Shown here in pieces: positions 1 to 50,932 of a stretch of 50,932 nt of DNA. Under the pieces are notes generated by a model. The model was given only the letters and a program-made list of their open reading frames with translations, searched no databases and was not told the DNA's origin. A program made the translations under genes and the position numbers. How positions within the stretch are numbered: position 1 is the first letter of the stretch; the number at the start of each line of letters is the position of its first letter. This stretch comes from Chiloscyllium plagiosum (taxonomy: Eukaryota): contig NC_057751.1 in assembly GCF_004010195.1 (NCBI RefSeq), forward strand, positions 16,803,233 through 16,854,164. The letters run 5' to 3'.

Positions 1-420
1 GAATGTATGTGGGGAGTTCCTGGACTAGGGGGGATAGGACAGTGTCGAGGTAGGTAGAGATGAGTTCAGTGGGGCAGGAGCATGCTGAGACAATGGGTCG
101 GCCAGGGTGGTCAGGCTTGTGGATCTTGGGAAGGAGGTAGAACCGGGCAGTGCGGGGTTCCCGGACTATGAGGTTGGAAGCTGTGGGTGGGAGATCTCGT
201 GAGGTGATGAGGTTCTGTATGGTCTGGGAGATGATGGTTTGGTGATGGGGGGTGGGAGATGACGTTTTGGTGATGGGGCGGTGGGGTCATGGTCGAGGGG
301 ACAGTAGGAAGAGATGTTGTCGAGTTGGTGTTTGGCTTCAGCGGTGTAGAGGTCAGTGCGCCAGACTACCACTGCGCCCCCTTTATCCGCTGGCTTGATG
401 GTGAGGTTGGGATTGGAGCA
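1..420 (-). mobile_element. Penelope-like retroelement reverse transcriptase fragment (frameshifted)
   Basis: Minus strand reads NLTIKPADKGGAVVVWRTDLY...RFYLLPKIHKPDHPGRPIVSACSCPTELISTYLD, typical PLE RT N-terminal motifs (ADKG, LPKIHK..GRPIVS). A small internal duplication near 240-275 shifts the frame. Confidence 0.85.
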
Positions 421-580
421 TTAAGTGTATGCCAATGAAGTGTATAAGTCCTGCTCTGATTTGCTTTCCCAAAATGCAGCACCTCGCATTTATCTGAATT
501 AAACTCCACCTGCCACTTCTCAGCCCATTGGCCCATCTGGTCAGGATCGTGCTGTAAGCTGAGGTAACCCTCTTCGCACA
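421..580 (-). mobile_element. CR1/HER1-type LINE ORF2 fragment
   Basis: Minus strand reads QWAEKWQVEFNSDKCEVLHFGKAN, typical CR1 post-RT sequence. Confidence 0.75.
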
Positions 581-1039
581 GTGTTTCTGATCTGGGTCTG
601 TAATTTCAGCAGAAAGCTGGTAGAAAGCATCTGGAAAACACCATGTCCGTGCTTTCTCTGGGAAATTGGAGACAGAGCAGTTCTGCAAAAGGTTGACTAA
701 CGCATGGGTGTAAATGGTGCTTGTCGTAGCCAACCAGCTATAGGAACTTAGGGACAGGGGTCGGGCAATTAGCTCCTCCGGCCTGTTCCACCATCCAATA
801 TTAGTCAAGGCTGATCTGTGGCCTAACTCCGTATGCCTGCTTTATCCCTATTGTCTTTGCTTTAAAAAGAAAGGGTTTTTGAGATTAACAGGAACACGAT
901 TTTTAGAACAAAATGGCGGCACGGGACCACTTTGAAAGGCAACGAAAAAGCGGTTCCACGGGCACAGCACTTCCATTAGCAGGTCTGGGTGCGTGCCGAA
1001 GAGCTCTCGGAAGTCCAGTTTTTGACACTTTGTTTTTTA

Positions 1040-1765
1040 GGGCGGCACAGTGGTTAGCCCCGCTGCCTCACAGCGCCAGAGACCTGAGTTCAAATCCTGT
1101 CTCGGGCGACTGTCTGTGTGGAGTTTGCACATTCTCCCCGTGTCTGCGTGGGCTTACTCCGGGTGCTCCGGTTTCCTCCCACAGCCCAAAGATGTGCAGG
1201 TTAGGGTGGATTGGCCGTGCTAAATTACCCATAGTGCTCAGGATTGTGCAGGTTAGGGTGGATTGGCCACGCTAAATTACCCATAGTGCTCAGGGATGTG
1301 CAGGTTAGGGTGGATTGGCCACGTTAATTACCCATAGTGCTCAGGGATGTGCAGGTTAGGGTGGATTGGCCACGCTAAATTACCCATAGTGCTCAGGGAT
1401 GTGCAGGTTAGGGTGGATTGGCCATGCTAAATTACCCATAGTGCTCAGGGATGTTCAGGGTAGGGTGGATTGGCCGTGCTAAATTACCCATAGTGCTCAG
1501 GGATGTGCAGGTTCGGGTGGATTGGCCATGCTTGTAGTGTTAGGTGAAGGGGTAAATGTAGGGCAATGGGTCTGGGTGGGTTGCTCTTCGGAGGGTCGGT
1601 GTGGCCTTGTTGGGCTGAAAGGCCTGTTGGATTGGCCATGCTTGTAGTGTTAGGTGAAGGGGTATATGTAGGGGAATGGGTCTGGGTGGGTTGCTCTTCG
1701 GAGGGTCGGTGTGGCCTTGTTGGGCTGAAAGGCCTGTTTCCACACTGTAAGTAATCTAATCTTAA
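1040..1765 (+). mobile_element. tRNA-derived V-SINE (HE1-like) with about 6 internal 52-bp repeats and duplicated tail
   Basis: tRNA-like head (GGCACAGTGGTTAG...GAGTTCAAATCC), V-SINE core GTGTGGAGTTTGCACATTCTCCCCGTGTCTGCGTGGG, tandem CAGGGATGTGCAGGTTAGGGTGGATTGGCC units, tail GGCCTGTTTCCACACTGTAAGTAATCTAATC. Confidence 0.85.
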
Positions 1766-2149
1766 AAAAAATCGAACTTATCTTGGATCTGCTGCCATTT
1801 GTGGAAGAGAATATCACTGTTTGTGTGTAATAGTGCTTCCTAGCATCTCTCCTGAACAATCTGACCCCAATTCTCAGACTATACCCCCTTGTCCTAGAAT
1901 CCCCAACCAATGGCAATAGTTTATCTGCCCTGCTTCCTGCTGTTAATAGCGTGAAGACTTGGATCAGGCCACCTTCTAAATTCTGTAGAAAACAGGCCTA
2001 ATTTGTATAAGCTCTCTTTGTAACTTCACTGCTGAAGTTTGTAAACCTATATTGTTCTCCCTCCATGACCAAACTATCGTAGCTGAGATGTCATGGCCAG
2101 ATCTGCTCAGGGTACTGCAAGCAGGGTCTAGGGTTTTTAGTGATGTGGA

Positions 2150-2510
2150 GGTGCCGGAGTCGGACTGGGGTGGACAAAGTTAAAAACCACACAACACCAG
2201 CTTGTAGTGGAACAGGTTTAGTTGGAAGCACGAGCTTTCGGAGCGCTGCTCCTTCATCGGGTGGTTGCAGGATCCTAAGATGGAAAATTTATAGCAAAAG
2301 ATCACAGTGCCATGCAATTGTTCAATATATCGTTTTAATTCCATGACACTGTGATCTTTTGCTATACATTCTGCGTCTCATGCTCCTGCTCCCACTAGTT
2401 AGCTGATGAAGGTGCAGCACTCTCCTACTTCCAAATTGACCTGTTGGACCATAACCTGGCGCTGTGTGATTTTTTTATTTTAAACTCCATCCACCCCAGT
2501 CCCACACCGT
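2150..2510. mobile_element. Foldback (inverted-repeat) Penelope-related non-autonomous element with two degenerate hammerhead motifs
   Basis: Arms ~2150-2313 and ~2341-2510 are diverged reverse complements. Hammerhead-like cores at ~2232-2260 (-) and ~2403-2425 (+). Same family as 22578-23490. Confidence 0.65.
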
Positions 2511-3540
2511 CACGTCCAAGCGATGCAATGGAAAGCTGTAAATGTGGCGTCGACCACTGACTGAGCAGGTCCAGTGATAATGGAGATATGGGTTTTGCAG
2601 GGGGGGGGAGGCAATGTGAGCATTCTACCTGCAGCTGGCCTTTGAACGGATGCACGTTTGGCTGAGTAACTGGGGATGGTAGCAAAAATGTGTCATTGCA
2701 TGGCAATGATGACTAACTCATTTGAAAGCATGGGAGGTATTGCTTAGAGATGAGAAATTATGAATGCTTCCAGACAAAGGAACTGCACCCCACACATACA
2801 GGGAGGAGGGGTGGGGGGGGGGGAGCTTTGCAATGTGCAATGGGCCACTGGGGTTCGGGGGAGGGGTAGAGAGCTGCTACAACATGGAAGCAATGGGTGG
2901 GGATGCATGAGGACTGCGCCTTGACTGCGGCAATGCCGGATGATTGACAGGAGCCCCCTCCCCGGGAGACAGGCTCCGTCATCGTCCCCTGGCCTGGCAG
3001 CTCCCATTGCAAAAGGAAGAGAGGGGGGGGGGGTGATGGGGCCAATCACCCACCACTTTNNNNNNNNNNNNNNNNNNNNNNNNNNNNNNNNNNNNNNNNN
3101 NNNNNNNNNNNNNNNNNNNNNNNNNNNNNNNNNNNNNNNNNNNNNNNNNNNNNNNNNNNNNNNNNNNNNNNNNNNNNNNNNNNNNNNNNNNNNNNNNNNN
3201 NNNNNNNNNNNNNNNNNNNNNNNNNNNNNNNNNNNNNNNNNNNNNNNNNNNNNNNNNNNNNNNNNNNNNNNNNNNNNNNNNNNNNNNNNNNNNNNNNNNN
3301 NNNNNNNNNNNNNNNNNNNNNNNNNNNNNNNNNNNNNNNNNNNNNNNNNNNNNNNNNNNNNNNNNNNNNNNNNNNNNNNNNNNNNNNNNNNNNNNNNNNN
3401 NNNNNNNNNNNNNNNNNNNNNNNNNNNNNNNNNNNNNNNNNNNNNNNNNNNNNNNNNNNNNNNNNNNNNNNNNNNNNNNNNNNNNNNNNNNNNNNNNNNN
3501 NNNNNNNNNNNNNNNNNNNNNNNNNNNNNNNNNNNNNNNN

Positions 3541-3950
3541 CGCGGCCCCGTGCGCGCGCGCGCGCGCGGGGGGGGGGGGGGAGGTGATGGCGGCTCCATG
3601 CCCGCGTGGAGCGAGGCCTCCCTCCCTCCCCCCCCCTCCCGCTGCCAATAATAACAGGATCAAGCAGCGATAGCCTTGGGGCGGCCGGATTGATCCCCCC
3701 CCGGGTTTATTCCCGCTTCTCCTCCTCCTCCTCCGCCATTTGCCGCATTGCCTCGCGGGGAGGCGGGGGCTCTGCCCGCGGTGTCCCGCCCCTCTTTCCA
3801 ACCCCCCCAATAGGCGTGATGGCGTGCGTGCCGCGGCTCTGATTGGCTGGCCGGCGCCGTCACTCGCGATGATGGACGACCGTCTGCTCCAATCACAGCC
3901 GCAGGTCCCCCCCCCATTGTCCTTTGCCGGGTCCTAGTGCCCACCGCCCA
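3541..3950. promoter_or_regulatory. CpG island at the MAT2A 5' end (promoter / intron 1)
   Basis: Very GC- and CpG-rich, several CCAAT/ATTGG boxes (also CCAAT at 3042-3046 just before the gap) and a YY1-like CCGCCATTT. Lies upstream of MAT2A exon 2. Confidence 0.65.
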
Positions 3951-4227
3951 CTGAAGACAAGCCTCCATCCTCTGTCTCCAATTCTCCTGAGACTGTGCCC
4001 TCTGCTCCTAGACTTTCCCATGGGGTGGTGTATCCCCCTCCCTCAGCAGTGACCCCCCATCATTATGTTTCAATGGGAGCTCCTTTTTTTTGTTTCTTGA
4101 GTAGAGTCTCAACTTGTTCTCCCCTTTTTTTCAGGGCAGTGAGTGCTGTCACTTCAACCACAGTAGGCATCGTCACCAAGCCTCTGGCTCGTGTTGCCTG
4201 ACGAGTAAATCTTCTGTCTTTTTGGAG

Positions 4228-4400
4228 ACACTGGGGTGGACAAAGTTTTTTTTTAAAACAAAAATCACCCAACACCCTGTTATAGTCGCAACAGGTTTAT
4301 TTGGGAGCACCAAGCTTTTGGAGCGCTGCCTGATGAAGGAGCGATGCTCCGAAAGCTGGGTGTGCTTCCAATTAAACCTGTTGGACTATAACCTGACGTG
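4228..4400. mobile_element. Short foldback element of the hammerhead-bearing family in MAT2A intron 1
   Basis: Same terminal sequence as the 2150 and 22578 copies (CTGGGGTGGACAAAG...AACAGGTTTA). Plus-strand core CTGATGA-AGGAGCGATGCTCC-GAAA at 4330-4354. Confidence 0.65.
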
Positions 4401-4793
4401 GCTTGTAACTTCTCTCATCTTTGCAGTTTGTGCCCCAGAGTTTGGCTTTCTTCCTGGTCATGTCAGTCCCTACTCTCTCTCACCCCTTGGGGGTCAGGGT
4501 GGGTTTGGTGTTGGTTGGTATGAGGCTGGTTGATCTTTGACAGAAGGCCTTGTATTTAATACAACCTTTTGCGCCTGTGCAGTATTTTATAGGGAAGGAT
4601 TTGTAGTTGGAGGCAGACTGCTGATGGTAATAATTCATCGAATATCTGAAGGAGCTGCAATGTCAGATTCCAGGTTTAAGCTGTGGACTGGATCATTTGA
4701 AGTAATGTGTTGAAATTGGGAATCATTTGGGATACTGTGCTAGAGGTATTGGTTATGGTGGGTAATTGTCATCTGAGCCAATTTTTCTTACAG

Positions 4794-4871
4794 ATAAAAT
4801 CTGTGATCAAATTAGTGATGCTGTTTTGGATGCCCACCTCAAACAAGATCCTGATGCCAAAGTTGCTTGTG
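4794..4871 (+). CDS. MAT2A: MAT2A exon 2
   Basis: (D)[25 protein letters not shown]; cag| ... |gtaagc; 78 nt. Confidence 0.96.
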
Positions 4872-7783
4872 GTAAGCTACTGACACTTCTGGTTTTTTTA
4901 CTAATGCAATCAATGGAAACATTTTTTGAGATGCAATTGAATGGGAAGCAGCTGGTGAGAAGAGGTAACTACAATTGTGATAACGTGTGACCTCCCTACT
5001 TTTGTAGAAACAGTTGCAAAAACTGGGATGATTCTACTGTGTGGTGAAATTACTTCCCGCGCATCTGTTGATTACCAGAAGGTTGTGAGAGACACCATCA
5101 AACATATTGGATATAATGATTCTTCGAAAGGTTTGTTCCAATCCCTATCTCTTGACTTCTGCGACCGTGACGTCTTAAATGTATGGTGACTTATGAACTC
5201 TGGTGTTTCCAGGCTTTGACTACAAGACCTGCAATGTTCTAGTTGCTTTGGAGCAACAGTCCCCCGATATTGCACAAGGTGTTCATTTGGATAGGAATGA
5301 GGAAGATATTGGTGCTGGAGATCAAGTAAGTTTGAATTTGGCCACGCTTGAATTGCGATTAACCTCTCAGTGGGTTTTGAGAGACTCTAAACTGCAAATT
5401 GTTTCCCCTCCAGGGTCTTATGTTTGGTTATGCAACAGATGAAACTGAAGAGTGCATGCCTTTGACTATTGTCCTTGCTCACAAACTGAACGCTAAGATG
5501 GCAGAGTTGCGACGTAATGGTACTCTGCCCTGGCTTCGGCCAGATTGCAAAACTCAGGTGAGCTCACCTTAATACAGTGACTTGTTTGCTTGGCTTTCAG
5601 GCTGGGAGCAGTTTTTTGACTTTAAAACCTGCTGTCGATCCTACAGTTTGTTGCTGCCAGTTGGGATCTTGGTCTGTCTGATCTTTGCCACCTCTTAATG
5701 TCTGGATGGGCATGATTCTCATTATGAGAATGCAGGTGACTTTGACACCTTCAGATACAGGAGGGATGTTGGTGGACATTTTAATGTTCTGTCGGAAGAC
5801 TGGCTCAGTGACGTTTACCATGTCTTTCTGGTATACAGGTGACGGTGCAGTACCTGCAGGACCACGGTGCTGTTATTCCAATCCGTGTGCACACGATTGT
5901 GATCTCGGTCCAGCACGATGAAGACGTTCCCCTGGATGAGATGAGGGATGCTCTGAAGGACAAGGTTGTCAAAGCTGTCGTGCATTCCAAGTACCTGGAC
6001 GATGAGACCATCTACCACCTGCAGCCCAGTGGACGTTTTGTTATTGGTGGACCACAGGTTGGCTAGAACTGGTTGTTCTGTGTGCAGACCTTCTGAAACC
6101 ACTGAAGTGCAGTGTTTAGATGAGGGAACTAAGTTTTCTGCATGCACTTTGAAGCTGATACTGTTTCTCTTTGTCTTTCTACATGCTTGTGTGATTGTTT
6201 TGTGCTGCTTGCCTATTCCATTATTGCAGAGGCATCCATTTTGTAAACCAATCCAGTGCTTGCTGATGAGTGGTGTTGGAAGCAGGGCAAGTTTTTTGTT
6301 TTCCCTAACCTAGAAGTGCCCTAATGCTGCCTTGACTGGGTGAACTGGGGGCTTGTCCACTACTCAGTTGCAAGATTTCACTTGTGGGGTGGGCTGCTTG
6401 CTTGGCTCTTTAGTTTTGCTTAACTTTTGAAAAGCAGCTGGCTGTTTTAATGGTAGCACTAAGTGAAAGCTTAACTCTGTGACCAGGGTTGCTAATTATA
6501 TAGACTTGAGTTTTGTAGTTGCCATTTTGTCTTGTGTATTATTCTCCCTGCTGTGCCCAGTGTACCTGATTACTTCCAGCTCCGTCTTTAAATATGCGGC
6601 TTGAATGTACTCCAGCAGTTTGCTCCTGTTTGTGTTGGGGGGGTGGGGGGGGAGGGTGGGGAGAGCCCGGCCTATTGCTGAAATCCTAGTGACTGTGTTC
6701 GGGTTTGTTCTGACAAGCGAGACTTTAAAAAAAACCCCAAACCTCTCAAAACAGGGAGATGCGGGCCTCACTGGGCGAAAGATCATTGTTGATACCTATG
6801 GTGGATGGGGTGCACACGGGGGTGGTGCTTTCTCTGGCAAGGACTACACCAAAGTGGATCGCTCTGCTGCCTATGCTGCTCGATGGGTTGCCAAGTCTCT
6901 GGTAAAGGCTGGCCTGTGCAGACGTGTCCTTGTGCAGGTGAGTTGTTAACCGCTTCCTGGGTTTGTTGCTTCGGTGTTTTGGGGGTGGGAGGTGGCTATT
7001 TCAGTAACCTTGGTGGTGTTTCCTGAACCTCTGGAGTCACACTGCCAGCTTACCTGTGCTGGAGTTGGCTGAGTTATATTTTTTAACCTGGTTTGTCTGG
7101 GCTGGGTGGTGATGGAGAGTTACCAATGACTCCCATTATTTAGTCCCATCTTTATTAGGTGATCAGTCCATATAAAGTGAGGAAAGGGTAATGTTGGAGA
7201 ACACCAACAGTTGTGACTCCAGTGCCGTCTCTCCTAAGTGTGGTTTAAATTTAATGGGATCTGTCTGTACCCCTATAATTGGTGTGAGGTAGTGATGGGA
7301 GGATTCCCCCTCCTGATTTTGTTGTCTGGTGTTAAGGTTCACTGGTAGTGCCCTCCAGTAAAATGTCCCACTCAACCATTTGTCCTTGGGTGAGTAAAGA
7401 TGTGGCCTTAAATGCTATGAGTACCTTCTTAATCTAATTTATAGGTGTCATATGCCATTGGAGTGGCACACCCTCTCTCTGTCTCCATCTTCTCCTATGG
7501 GACCTCAGAAATGAGTGAGAAGGAACTGTTGGAGGTGGTGAAGAAGAACTTTGACCTTCGTCCTGGTGTTATCGTCAGGTAAATGGTGTTGGGGGGGAGA
7601 TAGTAAAATGCAGTCCGTTTAAAGGGAGCAGCAAACCTCCAGTGGGAGGAAAAGACTCATTGTCTGAATGTGTTTTCCAGGGACCTGGATATGAAGAAAC
7701 CAATTTACCAGAAGACTGCAGCCTATGGCCACTTCGGTAGGGATAGCTTCCCCTGGGAAGTGCCTAAAAAACTTAAGTACTGA
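4794..7783 (+). CDS. MAT2A: S-adenosylmethionine synthase isoform type-2, coding exons 2-9 (exon 1 not visible, probably in the gap 3060-3540)
   Basis: join(4794-4871,5008-5130,5213-5325,5414-5557,5839-6057,6755-6937,7445-7578,7681-7783). All introns GT-AG, frame continuous. Motifs [25 protein letters not shown]; ends [11 protein letters not shown]. Gly in IAQGVH and the 3'UTR hairpins indicate MAT2A rather than MAT1A. Confidence 0.97.
5008..5130 (+). CDS. MAT2A: MAT2A exon 3
   Basis: (E)[40 protein letters not shown]; tag| ... |gtttgt; 123 nt. Confidence 0.96.
5213..5325 (+). CDS. MAT2A: MAT2A exon 4
   Basis: (G)[37 protein letters not shown]; cag| ... |gtaagt; 113 nt. Confidence 0.96.
5414..5557 (+). 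CDS. MAT2A: MAT2A exon 5
   Basis: [48 protein letters not shown]; cag| ... |gtgagc; 144 nt. Confidence 0.96.
5839..6057 (+). CDS. MAT2A: MAT2A exon 6
   Basis: [28 protein letters not shown]...[15 protein letters not shown]; cag| ... |gttggc; 219 nt. Confidence 0.96.
6755..6937 (+). CDS. MAT2A: MAT2A exon 7
   Basis: [61 protein letters not shown]; cag| ... |gtgagt; 183 nt. Confidence 0.96.
7445..7578 (+). CDS. MAT2A: MAT2A exon 8
   Basis: [44 protein letters not shown]; tag| ... |gtaaat; 134 nt. Confidence 0.96.
7681..7783 (+). CDS. MAT2A: MAT2A exon 9 (coding part)
   Basis: (R)[33 protein letters not shown]; cag|; TGA at 7781-7783. Confidence 0.96.
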
Positions 7784-7790
7784 GTGTAAA

Positions 7791-7854
7791 GTCTTTCTCC
7801 CCAGACTTGTTGGTGTATAATACAGAGAAGCTGCAGGCTCTCGGGGAGAAAGGC
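7791..7854 (+). promoter_or_regulatory. MAT2A 3'UTR hairpin 1 (METTL16 m6A substrate, Rfam MAT2A_A-like)
   Basis: Stem GTCTTTCTCCCC/GGGGAGAAAGGC enclosing GGTGTATAA-TACAGAGAA-G (nonamer 7821-7829), immediately after the stop codon. Confidence 0.9.
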
Positions 7855-8647
7855 CCCTTCCCATATATCCTGTCCACCCATAAACCCATACGCTGCTAGT
7901 CACAGGATCTTTCTTCTCTTTTCCCCACACTCCCTGTTAGAGCTTTGTCCTTGAACACCCACCCCACCATCCCTGTGCTAGCCACTGCATTGCTAATGTG
8001 TAGTTTTGTTTAGCTGGGCGAGGGTTGAAAGAGGGACCATGAACTAGGGGATCGAACTTTGAATTTCCATGTTCTAGTTGGGGTTTGGATCACCTGACAC
8101 TACACTGTCCCAGTTACAGCTTGTAACCCTAGTCTGCAAGACTGCTTTTTTGCATACCTTGTCCCAAATGAAACCTGTAGTGTTGCTTATTCATGGAAGT
8201 GATAACCTATTTGTCAGTGCTGTACCCAAACTTTGGGGCACATCTAGTAATGGTGCTTATTGTGTGGTTCCAACCCTTCAATGTAACTTAATGTCCTGGA
8301 CACTTAAACGTGCAGTCCTGTTTTTGGATTAGTGACCAGTTTTAATTTTTCTCCCCCCCCCCCCCCACTTTTTTTTTTTCTTTTGAAGGACGTACGTAAT
8401 GATTTTTAAAAAGCAAAAAGGGTTTTTAAGGAATTGACAACAGCTATGCATTGTTGTTTCTGCACTAGCCAAACCTCATTTTTAAACTCTTATTTTCTTT
8501 GTACAGGCCCTTGGTGGCCCTGACCTCTTGGAGGTCAAGGGCAGTTTCCCAAGGTCTGTGGGTTGCACACTTTGGTACTGTTTCTCTTCAAGGAATGAAT
8601 CCATAACTGCACAATGAGCTCCTGAGTTTCAGACAGATGGATATTGC

Positions 8648-8700
8648 AGCCATTATGAAAGCTGGTGTCGATACAGAGAAGCCAGCAAGGTGTGATGGCT
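8648..8700 (+). promoter_or_regulatory. MAT2A 3'UTR METTL16-type hairpin
   Basis: AGCCATTAT..GCTGGT[GTCGA-TACAGAGAA]GCCAGC..GTGATGGCT; nonamer 8672-8680. Confidence 0.88.
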
Positions 8701-8748
8701 TAAGGAATTGAATCTTCATACTTGAATAATATTACGTTCCTATTTATT

Positions 8749-8787
8749 CTGAGACTTGGCGTAGTTACAGAGAAGCCACTGTCTCAG
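8749..8787 (+). promoter_or_regulatory. MAT2A 3'UTR METTL16-type hairpin
   Basis: CTGAGAC-TTGGC[GTAGT-TACAGAGAA]GCCA-CT-GTCTCAG; nonamer 8766-8774. Confidence 0.88.
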
Positions 8788-8855
8788 TTGGCAGCTTAAA
8801 AGATACATTTTTTTTTAGAAAAGATTATATATTGCAATTCCTTCAGTCCCAGTAT

Positions 8856-8910
8856 CCCTGGTAGGCCTGAGGTGTCCTACAGAAATCCCTTGGGCTCAAC
8901 CTACAAGGGG
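8856..8910 (+). promoter_or_regulatory. MAT2A 3'UTR METTL16-type hairpin with variant nonamer
   Basis: CCCTGGTAGGCCTGAGG[TGTCC-TACAGAAAT-C]CCTTGGGC..CCTACAAGGG; TACAGAAAT at 8878-8886. Confidence 0.8.
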
Positions 8911-8943
8911 TCTGGCTGGTGTTAAACACAGGGGCAGGCGAGT

Positions 8944-9018
8944 GCAGCAGTTGCTGAAGGGCCTCTTGGCTGGTGTTGTACAGAGAAGCCAGCCTGTTTA
9001 CATGCTCTCAGCTGCTGC
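8944..9018 (+). promoter_or_regulatory. MAT2A 3'UTR METTL16-type hairpin (most distal)
   Basis: GCAGCAGTTG..GGCTGGT[GTTG-TACAGAGAA]GCCAGCC..CAGCTGCTGC; nonamer 8979-8987. Confidence 0.88.
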
Positions 9019-9096
9019 TGTGATCGGCAAGTGCCTTTTTGTAACTTGGCAGTTATTACGTATGTCTGTTATCAGAAGTCCAAATACTGAGATCTC

Positions 9097-9102
9097 AATA
9101 AA
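9097..9102 (+). terminator. MAT2A polyadenylation signal
   Basis: AATAAA after the last hairpin, followed about 20 nt later by a GU-rich element (TGTGTTTGTCTGTGTCT). Confidence 0.8.
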
Positions 9103-10222
9103 GAGCTAGGTTCTCCACAAGCTGTGTTTGTCTGTGTCTCCTTACTCTGTGGACAGTGAACACTCACTGCACAACAATGCTGCCTTTTATTACTGCATTT
9201 GATTGATCATGACTCATACTGAATCCCTACAGTGTGGAAGCAGCCCATTTGGTGTATTGAGTCCTCTATACACCTTTTTGGACAAACTTATAACTGCCTA
9301 CAGATGCCAGAGGGTGAAATCTGAATGTGGGTGCTGAGCAGCAACACTAACCACCTTGCCTATTAGCAGTAGGCACTGCTCTATTGAATCATACTGCAGT
9401 CTTTTTGTAATATCTTGGCCTGAGTTCTGCTGTGAACCTCCCAGTTAAGGCAGAATCAACTTGCCTGAGGGGTAAATCCAATTCATCTTTATTTACAAGC
9501 CAGCTGAATGCTCCATCTCAAAGTCTAGGTAATTCTTTCATTCATTTTTGTTCCTGTCAAATGACGAGAATGGAACAAATCTCTTGACCTTGGTGTGCAT
9601 ACAGTATCTACATGTTACTGTTCAGTCATCTGTTAAAATGTGAAGGAGGGAATAATACATTAAAACAGTTGAAAACATCAATTTTATTCTGGTTTTACAA
9701 GGTAAGTGCAATTGGAAATACTTGCATTCCCAAAACCCAGCAGAGAATGGATGTGAAAGTTTTAGTGAAGTTTGAAGACTAAGAAATGCTTCAGATGTTG
9801 AGTGGTGAGAAAAGTATAGTCAAAGGTTAGGAAAGGTCTTTAGGGGAAAGGGTTTACTTTAAAATAATTGGCACATTGATAACCAGAACTTGGAAGCATC
9901 TACAGAGATTCATGTCCTTTGAAACCAGATCCATCTTCTGGCGATCAAAGTAGTAAGGGGCCTTGTGGCACACTGTTAGCATCCTTTCTTCCCTCTCTCC
10001 ACATTTAGTGATAACATTGGAGGGTCACTACACCATTGGCAAAGGTGGAGGAGAGAAAAGAGGGGAAGTATTGGACCTCATCACTGCGTCACAAAGCAAC
10101 CCTGACTTTAAAATTATAATAAACAGACCATGAATTAAAAATTAGCAACTTGATTCCTTTTGGGCTCTTATGAAATTATAAATGCAGTTTTAAAAAGACA
10201 ATCCAAATTTTTTAGCTGAAGG

Positions 10223-10378
10223 GAATCGACGTTTCGGGCATAAGCCCTTCTTCCGGAAGAAGGGCTTATGCCCGAAACGTCGATTCTCCTGTTCCCTGGA
10301 TGCTGCCTGACCTGCTGCGCTGTTCCAGCAACACATTTTCAGCTCTGATCTCCAGCATCTGCAGACCTCACTTTCTCC
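10223..10378 (+). mobile_element. Penelope pLTR fragment starting with a perfect 64-bp palindrome of the hammerhead motif
   Basis: 10223-10254 is the exact reverse complement of 10255-10286. Continues into GATGCTGCCTGACCTGCTGCGCTGTTCCAGCA...TCCAGCATCTGCAG, as in the copies at ~42250 and ~49970. Confidence 0.75.
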
Positions 10379-11409
10379 TTAGATTTTGTAAACTATTTGT
10401 ATAGTGAGTTTTAGAATTAACTTTGACTTATCAGATTTTCTTTAGTTAAGACCAGTGTGGAGCCAACTGGGCACTTTTTTCCAAACTTGAGTGAGATGGT
10501 CACGATTTAATGAATTTGATTGGAGTACTGGAGCAACATGTGGCTAGAGGTTGCTACAAATATTGGACTGCTGATGTGCTGGCTAGGGTTTTTAAGATAG
10601 CTAGATTAGAGTGGTGCTGGAAAAGCACAGCAGCCAGGCTGTCTATTTTCCTGCTGCTTGGCTGCTGCCTGACCTGTGCTTTTCCAGCACTCTATTCCAG
10701 ACTCTGGTTTCCAACATCTGCAATCTGTGTTTTTTACCTTTAAGATGGCTGCCAAGTGATAATAAGATCTTCCTGTTTACCCCAGATTAACTTGTTACAT
10801 TATAAACCTGCCAAAACTTTCATCACTGGTGGGCAATATGCTTTCAGGAGTGGAAGTAAAAGTATTTGTGCTTATCAATTCTGAGATTGTGGGACTTTTG
10901 AGATGTCAATGTGTACTGAGGTTAGGACTCACTTAGACTGGGATAACAGCACAATGTGAGCTCTGCAGTAGTAGAAATGTTTGAACAGGCTAATTAGGAA
11001 TATCTAACAGTATTGATTGAGGACCGGCTAGGGTACAGAACAAACCGTGACAGTAATGAAAGAATTGGTGTTTGGATCTCTATTTATAGTTTGGATGATG
11101 AAATGTTGGAATAAAACCACTGCAGATGCTGTAAATCTGAAATGTTGCTGAAGCAAGTCAGCAGGTATGGCAGTACCTTTTAATGAGAATGTAACAGTTA
11201 CATCTCTGATCCAGTGACCCTCCAACTGATGGTAGCTAGGAAATGGTGCTCTACTAATGTAGGTACTGCAAGTCAACTTTTTCAGTAAATGGTATTCACA
11301 TAGAATATACTGCCACCTTGGAGTACTCTAGTGTTTATGCAACTTTCTGGAGTGTGATGAGTGGTTTGAGGCAGGGCATATTGGAATTTTTTTCAGTTTT
11401 AATAGGATG

Positions 11410-11700
11410 TGGGTGGCACAGTGGTTAGCACTGCTGCCTCATAGCACCAGAGACCTGGGTTCAATTCCCACCTCAGGCGACTGACTGTGTGGAGTTTGCC
11501 GGGTCTGTGTGGGTTTCCTCAGTGCTCCGGTTTCCTCCCACAATACAAAAAAAATTCAAGTTAGGTGAATTGGCCATGCTAAATTGCCCGTAGTGTTAGG
11601 TGAAGGGATAAATGTAGGGGTTTGGGTCTGGGTGGGTTACGCTTCAGCAGGTCGCTGTGGACTTGGTGGGCCGAAGGCCTTGTTTCCACACTAAGTAATC
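11410..11700 (+). mobile_element. V-SINE (HE1-like)
   Basis: tRNA head, V core and tail as in the 1040 copy. Confidence 0.8.
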
Positions 11701-12369
11701 TTAAAAATGTAAAGACCACTGCGTGAACAGCTAAAACCCATGAGTTGTGTGGTTGCCTCATTGAAATTGTATTGACGCAGTAATCTACTGACTGACGGGT
11801 GGGTCATTTAGGGATGAAATACAAAATGTTTGCAGAGGCTTGCAAATTCTTGGCAATATCTCCTCTCCAACTGAAGGGTGCTTAGATCTTTAGTATATTA
11901 TTGGGTACAGGGGAGGAGAATCGATGGGTGGGGGTGAGATTTAAAGTTTTTGCTCAGGTGTGGAACAGGAATTTTATTTTGTATGCTGGTGACTGAGGTG
12001 AGTTCAGTCAGTACCTCAAAAGAAATCTGAGCACCTTCAGAGATGTGAAGGGCTATGCTGGCATAGCAGGCAATAGTTTAGTCTGGCAATAGGTTAAGTG
12101 GGTTGAGTAGTCTCACTTGTAATGATGCTCTCCATCTGGCATTCTTACCAATAGAACTGCAGACAATCTTTATATAGATGAAACCCTTTGCACTGACAAC
12201 ACCTTTTTAAATGAAAGGGCACTCTAGCAATGGTAAAAGAGAGACGAGACTGGGCATATAATAAGATCGTGCATCAGCATCAATTCTCCAACCTCATGGT
12301 CAGGTCAGCTTTAGATCAATGCAGAGTGCAGAAGGGGTACTAGACACAGCTTTAAAACAATGTAGGTGA

Positions 12370-12990
12370 AACAGAACTGCAGATGCTGGAAATTATAGAG
12401 CTGAGGGTCAGGTGGCATCTGAGGAGCAGGAGAACTGACATGATAAAAACCATTCATCAGGAATGAGGCTATAGGCTGAGGGGGTGGTGTGATNNNNNNN
12501 NNNNNNNNNNNNNNNNNNNNNNNNNNNNNNNNNNNNNNNNNNGGGTATGGTGTGGGTAAGTTAGGAAACTGGTGCAATTCATATTGGTAGTGTGGGGTTG
12601 GAGGGTCCTGAGGCATTCTTTCTCCAGCTGCTGAGGGAGTGGCGATGGAGGAGGCCTAACATCTACATGCCCTTGGTGGAGGGGGAGTTGAAACCAACAG
12701 TGGGGTTGGTTGGTGCGATTGTCTCAGATGTTCTCTGAAGTGCTCTGCGAGTAGGGCCTTGAGTGGAGGTGTGGACTCAGATTTTGCAATTCCTGCTGGG
12801 GCAGGGGAAGGTGGGCTGTTGGGGGGCGGTGGACCCAACAATGGAGTCACCGAGGGAATGGTCTTTACGGAAAGTGGGGAGGTGGAATGTGTTTGGAAAT
12901 GGAGGGTGATGCGATGTGTCACCCTTGATGAACTTACCACACAGGACCACTTTCATGCCAAACAGCATGTGATAAGAGCTCCGATCTAAG
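12370..12990 (-). mobile_element. Degenerate Penelope-like element fragment (GIY-YIG/3' region)
   Basis: Minus strand ...HFREHLRQSHQP... resembles the GIY-YIG C-terminal region of the 42240 copy; pLTR-like CTGCAGATGCTGGAAA end. Contains an N gap. Confidence 0.55.
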
Positions 12991-12999
12991 CTCTGCACT

Positions 13000-13345
13000 G
13001 AATGGAGATGGACAAATAACTTGGAGGAAACTTTGCCCATTCCTAATAATGGGGAAGCCCAACATATCCATCCAAAAAGGGGTAAGACAGATAACTGACA
13101 ATGTAGAAAACCACTTCGTGCTGTCCCATCCACAGAGGCAGGACAAATCCAACCAAACCAGTTACTGCCTCGTCAGTCTACTCTTGATCAACACTAAAGT
13201 GATGGAAGGTGTCTTCAACAGTGCTACTGAGCAATAACCTGCTCAGTGACGCCCAGTTTGGGTCCCGCCAGAGCCATTCAGTTCCTAACCTCATTACAGC
13301 CTTGGTTCAAATGTGAATTGTGAAGGTGAGGCGAGGCTGACTGCT
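13000..13345 (+). mobile_element. Degenerate non-LTR LINE RT fragment (L2/CR1 group)
   Basis: Reads ...KSNQTSYCLVSLLLINTKVMEGVFN...LLSDAQFG, corresponding to the RT motifs NYRPISLL and QFGFR. Confidence 0.6.
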
Positions 13346-13614
13346 CCTTGTATGACATTTTTAAACCGACTTCGAGCTTTCTCAACTCTTGACAGAACAA
13401 AAGGTCAAGTGGAAATGTTAACCATCTCTTCCCCACATCCCAACCTGCCATATATTCCCAGCATTTCCTGCTTTTAAATTTCAGATTCCCGTAATATTTA
13501 GTTAAAGGCAGCCGTGTGGTGTGCGCTCTGCCAAGTCTCCCACCTGCTGATTATTTGCCTCATTGGAATACATTGCAATGAAACATTTACCATCGCAAAC
13601 AAATTAAAGTTCCG

Positions 13615-13620
13615 TTTATT
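13615..13620 (-). terminator. GGCX candidate polyadenylation signal
   Basis: TTTATT on + (AATAAA on -), about 95 nt past the GGCX stop. Confidence 0.6.
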
Positions 13621-13713
13621 GCTTATAAAAAATAGTTCAGGGTTTCTTCTGGACATGGACATATTGACTTCAGGAAGCTTGGGATTTGAACCGGCGATGT
13701 GGATGCGAGATTA

Positions 13714-13879
13714 TCATAGTTCAGCGTGGTCTTCCACCTTAGGCCAGGCCTTCCTCTGAGCTTCAGGGTCTGTGTTTTCGTAAAGTTTCATGTTTGCAAA
13801 CTCGAGCTCCTCCATTAGTTGCTCCATGGGGGGTCGTCCGAACAGGAGGTTCCGTATCGCGTAGCCGGTCATGAGAATA
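13714..13879 (-). CDS. GGCX: GGCX last coding exon
   Basis: (S)ILMTGYAIRNLLFGRPPMEQLMEELEFANMKLYENTDPEAQRKAWPKVEDHAEL*; acceptor aag|. Confidence 0.9.
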
Positions 13880-16800
13880 CTTTGGGTGAGGGGGGGAAAT
13901 GGTACAGAAATGTTATAGGAACAAAGTCACAACACTGTAATGGTGTACCAAGATACCGGAGTGGTTAACATTAACACTTACATATTCACGCAGACCCTCT
14001 CTCACCCACACACACACACTCTCTCACAGGCTTACAGTCCATCACACACACTCACGTGCATTCACTGTCATGCACACGCACACACACATAAGGCTATGGG
14101 GTGAATTTGTCTTTGCAGAATTATATTTGCAGATACATTCTATTTTGCTCAAAAAAAATGCACAATCTGCAGGCATTCATTCCATGGAATATTCTGTAAA
14201 TTCCACTTTGGAAGTGGAACCAGCCTGACTCAAGACTGGGATACTGACAGACTCTAAGCTGAGATGTCACTTTTTTATTTAAAAAAAAGACCTTAAGTCA
14301 ACTCGGGAATGTGACTGGAAAGTAGTTCTGGGATTTACATATTAATGAACTGAAACCTGCTACCCATTCTAAAAGATGAAAGATTTAACAACAATACAAG
14401 TTTGTTCAATATCTCAATTCAGTTGCATGATGCTGTAATCTTTTGCTATAAATTCTGTGTCACATGATCCTGCCCCACGAGCTCCCTGATGAAGGAGCGA
14501 CGCTCCGAAAGCTAGTGCTTCCAAATAAACCTGGTGTGGGATTTTTAAGATTAAAAAAAGCATGTGGTTGAAGCTTTTCATTTCATCAGGACAGCATTGC
14601 AAGAATAACAGAGTTTTAAATGGCCCAACCATTCATAATGTATGCAAAAAGGGACAGACAGAATAGGAAGGCAGGAAAGTTGACTCCGACCGGGAGAACG
14701 TTCTGGAGAATTGCATTGGTATGGCTTCTGATTGTTTCAAAACACAACGACCTGTTACTTCTGTAACGATATGGGTAAAACCCTGCTGGTTAATTTAAAC
14801 CAGCAACACAGAAAAAGATTTATCCCATGTTGTAATCTGAAAATTCATGAGGCCAAGAACTATCCCAAAGGTCACTATTTAAAGTAAAAATTAACAACTT
14901 TATTTCTTAAAGCATAGCAGAGAATAATTAACTAACAACTATTTACAACTCCTTTCTCTAACCTATCTTTTACCTTCCCCTCCTACAATACTAGTCCGAT
15001 AAACCCCACCCCTGTTTCAGATTTACCAAAAATTCCAATTTCAATACCAGCTAGCTGTCGAATCTGCTCTTTATATCTTCCTCTGGTCATCTTTTCTTCT
15101 TGTCGATTTGCTGTTTCACAGGTTACTGATCGGTAAAGGTACCTTTAAGAGAGCTATTCTCCGTGCAGTTTGCAGATGCTGCTGGCCTGGCAGTTCTCCT
15201 CTCAACAGTTCAATTTTCCCCTGGTCTTATTCCCCCCCCCCCCAAGCATCAGATTGTGTCATTGGCTTTTAAGATTCTCAATTCAAACTTGATTGGAGTT
15301 TGGGTTTTCTTTCTGGGGTATAATTTAAACTGATTGGCCTAATGCGATTTTCTTGTCTCCTGGCAACCAGCTACAGAACCAAAAGCTTACATTATATCTT
15401 GTTTGGAACACTTGGTGTTGTCAGGTAGCTCTGCTAACCTGCTTAAAAAGGTACAGCACACCCACATCTTCATAACACTTAGACCTGTGGAGGGCAGGAG
15501 GAGAAATAGCATAGGGCCAGCGCAGTTGAGAGCGGAAGCAGTCCTAGCGCACTCGGGCTGTTTGGCAAGTGTTGTCCAATCTAACGTTAGAAAGCAGGGG
15601 CTGTTTGACCGAGTCGTTGGGAGGTTTGGCACTGACGTGGGAAATTTCACGTGCAACAGTACTCCGACCAGTCACTCACCTCCTTCGGAAAGTTTGGTGT
15701 TTCTTCTGGGCAAACCGGACAAATCTCTCAGCCAGCGTTGCGTTCTTCCTCCGCTCGTATTCCACCTGCCGGCGCTGTCGACGCACGAAAGCGGCCAACG
15801 CGGGATCCGTGATGTTGACGTCCTCCGAGCTCCCATTCAGCACCGTCTGCACCTCAGGCGAAATCTCCTCCGTCTCTGAAGGGGGCAACAGGGAGAGGTG
15901 ACCATGACGAATATAACCCACCTCGAGCTTCATTCACACGATGAAAAAAATGGAACTCGGGGAATCTTAGTGGGTCTTATACACTTAATGGTAAGGTCCT
16001 GGGGAGTGTTGCTGAACAAAGAGACCTTGGAGGGCAGGTTCATAGCTCCTTGAAAGTGGAGTCGCAGGTAGATAGGATAGTGAAGAAGGCGTTTGGTATG
16101 CTTTCCTTTATTGGTCAGAGTATTGAGTACAGGAGTTGGGAGGTCATGTTGCGGCTGGACAGGACATTGGTTAGGCCACTGTTGGAATATTGTGTGCAAT
16201 TCTGGTCTCCTTCCTACCGGAAAGATGTTGTGAAACTTGAAAGGGTTCAGAAAAGATTCACAAGGATGTTGCCTGGGTTGGAGGGTTTGAGCGATAGGGA
16301 GAGGCTGAACAGGCTGGGGGCTGTTTTCCCCGGAGCGTCAGAGGCTGAGAGGTGACCTTATAGAGGTTTACAAAATCATGAGGGGCATGGATAGGATAAA
16401 ATAGACAAAGTCTTTTCCCTGGGGTGGGGGAGTCCAGAACTAGAGGGACATAGGTTTAGGGTGAGAGGGGGAAGATATAAAAAAAGAGACCTAAGGGGCA
16501 ACTTTTTCACACAGAGGGTGGTACGTGTATGGAATGAGCTGCCAGAGGATGTGGTGGAGGCTGGTACAATTGCAACATTTAAGAGGCATTTGGATGGGTA
16601 TATGAATAGGAAGGGTTTGGAGGGATATGGGNNNNNNNNNNNNNNNNNNNNNNNNNNNNNNNNNNNNNGCATGGACGGGTTGGACCGAAGGGTCTGTTTC
16701 TGTGCTGTACATCTCTATGACTCTAAATGGGACTGGATTGGGTTGGGATATCCGGGTCAGCATGGACGGGTTGGGTCAAAGGGTCTGTTTCCATGTTGTA

Positions 16801-17586
16801 CATCTCTATGACAAAATTACAAACAAAGTAGAGGGACTAAGTTTCGGAGTTATGAGGTCTTGCTGCAGCTGTACAAAACTCTGGTGCGGCCGCACGTGGA
16901 GTATTACGTATAGTTCTGGTCACCACATAAGAGAAAGGATGTGGAAGCTTTGGAAAGGGTGCAGAGGAGATTTACCAGGATGTTGCCTGGTATGGGAGGG
17001 AAGGTCTTATGAGGAAAGGCTGAGGTACTTGAGGCTGTTTTCGTTAGAGAGAAGGAGGTTGAGAGGGGACTGAATTGAGCCATACGAGGGTTCGATAGGG
17101 TGGACAGAGAGAGCCTTTTCCCTCGGATGGTGATGGCCAGCACGAGGGGACATAGCTTTAAATCGAGGGGGCGATAGATACAGGACAGATGTCAGAGGTA
17201 GTGTCTTTCCTCAGAGAGTAGTAGGGGGCATGGGACAAGACTCGCCAACGTTAAGGGCATTTAAGTGGTCAATGGAGAGGCACATGGATGAGAATGGAAT
17301 GGTGTAGGTTAGATGGGCTTCAGATTGGTTCCACAGGTCAGTGCAACATCGAGGGGCCGAAGGGCCTGTACTGCGCTGTGTGAGTCGGTGAATTTCCTCA
17401 TCTACGTTGTGAATGCCAAAGGTGGACTCTGCACGTACCTGTTCCGTTCTTGATCTTCTCCTGCAGCTCCACAAAACGGGTGTACGTCTCCTCAAAACGC
17501 ACCATGGTGGTGTTCACGTAGATGTACATGTAGCAGGAGGGCTCCTCCGATATCGTATACACGTGGTGGTAGTCACCAGCTGGTAA
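13714..17586 (-). CDS. GGCX: Vitamin K-dependent gamma-glutamyl carboxylase, last three coding exons (5' part absent from window)
   Basis: complement(join(13714-13879,15680-15875,17439-17586)): LPAGDYHHVYTISEEPSCYMYIYVNTT...FVRRQRRQVEYERRKNATLAERFVRFAQKKHQTFRRSILMTGYAIRNLLFGRPPMEQL...DHAEL*. Matches the GGCX C-terminus; tail-to-tail with MAT2A as in mammals. Confidence 0.93.
14040..14560 (+). mobile_element. Single arm of the hammerhead-bearing foldback element family
   Basis: Similar to the right arm 23090-23490 (TTTTGCTCAAAAA...TTTTGCTATAAATTCTGTGTC...). Confidence 0.6.
14483..14517 (+). ncRNA. Minimal type I hammerhead ribozyme motif (PLE-associated)
   Basis: CUGAUGA-A-GGAGC[GAC]GCUCC-GAA-AGCU-A; core intact, helix I weak. 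Confidence 0.6.
15680..15875 (-). CDS. GGCX: GGCX penultimate exon
   Basis: (E)TEEISPEVQTVLNGSSEDVNITDPALAAFVRRQRRQVEYERRKNATLAERFVRFAQKKHQTFRR; cag| ... |gtgagt; 196 nt. Confidence 0.92.
15972..16810 (+). mobile_element. CR1/HER1-type LINE 3' fragment with duplicated 3' tail
   Basis: KVESQVDRIVKKAFGMLSFI...VRPLLEYCVQFWSP...LERVQKRFTRMLPGL...FFTQRVVRVWNELP; tail GGACCGAAGGGTCTGTTTC present twice. Confidence 0.9.
16850..17380 (+). mobile_element. CR1-type LINE 3' fragment (second subfamily)
   Basis: LQLYKTLVRPHVEY...LERVQRRFTRMLPG...SYEERLRYLRLFSLERRRLRGD. Confidence 0.85.
17439..17586 (-). CDS. GGCX: GGCX third-to-last exon
   Basis: LPAGDYHHVYTISEEPSCYMYIYVNTTMVRFEETYTRFVELQEKIKNGT; cag| ... 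|gtacgt; 148 nt. Confidence 0.93.
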
Positions 17587-17927
17587 CTGTAACACAAAGC
17601 AAGAGTGTCAAGTGCCAACTGGACGCGCGGTGGCCGTTCGCCCGTCCCGGGCAGCGCCAGCTCACCGCCGTCAGTCCCCACCAAACCCCCTGCGGGTCTA
17701 CGTCCCGTTCGATTTCCTGTCATTCGTCATTCCCCGCCCCTAACCTCAAATCTAATGCCCTGCCCATTATACCGTCAGCTAGACCATAAGACATTGGAGT
17801 CAAAGTAGCCCTTTCTGTTCTGCCACTCAATAACGTCAGCGGTCAATCCGACCGTCCACGACTCCCACGTTTCCTGCCTTTTCCCCCTTCCCGATTAAAA
17901 ATCTGCCTTAGATTTGCGATTTTTTTT

Positions 17928-18232
17928 TAGATTAGATTCCCTACAGTGTGGAAACAGGCCCTTCGGCCCAACAAGTCCACACCGACCCTCCAAAGAGCAA
18001 CCCACCCAGGCCCATTCCCCTACATTTACCCCTTCACCTAACACTACGGGCAATTTAGCGTGGCCAATCCACCCTAACCTGCACACTTTTGGACTATGGG
18101 AGGAAACCGGAGGAAACCCACGCAGACACGGGGAGAATGTGCAAACTCCCCACAGAGAGTTGCCTGAGGCGGGAATTGAACCCGGGTCTCTGGCACTGTG
18201 AGGCAGCAGTGCTAACCACTGTGCCACCATGC
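17928..18232 (-). mobile_element. V-SINE (HE1-like)
   Basis: Reverse complement of head, core and tail. Confidence 0.85.
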
Positions 18233-18402
18233 TGCCTTTGATGCACTTCCAACACAGACTTGAGAAGTCATGAACGGAGTGATCTCCAAAGACCAATCGA
18301 GTTCCCCCGATTTTTCATTTATTTTCCGTATTTTCAATAGACAAAAATAAAAGTCTGTCTTAAAACCGTATCTGAACATCACATTTAATTCTGTCTCAAA
18401 AT

Positions 18403-18762
18403 GGGTGACACGGTGGCTCAGTGGTTAGCACAGCTGCCTCACAGTGCCAGAGTCCCAGGGTTGATTCCAGCCTCGGGGCAACTGTCTGTGTGGAGTTTGC
18501 ACATTCTCCCCCGTGTCTGTGTGGGTTTCCTCCGGGTGCTCCGGTTTCCTCCCACAGTCCAAAGATGTGCAGGTTAGGGTGAATTGGCCATGCTAAATTA
18601 CCCATAGTGCTCAGGGATGTGCAGGTTAGGGTGGATTGGCCGTGCTAAATTACCCCATAGTGTTAGCTGCATTAGTCAGAGGGAAATGGGGCTGGGTGGG
18701 TTACTCTTCGGAGGGTCAGTGTGGACTCGTTGGGCCTGTTTCCACGCTGTAGGGAATCTAAT
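18403..18762 (+). mobile_element. V-SINE (HE1-like)
   Basis: Head, core, 2 internal units, tail. Confidence 0.85.
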
Positions 18763-19209
18763 TAAAACTGGCGTTACCCTATACCCTCTCTGCCAAATCT
18801 CCCCTCCATCACCTCTGCTGGGCGGAAGACTACCCCTTAATTTGGGAACCAGCTTTGTGAAGGAAGAGAGATTTGTGAAAAGAAATAATTGGGCACCCAT
18901 TGTGTTACGGAAGCTTTTGTGATCGAAAACGTAACTGGGGCAGGGTTTTTGTATAGACAACGACTTTTTCCTTTCAGTGACCAAAATATTCCGATGAACG
19001 GTCACGAACACAGTCAGCCCCTTTCCGGTTCCTGCGTTGACATAACAAAATAAAGATTCGGAATGGACCAGTACCAACTACAGCTTGACACCGATAAACT
19101 GACAGGAGAGATGGCAGACAGCGAGTTGACCTGATACGCCACATTATAGGAAAGGTACGCACGCATTGGAGAGAGTGAGTGCAGAAGCAATTTGCAAGAA
19201 CTATACTCC

Positions 19210-19365
19210 CAAGGTAAGGTCCTGGGGAGTGTTGCTGAACAAAGAGACCTTGGAGTGCAGGTTCATAGCTCCTTGAAAGTGGAGTCACAGGTAGATAGGA
19301 TAGTGAAGAAGGCGTTTGGTATGCTTTCCTTTATTGGTCAGAGTATTGAGTACAGGAGTTGGGAG
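19210..19365 (+). mobile_element. CR1-type LINE fragment
   Basis: Near-identical to 15990-16143. Confidence 0.8.
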
Positions 19366-20378
19366 GGATTGCAGGTTCGGGAAACTTGAGCGATGAGGCT
19401 AGGTTNNNNNNNNNNNNNNNNNNNNNNNNNNNNNNNNNNNNNNNNNNNNNNNNNNNNNNNNNNNNNNNNNNNNNNNNNNNNNNNNNNNNNNNNNNNNNNN
19501 NNNNNNNNNNNNNNNNNNNNNNNNNNNNNNNNNNNNNNNNNNNNNNNNNNNNNNNNNNNNNNNNNNNNNNNNNNNNNNNNNNNNNNNNNNNNNNNNNNNN
19601 NNNNNNNNNNNNNNNNNNNNNNNNNNNNNNNNNNNNNNNNNNNNNNNNNNNNNNNNNNNNNNNNNNNNNNNNNNNNNNNNNNNNNNNNNNNNNNNNNNNN
19701 NNNNNNNNNNNNNNNNNNNNNNNNNNNNNNNNNNNNNNNNNNNNNNNNNNNNNNNNNNNNNNNNNNNNNNNNNNNNNNNNNNNNNNNNNNNNNNNNNNNN
19801 NNNNNNNNNNNNNNNNNNNNNNNNNNNNNNNNNNNNNNNNNNNNNNNNNNNNNNNNNNNNNNNNNNNNNNNNNNNNNNNNNNNNNNNNNNNNNNNNNNNN
19901 NNNNNAAATTAATTAAAAGGGCAGAAACGGAATTGATGGATTGGTTGGAAAGTTATGCAGAGTGGGGTTGAGATCTAAAACAAAGGCAGGCTTATCGGGC
20001 TGAATATATTGCACCCCCCCCCCCCCCCCCTCACCACTGGTCAGATCTGTGTTGACAAATGTCGGACTAATTGCGTGTGTTTGATTGATTTTCGACATAA
20101 GAACATGGCAGTGAGCGTAGCGCCCTTTTTTTAGGGGAAATAAAGTGATTCCAACAAGCCTGAGGGAGTGATTGAAAGCACTGTCTGTCACTTGATAGCT
20201 GAGCTTGCATCCTGTCAGTTTGATAGATGGATCGAATAAAACTTTCACTGGTGACTGTTCAGCCTGTAGAAACGCAATCAGCGCGGAGATTTGTCAACTG
20301 CTCTGATCCTCGAGCATTTTAATGGACTTTGCGGTTTTCCCACTTCCCCCTTTAATGGGTTTTGCATCCCGTGCACAG

Positions 20379-20567
20379 ACGCCAGAGGAGAAAGAACAGC
20401 TCCTGGAAATGGAGGAGTTCAAGGAAACGATGACAGAGTCCACCTTCTTGTACCTGACCCTCGACCTGCCCACAGCCCCGCTCTACAAGGATGAGAAGGA
20501 GCAGCTGATCATTCCGCAGGTCCCCCTCTTCAACATCCTGGCCAAGTTCAATGGCATCACAGAAAAG
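20379..20567 (+). CDS. USP39: USP39 exon
   Basis: TPEEKEQLLEMEEFKETMTESTFLYLTLDLPTAPLYKDEKEQLIIPQVPLFNILAKFNGITEK; 189 nt. Confidence 0.95.
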
Positions 20568-23500
20568 GTTGTTCTAAAACGCTGCTCGGAATGACTAATG
20601 AGCGGGCATTCTCCGTAAATAGAGCAGAATTAATTGAGCCGAACGGGTGTCACAGCCCACTGAGTGTATAACAGAACTGAACAGAATGTCACTGTGAGGA
20701 GTTCACTGTGCTATTGTTTGGTGCCAGCCCTGGCCTGTACATGAGGTGCCCACCCCCCACCCCGCTCATTAGGTGTCAGCCATCATCTTGAGTTGGAGGA
20801 TTGTCGAATCATACATAGTGTGTGCGCCAGCTCTCGAATCGATCCCAATCCCCCTACCGTAGCCTCGCCAGTTTCTCCTTGCACACTCCCCACCCGTCTT
20901 CCTTTCAGCCAGTGTATTCCAGATCACAACAACCTCGTGGGGCTTTTCTAAAAAGCAAAAGCTTCCCTTGGCTCCCACCTCTTCCTGGCCTTTCTGCCCG
21001 TTATCCTCAAGCTCGTCCTTTTGGTTTGCCAGTCTTCTGCCAGTGGAAGACGCTGATCCATGTTTACTTCGAGTTAAAGAGTCATAGAGATGTACAGCAT
21101 GGAAACAGACCCTTCGGTCCAACCCGTCCATGCCGACCCCAGATAGCCCAACCCAATCCAGTCCCACCTGCCAGCACCCGGCCCATATCCCTCCAAACCC
21201 TTCCTATTCATATACCCATCCAAATGCCTCTTANNNNNNNNNNNNNNNNNNNNNNNNNNNNNNNNNNNNNNNNNNNNNNNNNNNNNNNNNNNNNNNNNNN
21301 NNNNNNNNNNNNNNNNNNNNNNNNNNNNNNNNNNNNNNNNNNNNNNNNNNNNNNNNNNNNNNNNNNNNNNNNNNNNNNNNNNNNNNNNNNNNNNNNNNNN
21401 GTTTCACAACATCTTTCCGATAGGAAGGAGACCAGAACTGCACGCAATATTCCAACAGTAGCCTAACCAATGTCCTGTACAGCCGCAACATGACCTCCCA
21501 ACTCCTGGACTCAATACTCTGACCAATAAAGGAAAGCATACCAAACGCCTTCTTCACTATCCTAGCTACCTGTAACTCTATGTTCAAGGAGCTATCCAAG
21601 GTTTGATCAAAATACCTGCCTTGTAAACTTGAAGATTAGATTAGATTACTTACAGTGTGGAAACAGGCCCTTCGGCCCAACAAGTCCACACTGACCCTCC
21701 GAAGAGTAACCCACTCAGACCCATTCCCCTACATTTACCCCTTCACCTAACACTACGGGCAATTCAGCCCATGGCCAATTCCCCCTAACCCGCACATATT
21801 TTGGACAGTTGGGGGAAGCCAGAGCACCCGGAGGAAACCCACGCAGACACGGGGAGAATGTACAAACTCCCACACAGACAGTCGCCCGAGGTGGGAATTG
21901 AACCCGGATCTCTGGCGCTGTGAGGCAGCAGTGCTAACCACTGTGCCACCGTGAACATCGGTACGAAATTTTCCCTTAACTGTCTTTGTTGCAAGGACAT
22001 CCTTCACAATTCCTGTGAACTGCCCAGGAGAATGTTAATCCTCCTGTGGACCCAGCGCCTTGGCCTTCTTTGTCGAGCTTTGTGTCTAGAATCGGGCACA
22101 GTCCATTCAAACCAGTGCCGTATCAGTTCGTTGTAGCTTCCTTGTTTTGCTACTTGGTGTCTGTACTTAACGAAAAAAGGACCCCGAATCTCGACTGCCC
22201 CTTCAGTGCAGTAGGGAGGGAGTGCTGCACTGCTGGAGGTGGCACACTGTGGATAAACTGAGGCCTGTTTGCTTTCTCTGGTGGATGTAAAAGGTCTGAT
22301 GGTATGGCCCCCTGCCCCCCCCCCCCCCCCCCTTTCTGTGACCGTCCAACAGCCTCCGGGGTACCTTCGCTGATGGCTAGCTTTTCTTAACCAAACATAA
22401 CCCCCTTTTTAAGCCCAAGGTGGTGGTTAAACTCTCATTCTGTCCAATGAAAAGTCAAACCTGCTGGTGTCCCTCTGTTGACCTACGTTCTGTGACAGTG
22501 CCTACACTTTGAAAGTGCATCATTAGCATTTTGGAAAGGCCTCAGTTAATTAAAGATGCTGTCGCAAAGCATTATTTAGAGGTGCCGGTGTTGGACTGGG
22601 GTGTACAAAGTTAAAAATCACGCAACACCAGGTTAGAGTCCAACAGGTTTAATTGGAAGCACACTAGCTTTCGGAGCGACGCTCCTTCATCAGGTGATAG
22701 TGGAGGACTCGATTGTAACACAGAATTTATAGCAAAGGTTTACAGTGTAATGTAATGGAAGTTATACACTGAAAAATACCTTGACTGTTTGTTAAGTCTC
22801 TCATCTGTTAGAGTGACCATGTTAGTTTCACTTCTTTCATGTGGAAATCACAAAACCTTTTTTTAAAAAGTTACATTCTCAGGTTCACTTTAACAGTTGG
22901 TGTCAGCCCCAGGTAATATGTTGAAGGTGTTAGCTCCCTGTGTGCTGTTGTCTGTGCCATAGTGTTTAGACCGATTCTAATCTAAAAAATGAGTTCACAG
23001 AGTCTTACATGGTCACATACACATATACGTTTGCGGGGTGGATTTGTGCTGGCAGAGTTACATTGTACTTTGCTCAAAAACTGCATGAATCCATGTAAGA
23101 CTCTGTGACCTCGTTTCTTAGATTAGAGTCAGTCTAAACACTATGGCACAGACAACAGCACACAGGGAGCTAACACCTTCCACATATTACCTGGGGCTGA
23201 CACCAACTGTTAAAGTGAACCTGAGAATGTAACTTTTAAAAAAAGGTTTTGTGATTTACACATGAAAGAAGTGAAACTAACATGGTCACTCTAACAGATG
23301 AGAGACTTAACAGACAATCGAGGTATTTTTCAGTGTATAATTTCCGTTCCATCACACTGGAAACCTTTGCTATAAATTCTGTGTCTTACACTTGTGTCGT
23401 CCACAACCACCTGATGAAGGAGCAGCGCTCCGAACGTTAGTGCTTCCAATCAAACCAGTTGGACTGTAACCTGGCGTTGTGTGACTTTTTCACGTCGCAA

Positions 23501-26500
23501 AGCAAACTTGGCCTATAGTCAGCGTTCTTTGTGTTGTCTGCAGGAGTATAAAACCTACAAGGAGAATTTCCTGAAGAGGTTCCAGTTGACGAAGCTCCCA
23601 CCTTACCTCATCTTCTACATCAAGCGGTTCACAAAGAACAACTTCTTCATCGAAAAGAACCCCACCATCGTGAATTTCCCAATCACGTAAGCCCACTTAC
23701 CTTCGAAGGCTTGCTCCCTTCCCCTCCTTCAAGGTGCTGCCCATGGACCGGGTACAATTCCGTTTGGCCAAGAGAGGCCCACGCGCTTATTTTTAAACGC
23801 ATCGGTGAATAATCTCCATCATGGGCCATGCCCTCCCCCCCCCCCCCCCCCCCCCCCCCCATCCCCCCTCCACCGACAGCCACTGTCCTGGCGATCTGGG
23901 CAGGGACGCTGACTGAAACCTCAACCTCTCGCTGCGAGGGGCAGCGCGTGGCGAAAGCTTTTCATCCTGCACCCATCGGGTCGAGTGCAAGAACGTGCAG
24001 TTCTCACGGCGATCCTGCAGTGGAAATAATTGAGGTTCAGTGCTAGCCCGCGATGGATTCAAGATGAAAAGTCTCAGAAATTGTCAGCAGGACTGGTTTA
24101 GATTAGATTAGATTACTTACAGTGTGGAAACAGGCCCTTCGGCCCAACAAGTCCACACCGACCCACTGAAGCGCAATCCACCCATACCCTACATTTACCC
24201 CTTAACTAACACTACGGGCAATTTACCATGGCCAATTCACCTGACCCTGCACATCTTTGGACTGTGGGAGGAAACCGGAGCACCCGGACGAAACCCACGC
24301 AGACACTGGGAGAACGTGCAAACTACACAGTCAGTCGCCTGAGTCGGGAATTGAACCCGGGTCTCTGGCGCTGTGAGGCAGCAGTGCTAACCACTGTGCC
24401 ACCGTGCCGCCCACGAGAAGGCTGGAGCCAGTGACTGCTGCTCGCGTAGACGGACGATTGAATCTCAAGGAAAATTGTGCAGTGGGCTGCAGCTCCAACC
24501 TATGATACAGTGGCTTCCGCGCTTGGTGTGTGAGGCTCCCAGGAACGTGTCGATGTTCTGGGTTGAGGGGGGTGGGGGGAGGTGAGGAGATGGTCTGGGT
24601 TCAGTCCTGGCCTGCGTCCAGATTTTCATGGACCCGGCCAAGTGGGAAACTCCCAGCAGCAACCACTTCACCCAGTGAGCAACGGGAAGGTGGGACTGTC
24701 TGCCACGGGAGTGGTGTGAAGTGAATGGTGTCCATGTGTTGCAGGGGGCGTTTGACCTGCTTGTGAGGGAGAGCGGGGGGTAGTGGGCGATGCTGATGGA
24801 TTCGGCTGAAAGGTGCTCAAGTAAAGCCTAAAAACCAGCAGGGACTGCTTGGGCTGAGTGGTCTGTGTGCTGTGCCGTCTCGCCTGTACATAAGGCAAAA
24901 CATTCACGCCTCCGGTTTCTTTTAGGTGAGATCTCGTGATTACAAGCAAATCGACCTTTTAATTGAAATGTGTGTTCTAGGAATGTTGACCTGAGAGAGT
25001 ACCTGTCCGAGGAAGTTCAGGCCGCTCACAAACAGACCACCTACGACCTGATTGGAAATGTGGTGCACGACGGGAAACCGGGTGAGGGAGCCTATCGGGT
25101 CCACGTGCTGCATCACGTGAGTACGCAGTCGGGAACGCTCATCTTGCCGCCAAGCCTCCCCTTCTCCCGCTGTGCGGCGGCCGGTCCGAGAAATAATGAC
25201 GGCTGTGGGCTCGTGAAATGCGACACGAGGGTGCTGGGAGCGCTCAGCTAGCCTGGCCGCGTCCCGGCAGGGGGGAATTCGCATTCCGGGTCGACAGTTG
25301 CTTATATCGGATTTCCAGCAGCCACGGTATTTTTGCCACCCAAAAAAGAGTTTGAAATGTGTATCTGAAGAATTGTTCCACAGTCGCAGTGGCGAGCCGT
25401 CATTGTTCAGTTGCAGATTCTGAGGCTGGGGTCACGCGTCGGCCAGCCCAGACAGGGAGGAAACTGCCTCTTGGCAGACCCCATTCCCCCCCCTCCCCCA
25501 CACTGCACGATTGTGGGATTGATTTCTAGAGGGATAGAAATGAAGTTATGCTAAATTTGGAATGACTTTGGCGAAACCACACATATAAGATTACTGACTG
25601 TGGCTCTGGTCACCAATTTGAAAACTGGAGACGGTTTACAAATGATTCCCAAGGAGGATACCTGAACTGCCAAGTCATACTTGTCAGGAAAGTATGATCT
25701 GTTCTCTCTAGTGGTGGCTCAGTGGTTAGCACTGCTGCCTCACAGCACCAGGGACCTGGGTTCGAACCCAGCCTCAGGCGACTGTCTGTGTGGAGTTTGC
25801 ACATTCTCCGGATTGGCCATGCTAAATTACCCATAGTGTTCAGGAATGTGCAGGTTAGGGGGGATTGGCCATGCTAAATTACCCATAGTGCTTAGGGATG
25901 TGCAGGTTTGGGTGGATTTGTCATGCTAAATTACCCATAGTGCTCAGTAACGTGCAGGTTAGGGTGGATTGGCTGTGCTAAATTACCCATAGTGCTCAGG
26001 GATGTGCAGATTAGGGTGGATTGACCTTGCTAAATTACCTATAGTGTGCAGGTTAGAATGGATTGGCCATGTTAAATTACCCATAGTGCTCAGGGATGTG
26101 CAGGTTAGGGTGGATTAGCCGTGCTAAATTACCCATAGTGTTCAGGGATGTGCAGGTTAGGGTGGATTAGCCGTGCTAAATTACCTATAGTGTGCAGGTT
26201 AGAATGGATTGGCCATGTTAAATTACCCATAGTGCTCAGGGATGTGGAGGTTAGGGTGGATTGGCCATGTTAAGTTACCCATAGTGCTCAGTGATGTGCA
26301 GGTTAGAGTCTATTGGCCATGTTAAATTGCACATCGTATTCAGCGATGTGTAGGTTAGGTGCATTGTTCAGGGGTAATAGTGTAGGGGAATGGATCTCTT
26401 CGGAGGGTCGGTGTGGACCTTTTGGGCCGAAGGGCTTTTTTCCACACTGTGGGGGTTCTTTTATAAAAAGTTAGTCTTGTAAATTGCACTGTTTAGTAAT

Positions 26501-29500
26501 TATAAATGTAACACACTAGAAAGGCTATCTGCATTTTTTGGAGAGTTGACGTGTTTCAGTGCACTTCCTTTTGTCTGAATTTGTGTCATGATTGGGGGAA
26601 GCCAAAGTAAGTGGGATAAGAATAACCAGGAGTCAGGAATTGCAAGATTAAAAACGATAACTGCATGTCGGCAATTGTCTGCATTCTTGACTTCAACTTA
26701 AGAGTTCCCTGCTCAGTCCAATGGAAGGCCTTATCTTCCAGATACTGGCAGATCTGGTTAAGGCATTTACTGTCGGGGATGTGTGACTTTCCTTTATCTC
26801 TTCGGCTGCAGATCGGCCAGTTATACATTTCCAGAATGCTCCGTTTCTAATTCCGATTTTCCAGTAGTTAAGTTTGAGTACAGTTTCTGGGTGTATGTCA
26901 TGCCTGGTGTTGTTTTACAGCTATGCAAGATAATGATTCATGTGTGCCCGAGGAAAGATTACAACTAATTGCCCTAGCTGTCATAGCTCTGTCTACTGAC
27001 TCCTGTGTTGAGATTCTGCGAAATACTAACCCCTGGTTACTGTACTTTCAGGGCACAGGAAAGTGGTATGAGCTGCAGGATCTACAGGTATCTGACATCT
27101 TGCCACAGATGATCACCCTATCGGAGGCTTACATACAGGTTTGTATCACCATGTAGACGTGCTGCTTTTCTGCTCCCGTAGCAGTGCAGTTTGTGTAATA
27201 TATTGGCAGAGAGTAATGGTTGTACACTCTACGCACATGTGTTAACAGTTTGGAATGACACACGACTAAGAGTGGGGGAGCAAGACTAAGCGAGAAAAAG
27301 CAGTTCCAGGTGGAAAGAAGAGACTTGATTAATGGTGCTTACTTTAATCCATGTTTGCCCAGCGATGTGCAGGTTAGGGTGGATTGGCCGTGCTAAAATG
27401 CCCATCATGTTCAGGGATGAGCAGGTTAGGGTGGATTGGCCATGCTAAATTACCCATAGTGCTCAGGGATGAGCAGGTTAGGGTGGATTGGCCGTGCTAA
27501 ATTACCCATAGTGCTCAGGGATGTGCAGGTTAGGGTGGATTGGCCGTGCTAAATTACCCATAGTGTTCAGGGATGTGCAGGTTAGGGTGGATTGGCCGTG
27601 CTGAATTACCGATAGTGCTCAGGGATGTGCAGGTTAGGGTGGATTGGTCATGTTAAATTACCCATAATGCTCAGATGTGCAGGTTAGGGTGGATTGGTCA
27701 TGTTAAATTCCCCATAGTGCTCAGGGATGAGCAGGTTAGGGTGGATTGGTCAGGGGATAACAGTTTTATGACGTAGCTCCAGCGCAGGTGAGACTTGAAC
27801 CCAGATCTTCTGGCACAGAGGTAGGGACACTACCACGGTGCCTCAAGAGGGCTCCTTTGATCAGTGCACATGATCAATGATGATAATTGTGGAGGTAAGC
27901 TAACCATGTGCAGGTTAGGGTGGATTGTCCGTGCTAAATTACCCATAGTGCTCAGGGATGTGCAGGTTAGGGTGGATTGTCCGTGCTAAATTACCCATAG
28001 TGTTCAGGGATGTGCAGGTTAGGGTGGATTGTCCGTGCTAAATTACCCATAGTGCTCAGGGATGTACAGGTTAGGGTGGATTGGTCATGTTAAATTACCC
28101 ATAATGCTCAGATGTGCAGGTTAGGGTGGATTGATCATGTTAAATTCCCCATAGTGCTCAGGGATGAGCTGGTTAGGGTGGATTAGTCAGGGAATAACAG
28201 TTTGATGACGTAGCTCCAGCGCAGGTGAGACTTGAACCCAGATCTTCTGGCACAGAGGTAGGGACACCACCACGATGCCTCAAAAGGGCTCCTTTGATCA
28301 GTGCACATGATCAATGATGATAATTGTGGAGGTAAGCTAACCAGACACAGTACCTTGGAGGGTAATTTGGGACTCAAGAGTTTGAAAAGAAGCACACAGT
28401 ATCAGTTATGATTACGAGGACAGCAGGAGGTCTTTAGTACATACTGTTGAAATCTTGACTACCTCAACTCATTTTCTCTCAACGATCTCAATACCGAGGG
28501 TGTGAGGTGGTGGGAGAGAGGAGGACAAGGACAGATGGACTTGCCGTTCTTGGCAAAAGATGGGGAGGGAGGGACAGGAGGACGTACGTTTTACTCGGCT
28601 AGTGATGGTGACCTGGGATCACTGCCAGTGAGGGCGGTGGAAGGAGAGACAGAAAACAGTTTTGAAAGGATTTTTAAAGGGGTCCTCGTTGGGGATGAAC
28701 AGGCCGGGAGGGAGACTGACTGGATTGTTCGACAGAGAGATGGCACGGACTTGATGGGCCGAAGGGTTTCCTCCAGTGATTCTCCGAGCATGGTGATTGG
28801 TGTATAAGGACTTGATATGAAATACTGCATTATCGTGACATGCGCTGCTGTCAGTGTCCCAGTCAGTTTTTGCAAAAATAATTGAGGGGGAAGAAAAAGT
28901 GATTTGTCAATGTTGGTGGATTAACGGCTTGTTTTGACAACTTATTGACCATTTATTCAACTTATCCAGGTGGAAACGCGATCACTCTGCTAATTTTCAG
29001 AGTCAGGGAGTATGGTGGCTCAGTGGTTAGCACTGCTGCCTCACAGCGCCAGGGTCCCAGGTCTGATTCCAGCCTTGGGCGACTGTGTGGAGTTTGCACA
29101 TTCTTCCCTCCCCCCCCCCCCCCCGGGTCTGTGTGGGTTTCCTCCCACAGTCCATAGATGTGCAGGTTAGGGTGGATTGGACCATGCTAAGGACTCAAAG
29201 CACTCCGCTTCTTCCTTTCCCGCCGTACCACCCAGTACCCTTCCACCGACACCCTCCTTCGACTGACCGAACTGGTCCTCACCCTGAAACCCTCCTTCGA
29301 CTGACCGAACTGGTCCTCACCCTGAAACCCTCCTTCGACTGACCGAACTGGTCCTCACCCTGAAACCCTCCTTCGACTGACCGAACTGGTCCTCACCCTG
29401 AAACCCTCCTTCGACTGACCGAACTGGTCCTCACCCTGAAACCCTCCTTCGACTGACCGAACTGGTCCTCACCCTGAAACCCTCCTTCGACTGACCGAAC

Positions 29501-32034
29501 TGGTCCTCACCCTGAAACCCTCCTTCGACTGACCGAACTGGTCCTCACCCTGAAACCCTCCTTCGACTGACCGAACTGGTCCTCACCCTGAAACCCTCCT
29601 TCGACTGACCGAACTGGTCCTCACCCTGAAACCCTCCTTCGACTGACCGAACTGGTCCTCACCCTGAAACCCTCCTTCGACTGACCGAACTGGTCCTCAC
29701 CCTGAAACCCTCCTTCGACTGACCGAACTGGTCCTCACCCTGAAACCCTCCTTCGACTGACCGAACTGGTCCTCACCCTGAAACCCTCCTTCGACTGACC
29801 GAACTGGTCCTCACCCTGAAACCCTCCTTCGACTGACCGAACTGGTCCTCACCCTGAAACCCTCCTTCGACTGACCGAACTGGTCCTCACCCTGAAACCC
29901 TCCTTCGACTGACCGAACTGGTCCTCACCCTGAAACCCTCCTTCGACTGACCGAACTGGTCCTCACCCTGAAACCCTCCTTCGACTGACCGAACTGGTCC
30001 TCACCCTGAAACCCTCCTTCGACTGACCGAACTGGTCCTCACCCTGAAACCCTCCTTCGACTGACCGAACTGGTCCTCACCCTGAAACCCTCCTTCGACT
30101 GACCGAACTGGTCCTCACCCTGAAACCCTCCTTCGACTGACCGAACTGGTCCTCACCCTGAAACCCTCCTTCGACTGACCGAACTGGTCCTCACCCTGAA
30201 ACCCTCCTTCGACTGACCGAACTGGTCCTCACCCTGAAACCCTCCTTCGACTGACCGAACTGGTCCTCACCCTGAAACCCTCCTTCGACTGACCGAACTG
30301 GTCCTCACCCTGAAACCCTCCTTCGACTGACCGAACTGGTCCTCACCCTGAAACCCTCCTTCGACTGACCGAACTGGTCCTCACCCTGAAACCCTCCTTC
30401 GACTGACCGAACTGGTCCTCACCCTGAAACCCTCCTTCGACTGACCGAACTGGTCCTCACCCTGAAACCCTCCTTCGACTGACCGAACTGGTCCTCACCC
30501 TGAAACCCTCCTTCGACTGACCGAACTGGTCCTCACCCTGAAACCCTCCTTCGACTGACCGAACTGGTCCTCACCCTGAAACCCTCCTTCGACTGACCGA
30601 ACTGGTCCTCACCCTGAAACCCTCCTTCGACTGACCGAACTGGTCCTCACCCTGAAACCCTCCTTCGACTGACCGAACTGGTCCTCACCCTGAAACCCTC
30701 CTTCGACTGACCGAACTGGTCCTCACCCTGAAACCCTCCTTCGACTGACCGAACTGGTCCTCACCCTGAAACCCTCCTTCGACTGACCGAACTGGTCCTC
30801 ACCCTGAAACCCTCCTTCGACTGACCGAACTGGTCCTCACCCTGAAACCCTCCTTCGACTGACCGAACTGGTCCTCACCCTGAAACCCTCCTTCGACTGA
30901 CCGAACTGGTCCTCACCCTGAAACCCTCCTTCGACTGACCGAACTGGTCCTCACCCTGAAACCCTCCTTCGACTGACCGAACTGGTCCTCACCCTGAAAC
31001 CCTCCTTCGACTGACCGAACTGGTCCTCACCCTGAAACCCTCCTTCGACTGACCGAACTGGTCCTCACCCTGAAACCCTCCTTCGACTGACCGAACTGGT
31101 CCTCACCCTGAAACCCTCCTTCGACTGACCGAACTGGTCCTCACCCTGAAACCCTCCTTCGACTGACCGAACTGGTCCTCACCCTGAAACCCTCCTTCGA
31201 CTGACCGAACTGGTCCTCACCCTGAAACCCTCCTTCGACTGACCGAACTGGTCCTCACCCTGAAACCCTCCTTCGACTGACCGAACTGGTCCTCACCCTG
31301 AAACCCTCCTTCGACTGACCGAACTGGTCCTCACCCTGAAACCCTCCTTCGACTGACCGAACTGGTCCTCACCCTGAAACCCTCCTTCGACTGACCGAAC
31401 TGGTCCTCACCCTGAAACCCTCCTTCGACTGACCGAACTGGTCCTCACCCTGAAACCCTCCTTCGACTGACCGAACTGGTCCTCACCCTGAAACCCTCCT
31501 TCGACTGACCGAACTGGTCCTCACCCTGAAACCCTCCTTCGACTGACCGAACTGGTCCTCACCCTGAAACCCTCCTTCGACTGACCGAACTGGTCCTCAC
31601 CCTGAAACCCTCCTTCGACTGACCGAACTGGTCCTCACCCTGAAACCAGGGATGTGCAGGTTAGGGTGGATTGGCCGTACTAAATTACCCATAGTGCTCA
31701 GGGATGTGCAGGTTAGGGTGGATTGGTCATGCTAAATTACCCATAGTGCTCAGGGATGTGCAGGTTAGGGTGGATTGGCCGTACTAAATTACCCATAGTG
31801 TTCAGGGATGTGCAGGTTAGGGTGGATTGGTCATGCTAAATTGCCCCATAATGTTAGGTGCATGAGTCGGAGGGAAATGGGTTACTCTTCGGAGGATCAG
31901 TGTGGACTGGTCGGGCCGAAGGGCCTGTTTCCACACTGTAAGGAACCTAATCTAATCTAATCTCGATTCATCCTCAGATATGGAAGAGACGCGAGGACGG
32001 TGATGAAAGTCTGTCCAGTCAGAAAGGAGCGTGA
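20379..32034 (+). CDS. USP39: U4/U6.U5 tri-snRNP-associated protein 2 (ubiquitin-specific peptidase 39), last five coding exons
   Basis: join(20379-20567,23544-23686,24981-25116,27052-27138,31978-32034): STFLYLTLDLPTAPLYKDEKEQLIIPQVPLFNILAKFNG...KRFTKNNFFIEKNPTIVNFP...YDLIGNVVHDG...KWYELQDLQVSDILPQMITLSEAYIQIWKRR. GT-AG introns, frame continuous. Confidence 0.96.
21078..21597 (-). mobile_element. CR1-type LINE 3' fragment (contains gap)
   Basis: IVKKAFGMLSFIGQSIESRSWEVMLRLYRTLVRLLLEYCVQFWSP plus 3' tail. Confidence 0.85.
21633..21952 (-). mobile_element. V-SINE (HE1-like)
   Basis: Reverse complement of head, core and (TAATC)n tail. Confidence 0.85.
22578..23490. mobile_element. ~900-bp foldback element with ~400-bp inverted arms, each ending in a hammerhead motif
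   Basis: 22612-23012 is the highly similar reverse complement of 23091-23490, with a ~80-nt spacer. Confidence 0.85.
22662..22696 (-). ncRNA. Minimal type I hammerhead ribozyme motif (PLE-associated)
   Basis: Minus strand CAC-CUGAUGA-A-GGAGC[GUC]GCUCC-GAA-AGCU-A-GUG: full core, helix II, palindromic helix III, 3-bp helix I. Confidence 0.7.
23544..23686 (+). CDS. USP39: USP39 exon
   Basis: EYKTYKENFLKRFQLTKLPPYLIFYIKRFTKNNFFIEKNPTIVNFPI; 143 nt. Confidence 0.95.
24098..24413 (-). mobile_element. V-SINE (HE1-like), full length
   Basis: Intact head GTGGGCGGCACGGTGGCACAGTGGTTAGC on -, (TAATC)n tail. Confidence 0.88.
24981..25116 (+). CDS. USP39: USP39 exon
   Basis: NVDLREYLSEEVQAAHKQTTYDLIGNVVHDGKPGEGAYRVHVLHH; 136 nt. 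Confidence 0.95.
25711..26455 (+). mobile_element. V-SINE with about 10 internal 52-bp repeats
   Basis: Head, partly deleted core, long tandem array, tail. Confidence 0.85.
27052..27138 (+). CDS. USP39: USP39 exon
   Basis: GTGKWYELQDLQVSDILPQMITLSEAYIQ; 87 nt. Confidence 0.95.
27361..28343 (+). repeat. SINE-derived 52-bp tandem arrays within a 437-bp tandem duplication
   Basis: Unique block ACGTAGCTCCAGCGCAGGTGAGAC...GGTAAGCTAACCA occurs at 27771 and 28208, each preceded by 52-bp units. Confidence 0.8.
29010..31962 (+). mobile_element. V-SINE interrupted by a Penelope RT fragment and minisatellite
   Basis: Head and core at 29010-29190; 52-bp units and tail resume at 31648-31962. Confidence 0.75.
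29251..31647 (+). repeat. 38-bp minisatellite, about 63 apparently identical copies
   Basis: Unit ACCCTCCTTCGACTGACCGAACTGGTCCTCACCCTGAA; no spacers; 2397 bp / 38 = 63. Confidence 0.95.
31978..32034 (+). CDS. USP39: USP39 last coding exon
   Basis: IWKRREDGDESLSSQKGA*; acceptor tcctcag|. Confidence 0.92.
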   Translation: MWKRREDGDESLSSQKGA

Positions 32035-32862
32035 CAGGGGTAAAGTTTGAGAATGAGAGCACGTCACCCCCTGGTAAGTGGGAACTGATTGGGGAGTGGA
32101 ACTGGAAGCACACAGCGATATTTGAAGCAAAATCTGACTGCACCTTGTAAACTGGAAATGTCTGGAAAGTGTGGATCGATCGCCGGAATGTCACAGTGCG
32201 TTGTACACTGTCCAGACATACCTGCAACTGCTGTATTACTGACACTTACAGGTTCGCAATAGCACCTTGGCTCGCTCTGAAACAGGGTGACATTGCTACG
32301 TTATTTTCTTGTTGAATGAGTCTTGTGTCAAGGAATGCTGTACACTCCGTCTGCAAGAGTGACTGACCGATTTTATCATCTTTCGCTTGTGGCTCCCTGG
32401 CCGAATTATTCCCACAGGACATTACGAGTCTCAACGTGCCCTTGTTCCTTTTCCCTTTGTTTTGCTCTTCCACGTTCCTCTGCTGTGGAGCTCCGAGTTG
32501 AAAGCCACTTCCCAGTTTTGTTTCAGATGAGGAACGGTACAAAAACTTGTTAAAACTAGCTGTCATGTTGTACGGAACAAAGGTGAAGCATCATTTGACA
32601 AACACCCTTTTGGAATATTAATCTCAGGATTCAGTTTTATTCAGATTAAAGTTTGAAATAATTTCTCTTTGGCTGGTACTTTTGTTTTTACCCAAAGGAC
32701 TACAACACTTCACTTTCCCTCGTTAACTACTGTGCCTCTCTTAGGGTCATTAAAGTTTCAACTGGAAAATCTGTGTTTGGCATCAGGCAACCAGTGTTTG
32801 TGTTGTCGGTTTTGGAGAATTCCCGTGTGGGTGGTCGAGACACTGTCATCAGCCTGAGATCA

Positions 32863-33440
32863 TGGGCGGCACGGTAGCTCAGTGGTTAGCACTGCTGCCT
32901 CACAGCACCAGGGACCCAGGTTCGATTCCAGCCTCGGGCGACTGACTGTGTGGGAGTTTGCACATACTACCTGTGTCTGCGTGGGTTTCCTCCAGGTGCT
33001 CTGGTTTCCTCCCACAGTCCAAAGATATGCAGGTTAGGGTGGATTGGCTATGCTAAATTACCCATAATGCCCAGGGATGTGCAGGTTAGGGTGGATTGGC
33101 CATGCTAAATTACCCATAGTGCCCAGTGATATGCAGGTTGGGGTGGATTGGCCGTGCTAAATTACCCCACAGTGTTCAGGGATGTGCAGGTTAGGGTGGA
33201 TTGGCTGTGCTAAATTACCCATAGTGCTCAAGGATGTGCAGTTTAAGGTGGATGGGCCATGCTAAATTACCCATAGTGCTCAGGGATGTGCAGTTTAAGG
33301 TGGATGGGCCATGCTAGGTTACCCACAGTGTTAGGTGCATTAGTCAGAGAGAATTGGATCTGGGTGGGTTACTCTTCGGAGGGTAGGTGTGGACTGGTTG
33401 GGCTGAAGGGCCTGTTTCCACACTGTCGGCAATCTAATTT
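32863..33440 (+). mobile_element. V-SINE with about 6 internal 52-bp repeats
   Basis: Head, core, array, tail. Confidence 0.85.
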
Positions 33441-34134
33441 GTTCCCCCACTGCAGGTAACACGGGATACTATTGATACATAGAACTTTCAGGAGCAAAGA
33501 ACGGTTCAATCTCTTCTGTCAATGCCACCGTGGCTCTGATCTCGCCCTCAAATGCTCAATGGGCCAATCAAATTGAAGTGAAAACGAGATAAAGCCAGGC
33601 TTGAGGTTTCGAGGATGCTCGTTGGCAAGAGGAAGTGTGGGAACCAATCTGAGAAAAAGGCGTGGGAGTGACCTCAAGGCCAGGGACCAGTATTCCCTCC
33701 CGGAAACATCTACCAAGTGTATACTTGGGGGTGCAGCTTCAGGGTCAGAGCCATCAGCCACATAAAGACCCACAGAAGTCTTGAGCCGTGGCATGGAGTT
33801 TCCTGGATGGACAATTGTACTCGTTAACAAGTGATTGTCAATGAGGAGAAAACGGGTCATTTGATTATATAAACTGCTGGGAGCAGCTCTGAAGGGGTTC
33901 AACGCGTTCATAATCCTCCTGCTTAATGGGTATTAACAATAAGCAATGACAGCTCGCTGCTGTTCACTCAGAGGCTGTCTCTCGACTGTGGAAGGAGAGG
34001 GCATTCATTTTAGTATCTGGTCTCATCCAAGGTTAAGTGAAGGAAATGTCGACTCCCAGGCTGCGTAGCAAGGTATCACACAGAATAACGGAAAGCCACG
34101 TCAACAAACCACATCAATTTGCAAAGTGGTATGT

Positions 34135-34653
34135 TAGTAAAAAAAAAAGCGTTTATTAAGCAAGCAAATCAAGGTTTTAAAGCGCATTTTTAAGGTCAAC
34201 TTGTAATCAGCTCCAGAGGACAAAGGGAGGAGTAATGAGAGGTGTTGAATTCAGATTGACGTCGATCAGATCGAATCCTGTCACATCGATCAGATCGAAT
34301 CCTGTCACATCGATCAGATCGAATCCTGTCACCATGGCCTTTTTCTTCTGTTGTGAAAGCTGCATTATTTCCCCCCCCCCGGCTGCGTTGAATCAACAAA
34401 CTTGTGTAGGTCCTAACAGTGTTGTTGTCTTGGCAACATCTAGTAGCTAAGTTGGCGGAAATCATTGACAGTAGCGATTGGAAGAAGGAAGACCTAAACT
34501 GACAGTGCCTCGTCAGACCTCCAGCTCGAATTTGGAATCATTCTGAGACAATGAACTGCTTCTCTAAGCTGCGCCGATTGTCATGGAGGCAAACAGGGCT
34601 TCGGCTGAATGCTAAAACTCTCTCATTCTCCCTCCACTCTCATTCTCAAACAC
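34135..34653 (-). other. Probable non-coding terminal exon (3'UTR) of the SFTPB-like gene
   Basis: Acceptor ttgctgcag| at 34654 on -, AATAAA on - at 34152-34157. A donor GTAAGT lies 1 nt after the stop of the upstream exon. Confidence 0.55.
34262..34332. repeat. 24-bp tandem repeat, 3 copies
   Basis: Unit TCGATCAGATCGAATCCTGTCACA. Confidence 0.85.
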
Positions 34654-35200
34654 CTGCAGCAAACCGTAAGAGTTTGAAATATTTCGACTTGAAACATTGA
34701 CTGTTTTGCCCCTCTCTCTCCACAAATGCTCACAGACCTGCTGAGTCGCTCCCAGCATTCAGAGAGAGTGCGCGCTGATCTGGAATTAAATTTCTAAGCA
34801 ATGCAAGAGGATTTTTTTTTTCCCCAATATAAATTTGCGGGCTGGCCTTCAGTTCATGTCCTGCCTCTCTCACCGTTCGACAGTCTGAAAAAAAAAAAAT
34901 CACAAAGCCAAAATACTGAATTGTTCTCTTGTTCCTGAAGGTTGACATTCACTAACCATCGCTTTCTAAAGATTTCATCCTCCCTTTTCAACCTCAGTGC
35001 CTTTCACTAAATGGCAAGGCACAACTTTCAAAAAATAAAGCATAGATGAGAGTTGGTATTCAAAGTGGAACCATTAGTAGCTACGGCTGCTTCCCCATCA
35101 TCCCCTCCCCCCAGCCCCGACCCACTCATAACCCCAAATGGTGAGTACCACACTGTCTATAAATCTTTACCCCTGTACAGACGCTGATATCATACTTACT

Positions 35201-35263
35201 TTATACTGGTTGGCGGATTCTGTCGAAATGCGCGTCCACTTTCCTCGTGCAGATGTGCAGAGC
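35201..35263 (-). CDS. SFTPB: SFTPB-like last coding exon
   Basis: ALHICTRKVDAHFDRIRQPV*; cag| ... TAA a|gtaagt. Confidence 0.8.
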   Translation of the reverse strand, partial: ALHICTRKVDAHFDRIRQPV

Positions 35264-38200
35264 CTGTCCGTAAATACAGAAGGGTACCGTTTGAGGCTCA
35301 TTCCTGAGTGAACACAAGTCTACACGACTGACAGCCGGACCGCAAAAGCAGGCCCTTTCCCACTGTAACCACAAGAGTCCCCTGGCGGCAGTGCCCGGAC
35401 CTCTGGGCCAGGCGACGTGGGTTCGCTATCCTGACCAAGAGGACGCTCTGGACGTGCGCCGGGTATTTGATTGCAAGGGAACACAGGAGGTGGCCATTCG
35501 GGCCAGCCAGTGTGCCTGTACTATGTGAATGATTAGATCGCCCTCTCTCTGAGGTACACCACTCAACGAATGCTAACTTCGAGATACTCACCCCACACAG
35601 ATCGTAATCCTCGGGATACTCCGGAACAGTGGTCAGCAGAGGGACGTGGGTGTAGACAAATTCTTCGCACTGTAAGGAACCAATCAAAAATAAAGAAAAT
35701 GGGCTGATTACCTTCTCGTATAAAGAAGGGGGTTTCATTGGCGTGGTGGTCTTCCTGTCTGGATTGTTCACACAGTGGTGATCAAACAAAACTAGGGGAA
35801 AAAGCTCAAAGGAATCATGCAGCGCCAAAGAGGCCCTTTGGCCCATCAAGCCTGTAACTGGCCAAAGCTACTAACTCGACACTAGTCCCACTCCCCCACC
35901 CCCCCCCCCCGGTAGGCCCCACAGCTTCGAATGTTAGGACGTTCCGACTGCTCATCCAAATACTTTATGAAAAGGTTGTGAGGTGTCCTGCCTCATTTAA
36001 CCCTGCCAGGCAGTGCATTCTAGATCCTCACCACCTTTTGGGTGAAAATTACCTCAAATCCTCTTGCCTCCCACCCTCCCTTGTTACTGTTTCTCCAGCT
36101 TCTCTTCATCGTTAACCTGCTCCGTCCCGGGCACTATCCTGGTGAATCTTCTCTCCGCCCCAGCCTCCACTACAACTTCCTAGAGTGTGGGAAGCCAGCA
36201 CACACTGTGGCCGAACCAAAGACTTGAGGACCTCCAACGTAACTTGCCTGCTCTTCTAACCTACACCACGACTGACAAAGGTCCTGTACGCTGCCTGAAC
36301 CGCTCTTACCCGAAGATCCTTTGAAATTCAGTCTCCTGTTGATTTGAGCAATTCCTCGTTTGTTCTTGACAAAGTGCATCGCTCCTCTGCTTTGGGCTGC
36401 ACTTCAGTCCCACGCTCCTGATCTTCGGGCGCCCGGTACGGAGGAGGGAGGGCAGGTCTGAAGACCTCCTCGTGGGTCTGCTCCTGGGCCTGGCCAAACT
36501 GGCCATCAACAGGTCCAGGCGGCGGGCCGTGGAGGGTGTCGTTAGGGCCGACTGCCTGCCCCTCTTCCTTTAGGGCCCGGGTGTCCTTGCAGAAGGAGCA
36601 CGCGGTGTCGACCAACACCCTGGAGTTGTTCAGGGAGAGGTGGGCGCCACAGGGAGTGGAGTGCATCATGTCTCCCTCCAACTCCAGTTTGATTTAGTCC
36701 CTACCCTCCCCTGCACAGTTTTGATCACACAGCACTGCCCTTCGATGTGAAGGGCAGTGTTTGTCACTGGCCACTCGGGTGTTTTCATATCTTCCTGTTG
36801 GTGGAATTTGAATAAAGATTCGTGCACCTTGTGTCTCACACACACACCATGGGTGCTGGGGAAAAATTAAGCACTACCGCAGTTAGGCGGTAGTGTGGGG
36901 GGGGGGGGTTTAAAAAAAAATAAAAAGCTTCAACTCCTTGACTGGCCACTCGGGAAGAAAAAAAAATATAACCAGGAGATTGGAGTGCATTACTTCCCAC
37001 TCCAACTCTATTTTGATTTAGTCCCTGCCCTCCCCTTGAAAAGAAAATAAAACTAAGTGCATCGCCTCAGACTTACCAGTGTTCAATTCCATCTGCCACT
37101 GACCTGACCAGCCTGTCCACATCTTCCTGGTGTGACCCAGCACTGATCACTGCCTCCTACCCCTAAGTCAATTTTGGATCCAACTTGCCAAGTTACGCTG
37201 GATCTCAAAAGAGCTTTTGCCTTCCTTATCAGTCTCTCACACATGACTTTGTTAAAGGCTTACTTGGAATTCATGTAAACTATATCAACTGTACTCGCAC
37301 CATCCTGGGGTTTACCGTTGACCGGAAACTCAACTGGGACTCGCCACATAAACACATAGGGGTAACAAGAGCAGGTCAGAGGCTGGGAATCCTGCAGCGA
37401 GTCACTCCCCTCCTGACTCCGCCCCACAAAGCCTGTCCCCCACCATCGACAAGGCCCAAGTCAGGAGGGGGGTGAGGGAATACTACCCCCTTGCCCTGGA
37501 TGGGGGAGGAGGAGGGGTGGGGGCAGCTCTAACCACACTCGAGAACCATCCAGGGGCAAACTGTCCCCACAACCCCCCACGCCCCACCCCCCCCGACGCT
37601 CAGTAGCAGCAGTGTTCACCATCTACAAGACGCACTGCAGCAACTCCCCCAGGCTCCTCAGACAGCACTTTACAAAACCCACAGCCACTTCCATCTCGAA
37701 GGATAAAGGCAGCAGTGAAAACTACCCCCTGCAAGCTCCCCTCTGAGCCACTTGCCCTCCCTGACTTGGAAATATCACTGTTCCTTCATTGTCACTGGGT
37801 CTAAATAGAGCGTATGATGTTGGAGCACAAGGAGGTGGTTTGTCCCTTCAAGCTTGCTCTGCCAGTGAGATTGTGGCTGATCTGACCAACCCCCCAAACT
37901 CCACTCTTCTGCCCTTTTCCCCATTACACTTGACTCCCATTCCGGCTTCAAAACCTGCCTACCTCAGCCTCGGACCCACCTTCTGCGGTACAGACTTCCA
38001 CAGGCTCGCAGCTCAGCAGAGGGCAGAATTTGACACCCAGATTCTTCCCCACGAGGGGGGTGGCAACCTCTCACCATCTGCCCCCCCTGCCGACGTCCCT
38101 CCGAGGATCGTGCACCTTTCGATACGGTCGCCTCTCGTGCTTCGAAACGAGCGCAAGCCCCGAACTACCCGACCTCTCCCCGGGACCAGCCGAGTGAACC

Positions 38201-41200
38201 TTCTCTGGACTGCCTGTGGTGCCAATGTATCTTCCCAAAAGCTAGTCACATCCTGCAGTCGTGGTCTGACTCCTGCCTTGCATAGGCCATGCCCATTTTC
38301 CCCAGTTTTGTTCGAAATCAGGCCAACATTGCCTGTTACCTGCTGAACCGGGGTGTACAAATCATGGAGGAGGACTCCCGGGATCCTGTGCTACAGTTTT
38401 CTGCAGCCTCCTATTTTCAAGTAATACTTAGCGCACTTTATTCTTGCTGCCGAATCGTCACTTTCTCCCACGTAACGTTCTGATTAGATTAGATTAGATT
38501 AGATTAGATTACTTACAGTGTGGAAACAGGCCCTTCGGCCCAACAAGTCCACACCTACCCGCCGAAGCGCAACCCACCCATACCCCTACATTTACCCCTT
38601 ACCTAACACTACGGGCAATTTAGCATGGCCAATTAACCTGACCCTGCACATCTTTGGACTGTGGGAGGAAACCGGAGCACCCGGAGGAAACCCACGCAGA
38701 CACGGGGAGAACGTGCAAACTCCACACAGTCAATCGCCTGAGTCGGGAATTGAACCCGGGTCTCCGGCGCTGTGAGGCAGCAGTGCTAACCACTGTGCCA
38801 CCGTGCCGCCCACAAACTGCCGAGTTTTTGTCTGTTTGCCACCTCAGCCTTGAACCCACCTTCTGTGATACGGAATTTCACGGCCTCGCAGCTCAGCCTG
38901 TCGCCGCCTAGTGTCGGAATTGGGAACCTTACCGTGAGTCCAGAGTGGCTTTAAAGGTGGTTTACCACCACTTTCTCAAAGGCAGTTCAGAATTGGCAAT
39001 AAACGCTAGCGTGGCCAGCGCTGCACATGTCCCCTTCCATGATTTGGGTTTAAAAATAAGCCCGGCTTTTGAAACTGGAAGGCGTGTAACTGCAAATTGA
39101 CTTCCTGAATGTTTAACTGGTTTTAGAAAGTTCGCCGTCACCACAGTTTCACTTCCTTCTTTCAGTTCACTTTCATTCAGTTGTGACTGAAAAAGAAACG
39201 GTGGGGGGGGGGGGGGAGGGGGGGCTAGACAATGTGTGAGTCTCCGTTCACATCTGCTGCTGTGTCCAGCGTTGAGGGTGGCTGAGTGCACTTTGTCCCT
39301 TTTCGTGATTTGTAGGAGCGTCGCTCCGAAAGCTAGTGTGCTTCCAATTAAACCTGTTGGGCTGGTGTTGCGGGAGTTTTAACTTTGCTTGCCCCCTTTT
39401 CTGTACCGCTGATGCCATCGCACAACAGGAGGTTGATAGGATAAAGCATTTCATTGCGCCATCCACGTCCTATGCGGGGGTCAGAGTTCATCGGCAGCCA
39501 TGATTGATCAGTCCTCAAGAGTGAACCAACTCAACAGCCCTCTCCTCCACAGCTCTAACTCAGAAAGGGCGGGATTCCGCATGGCGCCCCAGAATGAGTC
39601 ACATTTCAACAAAGGCCACCTTTCTGTCATTTGCGAAATCCTGAGGCTGGTGATTCACCTTATACTCCTTTTCAGGGTTATCCAAAGTGGTTATCCACTT
39701 TGGGGGCAAGAACAGGAAGGCAGATTACTACCTAAATGGAGTCAAGTTGGGTAAAGGGGCAGTACAGAGAGATCTGGGTGTTCTTGTACACCAGTCAATG
39801 AAGGTAAGCATGCAGGTACAGCAGGTAGTGAAGAAAGCTAATGGCATGCTGGCCTTCATAACAAGAGGAATTGAGTATAGAAGCAAAGAGGCCCGTCTGC
39901 AGCTGTACAGGGCCCTGGTGAGACCGCACCTGGAGTATTATGTGCAGTTTTGGTCCCCAAATTTGAGGAAAGACATTCTGGCTATTGAGGGAGTGCAGCG
40001 TAGGTTCACGAGGTCAATGCCGTGAAAGGCGGGACTATCATATGTTGAAAGATTGGAGTGACTGGGCTTGTATACCCTTGAGTTTAGAAGCCTGAGAGGG
40101 GATCTGATTGAGACGTATAAGATTATTAAAGGATAGGACACACTGGAGGCAGGAAACATGTTTCTGCTGATGGGTGAGTGCCGAACCACAGAGTCATAGA
40201 GATGTACAGCACGGAAACAGACCCTTCGGCCCAACTCAATCTAGTCCCACCTGCCAGCACCCGGCCCATATCCCTCCAAACCCTTCCTATTCATATACCC
40301 ATCCAAATGCCTCTTAAATGTTGCAATTGTACCAGCCTCCACCACTTCCTCTGACAGCTCATTCCACACACGTACCACCCTCTGTGTGAACACAGTTTAA
40401 AATTAAGGGGGAGGCCATTTAGAATAGAATGGAGGAGAAACGTCTTCACCCAGAGAGTGGTAGCTGTGTGGAATGCTCTGCCCCAGAGGGCTGTGGAGGC
40501 CCAGTCTCTGGATTCATTTCAGAAAGAGTTGGATAGAGCTCTCAAGGAGAGTGGAGTCCAGGGTTACGGGGATAAGGCAGGAACAGGATACTGATTGTAA
40601 TGAATAGTGGTGCTGGCTCGAAGGGCCCACTCCTGCACCTATTGAACTCACCACAAAATTCGAGATGTCCGAAAACGGGTTGCAGGCTTCCCGCAGCACG
40701 AGGTCTGTTCTTGTGCCTTTGGTCTGAGCTACCTTGAACTGACGGGCGACCTCCTCACACATATCACAGGACACGATAGGCAGGGCTGTATTGTGAGGAA
40801 GTGGGAGAGATTCCGATTAAACAGTTGTGACGAGGTGAGCGACAGTAAATGGATGCTTTACACGCTTCAGCCTGGATCTGAGGTGGGGCATCATGCTGAG
40901 AAACGAGACAGTGCCAAGTAGGCTTCTGCTGCTGTGCATTCGGCATGAGGGAATTGTTAGACTCAGAGAGCTGTCCAGGACGGAAACCGACCCTTCGGCC
41001 CAACTCGTCCATGCCAACCCAGACGTCCTAACCTAATCTAGTCCCACTTGCCAGCGCTTGGCCCATATCCCTCTAAACCCTTGTCCCCATCCAGATGCCT
41101 TTAAAATGCTGTCATTGTACCAGCCTCCACCACATCCTCTGGCAGCTCATTCCATACACGCACCACCCTCTGCGTGAAAGAATTGCCACTCAGATCCCTT

Positions 41201-44200
41201 TATCAATCTTTCCCCTCTCACCTTAAAACTATGTCCTCCAGTTTTGGACTCCTGTACCCCGGGGAAAAAAAAGACCTTGTCTAGTTACCCTATCCATGCC
41301 CCCTCATGATTTTATAAACCTCTATCAGGTCACCCCTCAGCCTCCGACACTCCAGAGAAAACAGCCCCGGCCTGTTCAGCTCTCCCTGTAGCTCAATCCT
41401 GACAACGTCCTTGTAAATCTTTTCTTTCGAGTTTCATAACATCCTTCCGATAGGAAGGAGATCAGAATTGACGATTCCAAAAGTGGTCTCACCAATGCCC
41501 TGTACAGCCGCGACATGACACCCCAACTCCTGCACTCTGTGCGCTGACCAATAGGCATGTTAGATTAGATTAGATTAGATTACTTACAGTGTGGAAACAG
41601 GCCCTTCGGCCCAACAAGTNNNNNNNNNNNNNNNNNNNNNNNNNNNNNNNNNNNNNNNNNNNNNNNNNNNNNNNNNNNNNNNNNNNNNNNNNNNNNNNNN
41701 NNNNNNNNNNNNNNNNNGCATGGCCAATTCACCCTAACCTTCACATCCCTGAGCACTATGGGTAATTTAGCATGGCCAATTCGCCCTAACCTGCACATCT
41801 CTGAGCACTATGGGTAATTTAGCATGGCCAATTCACCTGACCTGCACATTTTTGGAGTGTGGGAGGAAACCGGAGCACCCGGAGGAAACCCCACGCAGAC
41901 ACGGGGAGAATGTGCAAACTCCACACAGACAGTCACCTGAGTCGGGAATTGAACCCGGGTCTCTGGCGCTGTGAGGCAGCAGTGCTAACCACTGTGCCAC
42001 CGTGCCGCCCACTAACCACCGTGCCGCCCACGCTTTCTTCACCACCCTGTCTACCTGGGACTCCACTTCCAAAGAACTATGCACGTGCACCCCCAGGTCT
42101 CTTTGTTCACCAACACTCCCCAGAGCCCTACCATGTTCAGTGGCTCCAATGACCATTCCTAAATCTGTCGCCAAAACCTGGTTTTAAAGCTGTTGTGCCA
42201 TTCAAAAACGTAATAAGAGTCAGCTCCAGTTGAGGCTAGGTAAAAACAAGGACTGCAGATGCTGGAAACCAGAGTCTAGATGAGAGTGGTGCTGGAAAAG
42301 CACAGCAGGTCAGGCAGCATCTGAGGAGCAGCAAAATCGACGTTTCGGGCAAAAGCCCTTCATCAGGAATACAGGCAGAGAGCCTGAAGGGTGGAGAGAT
42401 AAATGAGAGGAGGGTGGGGATGGGGAGAAAGTAGCATAGAGTACAATAGGTGAGTGGGGGAGGGGATGAAGGTGATAGGTCAGNNNNNNNNNNNNNGAAC
42501 TGGGGTGAGGTGGGGGAAGGGGAAATGAGGGAGCTGTTGAAGTCCACATTGATGCCCTGGGGTTGAAGTGTTCCGAGGCGGAAGATGAGGCGTTCTTCCT
42601 CCAGGCGTCTGGTGGTGAGGGAGCGGCAGTGAAGGAGGCCCAGGACCTCCATGTCCTCGGCAGAGTGGGAGGGGGGAGTTGAAATGTTGGGCCACGGGGC
42701 GGTGTGGTTGATTGGTGCGGGTGTCCCGGATATGTTCCCTAAAGATATGGAGGCATTCCTTCAGGCTCTCTGCCTGTATTCCTGACGAAGTGCTTTTGCC
42801 CGAAACGTCGATTTTTCCTGCTCCTCGGATGCTGCCTGAACTTCTGTGCTTTTCCAGCACCGCTCTCATCTAGACTCCAGTTGAGGCTGTCAGAGGTAGA
42901 ACTGGATATCCCCAACTCATCCCCCACCCACAGCTTTCCAAAGACTCTCAAACCTCTGAGAGAGGAAATTCCTCCTCAGTTGGCACCCCTTTTTATTCAG
43001 AGAGTGTGCCCACAGTCCCCATGAATGGAAGAACTCGGAGTAGGCCATTCAGCCCTTCGAGCCTGCCCTGACAACCATTAGGATCATGGCTACACTTTCC
43101 CATGGACTCAGCTCCAGTTCCCCGCGTTGGCACCATATCCCTCAATTCCTTTATTTTTCAAAAAGGTATCTACCTTAGCTTCACTGAAGTAGCGTCAACA
43201 GCTTTCCTGGGCAAGGAATTCCATAGATTAACAACCGTCTGAGGTGAAGACGTTCCTCCTCAGTTCAGTTTTAAACCTGCTTCCTCTAATCTTGAACATA
43301 CAGCGCAGAACATGCCCTTCGGCCCTCGATGCTGCGCCGACCTGTGAACTAATCGAAGCCCATCCTCCCGTCATCATCCATGTGCTTACCCAAGGACTGT
43401 TTCAATCTCCCTGATGTGGCCGGGTTAACTACATTAGCAGGCAGGGCAGTCCCCGCCCTTACCACTCTCTCAGTAAAGGAACCTGCCTCTGACCTCTGTC
43501 TTAAATCTGTCGCCCCTTAATTTGTAGCTAAGGCCCCTTGCACAAGCTGACGTCGTCATCCGAGGGAAAAGACTTTCACTGACTACCCTATCTAATCCTC
43601 TGATCATCTTATCTGTCTCTTGTCCTGGTCTTACCTACCTGTGGAAACATCCTATCTATTTCTATTGCTTTGGTTCCCTGTGAAGGGGGTAACAGCATTG
43701 AACCTGCCTAATACCTATCATTCTTTTAAACTCCAGGGAGTTTATACTTTAATCGTTCCGGGGTTTTTTTTTTAAAAAAGGAGTGTCTCCTACTCTAGAT
43801 GAAAAGAGATAGAAATTCCACTTGGACTAACATGGTCAATCATTTAGAGATATAGAGATGTACAGCACGGAAACAGACCCTTCGGTCCAACCCGTCCATG
43901 CTGACCCAGATATCCCAACCCAATCTAGTCCCACCTGCCAGCACCCGGCCCATATCCCTCCATACCCTTCCTATCCATATACCCATCCAAATGCTTCTTA
44001 AATGCTGCCATTGTACCAGCCTCCACCACTTCCTCTGGCAGCTCATTTCACACACGTACCACCCTCTGTGTGAAAACATTGCCCCTTAAGTCCCTTTTAT
44101 AGCTTTCCCCTCTCACCCTAAACCTATGCCCCTCTAGTTCTGGACTCCCCCAAGGGAAGAGACTTTACCTATTTATCCGATCCATGCTCCCTCATGATAG

Positions 44201-47200
44201 AACATAGAACAATACAGCACAGAACAGGCCCTTCGGCCCACGATGTTGTGCCGAACATTTGTCCTAGCTTAAGCACCTATCCATGTACCTATATTCCTCT
44301 GGTCATCTTATAAACCTCTATCAAGTCACCCCTCATCCTTCTCCGTTCCAATGAGAAAAGGCCTAGCACTCTCAACCTATCCTCGTACGACCTATTCTCC
44401 ATTCCAGGCAACATCCTGGTAAATCTCCTCTGCACCCTCTCCAAAGCTTCCACATCTTTCCTAAAGTGAGGTGACCAGAACTGCACACAGTAATGTTATA
44501 AGGTCACCCCTCAGCCTCTGACGCTCCAGGGAAAACAGCCCCCGGCCTATTCAGCCTCTCCCTGTAGCTCAAACCCTCCAACCCTGGCAACATCCTTGTA
44601 AATCTTTTCTGAACCCTTCTGAGTTTCACAACGTCCTGCCGATAGGAAGGAGACCAGAATTGCGCGCAATATTCCAACAGCGGCCTAACCAATACAGCCG
44701 CAACATGACCTCCCAACTCCTGGACTCGATACTTCTGTGATAACTGAGACAGGGCAGGATTGAGGTATCTCTAGAGATGAATATTTGACCTAGCTATTAC
44801 AGTTGTGTGATGTTGCAGAGTAGAGGAGTCTCAGAACGGAGAGAGTGGAATCACTTTCTGAGCTGTAATGCTGCTAGAGAGACTTGCTCAGCCACAGAAG
44901 GGGAATTGAAAATCTGATGTTTGACCCGCACGTCACCCCAGCCTCTGTGTTCAGAACAAAGCGGGGGTGGGGGGGGGTGAGTTTTAAAGGCAGTTTCGCT
45001 GGGATACGTACACGGTTCCTTCGAGTCCACGGTGGAACAAACGTGGAGAGCCTCACACACAGCACCGGGCTGCACTTCCCGAAACAGCAGATCGACAGCA
45101 GTATCCCCGAACCGTTCCATAAAACCGCGACACTTTGCCAGGTATTTGCCCGTCAGTCGGGAGCAGACCTGTTGGGGCAGCGTGGCGATGGCAGCCTGTT
45201 GGGGGGGGGGGCGTTGGCAGAGACGAGATTTTGAAAAGCAAACAGCAAAAATGGTCAAAACAGCGGAGACTATTCAGGGCAGCAGCGCATCCTATATTTC
45301 GGTTCCTGTTTTGACTTGCATCTGTAAGGGGGGAAAAAAATATAAGAGTAACCCGCCCACGCTCTGAAACCCGGTCGGTTTTCTTGAAATAGCAAAGGTG
45401 TTTGCCGCTGGGTCAGCACTAAGCAGTGCGAGTGCTATCCTCAGTGCACTGGGAATGAATTGAGCTCAGCTAGGAATCTAACGTCTGGCCCACAACACGT
45501 GGACCCTGCATTGTACCACAGGCAAAGTACAGACAGAACAGTGGGTATTCTCCAGGCTCCCCCTCGCCCGAGATCTTCAGGTTAAACCTCTAATGACAGA
45601 GGAAGAGAGGGATTGAGAGAGAGAGAGAGAGAGACACTGAGAGGGAAAAACCTTCCCAACTTGGTTCCCCTTCACCAACATTTCTCCCTACCGTTCAGAC
45701 ACAGAAATCCCTGCAGTGTGGAAACAGGCCCAACAAGTCCACACTTACTCTCTGAAGAGTATCCCACCCAAGCCCATTCCCCATCACTCTCCCTTTACTC
45801 CTGACTAATGCACCTAACCGACATATCAAGATGTGCAGGTTAGGGTGGATTGGCCGTGCTAAATTACCCATAGTGCCCAGTGATGTGCAGGTTAGGGTGG
45901 ATTGGCGGTGCTAAATTACCCATAGTGCTCAGGGATGTGCAGGTTAGGGTGGATTGGCCGTGCTAAATTACCCATAGTGTTAGGTGCTTTAGTCAGAGGG
46001 GGGGGTGGGTTGCTCTTCGGAGGGTCGGTGTTGACGTGGGCTGAAGGGCCTGTTTCCACACTGTAGGGAATCTAATCTAATCCCTGAACAATTTCACATG
46101 GCAGGTTCACCTAAACTACATGTCTTTGTGACTGTGGGAGGAAGCCGGAGCACCTGGAGGAAACCCACTCAGACATGGAGGGAGAATGTGCAAACTCCAC
46201 ACACAGACAGTCGCCCCGAGGCTGGAATCGAACCCGGGTCCCTGGCGCATGAGGCAGCACTGAGTCACCCTTCACCACCTTCCTAGGCATCTGCTTCGCG
46301 TATCCTGGAACTCAGCAGCAAAAGTAGTCACTCTGTCTACCGTGAATCGATCCTTCCTTCGATTAAAAGGCCAAAAGACGGTAAGTGATAGGAATGGGGT
46401 AGGCCATTCAGCTCTGTCTACCTGCTCCCTCGTTCAATAGGGTCATGGCCAATCCAACATTCCTCACGTCCACTTTCCTGTACTCCTTGCCCCCGTGATT
46501 CCCTGACTGGTCAAGAATCTATATATCTCAGTCTTAACTACCCACAAGGATTCTGCCCTCTCCCCCACCAACCAACCCACAGCCCTCTGTGAGTTCCAAA
46601 GCCTCACAACCTTCTGACAGAAGAAATTCATCCTCATCACGGACTTCGGTTGGCACTCACCCCTCCCCACCCCGTCTTATTCTGAGACTGTGTCCTCTGG
46701 TCCTAGACCGTCCCACATGGGGGAAACATCCTCTCAGCATTGACCCTGTCAATGAAATTGCCTCCCATTGTTCCAAACTCCAGTGAGTAGAGTCCCAACC
46801 TGTTTAGCCTTTGGCCATCAGACAATCCCTGGGAATCATCCTGGTGAACCTGCTCTGAGCTGTCTCAAACGAAACAATATCTTTCCTAAATTGAAAGGTG
46901 ACAGGAATTTCCAAAGCCCCGGGCCTTAGGAAGCTCAATGTGGGGTGGCCCATTGTTTTATACATTGGACACTATGAGGGCTCCCCCCCCCTCCCCCTGA
47001 GTTTTCTAGCTCTGCAGCTAAAGCCACTGGGATAGCATGGCAACCGGTGCATGCTGGGAGTGGCAGCTTAAAGAGAGATAGAGAGAAGATCGATCAGGCC
47101 CAGAAACACAGCAAGGCAACAAGAAACGAGGGGCTAATCATTGGCGGAGCGTGCTCCTCACAAAGCTGGAAAACCGCCACGGCAGATTGAGCGTCGACAT

Positions 47201-50200
47201 TTTGAAGTCCCGTCACAGTCGAGCCAGTAAAACCTGCTGCCATTTTGTTTGAGGTTTCAGGGCTGGGGTGGAAACCTGGCGGCCATGTTTCTGTTGCAGA
47301 CCATGTGACTCTCGAAATGCCTATCGACTGTCAGTTGTATTTTCCCAATCCAGCATAGTCGGCTTCCAAATGCGTGACTGCAGTTTCAGGGCCCTCGTTT
47401 CAAAAACGACTGTTTGACGCTCAAACTTAAAAGTGAACTCCGTCATGTTATGATCGCTATTGCCAGGCAAGTAACTCCCCACCATCGACAAGTCAGGAGG
47501 GGGTGAGGGAATACTCCCCACTTGCCGTGGATGGGGGCGAGCAGCTCCGACAACACTCGAGAAGCTTGACACCATCCAGGGACGAAGCAGCCCCCGCTCG
47601 ATTGTCCCCACACCCACAAACCCCCACTCCCTCCACCCCCCCCCCGACGCTCAGTAACAGCAGTGGGTACCATCTACAAGACGCACTGCAGCAACTCCCC
47701 CCAGGCTCCTCAGACAGCACCTTCCAAACCCCACGGCCACTTCCATCGGGAAGGACAAGGGGCAGCAGGTACATGGGAACACCACTCCCTGTAAGTTCCC
47801 CTCCGAGCCCCTCACCGTTCGCGACTCGGAAATATATCGGCCGTTCCTACAGTGTCGCTGGGTCAGAATCCCGGGACTCCCTCCCTGAGGGCGCTGTGTG
47901 AGGGGGGGGTCCCTACACCACATAGGACTGCAGCGGTTCAAGGAAGAAATTTGAGTTACTAAGGAGGGGCAATGAATATTGACCCAGCCAGTGACACCCA
48001 CGTATCAGTGAAGACAAGGGGGGGGGGGGGAATAGGTTAAAATGCAGATCGAGACACGAGCTGTCTATCCCCTTTCAGAATCAATGCATTTCAGAAGAAG
48101 AGTATAACCCACCTCCGTTTTCTCCTCAGGAAGTAGTCGTTGCAGCTTCTTCACAACGAGGACACAGGAGTCACATGTGTATCTGTCTTTGGGGAAGGGC
48201 ACCTGGTTCAACAGGGAGGCATAATGGGACAGTTGACCTAACTGTTCCGACCATGCACTGTAATTAGAGTCATAGAGACGTACAGCACGGAAACAGACCC
48301 TTCGCTCCAACCCGTCCATGCTGACCCAGATATCCCAACCCAATCTAGTCCCACCTGCCAGCACCCGGCCCATATCCCTCCAAACCCTTCCTATTCATAT
48401 ACCCGTCCAAATGCCTCTTAAATGTTACAATTGTACCAGCCTCCACCACTTCCTCTGGCAGCTCATTCCACACACACACCGTCTGCGTGAAAAAGTTGCC
48501 CCTCTTTTATATCTTTCCCCTCTCACCCTAAGCCTATGCTCCTCTAGTTCTGGACTCCCCCACCCCACAGAAAATATCTTGTCTATTCACCTTATCCACG
48601 CCCCTCATGATTTTTGTAAATCTCTATGGGTTTCCTCCGGGTGCTCCGGTTTCCTCCCACAGTCCTAAGATGTGCAGGTCAGGGTGAATTGGCCATACTG
48701 AAAAATTGCCCATCGTGTTAGGTGCATCATTCAGAGGGAAATGGGCCTGGGTGGGTTTCTCTTCGGAGGCTCGGTGTGGACTGGTTGGGCCGAAGGGCCT
48801 GTTTCCACACTGTAGGGAATCTAGTCTAATCAAATAAGGTCACCCCTCAGCCTCCGACGCTCCAGGGAAAACAGCCCCAGCCTCTTCAGCCTCTCCCTGT
48901 AGCTCAAACCCTCCAACCCTGGCAACATCCTTGTAAATCTTTTCTGAACCCTTCCATGTTTCACAACATCTTTCCGATAGGAAGGCGACCAGAATTGCAC
49001 GCAATATTCCAACAGTGGCTGAAGACTGTGAGCTGTGAAACACTAACTTTGTTATATCTACTGCTGTTTTACACTAGCGCCTTCCCACATTGGATCACGT
49101 GAGTGACCGACACTTCCTTGCAACCTGTCGCAGTTAGTGAAGTTAGTTATCTAAGAGTACAATAATATCTGGGGTGGTAAAGAAGGTCCACTTCCCTTTA
49201 TTGGTCAGAGTATTGAGTACAGGAGTTGGGAGGTCATGTTGCGGCTGTACAGGACATTGGTTAGGCCGCTGTTGGAATATTGCGTGCAGTTCTGGTCTCC
49301 TTCCTATCGGAAAGATGTTGTGAAACTTGAAAGGGTTCGGAAAAGATTTACAAGGCTGTCACCGAGATTAAAAGGGCGAGGCTAGACAGGCTGGGGCTGG
49401 TTTCCCTGGAGTGTCGGAGGCTGAGGGGTGACCTTATAAAATCATGAGGGGGGGCATGGATAGGGTAAACAGACAAGGTCATTTTCCTGGGGTAGGGGGG
49501 GAGTCCAAACTAGGGGAGGTGCTTGTGTGGAATGAGCTGCCAGAGGAAGTGGTGGAGGCTGGTAGAATTGCAACATTTAAAAGGCATCTGGATGGGTATG
49601 TGAATAGGAAGGGTTTGGGAGGGATATGGGCCGGGTGCTGGCAAATGGGACTCGATTAGGTTAAAGGATATCTGGACAGAAGGATTTGTCTCCGTGCTGT
49701 GATATAGAGATCACCTGTTGGACTGGCGTGGACAAAAATCTGAAGTCGCACAACCAGGTTTATTTAAAAATCACATACCTTCGGAGCACCGCTCCTTCAT
49801 TAGATGGAGCACGCCCACGCTATCCATCCCTAGTTAGGTGCCCGAAACTGGATTCGAAAGCTGCACTCAGACGTGGCTAATTAGCTCAGATCGAGACAAA
49901 AAAAACAGAGACCGTTTCCACCCCCCCCCGCCCCGTTACGCAGCCCCCAGGCAATTTTGTAAACCAGCGCCCCTGAAGAAGGGCTTATGCCCGAAACGTC
50001 GGTTCTCCTGTTCCCTGGATGCTGCCTGACCTGCTGCGCTTTTCCAGCAACACATTTTCACCCCTGCAATCAATCCTACCCTGATGCGTTTCCAGACTTC
50101 GTTGGACTTTGGTGAGAAATTGTCCACGCCCGTCTTTGCTTTGGCGTGGAGAGATCCTTCCTTCAGGGATTTGCACAGGCCGAGGGCAGCGCACAACGCA

Positions 50201-50208
50201 TCCGGTTC
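35201..50208 (-). CDS. SFTPB: Multi-saposin-B-domain protein, probable surfactant protein B (SFTPB) orthologue; last six coding exons, 5' exons beyond window
   Basis: complement(join(35201-35263,35592-35669,40652-40785,45012-45195,48113-48202,50080-50208)). Frame continuous. End of one saposin domain (LCAALGLC) plus two complete 6-Cys saposin B domains; no C-terminal SapA as in prosaposin; convergent with USP39 as human SFTPB is. Confidence 0.8.
35592..35669 (-). CDS. SFTPB: SFTPB-like exon
   Basis: CEEFVYTHVPLLTTVPEYPEDYDLCG; cag| ... |gtgagt; 78 nt. Confidence 0.85.
36340..36850 (+). mobile_element. Tx1/L1-clade LINE 3' end
   Basis: LHFSPTLLIFG...DLLVGLLLGLAKLAINRSRRRA...ELFRERWAP resembles the Tx1 ORF2 C-terminus; AATAAA at ~36811. 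Confidence 0.65.
37290..37800 (+). mobile_element. Degenerate non-LTR LINE 3' fragment (L2/Crack-like)
   Basis: ILGFTVDRKLNWDS...RAGQRLGILQRV...KAQVR..EY; same family at 47475-48000. Confidence 0.6.
37805..38360 (-). mobile_element. Old CR1-type LINE 3' fragment
   Basis: ...AVQRRFTRLVPG...RGDRIE... on -. Confidence 0.6.
38484..38813 (-). mobile_element. V-SINE (HE1-like), full length
   Basis: Head, core and long (TAATC)n tail. Confidence 0.88.
39680..40640 (+). mobile_element. CR1-type LINE 3' fragment with a nested opposite-strand CR1 tail (~40190-40390)
   Basis: VIHFGGKNRKADYYLNG...RDLGVLV...KKANGMLAFI...VRPHLEYYVQFWSP. Confidence 0.85.
40652..40785 (-). CDS. SFTPB: SFTPB-like exon
   Basis: (S)LPIVSCDMCEEVARQFKVAQTKGTRTDLVLREACNPFSDISNFV; cag| ... 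|gtgagt; 134 nt. Confidence 0.85.
40960..41555 (-). mobile_element. CR1-type LINE 3' fragment
   Basis: RSWGVMSRLYRALVRPLLE... and the family 3' tail; continues at ~42030-42135 beyond an inserted SINE. Confidence 0.8.
41560..42030 (-). mobile_element. V-SINE (contains gap) inserted in a CR1 fragment
   Basis: Head, core, 52-bp units, tail on -. Confidence 0.8.
42336..42370 (-). ncRNA. Minimal type I hammerhead ribozyme motif in Penelope pLTR
   Basis: Minus strand AUUC-CUGAUGA-A-GGGC[UUUU]GCCC-GAA-ACGU-C-GAU; GUC cleavage triplet. Confidence 0.72.
42778..42813 (+). ncRNA. Hammerhead motif in the inverted pLTR (one helix II mismatch)
   Basis: CUGACGA-A-GUGC[UUUU]GCCC-GAA-ACGU-C. Confidence 0.55.
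43850..44730 (-). mobile_element. CR1-type LINE 3' fragment with a nested second-subfamily CR1 (~44198-44490)
   Basis: VRPLLEYCAQFWSPSYRQDVV... and QFWSPHFRKDVEALERVQRRFTRMLPG... Confidence 0.85.
45012..45195 (-). CDS. SFTPB: SFTPB-like exon
   Basis: AAIATLPQQVCSRLTGKYLAKCRGFMERFGDTAVDLLFREVQPGAVCEALHVCSTVDSKEP; cag| ... |gtacgt; 184 nt. Confidence 0.88.
45705..46262. mobile_element. Nested V-SINEs: older minus-strand copy split by a 5'-truncated plus-strand copy (~45828-46081)
   Basis: Minus tail at 45705-45825 and head/core at 46082-46262 flank plus-strand 52-bp units and tail. Confidence 0.75.
47475..48000 (+). mobile_element. Degenerate non-LTR LINE 3' fragment (same family as 37290-37800)
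   Basis: Shared CCACCATCGACAAG..AGTCAGGAG..GGAATACTCCCC and CACTGCAGCAACTCCCCCAGGCTCCTCAGACAGCAC blocks. Confidence 0.6.
48113..48202 (-). CDS. SFTPB: SFTPB-like exon
   Basis: VPFPKDRYTCDSCVLVVKKLQRLLPEEKTE; cag| ... |gtgggt; 90 nt. Confidence 0.88.
48266..49020 (-). mobile_element. CR1-type LINE 3' fragment split by a truncated plus-strand V-SINE (~48626-48830)
   Basis: EYCVQFWSPSYRKDVV...LGLFSLERRRLRGDLI plus 3' tail. Confidence 0.85.
49190..49710 (+). mobile_element. CR1-type LINE 3' fragment
   Basis: Similar to 16100-16720 with internal deletions. Confidence 0.8.
49970..50004 (+). ncRNA. Minimal hammerhead motif in a Penelope pLTR fragment (49970-50062)
   Basis: CC-CUGAAGA-A-GGGC[UUAU]GCCC-GAA-ACGU-C-GG. 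Confidence 0.65.
50080..50208 (-). CDS. SFTPB: SFTPB-like exon
   Basis: EPDALCAALGLCKSLKEGSLHAKAKTGVDNFSPKSNEVWKRIR; tag| ... |gtagga; 129 nt. Confidence 0.82.
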
Positions 50209-50547
50209 CTAGTGGAGAGAGGCGAAAAAAAAAAAGACCAAACGCAGGAGGGATTAAAACGTGGAGGTCATTTTGCACACAATGGCTCCCCCCCCATCTC
50301 CCTTTAGCTAGCCCTCGACTCCTTGTCTTGACAGCAATTGTCGATTATCTCCTGCGAGAACCAGCTTGCGGATTTCCAAACCAGGTTTGGGTTTTGTCCC
50401 GTAGCTAACTGGGATGGGCAGAAACGGCTCTTGTAAATGGCAAAGCACCATCTTTTCCAACATTTTGTTGTTCCCCCCCCCCCCCCCGCTCTCTCTCTCT
50501 CTCACACACACACACACTAATCCCCTATAGAATTAAAATTCCCCACA

Positions 50548-50932
50548 AAATCCCTACAGTGTGGAAACAGGCCCTTCGGCCTGACGAGTCCGCACCGACC
50601 CACAGAAGAGTAACCCCACCCAGACTCATTCCCACTACCCTACATTTACCCCTGACTCATACACCTAACCTACACATCTTTGAGCACTATGGGTAATTTA
50701 GCGTGGCCAATCCACCCTAACCTGCACATCCCTGAACACTATGGGGTAATTTAGCATGGCCAATCCACTCTAATCTTCACATCCTTGAACACTGTGGGTA
50801 ATTTAGCACGACCAATCCACCCTAACCTGCTCATCCCTGAGCACTATGGGTAATTTAGCATGGCCAATCCACCCTAACCTGCACATCCCTGAGCACTATG
50901 GGTAATTTAGCATGGCCAATCCACCCTAACCT
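50548..50932 (-). mobile_element. V-SINE tail and 52-bp array (runs off window)
   Basis: CCCTACAGTGTGGAAACAGGCCC followed by reverse-complement 52-bp units. Confidence 0.85.

What the first reader, a model, noticed from the sequence alone, without database searches (positions are those of the whole stretch)
34135..50208. Probable pulmonary surfactant protein B orthologue in an apparently lungless cartilaginous fish
Seen: six in-frame minus-strand exons encode the end of one saposin B domain and two complete ones. The 20-aa last coding exon is followed directly by a splice donor, implying a non-coding terminal exon. Established (from memory): human SFTPB has three SapB domains, no C-terminal SapA, exons DSNGICMHLGLCKS / ..FPIPLPYCWLC..PK (30 codons) / GALAVAV..(184 nt) / ..C..C.. 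/ CKQFVEQH.. / ALGVC..(20 aa), an untranslated last exon, and lies tail-to-tail with USP39. Inference: this is the SFTPB orthologue, and the repeats suggest a shark. SP-B would then predate lungs and swim bladders and have an ancestral non-respiratory role. I cannot check whether it is already annotated.
Basis: partly seen in the sequence, partly recalled or inferred. Interest (0 to 1): 0.78.

Follow-up and report, generated by a model that had tools for sequence, protein, structure and literature searches.

The report
Shark surfactant-B gene, tail domain lost
This is a spliced, expressed shark gene that likely shares its ancestry with the lung surfactant protein B gene; sharks having such a gene is already published, so it is mostly ordinary, but this copy has lost a tail domain that other fishes keep and likely handles lipids or microbes instead of lining a lung.

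Summary
Six minus-strand exons splice in frame and equal residues 182-406 of XP_043537068.1 ('prosaposin-like', Chiloscyllium plagiosum). RNA reads confirm the last junctions, a non-coding last exon (34884-~34131) and poly(A). The protein falls in the three-SapB clade with coelacanth SFTPB, apart from PSAP at 100/100 (no mammalian SFTPB in the tree). USP39-like and C2orf68 genes lie beside it, as in Xenopus. It is not new: bioRxiv 2024.07.14.603411 reports bamboo-shark sftpb with a tree and spleen/immune expression, relatives are already named SP-B, and this scan found the gene before in another genome (e1-9879840). Two corrections. (1) 'No C-terminal SapA' is not an SFTPB hallmark: 14 of 14 non-carpet-shark three-SapB proteins keep it. 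This copy lost it through a net 47-nt frameshifting deletion, and a decayed remnant is still readable (7 of 98,280 null windows score as high). The likeness to the human gene end is therefore likely convergent. (2) It is a co-orthologue: the 3' exons of a tandem copy with intact SapA, and a truncated paralogue, exist. The middle domain lacks surfactant traits (6 Cys, GRAVY 0.10, net +1).

The parts
50080..50208 (-). Coding exon: end of SapB domain 1 and linker (129 nt, phase 0-0)
   Evidence: 100% to P0001 182-224
48113..48202 (-). Coding exon: first part of SapB domain 2 (90 nt, phase 0-0)
   Evidence: Pfam SapB_1 E=4.9e-4, below cut-off
45012..45195 (-). Coding exon: rest of SapB domain 2 (184 nt, phase 0-1)
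   Evidence: Pfam SapB_2 E=1.4e-8
40652..40785 (-). Coding exon: first part of SapB domain 3 (134 nt, phase 1-0)
   Evidence: its 3' end matches the loose end of 80 reads at 35670
35592..35669 (-). Coding exon: middle of SapB domain 3 (78 nt)
   Evidence: joint to next exon in 69 reads
35200..35263 (-). Last coding exon (64 nt): end of SapB domain 3, 20 codons, stop, 1 nt, donor; 47 nt shorter than the 111-nt equivalent exon of the tandem copy
35200..35223 (-). Out-of-frame remnant: last 8 codons of the lost C-terminal SapA exon, in phase with the donor
   Evidence: 408 of 98,280 null windows score as high on these 8 columns
34849..34884 (-). Start of non-coding last exon: decayed last 11 codons of the C-terminal SapA (one cysteine codon position now a stop), then a stop at the ancestral position
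   Evidence: 254 of 98,280 on 11 columns; with the 8 codons before the junction 7 of 98,280; the other two frames score -14 and -18
34131..34884 (-). Non-coding terminal exon (3' UTR, about 750 nt), AATAAA at 34157, poly(A) at about 34130-34140
24967..25248 (+). Neighbour: exon of a ubiquitin-specific protease gene, tail-to-tail with the finding (named USP39 from recall of the sequence)
   Evidence: Pfam UCH E=3.3e-5
5812..6946 (+). Neighbour: exons of S-adenosylmethionine synthetase (MAT2A-like; paralogue name recalled)
   Evidence: Pfam S-AdoMet_synt_M E=4e-15 and _C E=1.7e-34

Best explanation
The locus is a spliced, polyadenylated shark gene encoding a saposin precursor, likely a co-orthologue of SFTPB, whose three soluble-type saposin domains would be cut apart and likely bind lipids or permeabilise microbial membranes in acidic compartments or secretions of immune and epithelial cells, not act as lung surfactant. 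Shown: exons, last junctions, poly(A), domain content of the six exons, placement in the three-SapB clade, neighbours, and loss of the C-terminal SapA with a readable remnant. Inferred: that the signal-peptide, N-terminal SapA and one SapB1 exon found on other scaffolds belong to this gene; proteolytic release of the domains (by analogy with PSAP and proSP-B); the function. History (inferred): the ancestral jawed-vertebrate gene was SapA-B-B-B-SapA. It was duplicated in galeomorph sharks. In the carpet-shark line one copy took a net 47-nt deletion in the penultimate exon, which shifted the frame, put a stop 1 nt before the old donor (too close to the last junction to trigger nonsense-mediated decay by the usual 50-nt rule, recalled), and turned the last exon into UTR.
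For: Tree of 31 proteins: three-SapB group (17) against PSAP (14) split at 100/100. The window protein nests with Hemiscyllium and Rhincodon inside a chondrichthyan clade that roughly follows the species tree, with Latimeria 'SP-B' and Polyodon on the same side. The split holds on 343 shared columns without the extra PSAP domain or the SapA tail. Reciprocal profile test: the solved SP-B N-terminal domain scores 69.8 bits against the shark three-SapB profile and 48.7 against the shark PSAP profile; saposin A scores 66.6 and 115.7 (best chain each). A separate PSAP-like gene lies on C38. C2orf68 lies 70-78 kb away and a Frag1/TMEM150-family match about 229 kb away on the same contig; Xenopus order is tmem150a, c2orf68, usp39, sftpb (PMC3526394, figure legend). 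Middle domain: 6 Cys, GRAVY 0.10, net +1, against an extra Cys48, GRAVY over 1 and +7 for mature SP-B (PMC12027065, passages); its best solved match is saposin C, E=2.6e-10. Published shark sftpb is high in spleen and in immune cells. The mammalian N-terminal propeptide is bactericidal at acid pH (PMC7279303, passages).
Against: No mammalian or other tetrapod SFTPB, PSAPL1 or NK-lysin/granulysin sequence was in the tree; orthology to mammals rests on the coelacanth record's name, the profile test on one domain, synteny and the published tree (legend only seen). The margin of SP-B over saposin A in the shark profile is small (69.8 against 66.6 bits), and the ESM Atlas returned only prosaposin-type clusters. 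One search warns that long branches meet (lamprey row with the three-SapB side). The 5' exons are not physically linked to the window (C99481, C61267, C24). None of 16 paired-box matches is on C42, so the pax8 side of the Xenopus synteny is not seen. The published expression may come from another copy or from both. No functional data exist for this copy in what I read.
Confidence: 0.8

Rival explanations
1. It is a shark-specific three-domain derivative of prosaposin (a PSAP paralogue that lost one saposin on its own), not orthologous to mammalian SFTPB.
For: NCBI names the record and most shark relatives 'prosaposin-like'; the middle domain's best solved match is saposin C; Atlas neighbours are prosaposin clusters.
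Against: It groups with Latimeria SP-B and Polyodon at 100/100 apart from all 14 PSAP rows. It sits beside USP39-like and C2orf68 genes as sftpb does in Xenopus. The SP-B N-domain prefers this profile to the PSAP profile by 21 bits. PSAP is elsewhere in the genome.
Confidence: 0.06
2. It is an SFTPB co-orthologue that already works as a surface-active agent on a mucosal or gill/gut surface, a proto-surfactant.
For: Shark sftpb is expressed in gill; loss of the C-terminal region, which in PSAP binds sortilin for lysosomal delivery (PMC12345702, passages), could favour secretion.
Against: The middle domain is not hydrophobic, is barely cationic and lacks the seventh cysteine. sftpb and abca3 co-expression is low in all shark cell types.
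Confidence: 0.08
3. It is a decaying duplicate: transcribed but under relaxed selection after the frameshift, with the SapA-bearing tandem copy doing the ancestral job.
For: Long branch to the carpet-shark clade (0.45), frameshifted tail, SapA-bearing exons of a second copy nearby.
Against: Open frame with all 18 SapB cysteines kept in Hemiscyllium and Rhincodon and all 12 of the two complete window domains; 89% identity to Hemiscyllium over 242 columns with short end branches; the same new C-terminus in 3 of 3 carpet sharks; abundant spliced reads.
Confidence: 0.06

Closest known systems
Bamboo shark sftpb (Chiloscyllium plagiosum; bioRxiv 10.1101/2024.07.14.603411; outline, 12 of 13 sftpb passages and methods section 20 read, figures and supplements not seen)
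   Same: Same species as the named record that matches these exons; SFTPB lineage by a published tree; broad, spleen-high, immune-cell expression; antibacterial or immunoregulatory role proposed there.
   Different: The passages seen do not mention several copies, the domain layout or the loss of the C-terminal SapA; which copy they measured is not stated in what I saw.
XP_043537068.1 'prosaposin-like' (P0001); XP_060712718.1 Hemiscyllium 'SP-B-like' (P0002); Rhincodon 'SP-B' (P0003)
   Same: P0001 residues 182-406 are these six exons; P0002 and P0003 share the three SapB domains and the same frameshifted end.
   Different: P0001 seems mis-modelled at the 5' end: its first 156 residues are one non-homologous open frame and it lacks half of SapB1, because those exons lie on other scaffolds.
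Coelacanth SP-B (P0154), paddlefish (P0232), Heterodontus, Heptranchias and ray three-SapB proteins
   Same: Three SapB domains, N-terminal SapA, soluble-type middle domain (GRAVY 0.18-0.33 in the five measured).
   Different: They keep a second, C-terminal SapA; this copy has lost it and has evolved faster.
Mammalian SFTPB / proSP-B
   Same: Three saposin domains; no C-terminal SapA and an untranslated last exon (both recalled, not tested here); domain 1 is the best solved match to shark domain 1.
   Different: Mature SP-B has GRAVY over 1, charge +7 and Cys48; the shark middle domain has 0.10, +1 and six cysteines. The shared lack of SapA is likely convergent.
Prosaposin (PSAP)
   Same: Same fold family, N-terminal SapA; shark domain 2 resembles saposin C.
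   Different: Four SapB domains and a C-terminal SapA; separate clade and separate locus (C38).

Membership tests
SFTPB gene lineage | Three SapB domains after a signal peptide and N-terminal SapA | tested here: met
   Two full domains and the end of a third in the window. First half of domain 1 at window-equivalent 54127-54053; second half on C61267/C24 (88% to Hemiscyllium); signal and SapA exons on C99481 (86%, 76%). Full-length P0002 and P0003 have three. Linkage of the off-scaffold exons is inferred.
SFTPB gene lineage | Groups with bony-vertebrate SFTPB and apart from PSAP in a tree | tested here: met
   100/100 with Latimeria SP-B and Polyodon against 14 PSAP rows
SFTPB gene lineage | Groups with mammalian SFTPB itself | tested here: inconclusive
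   No full mammalian SFTPB was retrieved; only a one-domain reciprocal profile test (69.8 against 48.7 bits)
SFTPB gene lineage | Synteny with usp39, c2orf68, tmem150a | tested here: met
   against PMC3526394. USP39 and TMEM150A identities rest on Pfam family plus recall; no paired-box match on C42.
SFTPB gene lineage | Exon lengths and phases equal to human SFTPB | not tested
   Absent here and in 2 other carpet sharks, but present in 14 of 14 other three-SapB proteins including coelacanth SP-B, so it does not define the family
Mature lung surfactant SP-B (functional class) | Very hydrophobic (GRAVY over 1), cationic (+7) middle domain with a seventh, dimer-forming cysteine | tested here: not met
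   GRAVY 0.10, net +1, six cysteines (reference values from PMC12027065)
Mature lung surfactant SP-B (functional class) | Surface activity and lamellar-body packaging | not testable with these tools
   Needs biochemistry; low sftpb/abca3 co-expression in shark is reported
Prosaposin (PSAP) | Four SapB domains, C-terminal SapA, PSAP clade | tested here: not met
   a PSAP-like gene lies on C38
NK-lysin / granulysin | Single SapB domain precursor | tested here: not met
   At least three domains are spliced together; NK-lysin scores 31.5 bits against 69.8 for SP-B

The most novel reading that the evidence does not exclude
Carpet sharks and mammals independently cut the C-terminal SapA off an SFTPB precursor in the same way: a premature stop in the penultimate exon that leaves the old last exon as UTR. 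Because that region carries the sortilin-binding lysosomal address in prosaposin, the loss would be a repeated step that re-routes the precursor from lysosome to secretion. A shark with a SapA-less copy beside a SapA-bearing copy would then be a natural paired test of how SP-B trafficking evolved before surfactant chemistry did. The structural half (derived loss with a readable remnant) is about 0.9 likely; the re-routing half is untested.
Probability: 0.3. Interest if true: 0.5.

Novelty: already known. Interest (0 to 1): 0.22.

Why it matters
The headline, SP-B ancestry predating lungs with an immune or lipid-handling role, is in print for this species group and needs no follow-up. What this locus adds is small but clean. 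It shows that the ancestral SFTPB had a C-terminal SapA, that its absence cannot be used to recognise SFTPB, and how a non-coding last exon arises from a coding one. It also warns that expression reported for 'shark sftpb' may mix copies, and that the RefSeq model's 5' end is likely wrong.

Tried and rejected
Run search: no RNA holder listed; not used as evidence, only the laid reads are. Only 34000-35800 could be laid, so the three upstream junctions in the window are untested by reads. ESM Atlas for P0002 gave only prosaposin-type clusters at 0.91-0.92 and does not separate SFTPB from PSAP. The representatives search was dominated by multi-saposin proteins, and the profile search listed 120 of 240 hits, mostly PSAP and no tetrapod SFTPB, so no mammalian SFTPB, PSAPL1 or NK-lysin entered the tree. 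The tree used 31 rows chosen by hand: all 17 three-SapB proteins except fragment P0119 and isoform P0156, and 14 PSAP-type rows picked for spread. A fourth SapB domain upstream: none found in 200 kb of C42 beyond the window (31,668 N) or on C99481; gaps limit this. The rest of the tandem copy (its SapB1 and SapB2 exons and first SapB3 exon) was not found. pax8 next to the gene: not on C42. Human exon structure and the human lack of SapA could not be confirmed from papers; they stay recalled. No fold or complex was run, since neither would change the verdict.

Full report
Observation. The six exons exist on the minus strand at 50208-50080, 48202-48113, 45195-45012, 40785-40652, 35669-35592 and 35263-35200, each with AG and GT ends and compatible phases. 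Spliced, they give 225 codons without an internal stop. The stop lies one base before a GTAAGT donor. Reads confirm the 3' structure. In run X20, 102 reads from 28 starts join 35200 to 34884, 69 reads from 40 starts join the two last coding exons, 80 reads continue from 35670 into sequence matching the end of the 134-nt exon, and 370 reads have poly(A) ends at 34130-34140. Contigs of X1 and X16 carry both joints and X6 one (4 of 24 listed runs were laid, on 34000-35800 only).

Identity and prior annotation. The 184-nt exon finds two proteins: P0001 at 100%, named 'prosaposin-like [Chiloscyllium plagiosum]' (XP_043537068.1), and P0002 at 92%, 'pulmonary surfactant-associated protein B-like [Hemiscyllium ocellatum]'. 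The whale-shark relative is named SP-B too. The six exons equal P0001 residues 182-406. P0001's first 156 residues are one non-homologous open frame upstream, and it lacks half of SapB1. The likely true 5' exons are scattered by a gappy assembly: signal peptide at C99481:10011-9970, SapA at C99481:3950-3801, first half of SapB1 just beyond the window (window-equivalent 54127-54053), second half on C61267 and again on C24 between gaps. They are 76-88% identical to the Hemiscyllium protein, and the two scored against a panel of ten proteins score best with it. No physical link was shown.

Orthology. In a 31-row tree the 17 three-SapB proteins and 14 PSAP-type proteins are split at 100/100. The window protein sits with Hemiscyllium and Rhincodon (100/100), inside a galeomorph group with long branches, then Heterodontus, Heptranchias and rays; Latimeria SP-B and Polyodon are on the same side. 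The split holds on 343 columns shared by both groups, though that run warns of long branches meeting. No tetrapod SFTPB, PSAPL1 or NK-lysin was retrieved, so the link to mammals is indirect. The solved SP-B N-terminal domain scores 69.8 bits on a shark three-SapB profile and 48.7 on a shark PSAP profile; saposin A scores 66.6 and 115.7. A PSAP-like gene lies on C38. Neighbours are a UCH-family gene tail-to-tail and an AdoMet synthetase in the window (the names USP39 and MAT2A are recalled), C2orf68 70-78 kb away and a Frag1/TMEM150-family match about 229 kb away. This agrees with the Xenopus order tmem150a, c2orf68, usp39, sftpb, pax8 (PMC3526394, figure legend), except that none of 16 paired-box matches is on C42.

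Prior art. bioRxiv 10.1101/2024.07.14.603411 (outline, 12 of 13 sftpb passages and section 20 read; figures and supplements not seen) states that sftpb dates to the jawed-vertebrate genome duplications and gives a Bayesian tree. It reports bamboo-shark sftpb in many organs, high in spleen, in immune cells, confirmed in situ in spleen, liver and gill, with little abca3 co-expression, and proposes an antibacterial or immunoregulatory role.

Lack of a C-terminal SapA is not an SFTPB mark. 14 of 14 three-SapB proteins from other sharks, rays, coelacanth and paddlefish, and 6 of 6 PSAP proteins tested, end in SapA; 3 of 3 carpet-shark proteins do not (Pfam agrees for the four checked). The state changes once on the tree. 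The lesion is visible. The last coding exon is 64 nt against 111 nt for the equivalent exon of a second copy, and the two align with an internal gap (2 of 500 shuffles score as high). Read in the frame that ends at the donor, the last 8 codons plus the first 11 codons of the non-coding exon score 15.2 against the 20 reference SapA ends, where the window's own six-frame windows give -22.0 +/- 7.6 and 7 of 98,280 reach it. The other two frames of that exon score -14 and -18. Codon 12 is a stop, where most reference proteins end (stop frequency 0.038 per codon). The non-coding exon is thus the old coding exon, silenced by a net 47-nt frameshifting deletion. Since coelacanth keeps SapA, the mammalian lack of it (recalled, not tested) would be a separate loss.

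Copy number. On C99481, upstream of the signal-peptide exon and on the same strand, lie three 3' exons of a second copy (28636-28559, 25206-25096, and one starting at 19599) with an intact SapA (Pfam SapA E=6.4e-8). On C27 a further fragment has signal-like, SapA and SapB1 exons and then two stops directly after domain 1, with no later exons found in the next 100 kb. It may be a single-saposin gene, a pseudogene, or the misplaced 5' half of the second copy, in which case that copy's intact tail might not be translated. Carcharodon has two such proteins. The window's gene is therefore best called a co-orthologue.

How it likely works. The middle domain has six cysteines, GRAVY 0.10 and net charge +1, against an extra Cys48, GRAVY over 1 and +7 in mature SP-B (PMC12027065, passages), and it matches saposin C best among solved structures (E=2.6e-10). 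Domains 1 (measured in Hemiscyllium) and 3 are acidic. The product would enter the secretory path, be cut into soluble saposins as PSAP and proSP-B are, and bind lipids or permeabilise membranes; the mammalian N-terminal propeptide is bactericidal at acid pH (PMC7279303, passages). These steps are inferred. In PSAP the C-terminus binds sortilin for lysosomal delivery (PMC12345702, passages), so the SapA-less copy may be secreted more; this is untested.

Verdict. Real, expressed, SFTPB lineage (about 0.93), already annotated and published. The derived loss of SapA with its remnant and the extra copies were not found in seven library searches, but the library is incomplete and the preprint's supplements could bear on copy number. 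Interest 0.22; novelty: already known, with a small unreported variant.

Noticed in passing
G000:C99481:28636-19564 (L034, L035), minus strand: Three 3' exons of a second SFTPB-like copy with an intact C-terminal SapA, about 9.5 kb upstream of the signal-peptide exon assigned to the window's gene; its other exons were not found.
   Followed up: partly
G000:C27:51293710-51323200 (L037-L039), plus strand: SFTPB-like paralogue with signal-like, SapA and SapB1 exons, ending in two tandem stops right after the first saposin domain; a possible single-saposin (NK-lysin-like layout) gene, pseudogene or misplaced 5' half.
   Followed up: partly
G000:C61267:197-325 (L023) and G000:C24:25513981-25514109 (L024): The same SapB1 exon twice, with identical exon sequence and about 97% identical flanks; on C24 it sits between gaps and is likely a misplaced contig.
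   Followed up: partly
window-equivalent 58278-57811 (L003), minus strand: The first 156 residues of XP_043537068.1 come from this non-homologous open frame; the public model's 5' end is likely an artefact of assembly gaps.
   Followed up: yes
window 15933-15679, minus strand: 85-codon open frame between the AdoMet synthetase and the UCH-family gene; no Pfam family over cut-off and no usable Atlas hit. Unidentified.
   Followed up: partly
G000:C42:16943438 onward (L011:9274-9996), plus strand: Pur-family gene (Pfam PurA E=1.2e-72) about 90 kb beyond the window; which paralogue was not tested.
   Followed up: partly
window about 29270-31640: Long near-perfect tandem array of a roughly 35-nt unit between the UCH-family gene and the finding (seen; not measured).
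   Followed up: no
window 34262-34332: Short tandem repeat in the 3' UTR; reads and contigs go back 24 or 48 bases here, so the transcript likely carries more copies than the assembly.
   Followed up: no
window 34812: 100 reads with poly(T)-containing loose ends beside a genomic A-run early in the 3' UTR; internal priming or a second poly(A) site.
   Followed up: no
proteins P0026, P0160, P0003: The middle saposin domain is cationic (net +6, pI 9.2) in great white and whale shark proteins but +1 here and -7 in sawfish, hinting at lineage-specific antimicrobial tuning.
   Followed up: no
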